A stretch of DNA of 64,000 nucleotides from the IMG/VR virus record IMGVR_UViG_3300027733_000049, positions 1 to 64,000 of that record; one strand, written 5' to 3'. Position numbers and translations under genes: made by a program. Of this stretch, positions 1 through 64,000 are shown piece by piece. The notes under the pieces were generated by a model, which was given only the letters and a program-made list of their open reading frames with translations, was not told the origin of the DNA and did not search any database. The DNA is from a virus. The first letter of the stretch is position 1; the number at the start of each line of letters is the position of its first letter.

Positions 1-1
1 G

Positions 2-514
2 ATGCAAACAGACGTTAAACAAGGGCATTTAAACCAAAGTGGTTTTTTTGTTCTTGGACGAAATCGTGTTAAAGGCATTTCGTTTTTTGGTACTGGCACG
101 GATGGCACTGTCGTGTTGTTTGATACAGCTTCTGTTCCAGTAACTTCTAGCGTTACCTACGCTCGTTCTGGTACAACTGTAACGGTAACAAAAACTGCTC
201 ACGGCCTGTCTACGGGCAATGTTGTTGGTATTCACTTTGACAGCAATACAAGTCAGTCTGCAACAGATGGCAACTATGTTATCACTGTTGCTTCGTCAAG
301 CACATTTACGCTAACAGACATTAACACCGGAACAATCACTTCTACTGCGGCTTCGTATGTAAGTGGCGGTGGTCGTTGGTTGATGACTTACGAAATAGAC
401 AGTACTGATACTTTTAGTAATGCGCCTATTATTCCGGGTGAAGGAGTATTAGCTACTCAAGGCATTTATGCTTTGATGACCAATATTGACTCAACGCAGA
501 TTTACTATGGCTAA
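2..514 (+). CDS. Virion structural protein with an inserted E1-FCCH-like beta domain (homolog of 62688..62972)
   Basis: Shares MQTDVK...R.RV.G...IPGEGVL...G.Y...YG with 62688..62972. Extra segment TVTVTKTAHGLSTGNVV...YVITVASSSTFTL resembles FCCH-like inserts of virion proteins. May lack one N-terminal codon at the window edge. Confidence 0.6.
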   Translation: MQTDVKQGHLNQSGFFVLGRNRVKGISFFGTGTDGTVVLFDTASVPVTSSVTYARSGTTVTVTKTAHGLSTGNVVGIHFDSNTSQSATDGNYVITVASSSTFTLTDINTGTITSTAASYVSGGGRWLMTYEIDSTDTFSNAPIIPGEGVLATQGIYALMTNIDSTQIYYG

Positions 515-830
515 GTCACCAGCATGGCAGAGGAAAGAGGGCAAATCCGAGAAGGGCGGCTTGAACGCCAAGGGGCGAGCCTCGTACAATGCGGCCAACC
601 CCGGGAAACCCGGATTGAAACGTCCTCAACCCGAGGGCGGCTCACGGCGCGACTCCTTTTGCGCCCGCATGGAAGGCATGAAGAAGAAGCTAACCAGCGC
701 AAAGACTGCCAACGACCCGGATTCACGGATCAACAAGTCTTTGAGGGTTTGGAACTGTAAGGATGGGGGCTATGTAACTGCGGCTGATGGCTGCGCTACA
801 AAAGGTAAGACAAAAGGGCGGATGGTGTGA
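507..830 (+). CDS. Small basic virion-associated protein (MAKSPAWQRKEGK family)
   Basis: Start refined to ATG 507 by homology with 62965..63279; motif RRDSFCARM. Confidence 0.7.
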   Translation: MAKSPAWQRKEGKSEKGGLNAKGRASYNAANPGKPGLKRPQPEGGSRRDSFCARMEGMKKKLTSAKTANDPDSRINKSLRVWNCKDGGYVTAADGCATKGKTKGRMV

Positions 831-1036
831 AACAAGAAAACGTTGAAACCATAAAGCATGTAGCGGATGGTGTAGCCGCTGTTACGGCTATTGGTACGGT
901 AATGCAACTACTTCCTGCGGTTGCCGCACTATTCACAATTGTGTGGACAGGCATGCGAATCGCCGAAATGATCGCGGGTAAACCCTTTGCTGAAATAATC
1001 CGCAGGAAGAAGGCAGACGATGCCATCGACAAGTAA
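827..1036 (+). CDS. Small two-TM holin-like membrane protein
   Basis: 69 aa, two hydrophobic segments and a basic C-terminus; homolog at 63276..63473. Confidence 0.5.
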   Translation: MKQENVETIKHVADGVAAVTAIGTVMQLLPAVAALFTIVWTGMRIAEMIAGKPFAEIIRRKKADDAIDK

Positions 1037-1436
1037 AAAACAACACAACTTCATGGCAGCAATTGCGAATAACCCCGCGTTTGCCAAGAAAGTTGGAATA
1101 CCGCAAAACGTTGGTAAAGATTTTACTGACGCTGACAAAGGTAAGAAGTTTGGTTCTGGCGGAGCAACCCGTCCAGATGTTCAGAAGGTGAATAAGTCTA
1201 AAACCGATCACGGAAAAATGGCTTTTTTTAAAGAAGGTGGTAATACTATGGCTTCCAAAATGAATCCCGGATTTATGGCAATGATGGCTAAGAAAAAAGC
1301 CGGAGCTAAAGCAGAAATGCCAATGAAAAAGATGGCCGGTGGCGGTTCTGCTTCTAAACGTGCTGACGGTGTTGCTACAAAAGGCAAGACCAAAGGCACA
1401 ATGATTGCCATGAAATACGGCGGCAAAGCCTGCTAA
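1020..1436 (+). CDS. Lys/Met/Gly-rich basic virion protein with xxxGG motifs
   Basis: Overlapping start/stop chain; homolog starts at 63457. Confidence 0.65.
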   Translation: MPSTSKKQHNFMAAIANNPAFAKKVGIPQNVGKDFTDADKGKKFGSGGATRPDVQKVNKSKTDHGKMAFFKEGGNTMASKMNPGFMAMMAKKKAGAKAEMPMKKMAGGGSASKRADGVATKGKTKGTMIAMKYGGKAC

Positions 1437-1440
1437 CACC

Positions 1441-1716
1441 ATGATGGCCAGCCGTGGAATGGGGGACATCTCCCCCTCTAAAATGCCCAAGGGCGTCAAG
1501 AAAGCCCGGCGGGACAACACTGACTTTACCCAGTATAAAGAGGGTGGGAAAGTCAACGCCGCTGGCAATTACACAAAGCCCAGTCTTCGCAAGAAGATTG
1601 TGTCTCAAGTAAAGTCAGCAGCAACGCAGGGTACTGGTGCAGGTCAGTGGTCAGCGCGTAAAGCTCAGCTTGTTGCCAAGAAGTACAAGGCGGCAGGCGG
1701 GGGTTACCGAGATTGA
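1441..1716 (+). CDS. Small basic protein (GQWSARKAQL motif)
   Basis: Operon context; motif common in aquatic phage structural modules. Confidence 0.6.
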   Translation: MMASRGMGDISPSKMPKGVKKARRDNTDFTQYKEGGKVNAAGNYTKPSLRKKIVSQVKSAATQGTGAGQWSARKAQLVAKKYKAAGGGYRD

Positions 1717-1946
1717 AAGCGCCTCAGAAATCATTGAAGGACTGGGGCGACCAAAAGTGGAGAACCAAAAGTGGTAAAAAATCTTCTGACACTGGTGAAA
1801 GATACCTTCCAAGCGCTGCGATCAAAAGTCTCAGCGCTAGTGAGTACGCTGCGACGACCAAAGCCAAGCGAGCCGGAAAAGCCGCAGGCAAACAATTCGT
1901 AGCACAACCCAAAACGATTGCAAAGAAAACGGCAGGATTTAGATGA
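1713..1946 (+). CDS. Small basic protein (QKW...TGERYLP motif)
   Basis: 4-bp overlaps with both neighbours. Confidence 0.6.
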   Translation: MKAPQKSLKDWGDQKWRTKSGKKSSDTGERYLPSAAIKSLSASEYAATTKAKRAGKAAGKQFVAQPKTIAKKTAGFR

Positions 1947-2863
1947 CTACTTCTGGAGTTGCAGCGTTTAATCTTGACCTCACAGAGATTGTTGAGGAAG
2001 CGTTTGAACGCGCCGGTTCCGAGATGCGTACAGGCTACGACCTGCGTACCGCCCGTCGTTCATTGAATCTTCTCTTTGCAGACTGGGCAAACCGCGGTAT
2101 CAACATGTGGACATTTGAGCAGGGGACAATTAACCTGACTCCGGGACTGAACACCTATGCCATACCCGTAGACACGGTGGATTTACTTGAGCATGTCATT
2201 CGCACGGGCGCGGGTAGCGCATCCACGCAAGCTGACTTAACAATCACGCGTATTAGTGTTTCTACTTATGCCACGATCCCCAACAAACTGCAACAAGCCA
2301 GACCCATTCAAGTGTGGTTTCAGCGTTTAGATGGCCAGACTTCTTCAATCGGCACCACGCTTAACGGCGGGATTACAGCCACAGACACAACAATCACACT
2401 AACTTCCGTTGCCGGACTTTCAGCTACAGGGTTCTTGTTGGTTGAGTCCGAGACTATCCAGTATGGCTACATCTCTGGCAACGTGCTTTATAACTGCTTC
2501 CGTGGGCAGAACGGCACAACTGCGGCGGCGCATTTAACTGGCGTAGCTGTATACACGCAGAATCTGCCTTCTGTAACCCTCTGGCCAACCCCCGACAACA
2601 GCGTAACGTATCAGTTTGTTTACTGGCGCATGCGCCGAATTGATGATGCTGGTGGGGGTGTACGTACGATGGACGTGCCTTTCCGTTTCCTGCCCTGTTT
2701 GGTGGCAGGGCTTGCGTACTATCTTGCGCTTAAGGTAGAGAATGGTACGCAACGTTTAGATATTCTTAAAGCTCAGTACGACGAAGCTTGGCAAAATGCG
2801 GCGGGTGAAGATCAAGAACATGCGGCTTTGCGGTTTGTTCCACGTCAGATGTACATAAACTAG
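1943..2863 (+). CDS. Putative head-tail adaptor / tail tubular protein with inserted beta domain
   Basis: N-terminal IVEEAFERAG...ARRSLNLLFADWANRG, C-terminal FLPCLVAGLAYYLA; position in the structural operon. Confidence 0.55.
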   Translation: MTTSGVAAFNLDLTEIVEEAFERAGSEMRTGYDLRTARRSLNLLFADWANRGINMWTFEQGTINLTPGLNTYAIPVDTVDLLEHVIRTGAGSASTQADLTITRISVSTYATIPNKLQQARPIQVWFQRLDGQTSSIGTTLNGGITATDTTITLTSVAGLSATGFLLVESETIQYGYISGNVLYNCFRGQNGTTAAAHLTGVAVYTQNLPSVTLWPTPDNSVTYQFVYWRMRRIDDAGGGVRTMDVPFRFLPCLVAGLAYYLALKVENGTQRLDILKAQYDEAWQNAAGEDQEHAALRFVPRQMYIN

Positions 2864-2873
2864 CGGTACATAA

Positions 2874-3257
2874 ATGGGCAATCGCTTTGCATCCGGTAAG
2901 AACAGTATCGCCATGTGCGATAGGTGTGGCCAACAGTTTAAATTAACGGCTTTGAAAAAAGAAGTTATCAAGACAAAGCTTTACAATTTGATGGTGTGTG
3001 ATACGTGTTGGGATCCAGATCAGCCGCAGTTGCAGTTGGGTATGTACCCAGTGGATGATCCGCAAGCTGTGCGTAACCCACGCAAGGACACAACGTACGT
3101 CACGGCAGGTGTAAATGCTAGTGGCAGTTTGACTGGCGGTTCGCGGGATGTTCAGTGGGGATGGTCGCCCGTTGGTGGGTCGAGTAATTTTGATGTGAGT
3201 TTGACCCCCAACTACTTGGTGGCAACGACAAATGTTGGTACAGTTACAGTAAATTAA
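2874..3257 (+). CDS. Conserved phage protein with two CxxC motifs (Zn-binding)
   Basis: CDRC and CDTC. Confidence 0.6.
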   Translation: MGNRFASGKNSIAMCDRCGQQFKLTALKKEVIKTKLYNLMVCDTCWDPDQPQLQLGMYPVDDPQAVRNPRKDTTYVTAGVNASGSLTGGSRDVQWGWSPVGGSSNFDVSLTPNYLVATTNVGTVTVN

Positions 3258-3268
3258 AGGAGTCTAGT

Positions 3269-3445
3269 ATGGACAAGAAAGATTTAGCCCAAGACAAGAA
3301 GATGATTGGCAGCATGGTTAACAAGCATGAAAGAAAAATGCACCCCGGTAAGCCTGTGACTAAGTTTGCCAAGGGCGGTAAGACCAACGAGATGATGCTT
3401 CAGTATGGCCGTGGTATGGCCAAAGTTACAAATCAGGGGAAATAA
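3269..3445 (+). CDS. 58-aa basic protein with FAKGG motif (absent from ORF track)
   Basis: SD AAGGAG at ~3257; translated by hand MDKKDLAQDKKMIG...FAKGG...NQGK*. Confidence 0.65.
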   Translation: MDKKDLAQDKKMIGSMVNKHERKMHPGKPVTKFAKGGKTNEMMLQYGRGMAKVTNQGK

Positions 3446-3446
3446 C

Positions 3447-3692
3447 ATGGCCAAGGTTAACAATCTACCCGCTTCTGCGTACGCCAAGCCCCACACCATG
3501 AGTGGTGTGCCTGTTGTTGCGTCTACAAATCCCGGCAGTCCCCCAAACCGCAGTAAAGCCGACACCGTTAATATGTCTATTGGTAACATCAGCAAGGCTG
3601 CTGGTAACGAAACCACTAAGACATCCGGTATTGTTACCCGTGGTAACGGCGCGGCTACCAAAGGCATTACGGCTAGAGGCCCGATGGCATGA
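3447..3692 (+). CDS. Small virion protein ending RG.GAATKG..ARGPMA
   Basis: Start refined to ATG 3447; shares a G.ATKG motif with the 507 and 1020 proteins. Confidence 0.6.
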   Translation: MAKVNNLPASAYAKPHTMSGVPVVASTNPGSPPNRSKADTVNMSIGNISKAAGNETTKTSGIVTRGNGAATKGITARGPMA

Positions 3693-4348
3693 ATTACACC
3701 GCACTCAGCAACGCGATCCAAGCGTACACGGAGAACACGGAAACAAATTTCGTGGCTAATATCCCCGTGTTCGTTACGCAGGCTGAAGAGCGTATATTTA
3801 ATTCGGTACAGTTTCCGTCGCTTCGCCAAAATGTAACGGGGTCAATGACTACAAATAATAAGTACTTGCAGTGCCCCACGGATTTCTTAGCGGTGTATTC
3901 TTTGGCTGTTATTAACGCCAGTGGTGAGTACGAGTACTTGTTGAACAAAGATGTTAACTTCATCCGGCAGGCGTATCCACAGCCCACAGACACAGGGATC
4001 CCTAAGTACTACGCACTGTTTGGCCCACGTTCAGATAACGCAGCCGAGTTGACTTTTATTCTCGGCCCTACGCCAGATGCGGGATACAGTTCTGAGCTTC
4101 ATTATTTCTTCTACCCACCAAGCATTACGGTTTCTCCCTACACTTCATGGCTGGGTGATAACTTTGACCCCGTGCTCTTGTACGCATCTTTGGTTGAGGC
4201 TTACACCTACATGAAGGGTGAGCCGGACATGATGACGCTATACAACCAGAAGTTCATGGAAGCTCTTGCGTTGGCTAAACGTTTGGGTGATGGTATGGAG
4301 CGTCAAGACGCTTATCGTTCTGGTCAGTTCCGTCAGAAGGTAACTTGA
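3689..4348 (+). CDS. Putative head-tail adaptor protein
   Basis: MNY..L..AIQAYTEN...AEERI, G.PKYYA, LLYASLVEAY motifs typical of adaptor proteins. Confidence 0.55.
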   Translation: MNYTALSNAIQAYTENTETNFVANIPVFVTQAEERIFNSVQFPSLRQNVTGSMTTNNKYLQCPTDFLAVYSLAVINASGEYEYLLNKDVNFIRQAYPQPTDTGIPKYYALFGPRSDNAAELTFILGPTPDAGYSSELHYFFYPPSITVSPYTSWLGDNFDPVLLYASLVEAYTYMKGEPDMMTLYNQKFMEALALAKRLGDGMERQDAYRSGQFRQKVT

Positions 4349-4349
4349 T

Positions 4350-4769
4350 ATGTCGATTATTCAGACCCAGACTACCAGTTTTAAGGCAGAGCTTTATCAA
4401 GGTATACACGACTTAACGACTGACGTTATCAAGATTGCTCTGTACACAGCCAGCGCGGATTTAAATGAAACAACAACTGCGTACAGCGCGACCAATGAAG
4501 TAGCTAATACAGGTACTTATTCTGCTGGCGGGGCGACACTAACACCCATCACGGTATCATCTTCAGGGTACACGGCCTATGTGGGCTTCCCGAACATCTC
4601 TTGGACAGGCGCAATTACCGCAAGATGTGCGTTGATTTATAACTCTAGCCAAGGTAACAAATCTGTGGCTGTATTAGACTTTGGGTCTGACAAAACATCT
4701 ACCGTTACATTTACAATCACCATGCCAGCCAACACCGCTACGGCGGCTCTTATTAGGAGTTCAAATTGA
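4350..4769 (+). CDS. Virion structural protein (paralog of 4961..5422)
   Basis: Shared TTSFK...KxALY...TTAYSATNEV..GTGY.AGG...LxYNS.Q.NK. Confidence 0.65.
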   Translation: MSIIQTQTTSFKAELYQGIHDLTTDVIKIALYTASADLNETTTAYSATNEVANTGTYSAGGATLTPITVSSSGYTAYVGFPNISWTGAITARCALIYNSSQGNKSVAVLDFGSDKTSTVTFTITMPANTATAALIRSSN

Positions 4770-4951
4770 TTACCACAACCAAAGGTGAAATGGACGAATC
4801 ATTGCTTGAAAAGCGTGAAGGTTCATTAGATAATGACAACGAAACTACCACATGGGTGGAGTATTGGTTAGAGGGTGAATTAGTTCACCGTTCGGTGCAC
4901 GTACAACTAAAACGTGCAGTTGTAAGTTTTGGTGAAACTGCTGAATTTTAA
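4766..4951 (+). CDS. Hypothetical protein
   Basis: Overlap-coupled 61-aa ORF with SD AGGAG. Confidence 0.55.
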   Translation: MITTTKGEMDESLLEKREGSLDNDNETTTWVEYWLEGELVHRSVHVQLKRAVVSFGETAEF

Positions 4952-4960
4952 GGAAATATC

Positions 4961-5422
4961 ATGGCAAATACACAAGCAATGACCACTTCATTCAAGGTGG
5001 ACTTATTTAACGCAGTTCATGCGTTTAATGCAACGGGCATTCCTGCCCACACAGTATCAACTGCTGACACGTTCAAAGCGGCTTTGTACATAACAACTGC
5101 TACGATGAACGCATCAACCACAGCCTACAGTGCAACTAATGAAGTGTCCGGTACAGGTTATACCGCTGGCGGTGTGACTGTGACGTTTGGTACAGCACCA
5201 AACAGTTCTGGAACAACATCGTTCTTAACGCCTTCAGCAAGTATTACCTACACCACAGTTACTTTATCAACTTCGTTTGATGCAATGCTTTTGTATAACT
5301 CTACTCAAAGTAATAAGGCTGTGGCTGTTTATACATTCACGGCTCAAACAGTTGCTGCTGGTACGTTTTCACTGACTATGCCAACTAACGATGCATCGAC
5401 CGGATTATTGCGAATTGCATAA
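4961..5422 (+). CDS. Virion structural protein (paralog of 4350..4769)
   Basis: See paralog; SD AAGGA. Confidence 0.65.
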   Translation: MANTQAMTTSFKVDLFNAVHAFNATGIPAHTVSTADTFKAALYITTATMNASTTAYSATNEVSGTGYTAGGVTVTFGTAPNSSGTTSFLTPSASITYTTVTLSTSFDAMLLYNSTQSNKAVAVYTFTAQTVAAGTFSLTMPTNDASTGLLRIA

Positions 5423-5432
5423 TTGTTAAGTC

Positions 5433-6455
5433 ATGTCCACAGCATGGGGCGCAGGTACATGGGGTAGTAATACTTGGGGTGGTCAACAAGAGGCGCTCAC
5501 AGGTGTATCAGCCACGGGCGCTATTGGAACAGTCGCCCTAGTAATTTCAATTGCGTTATCCGGCGTAGCAGGTACAGGTTCTGTTGGATCAGTTGGGGTT
5601 GCAGAAAGCGTCGCTCTTACTGGTGTAGCGGGTACAGGTTCTGTCGGAACAGTTATTGGCGGTACGACAGCAGATTTGACAGGGGTTAGTGCAACAGGTT
5701 CTGTTGGATCCGTTGGAGTTGCGGAAAGTGTTGCGTTATCTGGTGTAACGGCTACTGGGTCGGCAGGTTCAGTTGGAGTTGCGGAAAGCGTTGCTCTTAC
5801 TGGTGTATCTGGTACAGGCGAAGTTGGAACAGTTGTTTACAGCTTATCAGCAGCTATATCTGGAGTGTCTGGTACAGGTTCTGTTGGATCGGTTGGAATT
5901 GAGGAGAGCGTTGCTCTTACGGGGGTATCTGCTACAGGTCAAGTAGGCACTGAAGGGGTTGCGGAAAGTGTTGCTCTTACTGGTGTATCGGGTACAGGCG
6001 AAATTGGTAGTTTTGGTATTGCAAGAAGCATTACTGGCGTTAGTGCAACTGGTGCGGTTGGATCGGTTGACGGTCAGTTTGTAGCCGGGTTATCTGGGGT
6101 TAGCGCTACTGGCGCGGTTGGATCATTTGGTATTGCACAATCGTTGTCGGGTGTCCAAGCCACAGGTACAGCAGGCAGTGTGGGTGTTGGTGTAGCGCTT
6201 ACGGGTGTGTCAGGCACGGGTCAAGTTGGTACTGAAGAAGTTTCAGAGAGCATTGCACTAAGTGGTGTCAGTGCTACAGGTGCAATAGGTTCTTTTGGAA
6301 TTAGCCTCAGTCTTTCAGGAGTTTCAGCAACCGGACAAGTTGGATCAATCTCGCAAGCATTTGCTTGGAGTGTAATAGATGACACGCAGACTGCAAACTG
6401 GCAGAATATCGGTAACACGCAAACAGCAGCTTGGACTGCTGTTGCAACGACTTAG
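5433..6455 (+). CDS. Gly/Val/Ser/Thr repeat fibre-like protein
   Basis: Roughly 15 tandem 17-19 aa units of VALTGVSATGSVGSVGVAES type; WG-rich N-terminus and W-rich C-terminus. Confidence 0.7.
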   Translation: MSTAWGAGTWGSNTWGGQQEALTGVSATGAIGTVALVISIALSGVAGTGSVGSVGVAESVALTGVAGTGSVGTVIGGTTADLTGVSATGSVGSVGVAESVALSGVTATGSAGSVGVAESVALTGVSGTGEVGTVVYSLSAAISGVSGTGSVGSVGIEESVALTGVSATGQVGTEGVAESVALTGVSGTGEIGSFGIARSITGVSATGAVGSVDGQFVAGLSGVSATGAVGSFGIAQSLSGVQATGTAGSVGVGVALTGVSGTGQVGTEEVSESIALSGVSATGAIGSFGISLSLSGVSATGQVGSISQAFAWSVIDDTQTANWQNIGNTQTAAWTAVATT

Positions 6456-6465
6456 GAGCATTTAA

Positions 6466-7278
6466 ATGGCAGCAACGACGACTCTCTTGGGTTTACTCAC
6501 CCCCACACAAGGAACGCTTTCTGGTACGTGGGGCGACTCAGTCAACTACGGTATTTCTGACTACGTTGACATTGCCATTGCTGGCACATTATCTTTTGCA
6601 GGTGATGGCGCTATTACTCTGGCAAACACTACGGGTAGCTCGTCAGGAAACGCAATAACTTCCACCACAGCGCAGTACATGGTGATTCGCATTACGGGTA
6701 CACAAACTGTTACCAAGGTTATTACTGGCCCTAGTTACAGCAAGCTGTACATGGTGGATCACGCAGGCGCTACTAGCGCAGTAACATTTAAAGCTTCCGG
6801 TCAAACAGGTGTATCTATAGCAGTTGGCGAAAAAGCGTTTGTGTATTACAACGGCACAGATTATGTCAAAGTAGCCACCAGCACGGGTACAGGGTCGGTT
6901 ACAAGCGTGGCGGCCTCAGTACCAAGCATATTTAGCATTGCAGGTAGCCCAATTACTACATCTGGCACATTGGCAATGACGTACTCTGGAACTGCTTTAC
7001 CAGTAGCCAATGGCGGTACAGGTTTAACATCAGGAACTTCTGGTGGTATTTTAGCCTACACAGCCGCTGGCACATTGGCATCGTCTGGTGTGTTGGCACA
7101 GTACGGGGTTGTCATTGGTGGCGGTGCAGGGGCTGTTCCAACGTCAACTGCTGTAGGTACTGCCACTCATGTGTTAACTTCAAACGGCGCTGGAGTTGCA
7201 CCTACCTTTCAAGCACCGGCAGCTTCTGGTTTATCCAGAGCGCAAGTTACTACAATTTCTTTAGTTTTTGGTTTTTAA
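6466..7278 (+). CDS. Tail fibre / fibre-attachment protein
   Basis: GTWG..VN anchor; fibre motifs LPVANGGTG and VLTSNGAGVAPTFQ. Confidence 0.6.
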   Translation: MAATTTLLGLLTPTQGTLSGTWGDSVNYGISDYVDIAIAGTLSFAGDGAITLANTTGSSSGNAITSTTAQYMVIRITGTQTVTKVITGPSYSKLYMVDHAGATSAVTFKASGQTGVSIAVGEKAFVYYNGTDYVKVATSTGTGSVTSVAASVPSIFSIAGSPITTSGTLAMTYSGTALPVANGGTGLTSGTSGGILAYTAAGTLASSGVLAQYGVVIGGGAGAVPTSTAVGTATHVLTSNGAGVAPTFQAPAASGLSRAQVTTISLVFGF

Positions 7279-7287
7279 GGAACAATC

Positions 7288-7674
7288 ATGGCCGCACCAA
7301 ATATTCTTGCTTGCACAACAGCAACACCTCACACAGTTTCTATCACCCCTGCGGATACTTCACGTAACGCTTTGGTGACTGCGCCAGCTTCTGGCTCTGC
7401 GCAGAAGATTAACCAGATCATGGTGTCTAACATTGACGGCACTAACGCGGTCGATGCAACTGTTGAGTTGCGTTTGGCTGATGGTACAACTTACCGCGCT
7501 CTTGGCTCCACAATCTCTGTGCCAGCCGATGCCACGTTGATTATTCTGGATAAGACTACAATGCTTTATTTGCTAGACACCAGCGTAACTGGCGAAGCAA
7601 GTACATTGTGGGCAACCAGCGGTACAACAAGTAAGTTGACTTTTACAGCAAGCTACGAAACCCTTACACCATAA
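7288..7674 (+). CDS. Virion structural protein (beta-sandwich)
   Basis: APNI...V.NIDGTN...ISVPADATL motif. Confidence 0.55.
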   Translation: MAAPNILACTTATPHTVSITPADTSRNALVTAPASGSAQKINQIMVSNIDGTNAVDATVELRLADGTTYRALGSTISVPADATLIILDKTTMLYLLDTSVTGEASTLWATSGTTSKLTFTASYETLTP

Positions 7675-7686
7675 AAGGGGGGCATC

Positions 7687-8892
7687 ATGCCACTACGTCC
7701 TCCTGCTGGGTTTATCTCAGCTTTTTTTGATCCGCTGAAGAATCCTAATGCGCCTACGATTGGTACGGCCACAGGTGGTAATGCTACTGCGTCTGTTGCT
7801 TTTACAGCGCCAGCTAACGTGGGCGGTTCTGCAATCACGGCTTATTATGCTGTTTCCAATCCTGACCAAATTACAACCAGCGGAACATCATCTCCAATTA
7901 CTGCTACGGGATTAGTAAATAACACAGCTTACACATTCAATGTGTGGGCTTTAAACAGTTACGGCCCCGGGGTGTGGAGTGCCGCAAGTAATAGTGTGAC
8001 GCCTTCTGTTCCAACTCGAGCATTGTTTGCTGGTGGTGGACAACCTAGAATTAACAACATTACCTACATCACTGTTGAAACGACAGGAAACACTACAGAT
8101 TTTGGCATACTACAAGATACCAATTTTCAGTTAATGTCTTGCGCATCTACAACACGAGGCATATTTGCTGGCGGTAATGCTAATAATGGACAAACAAACG
8201 CAATTAGATACGTAACAATTGCCACAACAGGTAACACTACCGTTTTTGGTGCATTGGGAAATAATAATGTAATTGCGGCAGGCGCGGTTGCAAACTCCAC
8301 TCGTGGTGTATTTACTGGCGGAAAACAGGCGGCTTCTTTTCTGTCCGCCATGACTTATATAACTATTGCAACAACTGGGGACTCAACAACCTTTGGTAAT
8401 TTGTCAACAACAACCGCATTCTGTGCTAGTTGCTCTTCTCCAACAAGAGGTGTAATTGGTGGCGGTGAAAACGGTAGTAGACTTTCAAGCATCAGTTACA
8501 TTACGATTGCCACAACAGGAAATTCAACATCTTTTGGTAATTTGCTTGATCTTTATTCAGTTATTGCTGGGTGTTCATCTTCCACACGAGGCGTTTTTGG
8601 TGGTGGTCAAACAACAGCGCTTGGAACTGTTAATACAATTCAGTACATCACAATTGCCTCAACAGGAAACTCAACTACTTTTGGGGATTTAATAAACCCA
8701 ACAAATGCTATGTCAGGAACTTCTTCAAATGTACGGGGTGTTTTTTCTGGCGGTTATGTTAGTGGACTTTATAGTAATCAAATTTCATACGTTACCATTG
8801 CATCTACAGGAAACGCGGCATCTTTTGGACAGTTAGCAGTAGAAGTTGCAGATAACACAGCAACATCAAATAATTCTGGGGGGCTTCAATAA
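7687..8892 (+). CDS. Kelch-like repeat protein 1 with N-terminal fibronectin type III domain
   Basis: FN3: PNAPTIGTA...FTAPANVGGSAITAY...GLVNNTAYTFNVWALN; then repeats RGVFGGG..YITIATTGN..FG.L. Confidence 0.7.
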   Translation: MPLRPPAGFISAFFDPLKNPNAPTIGTATGGNATASVAFTAPANVGGSAITAYYAVSNPDQITTSGTSSPITATGLVNNTAYTFNVWALNSYGPGVWSAASNSVTPSVPTRALFAGGGQPRINNITYITVETTGNTTDFGILQDTNFQLMSCASTTRGIFAGGNANNGQTNAIRYVTIATTGNTTVFGALGNNNVIAAGAVANSTRGVFTGGKQAASFLSAMTYITIATTGDSTTFGNLSTTTAFCASCSSPTRGVIGGGENGSRLSSISYITIATTGNSTSFGNLLDLYSVIAGCSSSTRGVFGGGQTTALGTVNTIQYITIASTGNSTTFGDLINPTNAMSGTSSNVRGVFSGGYVSGLYSNQISYVTIASTGNAASFGQLAVEVADNTATSNNSGGLQ

Positions 8893-9860
8893 TGCCAAGT
8901 TATTCAGGTGTATGGACACTCCCTGCTCAGTACCAAGCCAAGGGCTTGAACAATTGGCCTGCGCCACCTTTGTACCGTGGGTTGTTTGCTGGTAATCAAA
9001 ACAGCAATCGCAACGTCATTCAATACATTGACATTACCACAACAGGGAATGCTACGTCTTTTGGTGCGCTTACTGCAAACAATGATTCAATGGCGGGTTG
9101 TGGCTCTTCCGTGCGTGGTGTTTTTGGCGGTGGTAATGCTGATGCTGGGGTTGTAAACACAATTCAATATGTAACTTTTGCCGCAACAGGAAATGCTACA
9201 AGTTTTGGACAATTATCAACTACCGCACGATTGTTGGCCGCTGGAAATAATTCTACTCGTGGTGTGTTTGGTGGGGGCTTAGATAGTGGCAGCTCTGTTT
9301 TAACTGCAATGAACTACATTACTATTGGAACTACAGGTAACAGCACTTCATTTGGAACACTGGGTAGCGCAGCATATCAATTAGCCGCTGTTTCTTCTCC
9401 TACAAGAATTGTTTTTGGTGGTGGATATAACAACGGTTTTAGCCCATTTGGTGTGATGCAGTACATTACAACTGCAACAACTGGAAACACTACGTCTTTT
9501 GGCACTCTTAGCCCATCACGAGGCGCACTTGCTGGTTGTTCTTCTAGCACAAGAGGTCTTTTTGGTGGCGGTACTGACGGTAGCATAACTGCATACAACA
9601 CGATTAGCTACATTACGATTGCTACTACTGGAAATACAACATCTTTTGGCAACATGACAACCACTGCTTATTATTTAGCCGCTTGTTCTTCAGAGCTTCG
9701 AGGTGTATTTGCGGGTGGCAAAAACGACAGCAATACCGAATTAAACATTATTGGTTACGTTACGATTGCATCCACTGGCAATGGAACATCTTTTGGTTCA
9801 CTTACTAGCGCAGATGCCCGGCAAGCTGGTTGCTCTAGCTGTGGCGGAGGAGTTCAATAA
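8892..9860 (+). CDS. Kelch-like repeat protein 2
   Basis: Six ~47-aa RGxFxGG...YITIATTGNxTSFG repeats. Confidence 0.7.
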   Translation: MPSYSGVWTLPAQYQAKGLNNWPAPPLYRGLFAGNQNSNRNVIQYIDITTTGNATSFGALTANNDSMAGCGSSVRGVFGGGNADAGVVNTIQYVTFAATGNATSFGQLSTTARLLAAGNNSTRGVFGGGLDSGSSVLTAMNYITIGTTGNSTSFGTLGSAAYQLAAVSSPTRIVFGGGYNNGFSPFGVMQYITTATTGNTTSFGTLSPSRGALAGCSSSTRGLFGGGTDGSITAYNTISYITIATTGNTTSFGNMTTTAYYLAACSSELRGVFAGGKNDSNTELNIIGYVTIASTGNGTSFGSLTSADARQAGCSSCGGGVQ

Positions 9861-10891
9861 TGTCTAAACAATGGCCTGCTGGCATCATCACCCCAACCCC
9901 TGCAACTCCAACAGGGCCGTATCAAAACGGAGCGGCTCCCGGTGTATGGACAATAGGGCAAGCGGCCTTTTGGGTTAAACAAGGTTTGTGGCCGATTGCT
10001 GGTAATGCAGAACCTGTGTGGTATGGAAGTAGGGGCGTGTTTGGTGGAGGTTATAACAACGTCGCAAATGCTTCTACTAATGCAGTAAGTTATATAACAA
10101 TTGCTACCACAGGTAATTCTGCTACTTTTGGTCAATTAACTGTTGCACGATATTCACTTGGAGCCTGCTCCAACGGAAGTAGAGGGGTATTTGCTGGCGG
10201 TTACTCAAGTGCAAATACTAATACTTTAGACTATATAACAATTTCTTCTACAGGTAACGCCACTACTTTTGGCATATTGACTGTTTCACGTACTTATATA
10301 GGTGGTTGCTCTAATAATACTCGTGGCGTGTTTGGTGCTGGGGATAATGTGTCGGGTAGGCAGAGCGTTATAGACTATATAACAATCGCGACAACTGGTA
10401 ATGCTACAAACTTTGGCAATCTTTCTAGTGCTCGTTATGCTCCAGCCGCTTGTGCTAGTGAAACTAGAGGTGTGTGGGGTGGCGGCAATACAGGTTCGGG
10501 TACTAATATCATAGACTACGTAACACTTGCTACAACAGGCAACTCTACTAGCTTTGGACAGTTAACAGCCGCTCGTGACTATGTAACCGCTTCTTCTAGC
10601 AAAACCAGAGGTGTGTTTGGGGGCGGGTATACTGGCACTACGCAGTCAAACACAATTGATTACATAACAATTGCTTCCGCAGGGAATGCTACTTCTTTTG
10701 GTACTTTAACTGCCGCACGTTCTCAACCAGCAGGTTGTTCTGACGGAAGCCGAGGTGTATTTGGTGGGGGCGACCCTACCGGTGTAGGGAATATCATAGA
10801 TTATGTCACTATCGCCACTACAGGAAACGCTACAAGTTTTGGTACTATGACGCCTTCTACTGGTGGCCAAGGCGCTTGTTCTGGTAGTTAA
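9860..10891 (+). CDS. Kelch-like repeat protein 3
   Basis: Six repeats of the same family. Confidence 0.7.
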   Translation: MSKQWPAGIITPTPATPTGPYQNGAAPGVWTIGQAAFWVKQGLWPIAGNAEPVWYGSRGVFGGGYNNVANASTNAVSYITIATTGNSATFGQLTVARYSLGACSNGSRGVFAGGYSSANTNTLDYITISSTGNATTFGILTVSRTYIGGCSNNTRGVFGAGDNVSGRQSVIDYITIATTGNATNFGNLSSARYAPAACASETRGVWGGGNTGSGTNIIDYVTLATTGNSTSFGQLTAARDYVTASSSKTRGVFGGGYTGTTQSNTIDYITIASAGNATSFGTLTAARSQPAGCSDGSRGVFGGGDPTGVGNIIDYVTIATTGNATSFGTMTPSTGGQGACSGS

Positions 10892-10913
10892 AAATTTATA
10901 ACAGGAGAAATCT

Positions 10914-11732
10914 TTGAACGATCTAGCACTGCAAAACATCTCAACCGCTCTGACTACAACCAAGCCAGAGTACAACGTCATGTTGCAAAACATTGACGCT
11001 AAATTGCCAGCCGTCCTCAAAGGGGCGTCGAACTTCTACAAGGGTCATTCCCAGTTCATGAACGTCACACTTGATGTGACCACACTGACACCCTTGCGTT
11101 CCATTTATCAATCGCTGGCTGAGATTGAGCAGACCAAGAATGCTCTGCAAGAGAACCACATCAAGATGATGAAGACCGATGTTGAGCGTCGCCGCAAAGA
11201 AGCAAAGCTGGCTGAAACCACTGATCCGTTTGACCGTGAGTTGCTAGAGCTTGAGATTCTGGAAGCCAAGTCTGGCGCTGTGAACACCCAGAACTACATG
11301 GAAGGTGCAGTGCGTAAGCTGAACTTCTTCATGAACCAGTACGACAACATCCTCAAGAAGATTGGCAAAACCGAGATTACTGAGGAAGACTACGAGTTGG
11401 AAGAGAAGCGGTATCACGTTATGACCTGCATGAAGCAAGGATTGAACGCCGCTCGTGCGCGTGGTGGTGTGATTGACGAAGGCAACATGATTTACTTGTT
11501 TGACTTGGGTATTAACGCCGCTCAAGCGCAAGCCGAAGTCTTTGCCTACCTGACGATGGAAAACGAGATGATCTCCAATGGTCAACCCCCTACGCATGAA
11601 ATGACTGTCCAGTGGTTAGAAGCCTGCGCCGACAAGTTCCAAGACTGTGCCGAAAAGTTTGCCGCTAACCGTGGCTTTGTGGTGCTGGATCGCCAGTCAT
11701 TGACCAACACTCAGTTGTTGGAGTCCAAATAA
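10914..11732 (+). CDS. Conserved helical/coiled-coil protein
   Basis: TTG start with SD AGGAG; heptad-like central region. Confidence 0.6.
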   Translation: MNDLALQNISTALTTTKPEYNVMLQNIDAKLPAVLKGASNFYKGHSQFMNVTLDVTTLTPLRSIYQSLAEIEQTKNALQENHIKMMKTDVERRRKEAKLAETTDPFDRELLELEILEAKSGAVNTQNYMEGAVRKLNFFMNQYDNILKKIGKTEITEEDYELEEKRYHVMTCMKQGLNAARARGGVIDEGNMIYLFDLGINAAQAQAEVFAYLTMENEMISNGQPPTHEMTVQWLEACADKFQDCAEKFAANRGFVVLDRQSLTNTQLLESK

Positions 11733-12439
11733 TGCACTTAGTCATTGGTACACCAATGTATGGTGGGATGTGCTGTAGCGAGTACACACAGTCCCTGCTT
11801 CAGTTACAGAGTGACATGGAGCGAAACGGCCACAAGATGACCTGCGTATTTTTGGGCAATGAGTCTTTGATTCAACGCGCCCGTAATACAGTGGCCCACC
11901 ATTTCTTACAGACTGATGCAAGCCATCTTTTGTTTATTGACGCTGACCAAAAGTTTCGCCCAGTAGATATTGTCAAGATGATCCAAGCAGATAAGGACAT
12001 CATTGCTGGCTGCGTTCCCATGAAGGGCATCAACTGGACTCGGGTGCGTCAGGGCGCTGTGTTAAACCACAAAGAACTGCACAAGCTAACTGGTATCTTT
12101 AATATCAATCCGCTGGAAGGCCACAAGATGGTTCATCCAGAAGAGCCGTTCCAAGTCAAACATGCTGGCACAGGATTTATGTTGATTAAACGTGAGGTTT
12201 TTGAGACACTCAAGCCATACTCTGCCGTTTACACAAATGGTGGGCAGTCCATCCCTGATGGCGAAGAGGTCTATGACTTTTTCCCTGTGGGCGTGACTGA
12301 TGGTAAGTTGTTATCAGAGGATTTTAATTTCTGCCACCTTTACCGCGAACACGGTGGCACTGTTTGGGCCGCACCTTGGTGTGAACTTGGACATTTTGGT
12401 TCGTATCTTTTCAGTGGGCAATACTCACAAGGAGCATGA
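11732..12439 (+). CDS. GT-A fold glycosyltransferase
   Basis: IGTPMYGG, ESLIQRARN, DxD motif LFIDAD, GTGFMLIKR, LSEDFNFC, LGHFG. Confidence 0.75.
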   Translation: MHLVIGTPMYGGMCCSEYTQSLLQLQSDMERNGHKMTCVFLGNESLIQRARNTVAHHFLQTDASHLLFIDADQKFRPVDIVKMIQADKDIIAGCVPMKGINWTRVRQGAVLNHKELHKLTGIFNINPLEGHKMVHPEEPFQVKHAGTGFMLIKREVFETLKPYSAVYTNGGQSIPDGEEVYDFFPVGVTDGKLLSEDFNFCHLYREHGGTVWAAPWCELGHFGSYLFSGQYSQGA

Positions 12440-12440
12440 C

Positions 12441-12782
12441 ATGGCACGTCAAATGATGAAATACCGCCTGACAGCCGAAGGCACAATTCCAGACTTCCTA
12501 TACCTTGGCGAAGATGGTGTAGGTGGTGTTTATGGTGTTGCTGACCCTGCAACCCCTTGGCCTCGTGACTTGGTGCAAGTTGGCATCACAAACGATAACG
12601 CTACTGGCGATTTTGAGGTCATCCCAACCAAAGCTGACCTGTTGGCGTATTTGACATCAGTTAGCGGAAGCTGGACACAGCGCGATCCAGCGAACCCCGG
12701 CGATCCAAATGCCACCATTCCTTTTGATCCTTCAGCCGCTACAGACTGGGCATGGGGTCGTTTAGACGCTCTTAACGCCTAA
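12441..12782 (+). CDS. Hypothetical protein
   Basis: Start refined to ATG 12441 after AAGGAG. Confidence 0.6.
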   Translation: MARQMMKYRLTAEGTIPDFLYLGEDGVGGVYGVADPATPWPRDLVQVGITNDNATGDFEVIPTKADLLAYLTSVSGSWTQRDPANPGDPNATIPFDPSAATDWAWGRLDALNA

Positions 12783-12791
12783 TCATGCGTA

Positions 12792-13079
12792 ATGCGCTGG
12801 CTCCTTCTGTTACTGCTGTTGGGGCTAGTGGGAGCCGTAGCCAAGAACGGGTGTTACGTTCGGGAGTTCTATGGAATAGGTTACACATTTCACAACCCGA
12901 CCGAGCGACACCAAGAGATGGTAGCGTGGCTAGGCAAAAATGCGCCCTACTGCAAGTCAACGGATTACGTGGTGATTTACAACAATCTGAGCGAATGGGC
13001 GGGGACAGCAGACTCAACAAAGATTAGAGAATTAGTCATACACGGATACAAAGAGGCACTTGAGCGTGAAAAAAAATGA
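12792..13079 (+). CDS. Exported small protein with signal peptide (candidate antiholin)
   Basis: MRWLLLLLLLGLVGAVA signal sequence; two Cys in the mature part; start of the lysis region. Confidence 0.55.
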   Translation: MRWLLLLLLLGLVGAVAKNGCYVREFYGIGYTFHNPTERHQEMVAWLGKNAPYCKSTDYVVIYNNLSEWAGTADSTKIRELVIHGYKEALEREKK

Positions 13080-13312
13080 TCGAGACAATCAGATTATTCC
13101 CAACTGTTCAAGCGTCAGGGTATCCAGACATGCACGACCTTGCCCAGAAGAAGCTGGAGAAACAGCATGAAATTAACAAGGCTCTTGAGCTTGCCAAGCA
13201 AAAGCAGGTGCAGTTACAAGACATAGGTTTTGAGATTTACTGTAAGAAGGTAACGCAAGAGCGCATCCGTATGGAAATATTTACCAACCGCAAACTGGAC
13301 GTATACGCATAA
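13076..13312 (+). CDS. Hypothetical soluble protein
   Basis: Overlap-coupled with both neighbours. Confidence 0.5.
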   Translation: MIETIRLFPTVQASGYPDMHDLAQKKLEKQHEINKALELAKQKQVQLQDIGFEIYCKKVTQERIRMEIFTNRKLDVYA

Positions 13313-14016
13313 TGGTTACAAAAAAAGCCCCAGCCAAGGTAGCGCCAGTCAAACGGCGTACACCTAAACCCAAGGTAGAAGTCGTTGCCGCCCCTGCGCC
13401 CAAACCTGAAGTCAAGAAAGATGACTCTACCATTGGTAAAGTAATCGGTTTAATTGAATGGGTGGACAATCCATTCAAGCTGTTTACAGTCATCTTGTTG
13501 TCGTTCTTGTTCTTTGCTGGGTACTTTGCTTGGGATTCCCGCACAGTCATCTTGAACGCCATAACAAGCTCAAGTCACCAGCCACAGCTTAAAGAGATCA
13601 AGGTGTTAGAGCACGTAGCTCAAAAGCTACAAAAAGACTTAGAAGCTGAAACGGTGTTGGTTCACAAAGTAACGCTTGTTGTAAATAGCAGGGTTACGCT
13701 ACTTGCGTATGGCCCAAAGGGTCGAGACACCACATTGGATGGCTATAACTCCACTCTGTTTGGCAAAGATGCTACCCGTAATGCCGCCGTCATTGCCATG
13801 ATGAATGGTGAAGTTCATTGCGATAAACTGGTTGTCTCTGGTAAAACATCCGATTGGGAAGAAAAACAAGGTGTAGGCTTTATCTGCCGTGGCAGTATCC
13901 CGCCTGAGATGGGCGCATTTGAAGGTTATATCTCTGTGGGCTTTACCAAAGAACCGCAAGACCTTGGCGCTGTTAAAACCCGTATCAACCTAGCTGCTAC
14001 AGAAATGGCTAAATAA
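13312..14016 (+). CDS. Single-TM membrane protein with C-terminal GAF-like domain (T4 T-holin-like architecture)
   Basis: Basic N-terminus, one TM (LFTVILLSFLFFAGYFAW), C-terminal FICRGSIPP...FEGYISVGF followed by a helix. Confidence 0.5.
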   Translation: MVTKKAPAKVAPVKRRTPKPKVEVVAAPAPKPEVKKDDSTIGKVIGLIEWVDNPFKLFTVILLSFLFFAGYFAWDSRTVILNAITSSSHQPQLKEIKVLEHVAQKLQKDLEAETVLVHKVTLVVNSRVTLLAYGPKGRDTTLDGYNSTLFGKDATRNAAVIAMMNGEVHCDKLVVSGKTSDWEEKQGVGFICRGSIPPEMGAFEGYISVGFTKEPQDLGAVKTRINLAATEMAK

Positions 14017-14025
14017 GGAGTAATC

Positions 14026-14520
14026 ATGCTTGATATTTTATCTGGGGGCTTAATGGGTTCCATCTTTGGTGGGCTGTTTCGTATGGCCCCCGAGGTGCTG
14101 AAGTTTTTTGACAAGAAAAATGAGCGCCAGCATGAGCTTGCTATGTTTGCCCGTCAATGCGAACTAGAAACACTTCGTGGTCAGCAGAAGTTGGCTGAGA
14201 TTGGGGCACAGCGGGAAGCCGCTATGGACGTTGGTGTCATGGATGCCTTCAATAACGCCATCACTCAACAAGCCGAAATGGTCAAAGCCGCAGGCGGTTG
14301 GGTAGCTAGTCTTTCAGCTTCCGTGCGTCCCGTGGTCACATACTGGGTGCTGTTTGTTTGGTCGTTCATTCACGTATGGTTTGCATGGAACGCATGGGTT
14401 GCTGGTGCGCCTGCTGTAGAAGTGTTTAAGACCATGATGACCCCTGACTTTTCAGCCCTGCTGTCTGGAACTATCAATTATTGGTTCCTTGATAGAACTC
14501 TGAAGCAACGCGGAATATGA
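14026..14520 (+). CDS. Holin, GTA 3TM-like family
   Basis: WV..L.ASVRPVVTY motif, TM segments, YWFLDR near C-terminus, adjacent to endolysin. Confidence 0.65.
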   Translation: MLDILSGGLMGSIFGGLFRMAPEVLKFFDKKNERQHELAMFARQCELETLRGQQKLAEIGAQREAAMDVGVMDAFNNAITQQAEMVKAAGGWVASLSASVRPVVTYWVLFVWSFIHVWFAWNAWVAGAPAVEVFKTMMTPDFSALLSGTINYWFLDRTLKQRGI

Positions 14521-14960
14521 ACCTAGAACTAGCCGCTGAACTGTGCCGCCGGTATGAAGGATATCGGGCCAAGCCCTATCTTTGTCCGGCTGGTGTAGCT
14601 ACGATTGGCTACGGCTCTACCTACTACGCAGATAAACGCAAGGTGACTTTGGAAGACGCTCCGATGGATGAACCCACGGCTAGGGCGCTTTTGATGATTG
14701 AGCTTGAGCACACGTACCTGCCCGGAGTTCTGCGTAACTGCCCCGGCCTGATTACGGACGTTCGTAAGTGCAATGCCATCGTAGATTTCTGCTATAACTT
14801 GGGCACAGGACGCTTGCAAACAAGCACGTTAAAGAGGAAAATCAATGCCAATGATTGGGAAGGGGCAAAAGAACAACTGATGCTCTGGACTAAAGGTGGC
14901 GGCAAGGTATTGCCGGGCTTGTTAAAACGCCGCACGGCTGAGTGCGCACTGCTGGACTAA
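14517..14960 (+). CDS. Endolysin, GH24 lysozyme
   Basis: EGYRAKPYLCPAGVATIGYG, F.YNLG.G.LQTSTL.RKIN, W.K.GGKVLPGL.KRR.AE. Confidence 0.9.
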   Translation: MNLELAAELCRRYEGYRAKPYLCPAGVATIGYGSTYYADKRKVTLEDAPMDEPTARALLMIELEHTYLPGVLRNCPGLITDVRKCNAIVDFCYNLGTGRLQTSTLKRKINANDWEGAKEQLMLWTKGGGKVLPGLLKRRTAECALLD

Positions 14961-14962
14961 AA

Positions 14963-17080
14963 ATGCCATTACAAAAAATACTGTTCAAACCGGGTGTGAA
15001 CAAAGAGAACACTCGCTACACCAATGAAGGTGGCTGGTACGAAGCCGACAAGGTTCGTTTTCGTCAGGGTAATCCCGAAGTTGTTGGTGGATGGGAGCCT
15101 TACTCTGCGGCTACGTACCAAGGCGTATGCCGGTCTTTATGGAATTGGGTAACGCTAGGTGGCAATAATTTAATTGGCGTTGGCACAAACCTCAAGTTCT
15201 ATCTAAACCAAGGCGGGTTGTATAACGACATCACACCTATTCGGGCATCTAGCACAATTAACAACAACCCGTTTGCAGCTACAAATGGCTCTGCCACAAT
15301 CACAGTAACAGATACAAGTCATGGCGCTATTACAGGTGATTTTGTTACGTTCAGTGGGGCTGTTAGTCTTGGTGGAAACATTACAGCTACGGTGTTAAAC
15401 GCTGAGTATCAAATAACAGTTCTTACTGCAAACACATACACATTCACAGCGTCAGCTACAGCCAATGCAACGGATGCTTCTGGTTCTCCCGGTGGCGGTG
15501 CTTCTGTTGTAGCCGCATATCAGGTCAGTGTTGGCCCCGCTATTCCTGTTGCAATTATAGGTTGGGGCGCTGGTACTTGGGGTCAGACGGCTACAACGTG
15601 GGGCAACGGCGGTACATCTACATCAGCGCTACGTTTGTGGAACCAAATTAACTATGGCCAAGATTTAGTGTACGGCCCCCGCACAGGTGGCATTTACTAC
15701 TGGACTGCCAACAACGGCGTCACTACCCGTGGGGTTCTTTTAAACTCGCTTGGCGGTAATGTTTCGTTTACAAGCGCTTCTCCTACAGTTGTAACCTCAA
15801 CTGTTCTATATACCGAAGGCGCGGCGCTTCAGTTTGCTGCTACTACATCTTTACCCACAGGTATCTCTGCGGCTACAACATACTACGTGTTTGAAGTTAA
15901 TGGGTTGACGTTCAAACTGCTTGATGCAGCGGGGGCAGCAGTTAATACATCTTCCACAGGCACGGGTGTATATGTGTCTTTGATTGTGGATGTGCCGACT
16001 GTGCAAAACAATTTCACGGTGTCTGACAGTTCGCGTTTTGTAATTGCATTTGGCTGTAACGATTATGGCTCAAACGTGCTTGACCCTATGCTGATCCGCT
16101 GGTCAGCGCAAGACGACATCTATAACTGGACACCTGACCCTACCAATCAGGCAGGGTTTATACGTATTTCTCACGGCTCTGAAATTGTAGGCGTTGTACA
16201 AACTCGTCAAGAAATTGTGATGTTTACCGACTCAGCTGTGTACTCACTCCAGTACCTTGGCCCCCCGTACGTGTGGGTACCGCAGTTGCTTGGCGACAAC
16301 ATCTCTATTATGAGTCCTAACTCGGCTGTGATTGCTTCGGGCGTTGTGTACTGGATGGGCGTAGATAAATTCTACGTCTACGATGGCCGCGTCAATACGC
16401 TTAATTGTGACTTGCGCCGTTACGTATTCCAAGATTTAAACCAAGAGCAGGCATTACAAGTATTCTCTGGCACCAACGAAGGCTTTAATGAGGTCTGGTG
16501 GTTCTACTGCTCGGCTAATAGCACTGCGGTTGACAGGTACGTTATTTACAATTACCAAGAAAAAATCTGGTACTACGGCACTATGTCTCGGACTGCTTGG
16601 CTTGACTCTGGGTTACAGGATGTTCCTATTGCGGCAAACTACGTCACGGCTTCGCTCACGGGTAACCTGATTAACCACGAAACAGGCTTAAATGACAATA
16701 CGTCCGGCACTGCTACTGCAATTGATGCTTACATTAGCTCGTCTGAGTTTGACATTGGTGACGGCCATAACTTTGGTTTTGTGTGGCGCGTTTTACCTGA
16801 CTTAAGTTTTGAGAACGCTACTAACACTCCTGCCGCTGTTGCTCCACGGGTAACCATGACGCTGTACGGTTTGAATAACTCAGGCTCTGGAACGACAAGC
16901 AGTGCTAACGGCACAGTTGTAAAGGGTAGCACGTACGTGATTACCGAAGAATTTACAGGCCAGATATTTACCCGCATGCGCGGTCGCCAGATGATCTTTA
17001 AGATTAGCTCAAATCAAGTTAACACTTGTTGGCAACTGGGTGCTCCCCGTATTGACATCAGACCAGACGGCAGACGTTAA
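14963..17080 (+). CDS. Tail nozzle / head-closure (stabilisation) protein with FCCH-like inserts
   Basis: Start refined to MPLQKILFKPG; beta-propeller-like IRWSAQDD, VYWMG.DKFY.YDG, FNEVWWFY; ends IRPDGRR. Confidence 0.6.
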   Translation: MPLQKILFKPGVNKENTRYTNEGGWYEADKVRFRQGNPEVVGGWEPYSAATYQGVCRSLWNWVTLGGNNLIGVGTNLKFYLNQGGLYNDITPIRASSTINNNPFAATNGSATITVTDTSHGAITGDFVTFSGAVSLGGNITATVLNAEYQITVLTANTYTFTASATANATDASGSPGGGASVVAAYQVSVGPAIPVAIIGWGAGTWGQTATTWGNGGTSTSALRLWNQINYGQDLVYGPRTGGIYYWTANNGVTTRGVLLNSLGGNVSFTSASPTVVTSTVLYTEGAALQFAATTSLPTGISAATTYYVFEVNGLTFKLLDAAGAAVNTSSTGTGVYVSLIVDVPTVQNNFTVSDSSRFVIAFGCNDYGSNVLDPMLIRWSAQDDIYNWTPDPTNQAGFIRISHGSEIVGVVQTRQEIVMFTDSAVYSLQYLGPPYVWVPQLLGDNISIMSPNSAVIASGVVYWMGVDKFYVYDGRVNTLNCDLRRYVFQDLNQEQALQVFSGTNEGFNEVWWFYCSANSTAVDRYVIYNYQEKIWYYGTMSRTAWLDSGLQDVPIAANYVTASLTGNLINHETGLNDNTSGTATAIDAYISSSEFDIGDGHNFGFVWRVLPDLSFENATNTPAAVAPRVTMTLYGLNNSGSGTTSSANGTVVKGSTYVITEEFTGQIFTRMRGRQMIFKISSNQVNTCWQLGAPRIDIRPDGRR

Positions 17081-17730
17081 TGACAACAAACAACCGGATT
17101 ATTAACCCAGCGCCTCCTAACCTGCCGCTGAGCACGGATCAGTATGACCGCCGCTATCAAGATCAGTTTTTAAATATCCTGCGTTTGTACTTTAACCAGC
17201 TACAAAACTCTTTGACAGAACTGCTGGGCAACACAGGCGGCAAATACATTGCGTTTCCTTACGGGGCGTTTCAAGATTCCACAGATCAAACAGCCGCTAG
17301 CACAACTGTTGCCTATCCGGTCACATTTAACACCACAGACTTTTCAAATGGTGTGACTGTAGCCAGCAATAGCAAAATTACTGTGGCTTATGCTGGAATA
17401 TGGAACTTACAGTTTTCCATTCAACTGACAAACACTACAAACGCTTCTCAAGACGTAGACATTTGGTTTCGGGTCAATGGCACAAACGTGGCTAATTCAA
17501 ACAGCCGTTTTGGTTTAGCCGCAAGAAAATCTCCCGGTGATCCATACCACATTATTGCGGCGCTTAATTATTTTGTAAGTTTAAATGCAACTGACTATGT
17601 TGAGATAGTGTGGAGAACGACTGATACGGGTGTTTCTATTGAGCAATATCCCGCCAGTGCCAGCCCCACACGACCAGCAATTCCATCAGCCATTGCCACA
17701 CTTTCGTTTGTGTCTGCGCTCCCAGCATGA
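17080..17730 (+). CDS. Tail-associated protein (LRLYFNQL motif plus C1q-like domain)
   Basis: N-terminal helix LRLYFNQL; C-terminal YGAF...AGIWNLQFSIQ...DYVEIVW. Confidence 0.55.
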   Translation: MTTNNRIINPAPPNLPLSTDQYDRRYQDQFLNILRLYFNQLQNSLTELLGNTGGKYIAFPYGAFQDSTDQTAASTTVAYPVTFNTTDFSNGVTVASNSKITVAYAGIWNLQFSIQLTNTTNASQDVDIWFRVNGTNVANSNSRFGLAARKSPGDPYHIIAALNYFVSLNATDYVEIVWRTTDTGVSIEQYPASASPTRPAIPSAIATLSFVSALPA

Positions 17731-17736
17731 TATTAT
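17708..17736 (+). promoter_or_regulatory. Putative sigma70-type late promoter
   Basis: TTGTGT-17 nt-TATTAT with TGn extension, upstream of the ejection gene at 17765. Confidence 0.45.
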
Positions 17737-17764
17737 TAAATAACCCCCATTTTGAGAGGCAAAA

Positions 17765-20221
17765 ATGAGCCTACAACACGCTGCCCATCATTTAGCGTCA
17801 CAAGGTCGTGGACCTGACGATACGCTCGTCCATATGTCCCACCGTGAAGTGCGGAGCCTACAAGATATTGCACGGGCAAATGGCGGTTCGTTGACCATTA
17901 ATCCTGAGACTGGCCTTGTTGAAGCTGGGTTCTTGACTAACCTTTTGCCTATGATTGCAGGGGCAGCTTTGACGGCAACTGGGGTTGGTGCGCCTTTAGC
18001 GGCTTTGATGGTGGGCGGGTTCCAAACTGCTCGTACTGGCAGTTTAGAAAAAGGTCTCATGGCGGGACTTGGGGCTTATGGTGGCGCTGGGTTAGCGGGT
18101 GGACTGTCTGCTTCCGCTGGGGCGGCAGAAGCTGCTAATCCTGCTGCAAACCTTGCAGGTAAAGCTGTTCCTCCAATTGAACAAATTAACCCCTCTAATG
18201 CGTTATCAGTAACTGATAAACTTAAATATGGTATTCAGGGTCTTGGCACGGAAACAGGACGCAATGCCGCTCTTAATGCAATGGGTGGTGGGTTTGGAGC
18301 CGCTAAAACCGCAGGTATGGCGTTAGCCCCCGTACTTACAGACACTGGCGATCAAAAAGCCCCGCCTTCAGACAACGAGCAGTACAACTTTGAGTACGAT
18401 CCCGGACGTGTGGAAAACCCTGATGAAGGGTATACAGGCGCATTTACTGGCGAACGTACGCACTTTAAACCAAGCTATACACGACTACCTAATACCAGAG
18501 TGACTGGGATGCGTGATGGCGGTCCAGCTTATTCTGACGACAGTGGCGTTTCATTTTATGACGACGATGAAAATGTAAAAAGATATGCAGGTGAGACTGG
18601 TAGCGTAGTTAAAGACGACAAAGATAAAGCAGTCGGTATACAAGGGGCCGCTGCCGCCAAAAACTACGTACCGTTTGAATATCCAGCAACAGCAGCGCAA
18701 CCTGCCGGAAGCGTCCAACCTGTTGCAGCAAATCCGTTTTACACAATGACGGGCCAATCTGCTGATGCGTACAGATACTTGATGGGTTTAGGACCGCAAA
18801 CAAAAGGCCCAACTGTAGTTAAACCGCCTGTTATTACAGACGCTCCCGTGACTACTGAAAAACCCGTAGTCACTACAAGACCAGTTGTTACATTAGGTCC
18901 AGTAATTACTACTCCGTTTGAGACGTTTACGGAAGAAGAAACGACCGGTGAGTTGACTACCTTTGAAGACGATACAACCGAGGAAGAAACAACCGAGGAA
19001 GAAGAAACGACCGGTGAGTTGACTACCTTTGAAGACGATACAACCGAGGAAGAAGAAACGACCACTGAAGAAGAATACACAACCAGTGAGTTGACTACCT
19101 TTGAAGATGATACAACCGAAGAAGAAACGACCACTGAAGAAGAATACACAACCGAAGAAACTACGCTTTCTATTTATAGAGAACCAACTGTCACTATTGG
19201 TGACCCCAATATAACAATAGAGGACTTTACGTTTCCAGACTTTACGGTAGAACAAGTTACCGTAGACAAAACTGACAAATCTTTTTGGGATGATCCTAAT
19301 TTGGTAGACGTTGGTCCTTCAAGAGGCTTAATTAAAAATCAAGAAGAATTAGATGAATCATTTGACAAATATTTAGCAACTAATACAGATAGTCTTTTTG
19401 GAGGTTGTCCTGCGCCTTGGATCAACATTTTGATGGCGGACGGGGGCCTTGTAAAAGCTGGCGACATTAAACCCGGTATGCAAGTCTATACACGGCATGA
19501 AACCACCAATGAGTGGGGCGTCTACCCTGTGACTGCTATGGAGATGGGTGAAGACAATCGCTGGGAAGTGGTGTTAGAAGACGGACGTATTTTTGTTGGT
19601 ACGTTCAACCACCGCGTGCATACTGATGATAACTGGACTGAGATTCGTAATCTAAAAGCAGGTGACAAACTTGTTCAGCCAGAAGGCTTTGGAATTGTTA
19701 AATCTAACAAAGAATTAGACCACGGCCCAGTTGTCAAAATTACTGTTGCTGATGCGCATACATATATTTCTGAAGGCTTCCTGTCACACAATGTAAAAAT
19801 TATGGATGGTTATGATTTAGACGGGAGTTTTGATTTCCGTGGCGGTTCTGGCGGGGGCGGTAAGTACTATGACGATTTTAGTAGCCAAGCCATGGCTGCT
19901 GGTGGTATGACGTCCCCAATGATTCGTGGTCTAAGTGATCTTGGTGGCTACTCCGATGGTGGTCGTCTGTTACGTGGCCCCGGCGATGGTGTATCTGACA
20001 GCATCCCTGCAACAATTGGTGGCAAACAACCTGCACGCCTAGCTGATGGTGAGTTTGTAATTCCGGCACGGATTGTGTCTGAATTGGGTAACGGCTCAAC
20101 CGAAGCTGGCGCACGTAAACTGTACGCCATGATGGAGCGTATCCAAGCTGCCCGTGGCAAAACAGTTGGTAAAAACCGTGTGGCTGCAAATTCGCGTGCT
20201 GATAGGCATCTGCCCGTATGA
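17765..20221 (+). CDS. Internal virion/ejection protein with Thr/Glu repeats and a Hint domain
   Basis: N-terminal GRG.DD.LVHM...INPETGL.EA; Gly/Ala hydrophobic segments; C-terminal GPGDG.SDSIPA...LADGEFVIPA motif; Hint at residues 548-676. Confidence 0.75.
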   Translation: MSLQHAAHHLASQGRGPDDTLVHMSHREVRSLQDIARANGGSLTINPETGLVEAGFLTNLLPMIAGAALTATGVGAPLAALMVGGFQTARTGSLEKGLMAGLGAYGGAGLAGGLSASAGAAEAANPAANLAGKAVPPIEQINPSNALSVTDKLKYGIQGLGTETGRNAALNAMGGGFGAAKTAGMALAPVLTDTGDQKAPPSDNEQYNFEYDPGRVENPDEGYTGAFTGERTHFKPSYTRLPNTRVTGMRDGGPAYSDDSGVSFYDDDENVKRYAGETGSVVKDDKDKAVGIQGAAAAKNYVPFEYPATAAQPAGSVQPVAANPFYTMTGQSADAYRYLMGLGPQTKGPTVVKPPVITDAPVTTEKPVVTTRPVVTLGPVITTPFETFTEEETTGELTTFEDDTTEEETTEEEETTGELTTFEDDTTEEEETTTEEEYTTSELTTFEDDTTEEETTTEEEYTTEETTLSIYREPTVTIGDPNITIEDFTFPDFTVEQVTVDKTDKSFWDDPNLVDVGPSRGLIKNQEELDESFDKYLATNTDSLFGGCPAPWINILMADGGLVKAGDIKPGMQVYTRHETTNEWGVYPVTAMEMGEDNRWEVVLEDGRIFVGTFNHRVHTDDNWTEIRNLKAGDKLVQPEGFGIVKSNKELDHGPVVKITVADAHTYISEGFLSHNVKIMDGYDLDGSFDFRGGSGGGGKYYDDFSSQAMAAGGMTSPMIRGLSDLGGYSDGGRLLRGPGDGVSDSIPATIGGKQPARLADGEFVIPARIVSELGNGSTEAGARKLYAMMERIQAARGKTVGKNRVAANSRADRHLPV
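18932..19165 (+). repeat. Coding tandem repeat (TTGELTTFEDDTTEEE units)
   Basis: gtgagttgactacctttgaaga recurs at 18948, 19014 and 19086 (periods 66 and 72 nt). Confidence 0.9.
19406..19792 (+). other. Hint (intein-like) domain, 129 aa, no homing endonuclease
   Basis: Block A CPAPWINILMADG, block B GTFNHRV (TxxH), blocks F/G VVKITVADAHTYISEGFLSHN; +1 residue is Val. Confidence 0.8.
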
Positions 20222-20622
20222 ATATTGAGCGTGTAGACGTTGCGCATGTCCATCATGTGTGGCCTTTGGTAGAGGGGCATATCTTCTCCGCCCTTGAGCA
20301 TTCAAAAGGCGACTACACGCTGGATCAGGTTAAAACGCTAGTAGCCCTAGGTAACTGGACGCTATTGGTTGCTGTAGATGATAATGGCGTACATGGTGCG
20401 GCAACAGTTGATTTTTTTAATCGGCCCAATGACCGTATAGCATTTATTACAGCCATAGGTGGGCATTTAGTATCTAGTCCTGATTCAGTTGAGCAACTTA
20501 AAAAACTGCTTGGATCTTTTGGGGCTACATGTATAGAAGGTGCGGCAAGAGAATCGATTGCACGTTTATGGTCAAGGTACGGCTTTGAAGAGAAGTACCG
20601 AATTGTAGGAGTAAAAATATGA
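20218..20622 (+). CDS. GNAT-like fold protein in the ejection module
   Basis: AFITAIGG...G..CIEGAARESIARLW..YGF pattern; location between ejection genes. Confidence 0.45.
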   Translation: MNIERVDVAHVHHVWPLVEGHIFSALEHSKGDYTLDQVKTLVALGNWTLLVAVDDNGVHGAATVDFFNRPNDRIAFITAIGGHLVSSPDSVEQLKKLLGSFGATCIEGAARESIARLWSRYGFEEKYRIVGVKI

Positions 20623-22745
20623 GCGGTGGCGGAAGCAGCAGTGGGACATCCACGCAAATACAAGACGTACCAGATTGGGCAAAACCGTATGCTAAGACTG
20701 CGCTAGGGCAGGCATCCCAATTAACGGATATTACTAAGAACCCGTACCAGTCGTATACGGGTGATCGTACTGCGCAGTTTACGCCTTTGCAGCAACAGTC
20801 CTACCAAGGTGCTGCGGCTATGCAGGCTGGCCCGCAAGCGTTTCAATCGCAAGTTGGTCAGTACATGTCTCCGTACATGCAACAAGTTGTGGAACGTCAA
20901 CAACAAGATGCTACACGCCAAGCTGGTATTGCAGAACAAGCTCAGAAAGCTCAAGCTGCTCGTATGGGTGCGTTTGGTGGTAGCGGTGACTATTTAGCTC
21001 GTGGTCAAGCTGCGTCTGCTTTGGCTCGCCAAAAGGGTGATATTCAAGCCCAAGGATTACAAGCGGCTTTTGGTAACGCAACCAACCAGTACAACCAAGG
21101 TCAAAGCCAAAACATGGCGATTAACCAGTTGCAAAATCAATATGGTGGTCAGCAACAGCAACAAGTACAGAACATTCTTAGTCAGCAACAGCAAGACTTC
21201 CAAGACCAGAAGCGTTATCCATATCAGCAATTAGAGTTTATGTCTGGTTTGATGCGTGGCACGCCCATGGGTACTGTGTCCTCAATGTATCAAGCTCCCG
21301 GTAGTGCGTTAGGCCAAGTTGCAGGTCTAGGCATGGGTGCATATGGACTATCCCAGATGGGTATGAAGTTTGCCGATGGGGGCGCTGTTGGTTATGCGGG
21401 TGGTGGTTATGCTGATGGTGGGAGCGTTGACCACCCAGATAATGTTGCCTCTATTGTTCATACATTAAGTGATTTGCAACTTGCACATGCTGAACAGGCC
21501 GCAAAAGCCCGAGGTGATGTCGAACAGTTAGATGCAATTGAAAAAGAAAAAGCTATGCGTGCGTCTGAACGTGGCGGCATGGCAGGCGCATTTAACAGCC
21601 TTCCCGAGGAACAGCAAGAGCATATGTTGGCGGGTGGTGGTATGGCGGTTGCCTTTAAAAAAGGCGGTGATGAAGGTGAAAATACATACTTTCAAGACCC
21701 TATGGGTGCGCCATCTGTTTCTGAAGGTCGTGCGCCAAGCGCGGCAGACTTTGTACCTGACTTTCGTCAAAACGTAACAGAAGGTGAGTCATACACCCCC
21801 GGCCTACGTGGGATGTTGTTTGGCTACGATGTGAAAAAACCCGCACCAAAAGAAGAGAAGCCTAAAGAAACACCGTACGATCCAAGCACTGCTACACGTC
21901 GTTCGGACTTTGACGGTAAGAAACAGCAAATTAGTCCCGTTGTCAAACGCGGAATTTCTGAACTTGCGGCCTCACGTGGTCTGTCAGAAGACGACCTGAT
22001 GGAGTCCACCAAAAAAATGATGGCGTACTTTGATTCTCGTAGCAAGCCAGAGATGGACAAGCTACAAGCCATGATTGACCAAGGTGCGGGTGAGTCAAAA
22101 GAAATTAAAGAACAGGCGCTTGGTAGAGCACTTGCTAAATATGGTTTTGACTGGGCGGCTAAAGCATCTCAGCCCGGGGCACGTTTCCTTGGTAGTGCTT
22201 CCGCCGCCGCTCCATCTATTGCAGAGTCTGTAGCTGAAAGCCAAAAGCTTGAACAAGCCGCTAAACAAAATCAACTCAAGCTTAATATGTCTATGCAACA
22301 GTTTCGTATTGCACAGAGCAAGGGCGATGAGCGTGCAGCTATGTCTTGGGCACAGCAAGTACGTCAGTTAAAACAATTTGACCAACAGATCGATCTTAAA
22401 CGTCAAGAACTTGGCATCCATGCGGCTGGTATTTCTCAAAAGAATCAGCAGTTCAATGCCATGATGGGCGCACGTATGGCGTCTGCTGGGGCACAAAATA
22501 AACAAGCTCAAGCACGCTTGGCTAAAGTTGGTACTGACGCCGCGTTTAAATACGATGAGTCAAACCGTCGTATTAAAGATGAGTTGATTAAACAACACGG
22601 TCCTGTTGCAGGCGAAGCTCTGTACAGGCAGGGTCGAAAGAATTATATTAATGAGGCAATGCAGTCCACTTCTGACTCTATGTTAGACAGCCGTGGTAGC
22701 GAAGGTAGTAGCGCTCGTAATGTATTTGATCTGTTGGAAGACTAA
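20619..22745 (+). CDS. DNA ejection / pilot protein
   Basis: MSGGGSS...P.WA.PY, YMSPYMQQV, GAFGGSG, Gln-rich, YPYQQL.F; FADGG motifs. Confidence 0.65.
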   Translation: MSGGGSSSGTSTQIQDVPDWAKPYAKTALGQASQLTDITKNPYQSYTGDRTAQFTPLQQQSYQGAAAMQAGPQAFQSQVGQYMSPYMQQVVERQQQDATRQAGIAEQAQKAQAARMGAFGGSGDYLARGQAASALARQKGDIQAQGLQAAFGNATNQYNQGQSQNMAINQLQNQYGGQQQQQVQNILSQQQQDFQDQKRYPYQQLEFMSGLMRGTPMGTVSSMYQAPGSALGQVAGLGMGAYGLSQMGMKFADGGAVGYAGGGYADGGSVDHPDNVASIVHTLSDLQLAHAEQAAKARGDVEQLDAIEKEKAMRASERGGMAGAFNSLPEEQQEHMLAGGGMAVAFKKGGDEGENTYFQDPMGAPSVSEGRAPSAADFVPDFRQNVTEGESYTPGLRGMLFGYDVKKPAPKEEKPKETPYDPSTATRRSDFDGKKQQISPVVKRGISELAASRGLSEDDLMESTKKMMAYFDSRSKPEMDKLQAMIDQGAGESKEIKEQALGRALAKYGFDWAAKASQPGARFLGSASAAAPSIAESVAESQKLEQAAKQNQLKLNMSMQQFRIAQSKGDERAAMSWAQQVRQLKQFDQQIDLKRQELGIHAAGISQKNQQFNAMMGARMASAGAQNKQAQARLAKVGTDAAFKYDESNRRIKDELIKQHGPVAGEALYRQGRKNYINEAMQSTSDSMLDSRGSEGSSARNVFDLLED

Positions 22746-22747
22746 AC

Positions 22748-25700
22748 ATGATTATCAATCTGCCCAAACTTGGGGACGTTGAGTTTCCAGATAATGTCAC
22801 GCCCGAACAGTTAAATGGGTTGTTGGGCAAATTGTCTGAAAAATATGATTTCCGTTTACCAAAGCCAGAAGCAAGTTTAGGTACGATTGCAAAGCGTGGT
22901 GTGATGCGTTCTTTGGGAGAAACAGGTATCGCGTTTGGCGATCTGGCTCCCGCAATGCTCAACGAGTTTGTTGGTGGTGATAAAGAATATACGCAGCGCC
23001 AGATGGGTGAAGCGCAAGCTTCCCGTGAAGAACTTCAACGTAAGTACCCCACACGGTTTAAATCTTACAAAAACATTGACAGCCCATTTGAAGCAATTGA
23101 ATACGGTGCTGAAACTTTAGGCGAGCTAATCCCCACTGCCGCTACTACCATGATCCCCGGTGCAGGTGCAGGTGTTGTAGGTGGCAGAATGGCGGCAGGC
23201 AATGTAATGCGTTCTGCCTTGCAAGCTGGCCCACTATCCCGTGCGGGTATGGCTACGGCACAAACTGCCGCCAAAGAAGCCGGTCAAGTTGCAGGTCGCC
23301 GTGCTATGTATGCAGGCAACTACATGGGTTCATTTGCGCAAAACGCCCCTGAAGTCTTTGAAGGTATTTACCAAGAAACTGGCAAGTTTGAACCGGGGAT
23401 TGCCGCCCTTGCAGGTGGTATTAGTTCTGTGTTGGACTCTATTGTCCCAACTAAAGTCATGGATCAACTTGGCACATATGGCAAATTAAAGCTCGTTGAG
23501 AAGTTGGCTAAAGAATCGGGTGCGGCCCCCAATGTGTGGAAGCGTATTGGCATCGATGCCGCTAAGACTGCGGCTACGGAAGGCTTAACTGAGTCTGCAC
23601 AAGAATCAATTGGTGCATATGCAGAACAAGTCGCAGGCAGTGCCAAGGGCATACTAGATCCCGAGAACATCCAACGCTACAAAGAATCATTTGTTAAAGG
23701 TGCTATTGGTGGTTCAGCTTTTGCCGTGCCTCAAGCTGTGTCTCAGTACCGCACAATTAAACGTGATCAGTTTGCAACTAAAGAAGCACAAGATGCTTTG
23801 GCACAGCAAGATCAACTTGCAAAACAGCAGGCTCAACAGCCAACAGCTATGCAACAACAAGTGATGAAAGCCGCGCAGCCCCAGCCCGGTGTTCCTCGCA
23901 CACAGGAAGAACTTGAGGAAGCTTTTAGATACACGCAAGAAGAGTTGGGCATCTTACAGAAGCGTATGGATGAGTCACGTCCCGGCTCACCAGCTTATGC
24001 AGAATTGGATGCCGCAATCAAAGCTAAACAAGTTGAAGCAGATAAGATCAGCCAAGAGAAAGCCAAAACCAGTGTGTTTGCTGCCGCCAAACCAAATGAA
24101 CAAGGTTTGTATCCCGCACAACAACCGGTTGATGTCAACACAGTTAAGTCATTAGGTGTTAACCCTACATCTAAAGCTGCTCAATCATTAATGGGGCTTG
24201 ACTTAAACACACCTGAAGGTGTGACTACGTTTGTACAAACACTTGAAGATCCGGGCTACAAGGGTAGTATTAATGAAGCCGCATACAACAGCCTCGTATC
24301 TACATTTGACCCCGCCACAGTTGCGACGGCTAGAGAAAGCCTCAAAGGAGCGCCCAATGTTGCAAGACCTAACGCCCCAACAGGTGGAACAAGCACTAAG
24401 GTGGCTAGCCAGCCCAGTGGTGGACAGCCCACCGCAGGAGCTACTACATCTAAACGAGATGGAATGGTTTCTACTGGACAGAATGTTGACAACACTGTTG
24501 GTGGAGAAGGACAGCCAACCACTCCAGTAGCCACATTCCAGACATCTAAGGGCAGTACCTACATTGTTGGTACAGATGGTAAAACAAGTCGTACCAAACT
24601 CTCCCCCGGAAAAGGACAAGGAGAGACATACGAGCCACACACTGCCTTGTTTGTAAACCCCGGTGACCATACTGAAATCTTAAGTGACATGCAAGGTGGT
24701 ATGGGCGACCACTCTGTCCGTTTGGGTTATATGGCAAACGGCAAGTTTGTTCAAATACAGAGCATTTCTGAAATACCTGATGGTGCAGAACCTAAAGTTG
24801 GAGTGTTTAATAAGAAGACTGGCGCAACTGTTGGGATGTACGGTGCCGCAACTGCACCTGCAATGGGGTTGCATCCAGTTGAAAAGTTGTACAAAACTGA
24901 TGGTACTGCATCGACCCACGTTGGCAATTCAATTACTAAGATTGATAAAGCAGTTGCAGAGGAAAGCCAAGAGCTAGACCCGCTTTTTGAATATGCGGTG
25001 TCTTTGATCCAAACAGGTGTTGAACCTACGCCTAGCGCCCTTGCAAAAGAACTTGATATTGATCAAGAACGTGCTTTGGAAATCTTGGCGCAGATGGATT
25101 CTGAAGGTATGTTTGACGAGATTGCTAAACAAAATGCAATTGAGGTGGGCAAACGTAAACCACCACCCAAACAACCACCTGTAGGTACAGTTAAGACAAT
25201 TAACATCCCGCAAGAAGAAGTGGTGACTGAAGTTGATAAAACCAACGCTTCTGATAAAGAAAAAGTCAAAGCGCTTGCTGATTCAAAGAGTAAAACTCCC
25301 AAGGAAAAAGACGCCCGTGCATATTTTGGGCGGTTAGAACTTGGTTTAGCGCTTCGCACTATTGCCAATGACTTGGTACTTCAGCCTACGAGATACCGCA
25401 ACTCATTGATGACGAGCCTTAAAGACAGCCCCGAAGGTGCGGAACCACTTTTTAAAGATGAAGCAGAAGCTAAACTGCATCGTGGTCAGGGTGGTGTACA
25501 TACCCGTAACGCATCTGAGTGGGTGCGTGAAAACCTGTCGCCTAAGAATGTTGCCTACATGGATAAGTGGGTTGCGCAATATACAAAAGAAGACCAACGT
25601 GCACAACGGTTTTCAAAGAAGTTTGAAAAACAACAAGAACAAAGAGCCAACGTAGAAACGCAGGTTAAAGAAGAATCTCAAGCCGCTAAAAAGCAAGGCG

Positions 25701-28700
25701 AGTATGTGCCTACCGCAGAAGAAGCCGCAGAAGCCGCCGCCACAGAGACTTTGGTAGAAAAGGGCAAGAAGAACCTACAAACTCTTGCATACGAGTTAGA
25801 GAATGACTTGTATGGCAGTGACGAAGATTTGCTTGCCTCCAAAGATATTGCCGCGCTGTTCAACCAAGCGCACCCCGTTGTGCTTGACCTACTTGCTCGC
25901 GGTCAACTGACCCGTGCCCTGCAATCGCTGTCGGATACTGCCTCATCAGAGTTTGTTCGTAGAACTGCGGAAACTTTGTCCAAGGTTACTGGCACTACCA
26001 AACTTGTGTATGGCGCAAAGGAGTCTAGGTTTGACCCTGCGACTAACACCGTTTATCTACGTGATAGTGCGACCGACTACGAAATTTTGCATGAGATGTC
26101 CCATGCCGGTTTGTCCCACATAATCTCCAACCCATCGCATCCAGTTACAAAACAACTGGGTCAAATCTTTGCGCAAATCAAAGGTGATATTGATGGTGCA
26201 TATGGTGCAAAGAACTTACAAGAATTTGTAGCAGAAGCTTGGAGTAACGAAGACTTCAGGGGCCACTTAAAAGAAAAGTACGCTCCCGGCAACAAGTTGT
26301 CTGTTTGGGACAAGATCATGAACGTCCTACGTCGCATGATTGGTTACCCTCCCAAGACACAGGAGTCTGTGCTTGATAGCGTTGATCGCATGTTGAACCA
26401 AATTGCCAGTGTTGCGCCCGACATGCGTAAGGGAGATTCTCTGTATGCACAAGCTATGCAACACCCCAACTTGGCTCAAAAAGTTATGGGGAAAGTGGAC
26501 GACGTAATCCAGCAGCAGCAGGTTATGACTCCAGAGCGTGCCGCTGAATGGGTGGGTAAAGCTGAAAACATGGGCATCAGTTTCCGTTCTGCCATGCAAA
26601 GGTTCTTAAACCTCTCAGCGCTAGGGCAAGTGGGTAGTAACTACGTTGGACGTGATGCAATTACGTTTTCCGATAAGGTCAACGAGATGGCGGGTTACTA
26701 CGAAAACTTGATGAACAAACTCAAGCCTCTGGTTGACCGTGAAGAAGCATTTGCTAAGACTGACCGTTATCAATTTTGGTCTACCCTTGTGAACGACTCT
26801 ACTGTGGAGGATGTAAATCCTACCGCACCACGCAAAAACTATGAAGGTTCTCCAGAGAAGCTGGCCGCATGGGATCAGTTGAACAGACGCTACAACACGT
26901 TGACCGATACAGAAAAGAAACTGTACAACGATCACTTCAGTGCGTTCAAGGAAATGTTCAAAGAACTGAAAGCTTCTATTAGAGGCAGTCTGAACCAGAC
27001 TTTCCGCAACGAAGATGGATCACCTGATGATGCCCGTATATCGTCTGCCTATGAAAAGATCATGGACAAGATTACAAAGATGGGCATCGATCACTACTCA
27101 CCTTTGTATCGTCATGGCTCGTTTTGGCTAGTCTACACAGACAAGAATACCAATGAGTCTGTATCAAAACTGTTTGAAAGCCAAGCAGAACGAAGACTTG
27201 AACGTAATAAGTTGGAAACCGAGGGGCATACTGGCTTTGATGAGCCTGTGCGTATGGATCAGATGAAATCCAAATCTGTTCCACGTGGAACAGTTGCCGC
27301 AGATATTGTGAAGATCATGAAAGACGGTAACGCGGATGAGAAGGCTATCGATGCCTTCTATCAACTTATTGTCAGTGCCCTGCCAGAGACCAGCGTGCTC
27401 AAGTCGTTTCAAAAACGTAAGAACACCCCCGGCTACATAGATGATGCGGCACTGGCGTTTACCAACGTCACAAGCAACATGGCACGTCAGTTGTCCCGCA
27501 TGAAGTACAACGAAGAACTCAAAGGCTTGGTTGATAAGATGCGTACGACTGTGGGTCAAAGTCGTGGCAAGGATGCCTTGCGTGGTGCTGAAGTTGTAAA
27601 AGAACTAGAAGCACGTCGTGAGTTTGCGATGAACCCCACCCTGTCTGACATATCACGCTATGCAAGTGGGGGGGCTTTTTACTTTAACTTGGCAGGTAAC
27701 ATTTCATCTGCTGTGGTCAACTTAGTACAAACCCCAATGGCGACTTACCCTCAACTTGGTGGTGAGTATGGCTACTTAGAGGCAGGTAGGGCATTGATTG
27801 CGGCTACCAAATTGTATGGATCATCAGGGTTATCCCGTATAGTCACTGACATAAATGGTCAGCAGTCCACAGAAAAAGCCATGTTGTCTGTTGAAAACCT
27901 TGTCAATGCAGGTAAAGCCCCGCAGTACAAAGAACTTGTAAAACGTCTGAATGAATTGGGCTTCTTACAAAATACAACAATGCGTGAGGCGTTGGAAGCA
28001 AGCAACCGTGGCGAAATCAACAAGGGTAAGTCTTCGGATCTAATGAACGATGTTACCCAAAAGGCTACGTTCCTGTTCCACCATGCCGAGCGTGCCAACC
28101 GTGAAGTCTCTGCAATCGCTACGTACGACTTAGAAATGCAGAAGCTGAAAAACAACAAGCAGATGAACGATGAGCAAAAGCAGGCTCAAGCAATTGAAAA
28201 AGCAGTGCGTATGTTGGAATTCACGCACGGTGCAAGTCACACAGAATCTGCCCCCAGTATTGGTCACTCCGACATTGGTAAGATTTTGACAGTGTTCAAG
28301 CGTTTTGGTTTCACCATGTATTACATGTTGTTTGACACAATCCGCAGATCACTTCCAATAGCAGGTGCTACTGGTAAAGAACTTGAGGGTATTCAAGCGG
28401 CTCGTCGCCAACTGATTGGCACATACGGCATGGCAGGGATCTTTGCAGGTGCTAAAGGTTTGCCCTTGTATTGGGTTGCTGAGTTGGCATACAACGCATT
28501 GAACGATGACGACGAAGATGACTTTGATGCTGTCATGCGTAAATATCTTGGTGAGCTTGCGTTTAAAGGACCTGTTAATTACTTTACTAACTTAGGCATT
28601 GCAGATCGCGTGGGTTGGACTGACCTAATCTACCGTGAAAACAAAGGTGATAAAGCCGATGCAAGTGCCTTGAGCCAATTTGTAGAGAGCGTGTTGGGTG

Positions 28701-29233
28701 CGCCATACTCTGTGGTTAATAGCTTGTATCGTGCCAAACAACTAGCATCTGAAGGGCATACAGAGCGTGCAGTTGAAGCGGCACTGCCCATTGGTCTGCG
28801 TAACATCCTCAAAGGTGGACGCTATGCCGTTGAAGGTGCAAATACATTACGTGGTGACCCAGTGATGGGTGAGATCAACGGATACAACGCCGCCATGCAA
28901 GTTATGGGATTTGCCCCTGCTGACTTGATGGCACAGTACGAAGAAAACGCCTACGCCAAGAAAAAGGGCGACACCATTAGCGGTATGGAGAAGAAGTACC
29001 TCAAACAGTATTACGTTGCTGACCGCATGGGAGACTATGAACGTGCTGATGAGTTGCGTCAGAAGTTGTATGACTTAGGTGACAAGTACCCTGAGTTGAA
29101 AATTACTGAATCCACGATTACAAAGTCTGTTAAAAATCGGGATCGCATCTCAGAGGATATGTATCACGGGGTGCAGTTGAATAAGAAGCTACGCCCAATT
29201 ATTGAACGTGATATTGCAGAACTGCGTGACTGA
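22748..29233 (+). CDS. Large polyvalent ejection protein (2161 aa) with zincin motif and FtsK-gamma-like wHTH
   Basis: ILHEMSH (26090-26104) plus downstream EFVAEAWSN; DPLFEYAV...RALEILAQMDSEG; last gene of the structural operon. Confidence 0.7.
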   Translation: MIINLPKLGDVEFPDNVTPEQLNGLLGKLSEKYDFRLPKPEASLGTIAKRGVMRSLGETGIAFGDLAPAMLNEFVGGDKEYTQRQMGEAQASREELQRKYPTRFKSYKNIDSPFEAIEYGAETLGELIPTAATTMIPGAGAGVVGGRMAAGNVMRSALQAGPLSRAGMATAQTAAKEAGQVAGRRAMYAGNYMGSFAQNAPEVFEGIYQETGKFEPGIAALAGGISSVLDSIVPTKVMDQLGTYGKLKLVEKLAKESGAAPNVWKRIGIDAAKTAATEGLTESAQESIGAYAEQVAGSAKGILDPENIQRYKESFVKGAIGGSAFAVPQAVSQYRTIKRDQFATKEAQDALAQQDQLAKQQAQQPTAMQQQVMKAAQPQPGVPRTQEELEEAFRYTQEELGILQKRMDESRPGSPAYAELDAAIKAKQVEADKISQEKAKTSVFAAAKPNEQGLYPAQQPVDVNTVKSLGVNPTSKAAQSLMGLDLNTPEGVTTFVQTLEDPGYKGSINEAAYNSLVSTFDPATVATARESLKGAPNVARPNAPTGGTSTKVASQPSGGQPTAGATTSKRDGMVSTGQNVDNTVGGEGQPTTPVATFQTSKGSTYIVGTDGKTSRTKLSPGKGQGETYEPHTALFVNPGDHTEILSDMQGGMGDHSVRLGYMANGKFVQIQSISEIPDGAEPKVGVFNKKTGATVGMYGAATAPAMGLHPVEKLYKTDGTASTHVGNSITKIDKAVAEESQELDPLFEYAVSLIQTGVEPTPSALAKELDIDQERALEILAQMDSEGMFDEIAKQNAIEVGKRKPPPKQPPVGTVKTINIPQEEVVTEVDKTNASDKEKVKALADSKSKTPKEKDARAYFGRLELGLALRTIANDLVLQPTRYRNSLMTSLKDSPEGAEPLFKDEAEAKLHRGQGGVHTRNASEWVRENLSPKNVAYMDKWVAQYTKEDQRAQRFSKKFEKQQEQRANVETQVKEESQAAKKQGEYVPTAEEAAEAAATETLVEKGKKNLQTLAYELENDLYGSDEDLLASKDIAALFNQAHPVVLDLLARGQLTRALQSLSDTASSEFVRRTAETLSKVTGTTKLVYGAKESRFDPATNTVYLRDSATDYEILHEMSHAGLSHIISNPSHPVTKQLGQIFAQIKGDIDGAYGAKNLQEFVAEAWSNEDFRGHLKEKYAPGNKLSVWDKIMNVLRRMIGYPPKTQESVLDSVDRMLNQIASVAPDMRKGDSLYAQAMQHPNLAQKVMGKVDDVIQQQQVMTPERAAEWVGKAENMGISFRSAMQRFLNLSALGQVGSNYVGRDAITFSDKVNEMAGYYENLMNKLKPLVDREEAFAKTDRYQFWSTLVNDSTVEDVNPTAPRKNYEGSPEKLAAWDQLNRRYNTLTDTEKKLYNDHFSAFKEMFKELKASIRGSLNQTFRNEDGSPDDARISSAYEKIMDKITKMGIDHYSPLYRHGSFWLVYTDKNTNESVSKLFESQAERRLERNKLETEGHTGFDEPVRMDQMKSKSVPRGTVAADIVKIMKDGNADEKAIDAFYQLIVSALPETSVLKSFQKRKNTPGYIDDAALAFTNVTSNMARQLSRMKYNEELKGLVDKMRTTVGQSRGKDALRGAEVVKELEARREFAMNPTLSDISRYASGGAFYFNLAGNISSAVVNLVQTPMATYPQLGGEYGYLEAGRALIAATKLYGSSGLSRIVTDINGQQSTEKAMLSVENLVNAGKAPQYKELVKRLNELGFLQNTTMREALEASNRGEINKGKSSDLMNDVTQKATFLFHHAERANREVSAIATYDLEMQKLKNNKQMNDEQKQAQAIEKAVRMLEFTHGASHTESAPSIGHSDIGKILTVFKRFGFTMYYMLFDTIRRSLPIAGATGKELEGIQAARRQLIGTYGMAGIFAGAKGLPLYWVAELAYNALNDDDEDDFDAVMRKYLGELAFKGPVNYFTNLGIADRVGWTDLIYRENKGDKADASALSQFVESVLGAPYSVVNSLYRAKQLASEGHTERAVEAALPIGLRNILKGGRYAVEGANTLRGDPVMGEINGYNAAMQVMGFAPADLMAQYEENAYAKKKGDTISGMEKKYLKQYYVADRMGDYERADELRQKLYDLGDKYPELKITESTITKSVKNRDRISEDMYHGVQLNKKLRPIIERDIAELRD

Positions 29234-29236
29234 ATG

Positions 29237-29265
29237 AAAAAACCCTCCGGTTTTTAGCCGGAGGG
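29237..29265 (-). terminator. Intrinsic terminator at the convergence of the two gene blocks
   Basis: AAAAAA-CCCTCCGG-TTTTTAG-CCGGAGGG; U-tract on the - strand. Confidence 0.7.
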
Positions 29266-29332
29266 AAAGATCAGGAAGATCAGCAACTGGAAGGAGAGGA
29301 GATCAAGTTGCTAGGCGAACTCTATCACATGA

Positions 29333-29533
29333 TCATCCAATGCGCCAGACTCTCACACCCTGTGTGCCGTTTTCCAAACAAAAGCGTGACTTGACAGTCA
29401 TATTTCGCTTTCGTGCTTCTTGCTTTATATCCTCTGCCAACTTTTCAGGGTCTAGCGTCGGGATATAAAACGAACTACCAATTATAAACTTGTGCCATTC
29501 TATAATAACTGGCACACCGCTATTGTGGATCAT
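29333..29533 (-). CDS. Small conserved protein (ends GVRVWRIG)
   Basis: Start refined to MIHNSG at 29533. Confidence 0.55.
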   Translation of the reverse strand: MIHNSGVPVIIEWHKFIIGSSFYIPTLDPEKLAEDIKQEARKRNMTVKSRFCLENGTQGVRVWRIG

Positions 29534-32381
29534 CTGATGGTGATGGTGGTGTATCTTCCGGATCAAGTACTGTTGCTTTTGCGCAATCGATTACCAAAGC
29601 ACTTACAGATGGCGTGGTCATATCTGATCCACGGGACATGGCTTTCTTGACAACACCAAGCGATGCACCCAGTTTATTCAGGTCATCAACCAACGATTTG
29701 TATGAAACTTGATTGTCGCTACACCAGTCCCGCAGTATCTTGACTGTGATAAATAGATGCTTGGTATCAGGCTCGTACCGAGTAATCAATTCTCCACGGG
29801 GTTCCCGTATCGGCACTTCGAACAGCCCTGACCGTTTGTCAGATGTGCTTTTAACAATCAACATATTGTTGTTGTGCTTGTTCAAAAATAATCCTAGGTG
29901 TGCCATTGGACCTGACGCGCCGGGGCGCACTTCAACTCTCATCCTACCAATTGTTTCCACAGCCCACTTATACACTGCTGCCACATCAATGTTGTGAAGT
30001 CCTAACTTCTTTGTAATTAAACCGGAAGTGATGGCACATGCCGCCTTCGCAGACCAAAAGCGTTCACGCTGAGTAAGCCCTGCCGCCTTGTCAAACTTGC
30101 GTTGGATTTTCTCCAACATCTTTTTAACTTCAGGCAGATTGGTAATGACGTAGCGAATGAATACTTCACCTGCCACACCGTAGTTGTCGTACATAGCGTT
30201 GAAAGCCGAATCAGACTCAGCCTTCGTCATGTTGTCGGTCTTAGAGATTGTGAACTCCAAGATACGCATTAACTCACCTTCAGGGAAGTCCTTCAAGTTG
30301 AACAACTGATCGTACAAGCTCTTGTTGCCTGATGTAATTGCTATCAAAGCCCAGCGCAGTGTATTGCTACGCTCTGCATTAACTTGTGACTGCATACGGT
30401 TACGCCCCCGACCATGCGTAATGCTGTACGCCATGTTGCTAACTTCTTCGTCAGCCATGTTGGTCAACTCATCAATCGTTGCAGGCAAATTACCAAGAAT
30501 AGAAACACGGTGCATACGGGCAAGGTACTTGTCCTCCTGATTCATCAAGGTCTCAATAGGGCGACCCCAAATGCTGTTGACCATGTGCTGAACCGTGGTC
30601 TTGCCCACACCCGAGCCGTTGTTAGTCAGGTGGATGATGCCGCCACTGAGGTTAGTGAACTTGAACAACGCAGAACCAAATCCTGCAAACAAAATAAATG
30701 CACGGTCTTCGTTACCGGCACGGGAGTAGTTGTTAGCCAACTTAGCCCACTCATGGATCGTACCTTTCTTGGAATACATAGCCGCCAACTCAGCCGTTGC
30801 CGATGATGATGGGCTGTAGTTGACCCCTGCCGCAGTGATCTCACGGTTGCCTACGACAAACGTTTCATCGTTATCACACCAACCAAATTGTTGACGTGCC
30901 TTTTCTGCTTCTGATAGTTGCTGTAATTCATTTACCCATCGGGTGATATATGCCATAAGTCCATCCAATCTTTTGTTATATGCGGTAACCCCTTGATAAG
31001 CCAGTACTTCACGGAACTTGTCCTTTGACAGCACACTCGCCAACGGGCAGGAAAATTCACGGATTCCATCTTTAGGCATGTGTAACCGCATCCATAAAGA
31101 TTCACCCGTATCAGGGTCAGTAAGTCGTTTGACTACATACAAGTCGTATTCATAAATCAACGTATCTCGTTCTTCTTCATCGTCCTCGTCCTTCTTCTTG
31201 GCTTTATCAGACTGGATTCCACGCTTGTACACGCCACCATTCTTTCCACGAAAATACGGAAATGGGTACTCCGGAATCTCAACTGTAATTTCTTCTTCCA
31301 ACGTAGCATTGCGCATTACTACAATGTTGTCCTCTGCGGTAGCCTCTGCAATCTGCGAACCAATCTGAATGGGCGATGTGATCTTGCCTTTGTTGGGACA
31401 GTCAACGCATCCATCAGGATTTAGCCCTGCAAAAGTAGAACACTTGTATGGCTTTGTAAGTAATAGGTTTGCTTTGTCCCGTGTTTCTTTTGGGTCGTAC
31501 TCAGGGTGACCATGCGAAATCTTGTGGATAGCCAACTCACCATCTTCACAATTTACAGCAATCGACAGCCCTGCTCTCCACAACGGCTCTTCAGTAGCCT
31601 CTTGGTTTCGATACACTGAAACAAGTTGTGCGCAACCTTTACCTTGTGCGCTCTTACGCATGATCGTTCCAAACCGTGACACGCTGTTACCCATCAAAGC
31701 ACGGGTCGTTGCATCCATTGGTTGTTTACGTACAGGGGTAGCAAACGGTAGATCAGCATCCCCATCGTCCACTGTGATACCAACGATAGCTTGGAATCTG
31801 CTGAACTCTATGGGTTGTGAACTCACCAAAACATTTACGGGTTTGGGTGGTGAGTCCTTGAAGTTTAATGTTTCCGGTACTCGTAGGATGCGAGCTGCAT
31901 CGGCTGTAACAGCGGGATCTGCATACAAGTTGTAGGAAGCACAGAACTTCTTAAACGCTTCAGCAGTTGGCTTCCAATCGTTGTAGAAAATTGTTTCTGT
32001 TAATGCCCAGTATGCGTGAACGCCACGCCCTGAGTTTATAAGTGTTGGTCTTGGGAGTCCGGTTGTCTGTACAAACTGTTTGAGTGCATCTATTGCTTGT
32101 GCTTGTGTTTCATAGGGCTTGTTATCACCGCAATCAAGGTCAAGCCAAAAGGCTTTGAACCATTTTGCGTTCTGCGCTGTACGTCCTTCTGAAACGTTCA
32201 GATATTTTGCACATCCAAAGTACGCATCGTATCCTTGTGCAATTAGTCCTTCTACTACACCGTCAATCTCTTCTAATGTCTCTACAAAAGTCTGTCTAGG
32301 CGCACCCTTCTTCAACCCCACCACACAGTACATGCCATCAGGGGCAAGCACCGATGAGAGAAAGGGAATCCTTGAGGTCAT
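29520..32381 (-). CDS. Primase-helicase (AEP/RepB-like primase, Zn motif, DUF927-type helicase)
   Basis: FWLDLD, NSGRGVHAYW, RILRVP; C...CVDC; Walker A GSGVGKTT; IDELTN. Confidence 0.85.
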   Translation of the reverse strand: MTSRIPFLSSVLAPDGMYCVVGLKKGAPRQTFVETLEEIDGVVEGLIAQGYDAYFGCAKYLNVSEGRTAQNAKWFKAFWLDLDCGDNKPYETQAQAIDALKQFVQTTGLPRPTLINSGRGVHAYWALTETIFYNDWKPTAEAFKKFCASYNLYADPAVTADAARILRVPETLNFKDSPPKPVNVLVSSQPIEFSRFQAIVGITVDDGDADLPFATPVRKQPMDATTRALMGNSVSRFGTIMRKSAQGKGCAQLVSVYRNQEATEEPLWRAGLSIAVNCEDGELAIHKISHGHPEYDPKETRDKANLLLTKPYKCSTFAGLNPDGCVDCPNKGKITSPIQIGSQIAEATAEDNIVVMRNATLEEEITVEIPEYPFPYFRGKNGGVYKRGIQSDKAKKKDEDDEEERDTLIYEYDLYVVKRLTDPDTGESLWMRLHMPKDGIREFSCPLASVLSKDKFREVLAYQGVTAYNKRLDGLMAYITRWVNELQQLSEAEKARQQFGWCDNDETFVVGNREITAAGVNYSPSSSATAELAAMYSKKGTIHEWAKLANNYSRAGNEDRAFILFAGFGSALFKFTNLSGGIIHLTNNGSGVGKTTVQHMVNSIWGRPIETLMNQEDKYLARMHRVSILGNLPATIDELTNMADEEVSNMAYSITHGRGRNRMQSQVNAERSNTLRWALIAITSGNKSLYDQLFNLKDFPEGELMRILEFTISKTDNMTKAESDSAFNAMYDNYGVAGEVFIRYVITNLPEVKKMLEKIQRKFDKAAGLTQRERFWSAKAACAITSGLITKKLGLHNIDVAAVYKWAVETIGRMRVEVRPGASGPMAHLGLFLNKHNNNMLIVKSTSDKRSGLFEVPIREPRGELITRYEPDTKHLFITVKILRDWCSDNQVSYKSLVDDLNKLGASLGVVKKAMSRGSDMTTPSVSALVIDCAKATVLDPEDTPPSPSDDPQ

Positions 32382-32429
32382 TGTTCGCTCTTAAAAAATA
32401 CCGATAACCTACTGGCGATAGGTTAAAAG

Positions 32430-32687
32430 TCAAATTGTTGATTGGTTGCTTTTGGCTCTGAGTGTCTTGATGACTTCGGCAATCGTTTCTCGCATCTTGG
32501 GGTGGGGCAATGATCTGCCCAAGAACCACATATATGCCGCTTGCCTTGATACACCAATATATTCAGCTACATCTTGCACCGGAATGTCTCGGTCAATACA
32601 TATGCGTCCAAGTTGCACACCAATATGTTTTTGGTCTGCCGCCTTGTTTGCTTGTATAAACTTTCGTGAATAGCCTGTGTTGTTCAT
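32430..32687 (-). CDS. XRE/Cro-like helix-turn-helix regulator
   Basis: VQDVAEYIGVSRQAAYMWFLG..P. Confidence 0.75.
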   Translation of the reverse strand: MNNTGYSRKFIQANKAADQKHIGVQLGRICIDRDIPVQDVAEYIGVSRQAAYMWFLGRSLPHPKMRETIAEVIKTLRAKSNQSTI

Positions 32688-32696
32688 AGTGAAGGT

Positions 32697-32746
32697 GGGG
32701 GTACTAACCGCTCGTCCGCAAGCAAAAATTGCACGGCTTTCCCCCC
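32697..32746 (-). ncRNA. Candidate cis-regulatory RNA with loop-E motif
   Basis: - strand GGGGG-GAA-AGCCG...CGGUU-AGUA-CCCCC with internal GCAA/UUGC hairpin. Confidence 0.4.
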
Positions 32747-32751
32747 GATAT

Positions 32752-32991
32752 TTATAAATTTATATCACTCACAAGTCCGTAAGTGCCACGATTCCACAAA
32801 AGGGTTTGCACCCTTGTAGCACCCAAACGAATTAGTTCTTCTTCACTGAAGCGTTGCTTAGTAACACGGGGATACCCCGGTCCTACAAACACACTACCGT
32901 TACGAAAGTGCGGTACATAAACCACTTCACCAAACTTCAAAGCAGTTTGGAATTCACGTGGTGCAGAGTCAGAAGTGTTACGTCTAGACAT
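32752..32991 (-). CDS. Hypothetical protein
   Basis: Coupled to the upstream stop. Confidence 0.5.
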   Translation of the reverse strand: MSRRNTSDSAPREFQTALKFGEVVYVPHFRNGSVFVGPGYPRVTKQRFSEEELIRLGATRVQTLLWNRGTYGLVSDINL

Positions 32992-33869
32992 TACTCAGCC
33001 CAATCATCTAAGATTGCATCCACATCTTTTGGTGCGGCTTTCTTAACACGCTTTGTTGGCTCGACTTCAGGGGCTACTTCAGCCTCAACCTTTGGTGCGG
33101 CTTTTGGCGCAGGGGCTTCAATGGCTTTGGATTTCACACCATCTGTCTGTGCAACAGTAGAAGCAGTAGCGGCTTTGGCATCTGCGGACTGACCCTTCTC
33201 CTGACAAGTTGTCATCTCCTCTTCTTCCAAAGGACGCACGGCTTTGAACGTCAGCTTGGGTGTTGCACTTGCAGTATCAAAGCGCATCTCTGTCACGACT
33301 GCTGTAACTGGCAGACCATGACCGCCCAAGAACTTAGCATAAGCCTGCAAAGGCATCTTGCCATTCTCAGCGTTACCAAAGATTGACTGCGCAGGAAGCG
33401 TCAGTTGATACACATCTCCTTGGAGATCGTTCTCAAGGGTAACTGCCAATCGTTGGCTGTAACGGCAAGCACGACCATTGCCCTGTCCTGAACCTGCAAT
33501 GTTTTGTGGGCAGTTAGCGCACTTCGATGCTTGTGGTTCATCAACTTTAGTATCAGGGGTGACACCATCGTTTGACCAACATGTGGGGGCAACATTTTTG
33601 CCTTCTTCATAAGTACCTTCATAGTAGCTACGTGAAACGTGGGGGTTAGCCGCAACGATCACAATGTTCATTGAACGATCTTCGTTCTGTGCAATCTCTT
33701 TACCGTCAACAAGCATACGGAATACATTGCCACGGATTGAGATGCGCTTACCAGTTGAGCCGCTACCACTAGAACCCATGAGGGCTTTTGTAGTTGCATC
33801 CAATTCTAGATTGCGTAAGTGTGCGGGTAAATTGTTACCACCTTTTGAAAATAGAGTCATTGCTGTCAT
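32991..33869 (-). CDS. Putative ssDNA-binding / replication accessory protein
   Basis: P.CWS.DG..P...C..CPQN..GSG...ACR motif; acidic aromatic tail DAILDDWAE. Confidence 0.55.
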   Translation of the reverse strand: MTAMTLFSKGGNNLPAHLRNLELDATTKALMGSSGSGSTGKRISIRGNVFRMLVDGKEIAQNEDRSMNIVIVAANPHVSRSYYEGTYEEGKNVAPTCWSNDGVTPDTKVDEPQASKCANCPQNIAGSGQGNGRACRYSQRLAVTLENDLQGDVYQLTLPAQSIFGNAENGKMPLQAYAKFLGGHGLPVTAVVTEMRFDTASATPKLTFKAVRPLEEEEMTTCQEKGQSADAKAATASTVAQTDGVKSKAIEAPAPKAAPKVEAEVAPEVEPTKRVKKAAPKDVDAILDDWAE

Positions 33870-33884
33870 TTAGTTTCTCCTGAG

Positions 33885-34118
33885 TTAAAGAGCGATCCAT
33901 TCGCCATTGTGATCCACGTACTGTGTATCGAGATTACCGTCACACCATGTAATGATGTGTCCGATTGATGGGACTTGTTCTACAAAGAACTTGATAGTCC
34001 TTGTCATGTCAGTGCAATTGCCAGCAGGCATGTGAACGTGACCCACATTCTTTATTAGGTCGTAGGTTACGTTTGTAACTTCACACCCAAAATAGTGGTG
34101 ATCAATAGCACTACTCAT
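33885..34118 (-). CDS. Hypothetical protein
   Basis: SD AGGAG; coupled ORF. Confidence 0.5.
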   Translation of the reverse strand: MSSAIDHHYFGCEVTNVTYDLIKNVGHVHMPAGNCTDMTRTIKFFVEQVPSIGHIITWCDGNLDTQYVDHNGEWIAL

Positions 34119-34291
34119 TTAGTGTCTCCTGATGTATTTGTCATGGCTTCAAGGTCTGAGCGTTTGACTCGTACCTTTGTGCCTACTTTGAAATGCGGAA
34201 TCTTTCCCGCACGGATTAGCGCATAGACCGTCTGTCGAGAGACACGCAAGTATTTTGCTACCTCTTCAACGGTCAGAGTTTCAACTTCCAT
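34115..34291 (-). CDS. Excisionase-like HTH (HTH_17) protein, 58 aa (absent from ORF track)
   Basis: Hand translation MEVETLTVEEVAKYLRVSRQTVYALIRAGKIPHFKVGTKVRVKRSDL; SD AGGAGG. Confidence 0.8.
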   Translation of the reverse strand: MEVETLTVEEVAKYLRVSRQTVYALIRAGKIPHFKVGTKVRVKRSDLEAMTNTSGDTK

Positions 34292-34688
34292 TTGAAGTCC
34301 TCCTGATGGTTACAGAATATTTAGAATCGACATTCATGCCAATTGGCATCATGTCGGGGTTTTCGTCAAGCAACTGTCTCATCGTGGTCTGACTGATGCG
34401 CTTCTCTAAAAGTTCAGGCATCTTGTGTTCCATGATGAAGTTGTGCATGGCTTGCCAATCACTTGTCCAGTAACGGGTTTTGACACCACGTATTACCGTA
34501 CCGTGTTGGGTTTTAAGACTATCAGCACCAACGGATTTACAGAGGTCAAGCAATCTGCCTTCCACTGTTTCCATCTGTTCTTTTATAGTCCCGTCCTGCT
34601 CTTCGTACTCTCGCAGAAGTTCAGCACGTTTGTCCCGCATTTTTATGTATGCGGTGACAAGTCTATCAGCCGAAATGGTTTCGGTCAT
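34281..34688 (-). CDS. Conserved phage replication-module protein
   Basis: YIKMRD coiled coil, S.KT.HGTV, DW..M..FI.E...ELLEKRI. Confidence 0.6.
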   Translation of the reverse strand: MTETISADRLVTAYIKMRDKRAELLREYEEQDGTIKEQMETVEGRLLDLCKSVGADSLKTQHGTVIRGVKTRYWTSDWQAMHNFIMEHKMPELLEKRISQTTMRQLLDENPDMMPIGMNVDSKYSVTIRRTSNGS

Positions 34689-34714
34689 GTTCCTCTCCTT
34701 CTATTTATGTTTTG

Positions 34715-34742
34715 ATATTACACCTAAATTTTACAATGTCAA
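34715..34742 (-). promoter_or_regulatory. Putative sigma70 promoter
   Basis: TTGACA-16 nt-TAATAT on - strand upstream of 34688. Confidence 0.55.
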
Positions 34743-34748
34743 GAGTTA

Positions 34749-36296
34749 TTATCTCAGTAGTTCCCCGTATAACTGAATAATTTTGTGATGTATATCAACC
34801 TTGCTGTTGAGCATGGTGTACATACGTCTCTCGACTCCACTACCTTGCAGATGCACGACGGTCGTAGGGTTCTTTTGCCCTGCTCTGTGTACCCGTGCGT
34901 TGCATTGCAAATACGTTTCCACGGACATCACTGGACTCCAATACACAATTGTGTTTGCGGCATGGAGTGTGACACCGTGTGATGCGGCTTGCGGTTGGAT
35001 GACCAACACTTGCAAGTCATTCTTTGTTTGGAAGCGTTCAAATATTTCAGAACGCTTTGATGCAGATACCCCACCATGAATTACAGTAGTAGGATACCCA
35101 TGTTTCTTTAAATCGTCAGCTACAACTTCAATAGCATGACGATAGGGTACGAACACCAGAACCTTGTGACTTGATTCCTCTATAACTTCTCGTAGTATGG
35201 CTAAACGATTGCTTGCATCAAAGTGAATCACCTCGCCTGTATCTGAATACACAGCACCACCTGATAGTTGTAGTAGCTTATTCAAATTAGCCGCAGCATT
35301 TACTGTTGTTATCTCCTCACCTGCCGCTTGCACTATCAATTGCTTGCGTAGCAGTTCGTAGTATTTCGTTTGCTGTGCCGTAAGCGGTACATCTCGTGTG
35401 ACATAAGTCATCTCAGGCAAGTCAAGACATTCTTCTTTTGTAAATCGTATTGCGGGTTGCAACGCCTTATACACCACGTTGTCTGCATCAGGTTTTGGAA
35501 CCCACTTAAACTGAGTGACCTTATTCATAACCTGATCTCTAAAGCCTCCAAAGAATCTAGGGACTCCATCAGGGTTTACAAGTTTGGCGATGCCGTATGC
35601 GTCTGTTGGTGACTGTGATGCAGGCGTGCCAGTTAACATCCACAGCCATGTATCGGGCGTGACTAGTTTGCTCAACACCTTCCAACGTCTTGTCTGTGGA
35701 TTTTTATATGCGTTAGCCTCGTCAATGACGATTAGATCAAAGCCACCCTGTGCAATGGTGTCCGCAATGATCTCTACACCATCGTAATTCACAATAATAA
35801 ATTCAGCCTCACCTTTAATTATTTCTTTACGCTTCTCAGGCTTGCCATACGCAACATCCACCTTGCGGTGCATAGCGAATTTGAACAAGTCATTACGCCA
35901 AGCGGAATCCATAATCGATAGTGGGCATATCACAAGCACACGTTTTATGCGATTGAGTGTCATCAGGTAATCAGCCGCCCATATCACTGAAGCAGTTTTA
36001 CCAGTGCCTTGTTCATTAAAACAAAATGCGCGTCTGTGTAACGTCAAGAACGAGGAAGTTTCTCGTTGGTGATCGAACGGTTTAAATAGCCCGGGCCACT
36101 TGTATGATGCGTTTATCGGTGAAGGTATTGGTATGCGTAAGTTCTTCAGAACTATGGCTTCCTCTAACCCCCAGTTAACTAACACATCTGAATGTCCATC
36201 AAATGTTTGTATTACCTTACTCTTTGGGATCACAGTTGTGATGCGATCCGGATTGCGTACCTTGAGCAATACTGCTCTGTTATCTATGATCTCCAT
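34749..36296 (-). CDS. SNF2-family helicase
   Basis: EQGTGKT, IVIDEA, LTGTP, HGVTL, ARVHRAGQ; start refined to MEIID. Confidence 0.85.
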   Translation of the reverse strand: MEIIDNRAVLLKVRNPDRITTVIPKSKVIQTFDGHSDVLVNWGLEEAIVLKNLRIPIPSPINASYKWPGLFKPFDHQRETSSFLTLHRRAFCFNEQGTGKTASVIWAADYLMTLNRIKRVLVICPLSIMDSAWRNDLFKFAMHRKVDVAYGKPEKRKEIIKGEAEFIIVNYDGVEIIADTIAQGGFDLIVIDEANAYKNPQTRRWKVLSKLVTPDTWLWMLTGTPASQSPTDAYGIAKLVNPDGVPRFFGGFRDQVMNKVTQFKWVPKPDADNVVYKALQPAIRFTKEECLDLPEMTYVTRDVPLTAQQTKYYELLRKQLIVQAAGEEITTVNAAANLNKLLQLSGGAVYSDTGEVIHFDASNRLAILREVIEESSHKVLVFVPYRHAIEVVADDLKKHGYPTTVIHGGVSASKRSEIFERFQTKNDLQVLVIQPQAASHGVTLHAANTIVYWSPVMSVETYLQCNARVHRAGQKNPTTVVHLQGSGVERRMYTMLNSKVDIHHKIIQLYGELLR

Positions 36297-36344
36297 GCCA
36301 TCTCCAATAGCGTTGCACTTCAAACACGGTGTTTGAAGGAAAAT

Positions 36345-36480
36345 CCCCGTCTTTCCGAGGTGTCAGTCAGTTCCCAACTGAAAGGAATGTCGTACTGACT
36401 GGTGCGGTTATTCCATGAAACAGGATGTTAGTCCTCGGTCTTGCTATCACTCACACCTTACTTCGCTTGACTCACGTAAT
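36345..36480 (-). ncRNA. Candidate structured intergenic RNA
   Basis: Stems CAGUCAGU/ACUGACUG, UUCC/GGAA, AGGA/UCCU and CCUCG-GAAAGA-CGGGG in a ~200-nt gap. Confidence 0.4.
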
Positions 36481-36502
36481 TCAAATACAATCAATCTCCA
36501 AC

Positions 36503-36763
36503 TTACGCCATCGACTTATCAGACTTGCGCCTGAAAGAACGATTCTTTGAGGGGGCTTGCAACTTATAACCGTCTGCATTACTGCCACCCTTTGATAAGG
36601 CTTTGACGTGGGCAACATCTTTACCCGTGCGGTCAACGCCCTTCTTATCTAATGCTCGTCTAGCACGCTGTCGCTCCATACGGGCTTCATGCGCACCTGA
36701 ACGTTTTTTCTCTAAATCCCATTCGTGTTTAGCGTCACGATCCGTTTTGTTTTTGTACGGCAT
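36503..36763 (-). CDS. Small HNH-like protein
   Basis: GKDVAHVKALSKGGSN....L...S.NRS pattern. Confidence 0.6.
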   Translation of the reverse strand: MPYKNKTDRDAKHEWDLEKKRSGAHEARMERQRARRALDKKGVDRTGKDVAHVKALSKGGSNADGYKLQAPSKNRSFRRKSDKSMA

Positions 36764-37450
36764 TTATCCGTTCCTTCCATTGTGTGAACAATCTAGCACA
36801 GGACACCACGCTTTGCAAGTGAAGTTTTGTTTGGGATTAAACACCCCAGTTTCATACGCAGTCTCTCTCGATACTAACGAACCATCTAACTCTGAAAACA
36901 CTTCTAAACCAGTTGATGCTTGGTACTCAGACCGTACAAAATCTTTACACACGACAAACAACAAGCCAGCCTTAACACGTTCTATCTCGGGAAAGTGTAG
37001 GAACACGCAGGCAGACATGAGGGCTAACTGTTTTGGGTCAGCGTACCTACTGCTCTTGCCCGTCTTGTAGTCAATGATTCGTGCGTCTTTCTTCTCGGTG
37101 TCTAAGATAACCAAGTCTGCTACACCACGATACCAAACTTCTTTATCAAAGAATCCACAAGGGGCAAGGCGTCCATCCACCTTCTTGATGCCCATCTTGT
37201 GTTCACATAACTTCTCACCTTTCATGTTGGCTAACTTCTGCAACATCGACTCCATGTACGAATACTTGGCAGGGATCGGTGTACCGTCTTTGATATATTT
37301 TTCAGCCGCAAGGTGTACGTCAGTCCCGTACATCATTGCTTCGCTCTCAGGCTCCTTAATATCTTTCACCACACGCAAGTGGTAATACTTCTTAGGACAC
37401 TGATCGAACAGCGAAAGACTTGAGTAACTCCATGCAGGCACTTTGACCAT
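36764..37450 (-). CDS. PD-(D/E)XK Cas4/RecB-like exonuclease
   Basis: WSYSSL..F.QCP, RGVADL, IIDYKTGK, C-terminal C.WCP..DC. Confidence 0.85.
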   Translation of the reverse strand: MVKVPAWSYSSLSLFDQCPKKYYHLRVVKDIKEPESEAMMYGTDVHLAAEKYIKDGTPIPAKYSYMESMLQKLANMKGEKLCEHKMGIKKVDGRLAPCGFFDKEVWYRGVADLVILDTEKKDARIIDYKTGKSSRYADPKQLALMSACVFLHFPEIERVKAGLLFVVCKDFVRSEYQASTGLEVFSELDGSLVSRETAYETGVFNPKQNFTCKAWCPVLDCSHNGRNG

Positions 37451-39267
37451 TAACAATCTCCGTATGAGGCTCCGAACCCTGATTCACAATTTAGTGGGAC
37501 ACCTTCAGCCCACTGTGGCACGAACCGCATACATTCTTCAACATATGCAACAGCTTCGACGGCTTGCTCTATTGGAGCTACGCACGCCACAGCATCGTGT
37601 ACAGTGAGTACAACACGGTATCTCTTCGCAATCTTTAGCATCTGCTCACCAATTATGCAACGTGCCAAGCCCTGACAAATGTTCTCTGTCAACTTGCCCC
37701 CGTACAGCTTTACTGAGCCTCTGCGTGAATCATAAATATACTGCTCTTTACCATCTTTGTCTTTAAATTTTTTCAAGTTAGGGTATCTTTGGTACATCCC
37801 GTTGGGCATGAGAACCCCGTCCTTGCCTATGGTCACAGCCCCATTACCCCATGTGGCAGTACGCCCCTTGGACAGCGCCTCAATTGCCTTGTTCCCACTT
37901 TGCCACAACGAGGGTATCCACGGGTACGTCTCACGGTACACGTCTATGACCCGCTTGGATGCGTCATCTTCAATGTCCACTCCAAACGTCTTGAGTTGCG
38001 CTTTAAATTTAGGCGCTCCCATGCCGTACCCCGCACCCAAAATGGTTGTTTTTCCAACAAACCTTTCGCCCTTATTGATTTCTTCGACATCCTTGTTGTA
38101 TATAGCAGACGCCATGATTTTGTATACATCCTTGCCATCTCTGAAAGCCTCCACTAAGTCTGTCTGCCCTGCAAACCAAGCCAACACACGGGCTTCAATC
38201 TGCGCTGAGTCACAGTCAATAATTACATGACCCTCGGGTGCAAGGATAGACCGCTTGATCTTGCCTGCGTTATCGCCCCGTGAGGGAAGGTTTTGAAAGT
38301 TCAACTTGTCAGCCCCACCCCACCGTCCCGTGTGGGCGGCATAGTAAGACAGAGGTACAGGTATCAGTCCTCGGGAGGCAATCCCAAGCAGGCGTTCGGT
38401 ACGAGTCTCCTCAAGCGTAGTCTTGTTACCCAACCGTGCGGCAACAAGTAACTGCACCCTCTCATCAGGATGTTCAGCCAAAGCCTTGAACCCTTCATCA
38501 GACTTAGCCAGTGCCAACGTCTCCCTGCCCGTGGTCAAACTAATCTTCATGGGCGGCTCAACCCCAAGTTCTCCTAGTAACTTGGCAAACTTCTGATTGG
38601 ACATGAGGTTGTCCAAGTCAGTCGTTGTATCGTTGATTAGGTCCTGCTTACGTTTCTTGACGTGTACAAGATGTTGCTCCAAGACGGGTACATCCAAGCG
38701 CAGGACCGGCTCTGTAAACATACGCACGGTCAGATCAATCAGTTTCAACTCGACCTTCTGAAACATCGGGAGCAACGTCAGGAACAAATCGTACGTCAGG
38801 TCAACGTCATTGACGCAGTACCTTGCATACATTTTCATTTGGTGGATAGGAAAGTCAGTACGTCTAATGCCTAGCGCATTGATGACCTCATCTCCTTTCT
38901 CACCCAAGTTGTAGTACTTGACCAACTTAGCCAAACTGTTACCGACCTCAGTACCGTGTACGGCACGTGCCATGCTCAATGTATCTGCAATAGCTTTGGG
39001 TTTAATACCAAGAACCCAATTCAATATAGACATATCGAACATGGCATTGTGGGCAACAACCATGCTGTTGTCCCAGTCATACCGCAACAACTGTTGACGT
39101 AACAGTTCATGCTCGCCAGAAAAGAATCGTGTCTTTTCATCGTTGACCTTGACGCCTACGCCAATGATCTCAAACCTTGGATCACGCACGTACTCCTCTG
39201 TGGTGATCTTTGATAATGAAAACTCTTTGTCGTAGTACGTCTCAAAGTCTATGGTGATAACATCCAT
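37450..39267 (-). CDS. Family A DNA polymerase with 3'-5' exonuclease
   Basis: IDFETY, AHNAMFD, YCVND; HTGRW, DSAQIEARVLAW, RFVGKTTILGAGYG, LTVHD. Confidence 0.9.
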   Translation of the reverse strand: MDVITIDFETYYDKEFSLSKITTEEYVRDPRFEIIGVGVKVNDEKTRFFSGEHELLRQQLLRYDWDNSMVVAHNAMFDMSILNWVLGIKPKAIADTLSMARAVHGTEVGNSLAKLVKYYNLGEKGDEVINALGIRRTDFPIHQMKMYARYCVNDVDLTYDLFLTLLPMFQKVELKLIDLTVRMFTEPVLRLDVPVLEQHLVHVKKRKQDLINDTTTDLDNLMSNQKFAKLLGELGVEPPMKISLTTGRETLALAKSDEGFKALAEHPDERVQLLVAARLGNKTTLEETRTERLLGIASRGLIPVPLSYYAAHTGRWGGADKLNFQNLPSRGDNAGKIKRSILAPEGHVIIDCDSAQIEARVLAWFAGQTDLVEAFRDGKDVYKIMASAIYNKDVEEINKGERFVGKTTILGAGYGMGAPKFKAQLKTFGVDIEDDASKRVIDVYRETYPWIPSLWQSGNKAIEALSKGRTATWGNGAVTIGKDGVLMPNGMYQRYPNLKKFKDKDGKEQYIYDSRRGSVKLYGGKLTENICQGLARCIIGEQMLKIAKRYRVVLTVHDAVACVAPIEQAVEAVAYVEECMRFVPQWAEGVPLNCESGFGASYGDC

Positions 39268-39545
39268 CAGAAGTTCAACCCGTAGAACGCTTGGATGTGG
39301 GCTTCAAAGTCTTTCTTATTAAAGATACCCATCTCACCCGTCTCACGGTAACCAATGCCAAACATCCCATCGGTTGTGTCCCATATTAGATAGTCACCAA
39401 ACACGATGGCTTTACCCTGCGGTATGGTCTCAACACCATAGTGTCCACGCATCTGCCCATCGGCAAGCACCTCACCAAATATTGGCGGTGCATCCCGTGC
39501 TACGTTTTCTAATCTTGTGTGTAATACATTCTTGATCTTACTCAT
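39267..39545 (-). CDS. Hypothetical protein
   Basis: Start refined to MSKIK after GGAGG. Confidence 0.5.
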   Translation of the reverse strand: MSKIKNVLHTRLENVARDAPPIFGEVLADGQMRGHYGVETIPQGKAIVFGDYLIWDTTDGMFGIGYRETGEMGIFNKKDFEAHIQAFYGLNF

Positions 39546-39546
39546 A

Positions 39547-40170
39547 TTAACCTCCAAACATTTCTTTAAGTGCGATGTGTAACGCACGGGCTTGCTTGAC
39601 CGTCAGGCTATCAAGCACATCATCCACGCTCCATTCAGTAGGTTGCTCGACCTTTGTACTGTTAGCCTTGAACTTCTCTACCAAGTCTGAGATGGAATGG
39701 TTTTCGTACTGTACGAAACTCTTAGGCATTTCTTTCATTGCCTTCTTCTGCTCCTTCACAGCACGGGCATGGGCGGCACGGGCTACCGCCTTACTACGTT
39801 CCTCTTTAGCTTTTGCCTGTAATGTTTTACGGTCTGCTTCAGGAATCACCGTGTACGCATAGACGTAACGCCCATCAATACGTTCTGTTGATTGCGAACG
39901 GGTAACATAAAACCTATCCGAAAACTGCTTGAGCATTGATGATGTAAAACTCAACGGTACATCGGGATGTAACACCGACAACTTGTTACGTAATCCAATG
40001 CTAGTGATTCCCGGGTTCTGCTCAATAACCGCCAATATACGATTTGTTATAGAGCTTTGTTTCTTCTCGTCTTTAGTTGTGTTTACCACTTTAATTTCCT
40101 CCTGTTGTGATTGATCTTCCTCGTCCCACATTTGTAGAACTTTCTTCATTTCGTCAGCTATTGATCCCAC
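39547..40170 (-). CDS. Hypothetical protein, possible winged-helix
   Basis: ILAVIEQNPGITS..L...L....SSMLKQF....YV.R; contains one palindrome copy. Confidence 0.5.
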   Translation of the reverse strand: MGSIADEMKKVLQMWDEEDQSQQEEIKVVNTTKDEKKQSSITNRILAVIEQNPGITSIGLRNKLSVLHPDVPLSFTSSMLKQFSDRFYVTRSQSTERIDGRYVYAYTVIPEADRKTLQAKAKEERSKAVARAAHARAVKEQKKAMKEMPKSFVQYENHSISDLVEKFKANSTKVEQPTEWSVDDVLDSLTVKQARALHIALKEMFGG

Positions 40171-40474
40171 TTTGATCCCTCCATTCTTGTGTGATGTGAT
40201 CTAAAATTTCCTGAACTTCTATCAGGTTCTCCTCATTGACGACAATGGCAAAGCCACCGGCATCTTTGATCTGCGCTATGTTTCTGTCTTGCAGTGCAGT
40301 GGTCTTGCCCTTGCCTGCTTTACATTCGATAGCAATAAATCTTCCCATGTAGCAGGCAACAATGTCGGGTATACCTGCTGATCCATACCCCCCTGCTATT
40401 GGGTAGAAGCAATACGCCCCTGCATCTTTAAGCAAGGCTACTACTTTGGTCTTTACTTTTTTCTCGGGTGTCAT
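40154..40474 (-). CDS. VRR-NUC / Holliday junction resolvase-like nuclease
   Basis: PEKKVK, GIPDI, FIAIECKAG, TALQ. Confidence 0.85.
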   Translation of the reverse strand: MTPEKKVKTKVVALLKDAGAYCFYPIAGGYGSAGIPDIVACYMGRFIAIECKAGKGKTTALQDRNIAQIKDAGGFAIVVNEENLIEVQEILDHITQEWRDQSGINS

Positions 40475-40646
40475 TCTCTACTCCTTTCAGTTGTGCTTCG
40501 TAATATTTCAAGGGTAACCTTGCCTTGGCTTTCAAGTGTTTGCGTAACCAATCAGCACCGCCCATGTCTTGAAATATCAACCAATCTAAATCTGACATCC
40601 GCACTTGGCGTCCTATTAGTGGCATTGGTGGTTTAGGTCTTGGCAT
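40428..40646 (-). CDS. Small putative DNA-binding protein (RHH-like)
   Basis: MPRPKP...RQVRMS..W..F...GGADWLR. Confidence 0.45.
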   Translation of the reverse strand: MPRPKPPMPLIGRQVRMSDLDWLIFQDMGGADWLRKHLKAKARLPLKYYEAQLKGVENDTREKSKDQSSSLA

Positions 40647-40656
40647 TAGTTTCCTT

Positions 40657-41259
40657 TCAAATTTTCATAAGAGTTGTGTTGTCTCCGGTAGCTACTGTCG
40701 TGTAGCCCAATTCTTTGTACTTCAATATGGTGTCTACCACTTCTTTGGGAGAGGTCAAAGAATTCGATTCAAATTTAATTATCTTTGCCGGTCTGCTTTT
40801 TTCTTTCTTGAGTACTTCCAAATAACTGGACAGAATCACGCAGTCATGCCCTTCAGTATCTACCTTTAACAAAGCGCAGTCATCTACTTGATACATACCA
40901 AACAATGTCTCAACAGAATACATTGGGATTTGTTTAGATGTGAACACATCAACTGGATCAATGTTTCTTTTTGTTAAAACTTTTACAACTGTGGGGTGAT
41001 ACGAACTGATACTGTTACAACCACGTACCCACCAAGGTAAGCCATGTTTGCTTATGACCTCTTCTGATAAATAAAATACTTCTGCCACACCATCGTGATC
41101 TGATATTGCGGATAGTACTTTATGCACATGGGGTTTACATGGCAACCTGTTAAGGTAATAAAGTATTGGATCGACTGACAGCCCTATTGAATCGTCCATA
41201 CATTTTTGAATCACAGTATCAAAATCAGATGTACCTATTTCAATAAAGTCATACTTCAT
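40657..41259 (-). CDS. FkbM-family SAM-dependent methyltransferase
   Basis: FIEIGTSD, AISD.DG, LLKVDTEGHD..IL, IKFE. Confidence 0.75.
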   Translation of the reverse strand: MKYDFIEIGTSDFDTVIQKCMDDSIGLSVDPILYYLNRLPCKPHVHKVLSAISDHDGVAEVFYLSEEVISKHGLPWWVRGCNSISSYHPTVVKVLTKRNIDPVDVFTSKQIPMYSVETLFGMYQVDDCALLKVDTEGHDCVILSSYLEVLKKEKSRPAKIIKFESNSLTSPKEVVDTILKYKELGYTTVATGDNTTLMKI

Positions 41260-41459
41260 CGCTTCATACCTCTTACATAAGCGGCAAAACTCATAGCAGT
41301 ATCACCAAAGTATTTCATGGCATCAAACTCCTTGGCAACTTCTTCTATCGTGGCGTTGCGTATCTCATCTACCAACCCAACCTTTACGGTATGTTCTTTG
41401 TCACGGTAATCGTAGTGTGCGCAACCACGTTCCCAACAACCTTTGTCCATTAGCGTCAT
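41256..41459 (-). CDS. Hypothetical protein
   Basis: Coupled ORF. Confidence 0.5.
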   Translation of the reverse strand: MTLMDKGCWERGCAHYDYRDKEHTVKVGLVDEIRNATIEEVAKEFDAMKYFGDTAMSFAAYVRGMKR

Positions 41460-41779
41460 GTGTTCTTCTCCTTGAGTTTGGCTTCAATGGCTCGGGCAAA
41501 TTCAAACCTGTTTGCGTATGGCATCGTATTACTGATGGCAAATATTTCCGCATCATCCGTCAGCCCTACCCACTTACGTTCAGGCAATGGATGCCCTGCG
41601 TGTTTGTAGGCTTCGTCACGCCAAAGTTGCGCTCGTTGTTTGTTGTACTCACAGCTTGGGCAAGGGCGCACGTATTCTTGAATGTCATCATCCTCCATAG
41701 TTATCTGCATTTGTATTTGTCGTTTACGCCAACCACTTTGAATCTTCTCAACATCTTCGGGTGTGTGTGATCTTTTCAT
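41456..41779 (-). CDS. Hypothetical protein (WVGLT..E...FARAIEAKLKEKN family)
   Basis: Common phage accessory motif. Confidence 0.55.
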   Translation of the reverse strand: MKRSHTPEDVEKIQSGWRKRQIQMQITMEDDDIQEYVRPCPSCEYNKQRAQLWRDEAYKHAGHPLPERKWVGLTDDAEIFAISNTMPYANRFEFARAIEAKLKEKNT

Positions 41780-41800
41780 CTTGGTGCATCCTCATGGTTA

Positions 41801-42805
41801 TCAGGGTTGAACTTCGGTTGCTTCGTACCCTTGTCTTTCGGGTTCGGAAACGGGGGGAACGGTGGTGTCATTCTTTTTCTCCTCTTCCCAAGCGGTTCGC
41901 AATGCTCTACCACTTAGCTTTTTGTTTAAATAATCTATGCCTGAAAATTCAATGTACTCTTGCATGGTGCGTACTCTGCCTAACCCATACACTCCCATAT
42001 CTTTACCGTTAACCAAATCTTCAAGCCGCCTTGTTGTACGCTTTTGTAATTCACCCCAATGTACAACTCGTTCTTGGGTAATATCTTTATCCCAGTGCCT
42101 CGGACGCTCCCCATACAAATGGTGCATAGGAAGGTGTGGCACATGAAATATGTCGTAGCCATGCGTAAATGCTCTTAACGCCATGGCTTGTTCCTCTCCA
42201 TTGAAATACATATACGGGTCGTATGGCACATCGTACACAAACTTACCCTGTGTAAAAAGGCAACCACCCGCAAGGTGTATCCCACGAATCGGTGTATCAC
42301 GCTTAACTCTCGTTGCTACAAACTTCAGCTTCGAATGTTTAGGTTCGAACTGTTGTGCTTTGGATGAAACAATATGTACCAACACCTCCCTGCACATACG
42401 CCTCACAATCTTTCCCTCCTTGCGTTCAAACGATGCAGGGTAACTAGACACTATGCACTTGGGGTTTATCTTTGCACACTCGGTAGCGGCATTGATTAAC
42501 TTCTCATCCCAATCTTGGTCGAATACTGAATGAGCATCGATCTGAAAGAACCAATCCTCATCGTTGTACATCGCCATACATAATGACCTTGCCCAACACG
42601 CACCTCGAGATTCTCTTGGATCAATACCAACATACTGAATCTTCTTGCTCAGTGCATCGCTCACCTTGAGTCGCTCGTTTTCATACGCTTGTTCTACAAC
42701 ACCAAACGACAAACCATTTGGGTCTTTCGCCTTATTCAATGCTTGCAGTACGGTGTGTTTAAGCATCTCATCTCGGTAGGATGCGATGCTGATGTAGATG
42801 CTCAT
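41801..42805 (-). CDS. GT60-like polypeptide GlcNAc-transferase (Gnt1/Skp1 GlcNAc-T family)
   Basis: IYISIASYRD, G.CWARS, QIDAHS.F..DWD, SSYP, VPYDP..YF.GEE. Confidence 0.75.
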   Translation of the reverse strand: MSIYISIASYRDEMLKHTVLQALNKAKDPNGLSFGVVEQAYENERLKVSDALSKKIQYVGIDPRESRGACWARSLCMAMYNDEDWFFQIDAHSVFDQDWDEKLINAATECAKINPKCIVSSYPASFERKEGKIVRRMCREVLVHIVSSKAQQFEPKHSKLKFVATRVKRDTPIRGIHLAGGCLFTQGKFVYDVPYDPYMYFNGEEQAMALRAFTHGYDIFHVPHLPMHHLYGERPRHWDKDITQERVVHWGELQKRTTRRLEDLVNGKDMGVYGLGRVRTMQEYIEFSGIDYLNKKLSGRALRTAWEEEKKNDTTVPPVSEPERQGYEATEVQP

Positions 42806-42993
42806 TGGTTGTTTGCTTCCCGCATTATGTCGTTGATAATTTTCTTGATCTTTCCATACGCATCTGCCTTGGTGTATGGCATCTGCAATATGCTTTCGAT
42901 CTCACGCAAAGCGTCATAGTATTCACCACCCTTCATTGCGTGCTGTAACTTATCCTCGTCCTCGGGGTAGGCAAATTCAAGTACTGCTTTCAT
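42802..42993 (-). CDS. Hypothetical protein (MKA.LEF..PED family)
   Basis: Coupled ORF. Confidence 0.55.
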   Translation of the reverse strand: MKAVLEFAYPEDEDKLQHAMKGGEYYDALREIESILQMPYTKADAYGKIKKIINDIMREANNQ

Positions 42994-43168
42994 TTACTCT
43001 CTCGCTTATTGGTGTCCACCCAAACCGTTTCCATGTGGCTTGCACATCTGCACCAGTTGTCCACACATATCGTGGATCATTGGCAGGAATGGTTGGCTCT
43101 GTGCGCTTAGAGAAAGGCACGGGGGGTAGTGGTATAGCAGGGTACGTATATTTAGGCTGTGCGCTCAT
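42977..43168 (-). CDS. Hypothetical protein (DVQATWKRFGW family)
   Basis: Coupled ORF with SD. Confidence 0.55.
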   Translation of the reverse strand: MSAQPKYTYPAIPLPPVPFSKRTEPTIPANDPRYVWTTGADVQATWKRFGWTPISERVNESST

Positions 43169-43463
43169 GTTGATCTCCTTCTTCTATGTAATACAAACGG
43201 TCGTGGACTTTGAATCCAACGCCCTTAATTAAGTTTCCCTCGGGTGCTATCCGCAAGATAGACACCGCCTCCATGATCCATCGTTCAACATCCTCTTGCG
43301 GGATATTTTTTCTTATCTTATTGTCATTAACACTTGGCATTGTAAAGTCTACTACATCAAATGTACCATCGTCATTGATAGAAACCCTATAACTATCACC
43401 TTTTGTTTCTATCATGTTGATCATTACTTCCATCCAAACATCCTTAGCTTCTTTGTAGTTCAT
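43152..43463 (-). CDS. Hypothetical protein, similar to the C-terminal domain of 43460..44356
   Basis: VSILRI....LIKGVGFKV....YYI versus IAVLQI.....LMDVGYKI....YWV. Confidence 0.55.
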   Translation of the reverse strand: MNYKEAKDVWMEVMINMIETKGDSYRVSINDDGTFDVVDFTMPSVNDNKIRKNIPQEDVERWIMEAVSILRIAPEGNLIKGVGFKVHDRLYYIEEGDQHERTA

Positions 43464-44356
43464 ACGAACACCCAGTACTTATCATTGTCGATCTTGTAGC
43501 CAACATCCATGAGTGCAGTCTTACTACCTTCGTTGATCTGCAACACCGCAATCTTATCCCTGATACTCTCAGGAACATCTTGTAGGTTGAACACTACGGT
43601 AGGCTCAGTGTCTCCCTCGTAGCGATACTCAACCTTATCGGTCTTAGCCCACACAAAACACTTGCGTGGTTTGTAGTTATCCATAGCTTGTAACTCTGCA
43701 CCTTGCTCTCTCAAGATGTGTAGGCTTTTCCTAAATGATTCTGTGGCGGGGGTATAGCCTGCTTGCACCATGAAATGCAACTCTTTAAGTATGTCGTCCC
43801 TCTGCATACGGGACGCTTCATACAACTTGTTCTGTGCAGGTTCTTTCATGTTGGCTATCGCACGCTCTAGATCAACGCCTGTCGATGCTACTACTTCAGT
43901 AAATGATTTAGGCTTGAGATACTGAAGTGCGTTCTTCACACCATTGGCAAACTTCTTGGTTGTCTTGATGCGATACCCCTCGCTGTACGATGCGTACTTC
44001 TCATTCATGATGCGGTCGGACTCCACAACATACATCATTTCTTTCTTGTCATTTAACTCAAGACCAATCTTACCAACACGCACAGTTGGGCAGTCCCTAT
44101 ACGCAACCGCTAAGTCTGCAAATACAAAGTACTCCAAGCCGTTGTACCGTGCGGGGCGGTAATCAGTATGCACAATCATGTCGGATCGTTTGTACTTGAT
44201 CTCGTTATAGAACTTCAAGAGTGTGCCTGTCACGGGAATATCACCAAGCCAAAACCCGTGGTTGTTTTGCTTGGCAGTATCAATGAGCGACACCAAACGG
44301 TCGTACTCGTATGTACCTTTGTAATCGTCTTTGCTAATCATGATTAAGCCCTCCAA
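43460..44356 (-). CDS. Hypothetical early protein
   Basis: 298-aa ORF; true start may be ATG at 44341. Confidence 0.65.
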   Translation of the reverse strand: MEGLIMISKDDYKGTYEYDRLVSLIDTAKQNNHGFWLGDIPVTGTLLKFYNEIKYKRSDMIVHTDYRPARYNGLEYFVFADLAVAYRDCPTVRVGKIGLELNDKKEMMYVVESDRIMNEKYASYSEGYRIKTTKKFANGVKNALQYLKPKSFTEVVASTGVDLERAIANMKEPAQNKLYEASRMQRDDILKELHFMVQAGYTPATESFRKSLHILREQGAELQAMDNYKPRKCFVWAKTDKVEYRYEGDTEPTVVFNLQDVPESIRDKIAVLQINEGSKTALMDVGYKIDNDKYWVFV

Positions 44357-44441
44357 TAAAATAAATCTAACAACACAACAACTAGACCGAGTAAAAATAC
44401 TACTCGCTCTACCTTATCAATCCATGTCCAGTTATTCCAAC

Positions 44442-45419
44442 TCATTTGACTCTCCTTCCATTTGAATAAAACGGTACGCCTACATCCACTGCCACTTGTT
44501 TGTATGGTTTTGTTAGTCGATATAGATACTCACCACGCAACCTACTCTCAAGATGCTCACGGTCAGGGTATGTAGGTTCTGACACATGATTACTACCTGA
44601 CCAAGTATGCTTCCACCTAGTATGTATAACAAACATCGCCTCAACTGCGTGCATCCACTTCTCACCAAACTCTTCGCCTTCGTTACGCACCAACCAATCG
44701 GCTTTGTCTAAAAGTTCATCCATGCTGTGCTTAAATCGCCAATCTCTGTTCTCATTCTCGGGTGTTACAAACGGACTCATGATCTCGTAGTAATTTAAGA
44801 ACGGCTCAAGTTCTTGGTACACCTTCTTAACTTTCTCACGATCAATCAACAACTTGTGTTCGGGTATGCCACCAATAACTTCGTAGAATGTTTTACCCTC
44901 ACGTTCGTACGGTACGAAAGTCATTCTCTGCCCATCTTGGTAATAGTAGTTCTTCGAGCCATCGGGTTGATCTGCACACACATATTGTTTAGAACCAAAC
45001 TTAACGTAACTAAGCCCTCTTGGAAACAACGCGCCTAACATACCCCATGTAGTGTATGTGTGCATCCATTTAGGTGTGAACTCAAAACGCCCATCGGGGC
45101 AAACCATCAATACTGGATAGTAATCTTCAGCGTACCCTGTCACAGTAACTTTGCCTGTCGCTTGATCTCGTGAATGATTTGCATAGACCGAGCAAAACGC
45201 CATGCCGTACTTGTCACCCTCTTTACGCCATATCTCGAACGTACGATGACGATCAGTCAATGGACGATGATCTGTCATGCCATGCTTTACACGCTGACCA
45301 ATCAATGGCTTGACGCTCTCATACTTCTTTTTGGTTGTCTCGTAATCAACCATGCAGATGTTGTACCCACGATAACCAAGCCTATCGTAAACACTAGAAG
45401 GTTCCGGTAATTTTTTCAT
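44442..45419 (-). CDS. Hypothetical early protein
   Basis: 325-aa ORF, SD AAAGGA; internal palindrome copy. Confidence 0.65.
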   Translation of the reverse strand: MKKLPEPSSVYDRLGYRGYNICMVDYETTKKKYESVKPLIGQRVKHGMTDHRPLTDRHRTFEIWRKEGDKYGMAFCSVYANHSRDQATGKVTVTGYAEDYYPVLMVCPDGRFEFTPKWMHTYTTWGMLGALFPRGLSYVKFGSKQYVCADQPDGSKNYYYQDGQRMTFVPYEREGKTFYEVIGGIPEHKLLIDREKVKKVYQELEPFLNYYEIMSPFVTPENENRDWRFKHSMDELLDKADWLVRNEGEEFGEKWMHAVEAMFVIHTRWKHTWSGSNHVSEPTYPDREHLESRLRGEYLYRLTKPYKQVAVDVGVPFYSNGRRVK

Positions 45420-45491
45420 GATGTTCCTTTCAAAAAATAATGAATGGGAAGTTTCGTACTGTACGAAACCGCCCTCAGAGATACCTGTAAC

Positions 45492-46673
45492 TTAGTCAAC
45501 GTAGATGACTGCACCAGTAGTAGGTGTGGGCTTGTACCCACCGACAACACACCACAAGACGGGATGTTCCCACTTGCCCCAACTACCGACATAACCATCG
45601 GTCAACACGACAACACACTCGGGCTTGATGCCACGTTCCTTGATGTACACGGGGATACACGCAGGATCAGTACCACCGCCACCCGCAGGCTTAGTTGATG
45701 ACACCAATTTATCTTGGTGATCACGGTCATATACTTCATGACCTGCAACCTCTGTGTCCCAGTACAACAGATCAACAAGTTCAGGTGAGACGTTGGCACA
45801 GATAGCCTGCACCTCAGTCAGAAACTTGTTCACCTCTGTATCACCAATAGAGCCTGACATATCGACACCAATTACGATACGCCCCATGCTCTCGGACACA
45901 GTAGAGGGCATATACATATCGTGCTGTAACCATCTACGATTAACACGTTGCCATGTGGATATATCCTTACCCACAGCCAATGATGAGATGAAGTCACGCA
46001 ACTGTTCACGCCAGTCAACCTTGGGTTCGAGCAACGCACCGATCTCACGGGACAAGTTACCACCCATCTTGCCTGCATGGATTTGACCTTGACGGATTGC
46101 TTGGTTCACCTCTTTGATGTGATCCTCAATCTCTTGCTGTGTCATGTCGCCTGTGTCCCAATCGTGTGAGTCAAAGCCACCTGCACCCTCATCACCATCT
46201 TCACCGCCACCACCCCCACCGCCTTGCTTGAGGATGTTGAATACTTCCTGTGAGTCCATGCCACGGAACTTCTCGCTGAGTAAGCCCATCTTAGGTAATA
46301 CAACAAACCCATTCGTTGCCTTCTCAATGTCCTTGATGATGAGGTTGATCACATAGTCACAAGCCATGTTCGCACACTTAGCGTGTTCCTCATACAGATG
46401 CTTCCACAAGAACGTATGCTGAAACAACTTGTGTAGATTCTCATGCAAGATAACGCCACGCAACTCAGCATCGGGCAGAGCTTCAACAAACTCTTTGCCA
46501 TAGATACAGTCGATGCCGTTGGTGCAAGCTGTTGGCACAGTCTCATCTACACGGTACTTGCCTACCATAATGACGCCTGCATACTCCATCGTTGCCTTGT
46601 GTGCCATTAACTCCACATGAGCACGCTCAATGCGCTTAAGCGCAGTTAGAGATTGTGTTGCTGTTATAAACAT
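45492..46673 (-). CDS. DUF2201-type metallopeptidase-VWA protein
   Basis: PTACTNG, HExxH (LHENLH), N.ACDYVIN, MIDAS VDMSGS, GGGGTD, LTDGY. Confidence 0.85.
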   Translation of the reverse strand: MFITATQSLTALKRIERAHVELMAHKATMEYAGVIMVGKYRVDETVPTACTNGIDCIYGKEFVEALPDAELRGVILHENLHKLFQHTFLWKHLYEEHAKCANMACDYVINLIIKDIEKATNGFVVLPKMGLLSEKFRGMDSQEVFNILKQGGGGGGGEDGDEGAGGFDSHDWDTGDMTQQEIEDHIKEVNQAIRQGQIHAGKMGGNLSREIGALLEPKVDWREQLRDFISSLAVGKDISTWQRVNRRWLQHDMYMPSTVSESMGRIVIGVDMSGSIGDTEVNKFLTEVQAICANVSPELVDLLYWDTEVAGHEVYDRDHQDKLVSSTKPAGGGGTDPACIPVYIKERGIKPECVVVLTDGYVGSWGKWEHPVLWCVVGGYKPTPTTGAVIYVD

Positions 46674-46749
46674 AATGATTTCCTTTCATGGTTAAAGATG
46701 TTGGGGGGCTTTCGTACTGTACGAAAGGGGTCCCCACGATTTACTACTA

Positions 46750-47829
46750 TTACTTACGAGCAAACAAGTAATTGTTGTCAGCCGCCCACTTAGCGAATCT
46801 AGGATTCGTTGCCGCAATCGTACGCTTGGGACACATATCGGACATGACGCTACGAGCGAACAAGCCTTGTGCTTCCTTAGACATACGAGGTAAGAACTGC
46901 ATCCAAGCATCCATCGTGGACTTCTCAATGCGCTGTACCGCTTTGGCAATCAACATACAACCCGCAGGGGCAGATGTAGGTACAGTCGCAGTAGTTGGAG
47001 ACTTGATAAGGTCATCCCAGTTAGTCAACTGCGTATCCAACTTAATCATGGTCAACAAGTTGTGCATTGCCTTCTCACCTACTGTACCCTTCAGGGCATG
47101 ACACATCACATCGTCACCCAAGATCATGGTGCGCTTGATAACATCCGATGCTGTCTCTAAAGATCTTGGTGTAACGAACGCCATACGCACATCACGGGGA
47201 TCATTGATGTATGTGTTCTGACGTGGATCTTCGTAGTCCTCGAACGATGCCAACATCTCAGGGAACTCTTGCACAGTCGCAATGACCACAGGGTGAAAGC
47301 CATTGTTGATGCCGTACTGCATAACTTCTTCAGCATTAGGCTTGCCAACACGAACCTGAATCACACGGTTACGAGCATGGGGCGGTACGTTATCACCGAT
47401 ACCTTCTATCGATAAGTTGGTAGTCGCAAACACAATACCATCCAAGTCCCATATACCCAATGAACGCTCTTGCATAAGACGCAGGCAGGCATTGAGTACA
47501 CCGCCCTTGGCTTTGCCGATCTCATCGAGCATCATCACAACCTTCTTACCCTTGAAGTGCAAACCGAATTCCTCATTAGGCACAAAGCGGCACACCTCAA
47601 CACCATCAATGTCCTTGATCTTGGGAACCATGAAGTCACCAACATCTTTGGTAGTGATGTCAACGTAGCAAAAGAAATGATCCTTCAACTCAGGCTTGTT
47701 GCGTAGCATCTTCAGGATAGATGACTTACCAATACCCATCTCACCTTGCGCTAAGACGGTACGCACATCACCAACAGCCGCAATCAAGTCAGCAGTTTGT
47801 GACAGGGACAAAGATTTATACATAGACAT
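46750..47829 (-). CDS. AAA+ ATPase (MoxR-like)
   Basis: Walker A GEMGIGKS, Walker B MMLDE, ATTN, TPRS. Confidence 0.8.
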   Translation of the reverse strand: MSMYKSLSLSQTADLIAAVGDVRTVLAQGEMGIGKSSILKMLRNKPELKDHFFCYVDITTKDVGDFMVPKIKDIDGVEVCRFVPNEEFGLHFKGKKVVMMLDEIGKAKGGVLNACLRLMQERSLGIWDLDGIVFATTNLSIEGIGDNVPPHARNRVIQVRVGKPNAEEVMQYGINNGFHPVVIATVQEFPEMLASFEDYEDPRQNTYINDPRDVRMAFVTPRSLETASDVIKRTMILGDDVMCHALKGTVGEKAMHNLLTMIKLDTQLTNWDDLIKSPTTATVPTSAPAGCMLIAKAVQRIEKSTMDAWMQFLPRMSKEAQGLFARSVMSDMCPKRTIAATNPRFAKWAADNNYLFARK

Positions 47830-47927
47830 GGTTGATTCCTTTCAAAGAATTAAAAAACAACTTACACAATAAAACAACTAACACACAAGGGCAAGTTTCG
47901 TACAGTACGAAACCGCCCACCCATAAC

Positions 47928-48797
47928 TTACAGAGAGAACTTGTCGAGCAACGCATCGACCTTGTTCTTGGTTTGCTCACGCAACATATCTGATTCACGC
48001 AATGACTGTGCATCTACATGACGCATGGTGTCCTCCAACTCCATACGCATGGCTTCCAACTTCAGATCACCACCGATGTTGAAGTGCTTGAGCAACTGAC
48101 ACAACTCAACAGCGTTATCTACAAGCGAGTCACGAAAGATTTTGCGCTTGCCATCTTCGGTATCACCAAGTCGCTCTGACATGGCAGTCAACACACCATG
48201 CAACCTATCCCACGCATCACGCATTGCATCGTTGAGCCGTGATGACAGCACACCTTCGTAATGATCCTGCATCTCACGCAAGCCTTCCTCACCAATGTCT
48301 ACACGAAAGTCACCTGCCATAGGCAATGGTGTAAACGCATATCGAAAGCCGAACTTGCCCACGATCTGATCACGGTGCGGATAGTCCTCACGATTGAATA
48401 GATCACCAAGTTGAAAAGCCGCCGCCGCAACAAGCGTGTCGTACTCATTAAGAAAGTTGTTGACAGATGTTGCGAACTGCGTCTCGTACTCGGACAGCCG
48501 TGACTTGTAGTCAATGAACGATGCCATGTTCAGCACACGATCACCGTTGTCACCCCATGGCTGTGTCACCGTGTAGTGCCATGTACGAATCGCACTCGCA
48601 ACTTTGTTGATCTCCTCCAACTTACCCGAACCTGCTAATAGGTTCTTGTTGTAGTTGCCCGCCCGAGTCTTGGTGCTGTTTTGTTGGTCAACTTCTTCAG
48701 AGACACGCTTGTCCAACTTACGCCCAGTCCATACGGACATAGACAGATTCACGATCAGGGCAGAGCCTGACAACTTAGATACGTTTACTTGTTCCAT
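47928..48797 (-). CDS. DUF3150-like protein
   Basis: L...WTGRK.D, helical body, IFRDSLV; next to the AAA/VWA pair. Confidence 0.55.
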   Translation of the reverse strand: MEQVNVSKLSGSALIVNLSMSVWTGRKLDKRVSEEVDQQNSTKTRAGNYNKNLLAGSGKLEEINKVASAIRTWHYTVTQPWGDNGDRVLNMASFIDYKSRLSEYETQFATSVNNFLNEYDTLVAAAAFQLGDLFNREDYPHRDQIVGKFGFRYAFTPLPMAGDFRVDIGEEGLREMQDHYEGVLSSRLNDAMRDAWDRLHGVLTAMSERLGDTEDGKRKIFRDSLVDNAVELCQLLKHFNIGGDLKLEAMRMELEDTMRHVDAQSLRESDMLREQTKNKVDALLDKFSL

Positions 48798-48891
48798 GAT
48801 ATTTCCCTTTCATGTTTCATTACATTTCAATATGCTTTCGTACCGTACGAAACCACATCACCTTACACACAATACTACCTAACCAACCTAT

Positions 48892-48920
48892 ATTATAACA
48901 GATCAACATAGCTATGTCAA
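48892..48920 (-). promoter_or_regulatory. Consensus sigma70 early promoter
   Basis: TTGACA-17 nt-TATAAT with TGn extension on - strand. Confidence 0.85.
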
Positions 48921-48924
48921 TCTA

Positions 48925-49137
48925 TCACTTACTGGCACGTGATTCAACTTCAGCCCGTGCCTTCTTGCACTCACGCACAAACGTCTCCCGATCCTCATCG
49001 TTGTCGATGAAGTGCGTAATAAATTTGCGTGCGGCATGAACTTCCCGCTTGGCGTCAATCAAGAAACCTGTAACCAGTACAGCCCACCCCAACAACACCA
49101 ACTCAATCAATGTGAACTCAATCATGCTTACCTCCAT
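48925..49137 (-). CDS. Small membrane protein
   Basis: One N-terminal TM segment. Confidence 0.5.
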   Translation of the reverse strand: MEVSMIEFTLIELVLLGWAVLVTGFLIDAKREVHAARKFITHFIDNDEDRETFVRECKKARAEVESRASK

Positions 49138-49242
49138 TTAAGTTGTTACGTATTACCCACCGAGCGTCAATGCGACTAGCAAACCATTTGCTCAATCGTT
49201 GGCACTCGTACCCTTCACACTCATCCTGCAATAACCCGTACG

Positions 49243-49479
49243 TCATTCATCCTCCCATTTAATAACATTGCGTGTTTCATACTCAAACCATTCCTGTTGT
49301 GTGTACGGGAAACGCCCATACTCTTTGCGGAACATAACTGCATCGCAGTCAGGGCATCCCTTCATATACGTCTTGCATGGCTTGACGTCACGAATAAACC
49401 ACATCGTGTTGCTGTCACCCATGAATGGCGGGTTTGCCATGCGTGCCAATATCTTGTGCTTGTTCTTGCGTACTTTCAT
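49243..49479 (-). CDS. Hypothetical protein (CxxC)
   Basis: SD AGGAGG. Confidence 0.5.
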   Translation of the reverse strand: MKVRKNKHKILARMANPPFMGDSNTMWFIRDVKPCKTYMKGCPDCDAVMFRKEYGRFPYTQQEWFEYETRNVIKWEDE

Positions 49480-49482
49480 TTG

Positions 49483-49656
49483 TTAACCTCCTAAGTTCCA
49501 AGATTTAGGGGGTATCTGTTTCAATACCTCCCTTGCGCACTCAATGTCGTGAGACAAGGTTTCAATCATTGACCCCTCTTCTATGTAACTGTCGGCTGAC
49601 TGCATGAGGTTGTTCAACGCTTCACCTAACAGTTCAATCTTTTCTGCATCAGTCAT
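49483..49656 (-). CDS. 57-aa hypothetical protein (absent from ORF track)
   Basis: Hand translation MTDAEKIELLGEALNNL...WNLGG*; SD AAGGAG; fills a gap in the operon. Confidence 0.5.
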   Translation of the reverse strand: MTDAEKIELLGEALNNLMQSADSYIEEGSMIETLSHDIECAREVLKQIPPKSWNLGG

Positions 49657-49889
49657 ATATCACTCCTTAAGTTCTTTTGGTTTGTTTGTTTTAGCGTGAT
49701 ACTTATTGCCGCTTTTGTAACGTACATATATCCGCCCTTTTGATACTCTTGCACCACAGTCCACGACTTGCGCTCTACTTGTGCGGCTTGCTCACCACAC
49801 ATCAAACACAATCGGTAACCATTACCCCACCGTTCGATGTGTATGTCATCACCACATTCACGGCACTCTCTCCAATCAGAATGGAACAT
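49653..49889 (-). CDS. Zn-finger protein (DksA/TraR-like C4 pattern)
   Basis: CRECGDDI..ER...GYRLCLMC. Confidence 0.5.
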   Translation of the reverse strand: MFHSDWRECRECGDDIHIERWGNGYRLCLMCGEQAAQVERKSWTVVQEYQKGGYMYVTKAAISITLKQTNQKNLRSDI

Positions 49890-50250
49890 CTTGCATCTCC
49901 TCTACTACTTTCGTACTGTACGAAATCAAACCCACCGAACCTTCACGCTGTACTACCTGCATATCCTCCAAGCACAACGATGTGGTACGTACACATGGGT
50001 GTAGCTGTGTCTTGTGCTTAGTTGTTGTACGGCTGTACTTGGTGCTGTTCTCGTACCATGTGTCCGACAATGGCTCGTATATAAACAATGGGAAGTTGTA
50101 GCGATACGAATACACGACATACCGTTTCACAATGTCCCGTGTCCCGTCAATGCCTTGCTCGTACCACTCACTAAAGATGTTCGAACCTCTGAACACCTTG
50201 TGTTCTCTTACATACTCCCGAGCATCACGGTTTGCTATGTGCTTAGTCAT
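49876..50250 (-). CDS. Hypothetical early protein (YVVYSY...KYS.TT.KH family)
   Basis: Start refined to MTKHI at 50250. Confidence 0.6.
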   Translation of the reverse strand: MTKHIANRDAREYVREHKVFRGSNIFSEWYEQGIDGTRDIVKRYVVYSYRYNFPLFIYEPLSDTWYENSTKYSRTTTKHKTQLHPCVRTTSLCLEDMQVVQREGSVGLISYSTKVVEEMQDVPF

Positions 50251-50282
50251 TTGTTTCCCCTTTCGTACGGTACGAAACCGCT

Positions 50283-50447
50283 TTACGCATACCATTTATA
50301 AATGCGGTGATACTCATCCACCACATCACCATACCCAAGTGTGAAAAGTAATTGGCACAAGACAACATCCGCTTCCTTGTGCGCTACCTCTACATCAAGG
50401 TCTTTCCCTAATGTCTTTAGCGTTTCGATTGCTTCTTCTCTCGTCAT
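50283..50447 (-). CDS. 54-aa hypothetical protein (H..AD..LC.LL..LGY...KWYA; absent from ORF track)
   Basis: Hand translation; fills a gap in the operon. Confidence 0.55.
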   Translation of the reverse strand: MTREEAIETLKTLGKDLDVEVAHKEADVVLCQLLFTLGYGDVVDEYHRIYKWYA

Positions 50448-50857
50448 TCCTCTACCTCCTGTGGTGTGTATGTCATGTCATAAAAACCTGATGCGTATTG
50501 GCTGTCCTGCTTGCCGAATCGGAAACCTACGTATCTGTACGTACCATCGGGGCGTTTGCTACACGCATAGAAAAACCCTTTCGGATACTGCGATCTGTAC
50601 AGCATGGCGTTCCTCGCCCATTGCGCACGGGTTTGTTCAATCCTTGCGTCTTTCCATTCATCGTAATAACCGCCTGCATACCAGTCGTTGATCTCGTATC
50701 GAGCACGATACAAGTCCCAGTCCTCATACTTGTGGTTTTGCAACCACTCAGGCACAACATCTGCAAGTGCGTTGTACATCTCGTAATCACTCAGCACGAT
50801 GCTGTCAGGGAACTCGCCCATCTGCGCTTCCAATAATGATTTGTATTTCATTTCCAT
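50444..50857 (-). CDS. Hypothetical early protein
   Basis: Coupled ORF. Confidence 0.55.
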   Translation of the reverse strand: MEMKYKSLLEAQMGEFPDSIVLSDYEMYNALADVVPEWLQNHKYEDWDLYRARYEINDWYAGGYYDEWKDARIEQTRAQWARNAMLYRSQYPKGFFYACSKRPDGTYRYVGFRFGKQDSQYASGFYDMTYTPQEVEE

Positions 50858-51030
50858 TCTCCCTTCATTAACTTCTGTTCGTCACGTCTAGCTACTTTCA
50901 ACGCTTTCGTACGGTACGAATCTAGCTTGACATTATTCTGTCGGTCAGAAGTTGTATCGCTGACAAAGCCACACCACAACATCTTGTCACGATGTTTGTT
51001 ATTGATTAACTTGCGTTCGAGCTTGTTCAT
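50848..51030 (-). CDS. Hypothetical early protein
   Basis: SD AAAGGA; contains a palindrome copy. Confidence 0.45.
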   Translation of the reverse strand: MNKLERKLINNKHRDKMLWCGFVSDTTSDRQNNVKLDSYRTKALKVARRDEQKLMKGEWK

Positions 51031-51786
51031 GAGAGTCCTTTCGGTTGGTTGATTGAATAGTGGTCATGACGCCACCGCATAGCACACAACCAAGTGTGCT
51101 ACACGCTATCGTCTCTTACGGGTTAGAGTCAACATAACCCGCTGTCGTAATTGGTAGTTCTGTTGTGACTTGTACGCATGGCTTGAGCATTTGGTTTTTT
51201 ACTAACTGCGATAGTGTTTGTCGTTGCCACATCTCCCGTTCGTACAGTACGAAAGGCTTGGCTTCCTAGTGGTTGTTGGTATGTGTTCGGCATTGTCATA
51301 GGACATACTTCGGGTTTCCCCAAGATTGATAGTCCCGTGTTGTGTATATAGACAACACTCTCACATACATACTCCACGTTAGGGCTGTTGCGTTATTAGC
51401 GCAGAGCAACCCACACATTTAGGCAGTATCTACATTAGCTTGCACATCGCTATCGGTTGTGTTCGGTGCGATACAGCACACTACTAACCTACACCACGAT
51501 GTACTCCGACTGACTACGGAACGCCTATTCACTCCATGTAAGGTGTCATGGGTGAGTACATATCGTGGGCTTCGCAATCCATCCTATACATATACACCTG
51601 TCAACCTGTGGGCTTCTTGCATCAAGCAAGCGGCAGTTTGGTTCGTTGCGGTTACCCCAACTTTCGTACAGTACGAAAGCCAGAGAGGTTGCAACTGGTC
51701 TAGCAGATTTTTAAAGAGCGTGTGGTGTACCACCGACTTTCGTACTGTACGAAAGCGTCATAGGGAAATGTTCCAAATGAGCTTTA

Positions 51787-51815
51787 ATTATACTAGGTTT
51801 ACGCTACTTTGTCAA
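51787..51815 (-). promoter_or_regulatory. Consensus sigma70 early promoter
   Basis: TTGACA-17 nt-TATAAT on - strand. Confidence 0.85.
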
Positions 51816-51856
51816 GCTGTTACTAGTTAGATATGGGGGGTATAACAGCACATTAG

Positions 51857-52448
51857 TTCTGCAATATTCTAGAGGGGAGAATAAAGGTAAGTCGTTGATT
51901 CATAAGGGTTTATTGATGCTTTTTTTTGTTTTATTCTAATATTCTTGGTTTTTGGGGTTAAGCGAGACAATAAGCAAAGGTGAACAAGAACACGAGAAAA
52001 CATCTGTGTGCATACACGTAAGAATGTATAAATACCAAAATAAATTTGGGGTGTATATATATTTATTTAAAGAATAATAGAATAATAGGGGTCAAAACCT
52101 TTGCAAGTGCTTGATTTCATTGAGGTTTGTTTTATTCTCATGCAGAGAATATTGCAGAATAATTAGCGAGTAATACGGCATCGTACTGCCGTTACGTTTC
52201 GTACAGTACGAAAGTTCTAAGTTTCAGCACGTCCCACAAAGAGGTTACAGGTTTCGTACGGTACGAAAGTCAAGCTGGTATAAGTAGTAGTATCTGTAAC
52301 ACTATCTAGTGACACGCAGTACGACCCACAGTAAGGTTACAGGTTTCCGTGGGGTTTCGTACTGTACGAAAGTTTGGTGGGTGTTGAGCGACCCACGATG
52401 TGCATACTGCCCACATCTTGTACGGCACGCGGTAAGGTTACAGGTTTC
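51857..52448. other. Putative replication origin / packaging-control region
   Basis: AT-rich non-coding DNA; nested inverted repeats; two IHF consensus matches (51888, 52104); three AGGTTACAGGTTTC direct repeats; three palindromes. Confidence 0.5.
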
Positions 52449-52462
52449 AAAAGTTTGAGACG

Positions 52463-52496
52463 AAAAAAAACCCCCAACCTTTCGGTCAGGGGTTTT
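52463..52496 (-). terminator. Intrinsic terminator of the 52508..53014 gene
   Basis: A8-CCCC...GGGGTTTT imperfect hairpin; U-tract on the - strand. Confidence 0.6.
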
Positions 52497-52507
52497 GGGA
52501 CTGAAGA

Positions 52508-53014
52508 TTACTTCAGTTTGATGCCAGAGGCTTCAAGGTAAGATTTGATCCCTTCATGCAAGGTATCAAACTCAGCGTTTTCATAACTTGTTTGCAAGTC
52601 ATCCATGAAGCCTTCGAAGTCAGCGTCACGATAAACAGTTGCCAGTTTATCTGCAAACTCTTTTTTGCCTTTGGCGGCATTGGACGTGCCGCCTGCTTTC
52701 TTAGCACGTTGCAAGTTCCAATCGGTGACTGGCTTGCCTGATTCGACCGCCTTTTTAAAGGTGGGCAAATAGGTTTTCTGCGCCGTGCTTTGAGTCAAGC
52801 CTGAAGCCATGCAACCATCGACAAAGGCAGTTGCCAAACCGCAACCAGTACCATCCTTTTTGTAAGTGCCAATCTTTGCCTTGGCTTTATGCAAAGCCAA
52901 GATGTTGTTATTGGCTTCAGTCTTAAAAGCTTCAGCAGATGCCAAAGCTTTATTCATGTTGCCAACAGATGCGCCACAGGCTTGCGCCAAGGATGTCAGG
53001 GAAAGTGCGCTCAT
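52508..53014 (-). CDS. Stand-alone hypothetical protein (168 aa)
   Basis: Start refined to MSALSL after SD AAAGGA; own terminator; palindrome upstream. Confidence 0.65.
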   Translation of the reverse strand: MSALSLTSLAQACGASVGNMNKALASAEAFKTEANNNILALHKAKAKIGTYKKDGTGCGLATAFVDGCMASGLTQSTAQKTYLPTFKKAVESGKPVTDWNLQRAKKAGGTSNAAKGKKEFADKLATVYRDADFEGFMDDLQTSYENAEFDTLHEGIKSYLEASGIKLK

Positions 53015-53406
53015 GATGTTTCCTTTCAAAGAGCATCGGGGGAAACGAACGTCTCCGCAACCGACAACTGAACTGTACCTGAACCATACCAGTTTGCACG
53101 GGATAGCCCTACCCTTACAGCATTTTCGTACTGTACGAAAGTCGATACCCCCACCCCCAAGATATAGGGATTGGTTCCATGGCGAGTATGTGTACTGAGA
53201 ATTGCTCGTTACAACACCATTTTTCAAATCACCCATACATATATACAAACAAAAACACACCCCCCATCTATGTTAGATGTAGTTCAAACATACCTCAACA
53301 TCTTGAGGGGGGTACCCCCATACGAAAACGTCTGTACTTATTAATAAGTACCAACACAAAAACACCCCCCGGTAAGGGGACCCAAAAGGGTAGTCGTAAA
53401 AAAATT

Positions 53407-53435
53407 TTGTATTTTTTAAAATTTGATGGTACAGT
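53407..53435 (+). promoter_or_regulatory. Putative late promoter of the packaging operon
   Basis: TTGTAT-17 nt-TACAGT with TGn extension, preceded by an A-tract. Confidence 0.45.
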
Positions 53436-53467
53436 CGCCCCATTCCCGTTAACCTCGGTGCAAAAAT

Positions 53468-54103
53468 TTGGACGCGATTCTTGTTACACCAGAATTAAAT
53501 GTGCCCCCGCCATCTAAGATGACAAGCGAGGAGATTCACGATTTGCGTGAACGGGCGCAGCGTCTCTTTAATACAGTAGAGTTCTTAGAAGCCAACGGTC
53601 TGGATACATCCAACCTTCAAGTTTCAAGCACAGACAAAAAAGCTGTAAGGGCTGTGTTTACAGACAGTCCTACTGGGGATCCTAAAGACGTTAATACACC
53701 GGCACGTGCCTTGATGCTCAAGGCGTTGTTGGATGAATACGACTTCGATGTGATACGGAACGCACAGCAGCTGCGCTCTTATATAAAGCTTAAGCTGTTG
53801 GAGCTAAGTACATCTAACCAAGAAAAGACACAACTCAAGGCACTGGACATGTTGGGCAAATTGTCGGACGTGGGGGCCTTTGTTGAACGGATCGAAGTCA
53901 ATATAACTCACCGTACAACAGAAGAGTTGGAGAACGAGTTGGCCAGAAAGCTCACTGCATACATGAGTGACATCATTGATGTGGACACAAAAGATGTGTT
54001 AGCCAGTTATGACCCCTTACCAGATGCACCAGCAGTTGAAGTAATTGATCTGGATGCAGAACTGGGTGAAGTTGTCTTGGACGACGAGGGTGTGGATGAC
54101 TGA
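53468..54103 (+). CDS. Putative terminase small subunit
   Basis: Directly upstream of the large terminase; LKALDMLGK..DVGAF.ERIEV. Confidence 0.6.
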   Translation: MDAILVTPELNVPPPSKMTSEEIHDLRERAQRLFNTVEFLEANGLDTSNLQVSSTDKKAVRAVFTDSPTGDPKDVNTPARALMLKALLDEYDFDVIRNAQQLRSYIKLKLLELSTSNQEKTQLKALDMLGKLSDVGAFVERIEVNITHRTTEELENELARKLTAYMSDIIDVDTKDVLASYDPLPDAPAVEVIDLDAELGEVVLDDEGVDD

Positions 54104-55661
54104 GCATCGCAAAATATTTGAAGACCCTGAAGTAATTGAACGGGTAAGGCAGATGACCCCCGTTCAGTTGCAGGCACTGGTCAGAAGGTTCCCAGTTGAT
54201 GAACAGTCAGCGGTCACAGAAATACTAGAAGAACTCAAGACCCGTAAGATTCGCGCAAAAGCACAAGACGACTTCATGGAGTTTGTGGGGGCGGTGTGGC
54301 CGACGTTCATTAATGGGGCGCACCACCGAAGAATGGCCAAGGCGTTTGAAGAAGTTGCCAATGGGACGGTGAAAAGGCTGATCATTAACATGCCACCACG
54401 CCATACCAAGTCAGAATTTGCCTCGTACCTGCTCCCAGCTTGGTTTTTAGGTAAATTTCCGCATAAAAAAGTGATCCAAACGTCCCATACAGCTGAATTG
54501 GCGACTGGATTTGGCCGAAAAGTGCGAAATTTGGTCGATTCTGAGGCTTATAAGCGTATTTTTCCCACAATTGAGCTTCAAACTGACTCAAAAGCTGCGG
54601 GGCGGTGGAACACAAACTTCGGTGGCGACTATTTTGCGATCGGTGTTGGCGGTGCAGTGACTGGTAAGGGCGCTGACGTACTAATAATAGATGACCCGCA
54701 CTCAGAACAAGAGGCCGCGATCGGTGCATACAACCCAGAGGTGTATGACAAGGTGTATGAGTGGTACACGTCCGGTCCTCGGCAACGTCTTCAGCCGGGT
54801 GGGGCGATTGTGATCGTTATGACACGCTGGTCACTGCGTGATTTGACCGCTCAAGTGATAAAAGCAGCCGCCCAAAGGGGTGGTGAAGAGTGGAAAGTCA
54901 TTGAATTTCCGGCAATTTTGCCCAATGAAAAACCACTTTGGCCTGAGTTTTGGCCCTTAGATCAGTTAATTTCACTGCGTGATGAGTTGCCAAGTGGCAA
55001 GTGGATGGCTCAATATCAGCAGCAGCCAACGTCAGAACAAGGCGCGATTGTCAAAAGAGAGTGGTGGAAGTGGTGGGAAGATGATCGTCCGCCGTCATGT
55101 AGTTTTATTATTCAGTCTTGGGACACAGCACATGAGCTTAAGAAGATCAATGACTATTCTGCGGTGACAACGTGGGGGGTATTCTACGACCAAGAGGATC
55201 GAAATCTACCTAATTTGATCCTGTTAAATGCAGCCAAGCGCCGGGTGGAGTTCCCAGAGTTAAAAGCATGGGCGTTTGAAGAATGGGAAGAATGGGACCC
55301 CGATTCGTTCTTGGTTGAGAAAAAAGCGGCAGGTGCGCCACTCATTCAGGAATTTCGAGCAATGGGAATCCCAGTCCAAGAATTCAGTCCCGGCAAGGGA
55401 CAAGACAAGATCACCAGACTAAATGCAGTTGCAGATATATTCAGGTCAGGTAAAGTATGGGCACCGCAGACACGCTGGGCGGAAGAACTCGTGGACGAAG
55501 TTGCGTCTTTTCCATCTGGAGAACATGATGACTTGGTTGACTCGATGACATTAGCGCTCATGCGTTTTAGGCAAGGTGGGTATCTCAAACTTCCAAGTGA
55601 TGAAGAAGACGAGATTCAATGGTTCAAAGGTTACCGCCGTGAGCGGTTTTACACAGTTTAA
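54096..55661 (+). CDS. terL: Terminase large subunit
   Basis: IINMPPRHTKS, GVGGAVTGKGAD.LIIDDP, VMTRW, QSWDTA, VEKKAAG, FP.GEHDDLVDS; start refined. Confidence 0.95.
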   Translation: MTEHRKIFEDPEVIERVRQMTPVQLQALVRRFPVDEQSAVTEILEELKTRKIRAKAQDDFMEFVGAVWPTFINGAHHRRMAKAFEEVANGTVKRLIINMPPRHTKSEFASYLLPAWFLGKFPHKKVIQTSHTAELATGFGRKVRNLVDSEAYKRIFPTIELQTDSKAAGRWNTNFGGDYFAIGVGGAVTGKGADVLIIDDPHSEQEAAIGAYNPEVYDKVYEWYTSGPRQRLQPGGAIVIVMTRWSLRDLTAQVIKAAAQRGGEEWKVIEFPAILPNEKPLWPEFWPLDQLISLRDELPSGKWMAQYQQQPTSEQGAIVKREWWKWWEDDRPPSCSFIIQSWDTAHELKKINDYSAVTTWGVFYDQEDRNLPNLILLNAAKRRVEFPELKAWAFEEWEEWDPDSFLVEKKAAGAPLIQEFRAMGIPVQEFSPGKGQDKITRLNAVADIFRSGKVWAPQTRWAEELVDEVASFPSGEHDDLVDSMTLALMRFRQGGYLKLPSDEEDEIQWFKGYRRERFYTV

Positions 55662-55670
55662 GGAATAGTC

Positions 55671-58166
55671 ATGTTGGACAAAGCACTGTATCAGACACCC
55701 GAAGGGTATGGCTCAATGGGACAAGACCCCATTGAAATTGAAATTGAAAACCCTGATGAGGTCAGTATTGGCATTGGTGGTATGGAGATTAATTTAAAGC
55801 CAGAACGTGAAACAGCAGATGACTTTGATGTTAACTTGGCAGAATATTTAGATGATTCATATTTGCAGTCTTTGGGTGAAGAACTTGTAGAAGACTTTGA
55901 TAAAGACATCAACGACCGCAAAGATTGGATGCAGACTTATGTGGATGGTTTGAAGTTACTTGGTTTAAAATATGAGGACAGGACAGAGCCATGGCAAGGT
56001 GCATGTGGTGTATTCCACCCACTGCTCACTGAGTCAGTTGTTCGCTTCCAAAGTGAAGGCATCATGGAGACATTCCCTGCTGCTGGCCCTGTTAAGACTG
56101 TTATTCTTGGTAAAGACACACCTGAAAAAGAAGATGCAGCCACTCGCGTGCGCGAGGACATGAATTATCAACTTACAGATGTGATGTATGAGTACCGTCC
56201 AGAACATGAAAAGATGTTGTGGAATCTGCCAATCGCAGGATCGGCATTCAAGAAGGTGTACTACGACCCAGCCAAAGGCCGTCAGATGGCAGTGTTTATT
56301 CCTGCAGAAGACATTGTCGTGCCTTATGGCGCGTCTAACTTAGAGACATCCCCCCGCGTAGCGCATGTGATGCGTAAGACAGAGAACGAGATTTTGCAGT
56401 TGCAAGATGCTGGGTTCTACATGGACATTGAGTTGGGTGATCCCACACATGAGCTTGATGACATTGAGAAGCAAAAAGCTGAAGAGACGGGCATGTCTGC
56501 GATTGATGATGATCGCTTCCGCATTTTGGAGATGCACGTTGATATTGACTTGCCCGGCTACGAGCATAAGAACAAGAAGGGTAAGCCCACTGGGATTGCT
56601 CTGCCTTATGTAATTACAGTTGAGAAGGGCACTCGTAAGATTTTGGCAGTGCGCCGCAACTGGTACGAGGGTGATGAGCTGCATATGAAGCGCCAGCACT
56701 TTGTACATTACCAATATATACCGGGGTTTGGCTTCTATGGATACGGACTTATCCACCTCATCGGCGGTTACGCTAAGTCAGCGACTATGCTCATACGTCA
56801 GTTGGTTGACGCTGGCACTTTGTCTAATCTACCCGGTGGTCTTAAGTCTCGCGGTCTACGGATCAAGGGGGACGACACACCGATTGCACCGGGTGAATGG
56901 CGAGACGTGGATGTGCCCTCCGGCAGTATTAGAGACAACATTTTGCCTCTGCCCTACAAAGAACCAAGTCAGGTTCTTTACACACTGTTTGACCGCATAG
57001 TTCAAGAAGGTCGTCAGTTTGCGTCCGCTGGTGACATGAAGGTGAGTGACATGAGTGCGCAAGCGCCTGTGGGAACTACCTTGGCAATTTTGGAGCGTAC
57101 TCTTAAAGTGATGGGCGCTGTGCAAGCTCGTATGCACTACACAATGAAGCAAGAGTTCAAACTCTTGAAAGTGATCATTGCAGAGTTCACACCTGATGAG
57201 TATTCGTACGAACCAGAAGAAGGCTCACGCAAAGCACGTAGATCAGACTATGACAGCGTAGATGTGATCCCCGTGTCAGATCCTAATGCGTCAACAATGG
57301 CGCAGAAAATCGTGCAGTATCAAGCTGCACTGCAGTTAGCGCAAACAGCGCCGCAACTCTACAACTTACCCCTCTTACATCGCCAGATGATTGAGGTGCT
57401 AGGCATCAAGAATGCCAACAAACTGATCCCAGTTGATGAAGATCAAGTACCAACAGATCCAATTACTGAGAACCAAAACCTGCTGACAATGAAGCCCGTC
57501 AAAGCGTTTATGGAACAAAACCATGAAGCGCACATCAAGTCTCACATGGCAGCAATACAAAACCCCAAGATTATGCAGTTGATGCAGATGAACCCACAGG
57601 CGCAGGCTATTCAAGCTGCGGCAATGGCTCACATCAACGAGCACATTGCGTTTGAGTATCGTCGTCAGATTGAAGAAGAGATGGGTCATATCCTCCCAAC
57701 AGAGGACCAAAACAAAGCAGTGCCGCCAGAGTTGGCAGATCAGATTGCGTCTATGGTAGCGCAAGCGTCAGAGAAGTTGATGCAGCGCGACACGCAAGAA
57801 GCCAAACAACAACAAGCCCAGCAGCAGATGCAGGACCCAGTTGTGCAGATGCAGATGCAAGAACTCCAGCTCAAAGGTCAAGAGTTGCAGCTTAAACAGC
57901 AGAAGCAACAGATTGATGCGGCAGAGAAAGCCGATCGCATTCGTGTGGAAGAGTCTCGCATTGAGGCTCAGAAACAGATTGCTGCAATGCAGGTCGCGGC
58001 TACAGCCGCTGCAAACAAAGACAAGGCACAACGCCAACAGGAAACTGAAGGCATGCGTATTGGTGCAGAAATCGCCAAGCACAAAGCACAGATGTCTTCA
58101 CAAAACGCGCAACGGGCAGCGCAGTCTAAACAGCCTAGCAAATTCCCTAAAAAGGAAACTGAGTGA
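55671..58166 (+). CDS. Portal protein
   Basis: Follows the terminase; PW.GA.GV.HP.L, GSAFKKVYYD, GFYG.GLIHLIGG; Gln-rich C-terminal barrel-like tail. Confidence 0.85.
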   Translation: MLDKALYQTPEGYGSMGQDPIEIEIENPDEVSIGIGGMEINLKPERETADDFDVNLAEYLDDSYLQSLGEELVEDFDKDINDRKDWMQTYVDGLKLLGLKYEDRTEPWQGACGVFHPLLTESVVRFQSEGIMETFPAAGPVKTVILGKDTPEKEDAATRVREDMNYQLTDVMYEYRPEHEKMLWNLPIAGSAFKKVYYDPAKGRQMAVFIPAEDIVVPYGASNLETSPRVAHVMRKTENEILQLQDAGFYMDIELGDPTHELDDIEKQKAEETGMSAIDDDRFRILEMHVDIDLPGYEHKNKKGKPTGIALPYVITVEKGTRKILAVRRNWYEGDELHMKRQHFVHYQYIPGFGFYGYGLIHLIGGYAKSATMLIRQLVDAGTLSNLPGGLKSRGLRIKGDDTPIAPGEWRDVDVPSGSIRDNILPLPYKEPSQVLYTLFDRIVQEGRQFASAGDMKVSDMSAQAPVGTTLAILERTLKVMGAVQARMHYTMKQEFKLLKVIIAEFTPDEYSYEPEEGSRKARRSDYDSVDVIPVSDPNASTMAQKIVQYQAALQLAQTAPQLYNLPLLHRQMIEVLGIKNANKLIPVDEDQVPTDPITENQNLLTMKPVKAFMEQNHEAHIKSHMAAIQNPKIMQLMQMNPQAQAIQAAAMAHINEHIAFEYRRQIEEEMGHILPTEDQNKAVPPELADQIASMVAQASEKLMQRDTQEAKQQQAQQQMQDPVVQMQMQELQLKGQELQLKQQKQQIDAAEKADRIRVEESRIEAQKQIAAMQVAATAAANKDKAQRQQETEGMRIGAEIAKHKAQMSSQNAQRAAQSKQPSKFPKKETE

Positions 58167-58360
58167 ACGACTACAAAACATTGGCCTATGTAGCCAAAGA
58201 AATTGTAAAACAGCGAGAGACATACGAGACCGCAGTTCAACGCGGTAGCGCTAAAGACTACGCTGAATACAAGAACCTCTGCGGAATAATCCAAGGTCTA
58301 ACGACCGCAGAGTCAATACTTAACGACCTTGTGCAAAAAATGGAGAAAATGGATGACTGA
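58163..58360 (+). CDS. Small conserved head-module protein
   Basis: G.AKDY.EY...CG.I.GL. Confidence 0.6.
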   Translation: MNDYKTLAYVAKEIVKQRETYETAVQRGSAKDYAEYKNLCGIIQGLTTAESILNDLVQKMEKMDD

Positions 58361-58763
58361 ATTTGACGTTGCAGCGGTTGATCTGTCCGGCATTCTTAAT
58401 ACAAATGCTGAACAAAAAGCCAAGCAATTGCCTGAACCTAAGACGTTTCACGTTTTATGCGTTGTGCCAGAAGCTATGGAAGAGTACGCCGATAGCGAAG
58501 TAGGCATCATTAAAGCTGGTCAATCCATGCACTACGAAGAAATACTGACCCCAGTATTATTTGTAGTCAAGCTTGGGCCTGACTGCTACAAAGATCCAAC
58601 CCGGTTCCCTAGTGGGCCGAGCTGCAAGGAAGGTGATTTTGTCATCGTCCGCCCTAATTCAGGCACGCGCCTGAAGATTCATGGCCGAGAGTTCCGCATC
58701 ATCAATGATGATTCAATCGAAGCCGTTGTTGAAGATCCGCGTGGAATTGCCCGCGCTGCATAA
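58353..58763 (+). CDS. groES: GroES-like co-chaperonin
   Basis: P...VL, GII, V..LGPD.Y, K.GD.V....SGT......EFRIINDD.I.AVV; start refined. Confidence 0.8.
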   Translation: MTEFDVAAVDLSGILNTNAEQKAKQLPEPKTFHVLCVVPEAMEEYADSEVGIIKAGQSMHYEEILTPVLFVVKLGPDCYKDPTRFPSGPSCKEGDFVIVRPNSGTRLKIHGREFRIINDDSIEAVVEDPRGIARAA

Positions 58764-58771
58764 GGAAAAAT

Positions 58772-59776
58772 ATGGCACAAGCTGAATTTGAAGGCGAAGA
58801 TTTTGAATTCCCTCATGAGAAGGAAGAAAAAACAAAAGCCGTAAAAGAAGACAATTTCAAGATTGAAATTGAAGATGACACCCCTCCCGCAGACCGTGGT
58901 CGTAAAGCTGCGCCCCCTCCAGAGGACGTTTCTGATGACGAGTTGTCCTCGTACGATGAGAAAGTTCAGTCACGTTTAAAGAAATTTACACGTGGTTATC
59001 ATGATGAACGTCGCGCAAAAGAGACAGCTGAACGCGAACGGCAAGCGGCAGAAGACTTTGCCCGTCAGGTGTTTGAAGAGAATAAACGCCTGAAACAACA
59101 ACTATCACACGGTAGTAAAGCTTTTATTGCAACTTCTAAGTCAGCCGCACAGGTTGAATTGGAGTCCGCTGAGAAGAAATTTAAAGCCGCCTACGAAACA
59201 GGCGACGCCGATGCTTTAACAGCCGCCCAGAAGGAAATTTCCAAGGCAACCTTAAAACTGGACAAAGCGGAGACCATGAAACCAATTGAGGTGGAGAAGG
59301 AACCTAAGTTCCAACCTCCAGCTCGAGAAGAAGCCCAACAGCCTAAAGTCAGCCCACGTACCCAAAAATGGATCAATTCCAACAACGATTGGTTTGGAAA
59401 TGATGATGAAATGACAATGACTGCTATGGGTATTGACAAGAAGTTACAACGCGAGTATGGTGCAGATTATGTTGGCACGGAAGAATACTTCCGTACGGTT
59501 GATAAAACCATGCGCAAACGCTTTCCTGAGTATTTTGAAGATGCTCAGAGCCATGAGGACGAAGATGCCCCGCCTCAAAGAAGAAGGGCAGAACCGGTTG
59601 AAGAGGATGAACCTCCACGCCGTGCAAAATCATCTGCAGTGGTAGCTCCAGCTTCCCGCAGTACTCCACCTAATCGCATTAGGCTGAAGGCATCACAAGT
59701 TGCGTTGGCTCGCAAGCTTGGAGTGACTCCAGAAGAATATGCAAGACAGGTTGCTTTAATTAATAGAGGTGAATGA
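58772..59776 (+). CDS. Putative capsid scaffolding protein
   Basis: Acidic and coiled-coil; W...N.WFG; C-terminal QVALARKLGVTPEEYA. Confidence 0.65.
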   Translation: MAQAEFEGEDFEFPHEKEEKTKAVKEDNFKIEIEDDTPPADRGRKAAPPPEDVSDDELSSYDEKVQSRLKKFTRGYHDERRAKETAERERQAAEDFARQVFEENKRLKQQLSHGSKAFIATSKSAAQVELESAEKKFKAAYETGDADALTAAQKEISKATLKLDKAETMKPIEVEKEPKFQPPAREEAQQPKVSPRTQKWINSNNDWFGNDDEMTMTAMGIDKKLQREYGADYVGTEEYFRTVDKTMRKRFPEYFEDAQSHEDEDAPPQRRRAEPVEEDEPPRRAKSSAVVAPASRSTPPNRIRLKASQVALARKLGVTPEEYARQVALINRGE

Positions 59777-60234
59777 ATATGGCCGAAACACAAAATCGTT
59801 TAAGTCGTGAGTTGGAAACCCGTAAGGCTGCTTACCGCCCAGAAGCGTGGCGTCCGCCTGAAACACTTCCTATGCCCGAGGATCGCCCCGGTTGGAAGCA
59901 TCGGTATATTCGACTCAGTACGATGGGCCAAGCTGATGCCAGCAACATTTCCTCAAAAATGCGTGAAGGATACGAACCCTGCAAAGCAGAAGAATATCCC
60001 GAGCTGATGATGCACGCTGCCACTGAAGGTCGCTTTAAAGGCGGCATTGAGATTGGTGGTCTATTGTTATGCCGAATCCCTGCAGAGTTTATGGAGCAAC
60101 GTGCTAAATATTACGAGCAGCAGAGCAAGTCTCAAGTGGATTCAGTTGACAATAATTTCCTTCGTGAAAATGATCCTAGGATGCCTCTTTTCTCAGAAAA
60201 GAAAACCAAGGTCACTTTCGGTTCTGGTTCTTAA
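59773..60234 (+). CDS. Conserved head-module protein
   Basis: W.PP..LP, G...R.IR, REGYEP, GGLLLCRIP.E. Confidence 0.6.
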   Translation: MNMAETQNRLSRELETRKAAYRPEAWRPPETLPMPEDRPGWKHRYIRLSTMGQADASNISSKMREGYEPCKAEEYPELMMHAATEGRFKGGIEIGGLLLCRIPAEFMEQRAKYYEQQSKSQVDSVDNNFLRENDPRMPLFSEKKTKVTFGSGS

Positions 60235-60250
60235 AATATAGGAGTCTTTT

Positions 60251-61075
60251 ATGGCTTATCCGGTTGTTGACGCCCCTTACGGGCTAAAACCGATCAATTT
60301 GATCGGAGGTCAGGTCTTTGCGGGTTCTACTCGTGATTACCCGATCACTAACGGTTACAGCACGGCTATTTTCTACGGCGATTACGTAGGATTGTCTCGT
60401 GGTGAAATCGTGCGTCTGTCTGTGTCTACTGGCACAGCAGGCAATCAAACAGGTATCTTCTTGGGATGCCGTTACACAAACCCCGTCACTAAACAGTTGA
60501 CTTTCTCGCAATACTGGCCCGCATCAACTGCGGCTGGTGATGCAGTAGCTATTGTTGCTGATGATCCTGACCAAGTGTTCAAGGGTGTTGTTTGTTCTGC
60601 TACTACCGCTGTTGCTTCTGGCGCTCGCGCCATGATTGGCCAAAACTTGGCCATGATTAACAACACAGGTAGCACTACAACTGGCAATTCCAAGAATGCC
60701 ATTCTCGCACCTAACGATACTCCCGCTACTACATCATCCTTGCCCGTTCGCGTGCTTGGTTTGGTGCCTGATACGGCTGTTTCACTTGGAACTGTGACTT
60801 ACACCAGCATTTCTACCGCTACTGTAACTTGCTCGGCTCTGCCGTTTGCGTTACCCGTTGGTACAGACGTTGGCTCGTTGGACTCTTCTGGAAACTATGT
60901 TTCTTCGGGTTCTTTCGTTGACACCGCCGCATCTGCCGGTGCTACATCGTTTATTTTGAACCAAGCTCCTGTTGCTACATTGAACACTACTATTGTGTTG
61001 ATGCAGTACCCAGAGATTCTGGTCAAGATCAACTTTGGTCAGCATCAGTATTATGCTGGTACCAGCATTGCTTAA
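60251..61075 (+). CDS. Putative capsid decoration / minor capsid protein
   Basis: APYGLKP..., IF.GD.V, G.F.GC.YT.P, V.DDP; directly upstream of the MCP. Confidence 0.6.
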   Translation: MAYPVVDAPYGLKPINLIGGQVFAGSTRDYPITNGYSTAIFYGDYVGLSRGEIVRLSVSTGTAGNQTGIFLGCRYTNPVTKQLTFSQYWPASTAAGDAVAIVADDPDQVFKGVVCSATTAVASGARAMIGQNLAMINNTGSTTTGNSKNAILAPNDTPATTSSLPVRVLGLVPDTAVSLGTVTYTSISTATVTCSALPFALPVGTDVGSLDSSGNYVSSGSFVDTAASAGATSFILNQAPVATLNTTIVLMQYPEILVKINFGQHQYYAGTSIA

Positions 61076-61088
61076 GGAGTAACTTAAA

Positions 61089-62000
61089 ATGGCAATTTCA
61101 CGCGCACAACTACTTAAGGAACTCCTGCCCGGCCTGAACGCATTGTTCGGTATGGAGTACGCACGCTACGGTGAAGAACATAAAGAAATTTATGAGACTG
61201 AAACCTCTGAGCGTTCCTTCGAAGAAGAGACCAAGCTGTCTGGTTTCTCTGCTGCACCAGTCAAAAACGAGGGTTCTGCCATCGCTTATGACAATGCTCA
61301 AGAGGCATGGACAACTCGCTACAACCACGAAACCATCGCTTTAGGCTTCTCCATCACGGAAGAAGCTGTGGAAGATAACTTGTATGACTCCTTGTCTGCT
61401 CGTTACACCAAAGCATTGGCCCGTGCTATGGCTTACACCAAACAGGTTAAAGCTGCCGCCGTTATTAATAACGGTTTCAGCGCAGCCTATGTTGGTGGCG
61501 ACGGCGTACCTTTGTATAGCACTGCTCACCCCCTGATCTCAGGTGGTACGAACAGCAATCGTCCTTCTACTGCCGCTGATTTGAACGAGACTTCTTTGGA
61601 AGCCGCCGTTATTCAAATCGCTGCTTGGACAGACGAGCGTGGTCTTTTGATCGCTGCTAAACCAAAGAAATTGATTGTTCCTCCAGCCCTGCAATTCGTT
61701 GCGACTCGTTTGTTGGAAACCAGCCTCCGTGTTGGCACAACTGACAACGACATCAACGCGTTGAAGAACAACGGTTCAATCCCTGAAGGCTACACCATTA
61801 ACCACTACCTGACCGACACAAACGGCTGGTATTTGACTACTGATGTACCTAACGGTCTGAAGCACTTCATCCGCTCTCCTTTGGAGAACAAGATGGACGG
61901 TGACTTCGACACAGGTAACGTTCGTTACAAGGCCCGTGAGCGTTATAGCTTCGGCTGGTCTGATCCGTTGGGCACTTTTGGCTCACCCGGTTCGTCCTGA
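61089..62000 (+). CDS. Major capsid protein (Mu gpT-like family)
   Basis: MAISRAQLLKELLPGLNALFG, S.RSFEEE, HETIALGF.ITEEA.ED, GDFDTGN.RYKARERYSFG.SD. Confidence 0.9.
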   Translation: MAISRAQLLKELLPGLNALFGMEYARYGEEHKEIYETETSERSFEEETKLSGFSAAPVKNEGSAIAYDNAQEAWTTRYNHETIALGFSITEEAVEDNLYDSLSARYTKALARAMAYTKQVKAAAVINNGFSAAYVGGDGVPLYSTAHPLISGGTNSNRPSTAADLNETSLEAAVIQIAAWTDERGLLIAAKPKKLIVPPALQFVATRLLETSLRVGTTDNDINALKNNGSIPEGYTINHYLTDTNGWYLTTDVPNGLKHFIRSPLENKMDGDFDTGNVRYKARERYSFGWSDPLGTFGSPGSS

Positions 62001-62029
62001 TAAATTAAATATTTCTTCGGAAATATTGG

Positions 62030-62053
62030 AAGGGGGCCTTGTGCCCCCTTTTT
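62030..62053 (+). terminator. Intrinsic terminator after the MCP
   Basis: AAGGGGGC-CTTGT-GCCCCCTT-TTT; preceded by a cUUCGg hairpin at 62008-62027. Confidence 0.75.
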
Positions 62054-62076
62054 ATTTGGTGTATATTGACTTTAAT

Positions 62077-62144
62077 CCGGGCTTTCCGGTGCATCAAACA
62101 GTCCCGGCTGACGACATACAGATTGATGCACTTAACTTGTATGT
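62077..62144 (+). ncRNA. Pseudoknotted RNA downstream of the gpT-like capsid gene (candidate Mu-gpT-DE motif)
   Basis: Three interleaved helices: CCGGG/CCCGG, GUGCAUCAA/UUGAUGCAC, ACAUACA/UGUAUGU. Confidence 0.6.
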
Positions 62145-62155
62145 AAGGAATTATC

Positions 62156-62644
62156 ATGGGATTCGCAACTCACCTAGGCCCTTGGCTGCTTGGCACTGTT
62201 AAAAACACTACCGGCACCACTGCTGGCACGATCCGCAACATGGGCGCAACTGTTGTTACACAGACTGGCGTGACCACTGTTAACGATACAACTGCTACTA
62301 CATTGTTTGTGTTGCCCGCTGGCGCAATGATTAACAACTTCCTAGTGAACATTACTACTGCCTACGCAGGTACTACTGGTAACACAATCACTGTGAAGAT
62401 TGGCTCTACAACTCTGGGTACTGTTGGTGGTGCTACCACTACGCCTTTGTCTGTTGGCCGCGCAACGTTCACTATCACTGACGCAAGCATTGCTACTTAT
62501 CAGAGCGTAGGTTCAACTGATGCAATCGTTACAGTAACTTACGCCTGTGCTGGTACAGCCAGTGGCGGTGCAGCAAGTATTACTTGTGTTTACACTGTGC
62601 GCGATAGCGACGGTTCAGCTAATCCTTCGTCTTCTGCTGCTTAA
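62156..62644 (+). CDS. Virion structural (decoration-like) protein
   Basis: Thr/Gly-rich beta protein, LPAGA.I motif; SD AAGGA. Confidence 0.6.
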   Translation: MGFATHLGPWLLGTVKNTTGTTAGTIRNMGATVVTQTGVTTVNDTTATTLFVLPAGAMINNFLVNITTAYAGTTGNTITVKIGSTTLGTVGGATTTPLSVGRATFTITDASIATYQSVGSTDAIVTVTYACAGTASGGAASITCVYTVRDSDGSANPSSSAA

Positions 62645-62652
62645 TTAGTCTA

Positions 62653-62672
62653 GGGGGCTTCGGCCCCCATTT
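62653..62672 (+). terminator. cUUCGg hairpin, weak terminator or stabiliser
   Basis: GGGGGC-TTCG-GCCCCC-ATTT. Confidence 0.55.
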
Positions 62673-62687
62673 ACAAGGAGATTAATT

Positions 62688-62972
62688 ATGATGCAGACAG
62701 ACGTAAAAGCCGTCCATTTGGATGCAAGCGGTGTGGGTTTTGCAGGCCGTACCAGAGTTCGTGGTTATCAAGTTGCTCCCGGCGGTACTGCTGGTGAAAT
62801 TCAATTTTACGATAATGCAACCACTAATGCTGGCAACAATTTGCTAACTCTACACGTTACAACTAACACAGCCGTTATTGCAACATTGATACCCGGTGAA
62901 GGTGTATTGTTTCAAAACGGGTTTTACGTAGTGTTACCAACAAACGCCTCTATCACGGTGTTCTATGGCTAA
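62688..62972 (+). CDS. Virion protein, short homolog of 2..514
   Basis: Shared motifs; lacks the FCCH-like insert. Confidence 0.65.
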   Translation: MMQTDVKAVHLDASGVGFAGRTRVRGYQVAPGGTAGEIQFYDNATTNAGNNLLTLHVTTNTAVIATLIPGEGVLFQNGFYVVLPTNASITVFYG

Positions 62973-63279
62973 GAGTCCAGCATGGCAGAGGAAAGAAGGC
63001 AAGAACCCCAAGGGTGGCTTGAACGCCAAGGGGCGAGCCTCTGCGAAAGCGCAAGGCATGAACTTGAAACGTCCCCAGCCAGAAGGCGGCTCCCGGCGCG
63101 ACTCTTTCTGTGCGAGGATGAGTGGCATGAAAAAGAAGCTAACCAGCGCAAAGACAGCCAACGACCCGGATTCAAGGATCAATAAATCTTTGAGGGCGTG
63201 GAATTGTGCTGATGGTGGTTACGTTTCTGCTGCTGATGGTTGTGCTACCAAAGGCAAAACAAAAGGACGTATGGTATGA
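62965..63279 (+). CDS. Small basic protein, diverged second copy of 507..830
   Basis: Highly similar but non-identical protein. Confidence 0.75.
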   Translation: MAKSPAWQRKEGKNPKGGLNAKGRASAKAQGMNLKRPQPEGGSRRDSFCARMSGMKKKLTSAKTANDPDSRINKSLRAWNCADGGYVSAADGCATKGKTKGRMV

Positions 63280-63473
63280 CTGAACATCACGACACGGCTA
63301 AAGCAGTTGCAGATGGCGCAGCAGTCTTGACGACTATTGGCGTTATGGCTACATGGCTCCCGCCTTTGGCTTCTCTATTTACGATCATTTACCTTGGTCT
63401 TCGTATTTGGGAGTCTGAAACCGTTCGCGGTATGACCAAACGCAAAGGGGATTCAAATGCCAGCGACGAGTGA
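63276..63473 (+). CDS. Small holin-like protein, diverged copy of 827..1036
   Basis: K.VADG.A..T.IG....LP..A.LFTI...G.RI.E. Confidence 0.55.
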   Translation: MTEHHDTAKAVADGAAVLTTIGVMATWLPPLASLFTIIYLGLRIWESETVRGMTKRKGDSNASDE

Positions 63474-64000
63474 AAAACAAAAGCGTTTCATGGACGCCGC
63501 TGCACACAACCCAAAGTTTGCAAAAGCTGTTGGTATACCAACGTCTGTTGCTAAAGAGTTTAGTGGAGCAAGCAAAGGTATGAGTTTTGGTAAGGGCGCA
63601 CCTAGCTCCCGCGCTGAAGTTCAAGCTGTAAATAAACCAAAGACCGACCATGGTGGATCGGCTTTCTTTAAAAAAGGTGGTAATACCATGGCTACAAAAG
63701 GCGTAAACCCATTTGCTAAATTCGAAAAGTCTGGTAAAGACATTGAGAAGAAAAGCATGAAAGAAGGCTCCAAAAAAGAAGAAGCTTTTGATCGTAAACA
63801 AATGATGGGCATGAAGAAAATGGCTGAAGGTGGCATGACAGACAAAGCCCAAGATAAAGCCATGATCAAAAAAGCTTTTAAACAGCACGACATGCAAGAG
63901 CACAAAGGTGGTAAAGGTACAGCTTTGAAATTGGCTAAAGGCGGCGATGCTAAGTACATGTCTTTTGGTTCTAAGGGTCAGCCAGCTGGTATGAAGCCGG
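63457..64000 (+). CDS. Basic virion protein (partial), diverged copy of 1020..1436
   Basis: Hand translation MPATSEKQKRFMDAAAHNPKFAK...KTDHG..AFFKKGGNTMA; runs off the window. Confidence 0.65.
   Translation, partial: MPATSEKQKRFMDAAAHNPKFAKAVGIPTSVAKEFSGASKGMSFGKGAPSSRAEVQAVNKPKTDHGGSAFFKKGGNTMATKGVNPFAKFEKSGKDIEKKSMKEGSKKEEAFDRKQMMGMKKMAEGGMTDKAQDKAMIKKAFKQHDMQEHKGGKGTALKLAKGGDAKYMSFGSKGQPAGMKP

Follow-up and report, generated by a model that had tools for sequence, protein, structure and literature searches.

A 17-bp palindrome repeated along one arm of an uncultured freshwater phage, most likely a docking site for the small phage protein p168

Dispersed operators in phages and plasmids

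Networks of dispersed, conserved operators have been published for several phages, so that the word "undescribed" in the original prediction for this locus was too strong (PMC6550527, PMC9283540, PMC4351075). What is new is the present variant, with its candidate reader p168 and five specificity classes. The Cluster A mycobacteriophages (L5 with gp71, Bxb1, TipsytheTRex with its repressor) carry near-identical sites for one phage protein, the stoperators, in promoters and short gaps, where binding is thought to halt both initiation and elongation. Stoperators are 13 bp long, asymmetric and oriented with transcription, and number 20–30 genome-wide in temperate phages that have an integrase or parABS; their reader binds as a monomer and has two HTH-type domains (PMC6550527, PMC9283540). 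In Cluster A, motif and repressor have split in parallel into groups of distinct specificity (PMC6550527). Immunity repressors of the L5 gp71 type combine an N-terminal HTH with a stoperator domain. The locus described here is similar in the placement of its sites, since only 13 of the 145 perfect cores in 15 related genomes fall in ORFs of at least 80 aa, against 83 expected from coding coverage, and in its co-divergence, each of five motif types going with private p168 residues. It differs in that the sites are 17–21-bp palindromes, 5–16 per genome and in one arm only, and that p168, the candidate reader, matches no HTH. Nor did the searches turn up lysogeny genes: the complete record has no match to PF00589, PF00239 or PF02195 (integrase, resolvase and ParB), which leaves a lysogeny-type repressor role without context.

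The Cluster O mycobacteriophages, such as Corndog, contain more than 30 genome-wide copies of a 17-bp repeat, TGTTCGG-N3-CCGAACA, with invariant 7-bp inverted arms and a variable 3-bp centre, mostly between genes or near gene starts; their promoters are of the SigA type, the function of the repeat is unknown and no reader has been proposed (PMC4351075). The present palindrome shares the length of 17 bp, the inverted arms, the variable centre and the mostly intergenic location, but has another sequence, 8-bp arms around a 1-bp spacer, 16 copies in a single arm and a candidate reader.

The repressor of the temperate Streptomyces phage phiC31, a larger and unrelated protein, binds the conserved inverted repeats (CIRs), 17 bp long, one of which is the operator through which the repressor gene is autoregulated, while further copies, strongly conserved, lie between the genes of the early region; length, conservation and early-region gaps are all features of the present sites. 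On IncP-1 plasmids, one dimeric global regulator of the ParB family, KorB, uses a palindromic OB operator at about a dozen places, both at promoters and far from them. The phage differs here: at E ≤ 1, ParB_N matched control genomes but nothing in the record, and the parS-like loading sites once suggested for it thus have no ParB-like domain to go with them. In lambda-type N/nut systems, an RNA hairpin (boxB) with a sequence-specific loop comes shortly after every early promoter, which makes about two in a genome; the palindromes behind the two promoters here fit in position, whereas the number of sites and a loop base that is free in types T1–T3 do not. N4-type phages package a single-subunit RNA polymerase in the virion and have a few early promoters with hairpins of 5–7 bp and 3-nt loops, a geometry that the palindrome fits; the early promoters here are consensus sigma70. 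DarB-like C-terminal families are the only ones matched by the virion protein of 2161 aa, and RNA_pol PF00940 found no match in the phage in a search that also matched no control genome.

Distribution of the palindrome

The window, a stretch of 64,000 nucleotides of an uncultured freshwater phage, contains 16 near-identical copies of the palindrome TTTCGTAC-N-GTACGAAA, all within 39702–53140 (Table 1). A scan allowing two mismatches recovered the 16 copies that had been claimed, 13 of them exact and three with one mismatch, at base 1 or 17, and none below 39.7 kb or in the structural block; no even spread through the late genes was seen. Shuffled sequences gave a mean of 0.01 copies and a maximum of 1 (100 shuffles). 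The full record of 74,238 bp has no further copy, no isolated 8-mer half-site and no two-mismatch match, the next best match having three mismatches.

All 16 sites lie in the minus-strand arm. The original prediction was also right that their density rises toward 51–53 kb, with eight sites from 50.9 to 53.1 kb, that copies occupy four successive intergenic gaps (48797/48925 for site K; sites L to N in Table 1), and that copies lie just downstream of both perfect sigma70 promoters, where they start 32 and 39 nt after the -10. Its four copies inside coding sequence (39702, 44903, 49909 and 50905) are real, with a possible fifth (51238) in a doubtful ORF. The length of 17 bp holds for the core, but weak palindromy extends to 21 bp, as R-C-TTTCGTAC-N-GTACGAAA-G-Y. 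The central base takes all four values, as had been noted; on the sense strand it is skewed toward C over G (146 vs 49 in four of the five arm types), opposing the background skew. Strand bias is limited to this base, and the sequence is otherwise a perfect palindrome of 17–21 bp.

Table 1. Palindrome sites and neighbouring features in the window
Feature	Position	Strand	Remarks
Site A	53124..53140		110 bp upstream of p168 start codon; between conserved G-rich block and conserved CTATCCCGTGCAA block
p168, candidate palindrome reader	52508..53014	-	168 aa; first gene of arm; co-variation, models
Intrinsic terminator	52467..52496	-	directly after p168; 13-bp stem then T-run; kept in relatives
Site B	52355..52371		non-coding, past p168 terminator
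Site C	52252..52268		non-coding; TTGAC precedes
Site D	52197..52213		edge of AT-rich origin-like core
Origin-like non-coding core	51830..52190 (borders approximate)		CCCCTATTATTCTATTATTCT, TATATATATA run, GAATAWTA repeats
Promoter P1	51787..51815	-	TTGACA-17-TATAAT, 12/12; counterpart in 15/15 genomes
Site E	51738..51754		starts 32 nt after P1 -10 hexamer
Site F	51662..51678		P1 leader
Site G	51238..51254		one outer-base mismatch; stretch of weak coding potential
Site H	50905..50921		one outer mismatch; near 3' end of 60-aa ORF, 48 nt before next start codon
Site I	50261..50277		intergenic; 11 nt before ATG at 50250
Site J	49909..49925		within 3' end of upstream gene; 20 nt before ATG at 49889
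Promoter P2	48892..48920	-	TTGACA-17-TATAAT, 12/12, TG extension
Site K	48836..48852		starts 39 nt after P2 -10; 39 nt before DUF3150 gene start
Site L	47896..47912		DUF3150/ATPase gene gap (47829/47928)
Site M	46710..46726		ATPase/VWA gene gap (46673/46750)
Site N	45452..45468		gap between VWA gene and 325-aa gene (45419/45492)
Site O	44903..44919		one outer mismatch; within 325-aa gene; position kept in relatives
Site P	39702..39718		within 207-aa gene; only site near replication genes

Conservation in related phages

Related uncultured phages show the same layout, with 5–16 sites per genome confined to an 8–14-kb stretch of one arm. Next to the 145 perfect 15-bp cores, the 15 related genomes have only four cores with one mismatch. 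Two near-consensus sigma70 promoters are kept in all 15, and a palindrome starts 32–44 nt after the -10 hexamer in 24 of the 30 promoter cases. Site positions are syntenic between genomes that are 70% identical. The position of site A is kept in relatives of all four types T1–T4, and in T5 relatives a palindrome still precedes p168, with the CTATCCCGTGCAA block missing; similarly, the core at 51830..52190, which presumably functions as an origin, is kept in relatives of types T1–T4 and differs in a T5 relative. The relative G001 has a site (G001:66348) in a block that aligns to window positions 39550–40474.

The search of relatives for equivalent palindromes yielded five arm variants, TTCGTAC, TTCATAC, TTCCCAC, TTCATAT and TTCCTAC, and a genome nearly always has just one of them; mixed-type contigs and hybrid sites do occur, but rarely. 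Different types coexist in phages of the same samples, such as 3300011116 and 3300033076, and neighbouring genes give trees on which the types are intermingled, with 8–10 changes on those of the ATPase, DUF3150 and VWA genes. The claim that the arms show no compensatory changes is correct within each genome, where they are uniform, and incorrect between genomes, where they change in concert, as the original prediction had expected of an RNA structure. Since the between-genome changes are uniform within a genome and track a protein, they argue for the half-sites of a dimer and not for an RNA stem.

p168 as the candidate reader

The palindromes are most likely docking sites for p168, as the residues of this protein change in step with the palindrome across related phages. 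Among 52 unique p168 sequences from 65 loci, all 12 TTCGTAC loci have Thr at residue 81, against Asn or Val in all of the other 40. TTCCCAC loci are set apart by Leu85, Gly100 and Lys103 (12 of 12, none elsewhere) and TTCATAT loci by Glu98 (8 of 8, none elsewhere), with Gln103 as a further mark of TTCATAT; Arg103 is replaced by Gln or Asn in precisely those cases in which the inner C:G pair has changed to T:A. When a tree of the Thr/Val subfamily is built with residue 81 left out, it shows five flips of site type, and the residue agrees with the type in 19 of 19 sequences. An independent-pairs test had only three well-supported contrasts (five on all branches), too few to reach significance. 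Moreover, p168 adjoins the sites, so that linkage adds to the association, and the readers of TTCCTAC and the Asn-type readers of TTCATAC have an identical helix 3, which makes the proposed code incomplete.

The other families, those with 26–29 sequences, lack a conserved column that would tell the types apart: DUF3150, VWA, p298 and p103 have zero separating columns, and the ATPase and the Hjc-like protein have one each, highly variable. Among the binders named in the original prediction, the stand-alone protein at 52508–53014, that is p168, does track the motif type. The XRE HTH protein (32430–32687) and the Xis-like protein (34115–34291) have no residue that separates the two commonest types, and the RHH-like ORF (40428–40646) has a match in only 2 of 14 compared relatives.

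In models of p168, a linker rich in Lys and Gly joins a helical N-domain (residues 1–107) to a C-domain that is helical and acidic. Sequence searches of Pfam, PHROGs and PDB returned no match, and neither a DNA-binding fold or family nor an NTPase or initiator motif was detectable. The best Foldseek E-value was 0.9, and the best VIA-align score, Z 5.3, was to chorismate-mutase-like helices and is uninformative. The family comprises about 130 clusters at 50% identity, and its nearest Atlas clusters are all viral, none with a family annotation. Tentatively, p168 might found a hitherto overlooked family of proteins that bind DNA sequence-specifically through a novel helical head, and whose specificity would be reprogrammed by one to three residues (81, 85, 98–103), giving at least five orthogonal regulator/operator classes in co-occurring, apparently virulent freshwater phages. 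If true, these phages would have diversified much as under immunity, though without lysogeny, perhaps because co-infecting relatives interfere with one another.

Alternative explanations

The palindromes could instead act as hairpins with a 7-bp stem and a 3-nt loop in early transcripts (or in extruded single strands), where p168 or some other factor would recognise them in antitermination, processing, stability or the control of translation, like cognate N–boxB pairs downstream of early promoters. Nearly all sites do lie in transcribed leaders or in gaps that precede ribosome-binding sites, each early promoter has one behind it, the loop base is biased relative to the sense strand, the arms vary in concert between genomes, and four intergenic copies fold with extended stems at -13 to -17 kcal/mol. 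We nevertheless consider this unlikely. The stem is invariant within a genome, with no covariation among copies, and bases -1 and +17 do not covary: their pairs (CG 22, GG 13, CC 8, GC 5) equal the product of the marginals, as expected if each half-site had its own flank preference (C at -1, G at +17) and not if the two bases paired. Stem extension is absent in 30 of 60 sites; several sites fold at -4.4 to -6.6 kcal/mol, no better than shuffles, and bare sites, with two G:C pairs in seven, at about -4.5 kcal/mol. Three of the five types leave the loop base free, antitermination would need about two sites and not 5–16, sites B–D stand behind a strong terminator, and the co-varying residues of p168 lie on one helix face, with Arg-to-Gln matched to G-to-A, as is typical of duplex major-groove reading. 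The flank preferences and the co-variation of p168 thus favour a dimeric, sequence-specific DNA reader over an RNA hairpin, as had been proposed. An intrinsic (Rho-independent) terminator was rejected on the G:C content of the stem and the lack of T-run enrichment at any offset in 343 sites, and a promoter element because no -10 or -35 element, nor any T-run, stands at a fixed offset from the palindrome.

Sites on DNA might also serve other ends than transcriptional control. As loading or initiator sites for replication or DNA organisation, used by an origin-binding or a KorB/ParB-like spreading protein, they would account for the two to four sites that always flank the conserved AT-rich, iteron-bearing core between p168 and P1, for the turn of the cumulative GC skew at 50–54 kb and for the unusually uniform, all-or-none sites. 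This seems rather improbable, given that most sites spread over 8–14 kb in gene gaps and promoter leaders away from the core, that the record has no ParB_N domain and p168 none of the motifs of an initiator, and that the GAATAWTA repeats of the core are kept across T1–T4 whatever the palindrome type, which suggests a different, conserved reader. It is quite doubtful that the palindromes are recombination or nuclease targets bounding exchangeable cassettes, or small mobile elements made uniform by copying and not by selection for binding. The scattered motif types, the hybrid sites and mixed-type contigs, a sequence join at the edge of site B in one relative and a cassette (50245–51025) that is replaced in a relative and sits between two sites would suit such an origin; yet the positions are syntenic, most mosaic breakpoints fall away from sites, and the only nuclease, recombinase or transposase signatures in p168 or the arm, a PD-(D/E)XK exonuclease and an Hjc-like resolvase, do not track the type. 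Finally, the host-type sigma70 promoters imply that host factors act in the region, but a host transcription-factor box or a borrowed REP-like element is hardly credible as the source of the motif. In 596 Gb of bacterial genomes, scanned for exact matches only, so that degenerate host sites would escape, 47 stretches had the motif: 46 were single sites, no more than chance, and one, with seven copies, was a 9-kb phage-like contig binned in a MAG, the only case of more than one exact copy among 185,579 bacterial species. This makes a host protein, also named in the original prediction, an unlikely binder, and the types differ between phages from the same samples and follow the phage protein.

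Proposed mechanism

With moderate confidence, we favour a stoperator-like network of multiple operators read by a p168 dimer, which would regulate its own gene and block early transcription. The 17-bp palindromes would be high-affinity DNA operators, with one subunit of p168, or less probably of another phage-encoded dimeric protein, on each half-site R-C-TTTCGTAC, contacted by Thr77 and residues 81 and 85 on one face of helix 3 and by the segment 98–103. The sites, their restriction to the arm and avoidance of long ORFs, their conservation, the five arm variants and the co-variation with p168 are observed; we infer DNA binding and dimer formation by p168, the sign of its control (repression or shut-off of early transcription) and the purpose of that control. 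Bound at site A, p168 may regulate itself; at about +25 to +45, downstream of either consensus sigma70 early promoter, it may form a roadblock, which its binding in the short gaps between early genes would reinforce in the manner of stoperators, and it may also occupy the two to four sites beside the origin-like core. The strand asymmetry of the central base counts against a dimeric reading, since a symmetric dimer on duplex DNA cannot sense it, and +25 to +45 is not the classical promoter-blocking position, which also counts against this scheme. No promoter was identified for p168. The gene opens the leftward arm with an upstream site and a terminator of its own.

Distribution of the palindromes

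A scan tolerating up to two mismatches recovered 16 copies of TTTCGTAC-N-GTACGAAA in the window, at exactly the coordinates of the original prediction. Thirteen are exact and the other three deviate at base 1 or 17 only, with 0.01 copies expected by chance in shuffled sequence. Neither isolated 8-mer half-sites nor two-mismatch copies were found, the nearest further match having three mismatches, and the remainder of the IMG/VR virus record (74,238 bp, rated complete by CheckV), of which the window forms bases 1-64,000, contains no further copy. All 16 sites lie within a minus-strand block of genes, here called the arm; rightward genes for terminase, portal and structural proteins start at 53.5 kb. 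The palindromes avoid long coding regions: across 15 genomes, ORFs of at least 80 aa hold 13 of 145 sites, against 83 expected.

Features of the arm and its surroundings (window coordinates unless stated otherwise)
Feature	Position	Strand	Description
Early-gene block	29.5-53.3 kb	minus	genes include DUF927 primase-helicase, SNF2 helicase, PD-(D/E)XK exonuclease, family A DNA polymerase, GlcNAc glycosyltransferase, VWA/DUF2201 protein, MoxR-like ATPase and DUF3150 protein
p168, candidate reader	52508-53014	minus	168 aa
p168 acidic C-terminal domain	52508-52660
p168 helix 1	residues 6-43		38-residue helix, then loop YKKDGTGC
p168 helix 2	residues 59-70
p168 helix 3	residues 75-92		followed by a loop
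p168 helix 4 start	residues 98-106		then a disordered Lys/Gly-rich linker and a small acidic helical domain with two exchangeable versions
Blocks bracketing site A, the palindrome upstream of p168	53147-53160 and 53094-53106		G-rich GGGGGTGGGGG and CTATCCCGTGCAA
Second repeat	52300-52330 and 52222-52249		CTGTwyCCTy-N5-kkGCCGyAC
Origin-like core	~51830-52190		CCCCTATTATTCTATTATTCT, TATATATATA run, scattered direct and inverted GAATAWTA repeats
Promoter P1	51815-51787	minus	12/12 sigma70
Promoter P2	48920-48892	minus	12/12 sigma70
Cassette replaced in the closest relative	50245-51025		small early genes; bounded by palindromes 50261 and 50905
Junction in the relative from run X24	52372 joined to 52512		at the edge of palindrome 52355-52371
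p298, arm protein	43460-44356		298 aa
RHH-like ORF	40428-40646
Xis-like protein (HTH_17)	34115-34291
XRE protein	32430-32687
2161-aa protein	22748-29233		closes the structural block
Doubled structural block	505-6876 and record 62963-71092		6.5-8 kb; second copy partly beyond the window

Five variants of the palindrome

Relatives gathered via the ATPase gene share the same architecture and differ in the arms of the palindrome, with one type per genome. Besides the type of the window phage (T1, TTCGTAC), these are T2 (TTCATAC; TTTCATAC-N-GTATGAAA), T3 (TTTCCCAC-N-GTGGGAAA), T4 (cTTCATAT-S-ATATGAAg) and T5 (TTTCCTAC-N-GTAGGAAA), which was found later than the others. Within a genome all copies agree, and between genomes both arms always shift jointly; 145 cores are perfect and four carry one mismatch, hybrid sites being very rare. 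On trees of the conserved neighbouring genes the site types are intermingled, with 8-10 changes for each of the ATPase, DUF3150 and VWA proteins, and the same samples yield contigs of different types. A phage-encoded reader co-evolving with its sites is the simplest explanation.

The extreme uniformity of the sites and the scattered types, together with one cassette of small early genes that is replaced between two sites in the closest relative, also leave room for a role in modular exchange. In a relative from run X24, sequence flanking a palindrome is joined directly to a more distant position (see table).

Duplex DNA or RNA

The flanks of the sites bear on whether the palindrome is an RNA hairpin or a protein site on duplex DNA. 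Over 60 sites from five genomes, the sense-oriented consensus extends to R-C-TTTCGTAC-N-GTACGAAA-G-Y. Whether -1 is the preferred C has no bearing on whether +17 is the preferred G (CG 22, GG 13, CC 8 and GC 5, the product of the marginals), +17 remaining mostly G where -1 is G, and stem extension is impossible in half of the sites. Such a pattern fits a pair of identical half-sites rather than a helix. The folding energy of the bare motif as RNA, about -4.5 kcal/mol, does not exceed that of shuffled sequence, and just four intergenic copies fold more stably, through chance G+C flanks. On the side of RNA stands the central base, which on the sense strand is C more often than G in T1 (37:17), T2 (77:23), T4 (22:9) and T5 (10:0), against the arm's own background skew. 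Such a strand bias is invisible to a symmetric dimer bound to duplex DNA; the excess of C over G is unaccounted for and leaves space for a secondary role at the RNA level or one linked to polarity. A and T are absent from the T4 centre, since either would yield a TATAAT hexamer.

Among 343 unique sites there is neither a T-run nor a -10-like or -35-like hexamer at a fixed distance, so that the palindrome is neither an intrinsic terminator nor a promoter element, nor an activator box with fixed geometry. A restriction or methylation target at the GTAC of T1 is discounted, as GTAC is not kept among the arm variants. With regard to hairpin promoters of the N4 kind, searches for RNA polymerase and sigma domains gave no match, the RNA polymerase search being silent in control genomes too, and the giant virion protein resembles DarB-like families only. 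A host regulon or REP element, finally, would place multiple copies in a bacterial chromosome. The exact pattern does occur in 47 stretches across 596 Gb of bacterial genomes, of which 46 are single-copy, no more than chance, and the sole multi-copy match (seven copies) is on a phage-like contig of 9 kb assigned to a pond MAG, which makes a host regulon or REP element very unlikely. In IMG/VR, by comparison, the exact T1 pattern occurs in 32 stretches in about 20 contigs, mostly multi-copy. Four complete relatives with just 70-86% DNA identity carry 9-16 copies each, in the homologous arm only and with mismatches at the outermost bases only.

The candidate reader

Four phage proteins had been proposed as possible binders, of which the stand-alone protein p168 is the one with residues that co-vary with the palindrome type. 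In the XRE and Xis-like proteins no column separates TTCGTAC from TTCATAC genomes, and just 2 of the 14 relatives compared have a match to the RHH-like ORF.

Among the arm genes conserved in 15 genomes, T1 genomes are closer to each other than to any non-T1 genome only for p168 and p298. In samples of 26-29 unique sequences, clean type-separating columns were found in p168, none in p298, the DUF3150 and VWA proteins and a 103-aa protein, and one highly variable column each in the ATPase and an Hjc-like protein. As readers, p298 was rejected for its lack of a type-specific column in 28 sequences, and ten further small arm proteins for their lack of a DNA-binding domain. When 44 families from 14 genomes were scanned across the whole genome, seven of them had one or two columns fixed for type 1; those of the ATPase failed in the larger sample, and the columns of the five other families besides p168 are based on the 14 genomes.

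An alignment search of IMG/VR with p168 gave 65 loci and 52 unique proteins. Residue 81 is Thr in all 12 T1 loci and elsewhere Val (6) or Asn (34), Leu85, Gly100 and Lys103 are found in all 12 T3 loci and nowhere else, and Glu98 in all eight T4 loci and nowhere else. In T4, Gln or Asn takes the place of Arg103, in exact step with the change of the half-site's innermost pair from C:G to T:A. Within the Thr/Val subfamily (19 sequences, tree built without residue 81), T1 and T2 flip five times and residue 81 matches in 19 of 19 sequences. Counted on well-supported branches, the independent contrasts number three, and on all branches five, which is not enough for a formal sign test. Since helix 3 is identical in T5 and Asn-type T2 readers, the determinants of specificity lie partly elsewhere.

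The relative IMGVR_UViG_3300022752_000073 has contig ends that overlap but derive from two strains with differing p168 alleles. It serves as a natural experiment: a T3-type p168 copy is followed by T3 sites and a T4-type copy by T4 sites, with one foreign site in each of the two end copies. Such ends point either to recent recombination or to chimerism in the assembly.

Natural variation indicates a candidate reader together with its specificity-setting residues. A small set of oligonucleotides and point mutants is enough to test the predicted pairings, of Thr/Val/Asn 81 with half-site position 5 and of Arg/Gln 103 with position 8, and neither phage nor host need be cultured.

Structure and family of p168

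The AlphaFold model of p168 has a pLDDT of 79, and of 82 for the N-domain. The invariant Thr77 shares a face of helix 3 with residues 81 and 85, at a spacing of i, i+4 and i+8, and the remaining co-varying residues fall in 98-103. In the model, this is the pattern that would be expected of a major-groove reading head. Searches with p168 of Pfam, PHROGs and PDB sequences gave nothing informative, and Foldseek against the PDB found nothing. In a wide VIA-align search with the whole protein and the N-domain, chorismate-mutase-like three-helix subunits scored best, at a Z of 5.3 that is uninformative for helical proteins; none of these searches returned a family or fold match in support of DNA binding. 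In the ESM Atlas, the nearest named cluster scored 0.83, the chance level.

It is a small family, 1.84 billion representatives containing 132 clusters of it at 50% identity, and its members have 53-268 aa, mostly about 170-250 aa. They carry no meaningful Pfam annotation, two of them weakly matching SBDS_domain_II (best E 0.0012), and two distant homologues are absent from IMG/VR. The acidic C-terminal domain occurs in two unrelated-looking versions, KLATCF-RDADFEGF... and LFRPAFNHDKGKSF..., which swap without regard to either the N-domain or the type of palindrome.

Arm layout and a proposed mechanism

The first gene of the arm is p168, which ends in its own strong terminator. In T1-T4 relatives, the palindrome upstream of p168 lies between a G-rich block and the conserved CTATCCCGTGCAA block; T5 relatives keep the palindrome and G-rich tracts and lack the CTATCCCGTGCAA block. 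Both blocks may be promoter or packaging signals. After p168 comes a non-coding region of 750-1100 bp with two to four palindromes, a second repeat and an AT-rich core. This core resembles a replication origin, and it is kept in T1-T4 relatives whatever the palindrome type, the T5 relative being different. The second repeat, in two to four non-coding copies beside the palindromes, is also present in relatives with small sequence differences.

P1 follows the non-coding region and P2 lies 2.9 kb further on in the window phage (0.8-3.3 kb in relatives). Both near-consensus sigma70 promoters are kept in 15 of 15 genomes, and in 24 of 30 cases from these genomes a palindrome starts 32-44 nt after the -10 hexamer. 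Other palindromes are found in gaps between early genes. The starts of many arm genes (e.g. 45419, 46673, 47829, 48797 and 53014) have a very uniform context, TGAAAGGAA followed by 5-7 nt and ATG.

The most economical reading of this layout is that host RNA polymerase would fire the early promoters and p168 would build up, then bind its own upstream site and all the others, blocking elongation past the promoters and again at the gaps. We infer that p168 would repress rather than activate, and as a dimer. No integrase, resolvase or ParB was found in the record, which favours early shut-off or timing in a virulent phage over a lysogeny switch as the role of such control. A different driver would then be needed for the five specificity classes that circulate together, such as interference among relatives infecting the same cell.

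Relation to known systems

Phage genomes often contain palindromes that are dispersed and strictly conserved, and the readers of these are, to our knowledge, hardly ever known. Conserved inverted repeats of phiC31 and KorB/OB operators are among the closest systems. In Cluster A mycobacteriophages an operator/stoperator logic has been shown (PMC6550527, PMC9283540), which is like that proposed here. However, stoperators are asymmetric and oriented, their repressor is a monomer with two HTH motifs and the phages are temperate. Cluster O mycobacteriophages carry 17-bp dyad repeats of similar appearance without a known reader (PMC4351075).

The system had been put forward as undescribed, which does not hold for its kind. 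What is new is an uncultured freshwater phage lineage without cultured relative, a candidate reader out of an unannotated protein family, and a co-variation of residues with bases that is sharp enough for direct testing. If true, the proposal would imply a new DNA-binding fold, at least five natural orthogonal repressor-operator pairs usable with consensus sigma70 promoters, and diversification of regulator and operator in phages without visible lysogeny genes.

The phage lineage

Against 50,697 phage records, megablast with the arm gave only one 46-bp match, tblastn with p168 found no match in cultured phages and the ATPase reaches at most 26% identity to them. As judged from these comparisons, there appears to be no cultured relative to lend annotation. 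The DNA runs containing the arm are freshwater and riverine metagenomes. Parts of the arm, p168 and site A among them, appear in Logan contigs from two metatranscriptomes, with DNA carry-over possible and transcript starts or ends not visible in assembled contigs.

The record holds a structural block twice, in copies that have diverged to 69-90% nucleotide identity, and complete relatives have 60-67 kb, compared with 74 kb for the record. The doubling is either an assembly run-on into a co-occurring strain or a real duplication. The last 700 residues of the 2161-aa protein match giant DarB-like and unknown virion protein families, and residues 740-800 contain a weak FtsK-gamma-like stretch.
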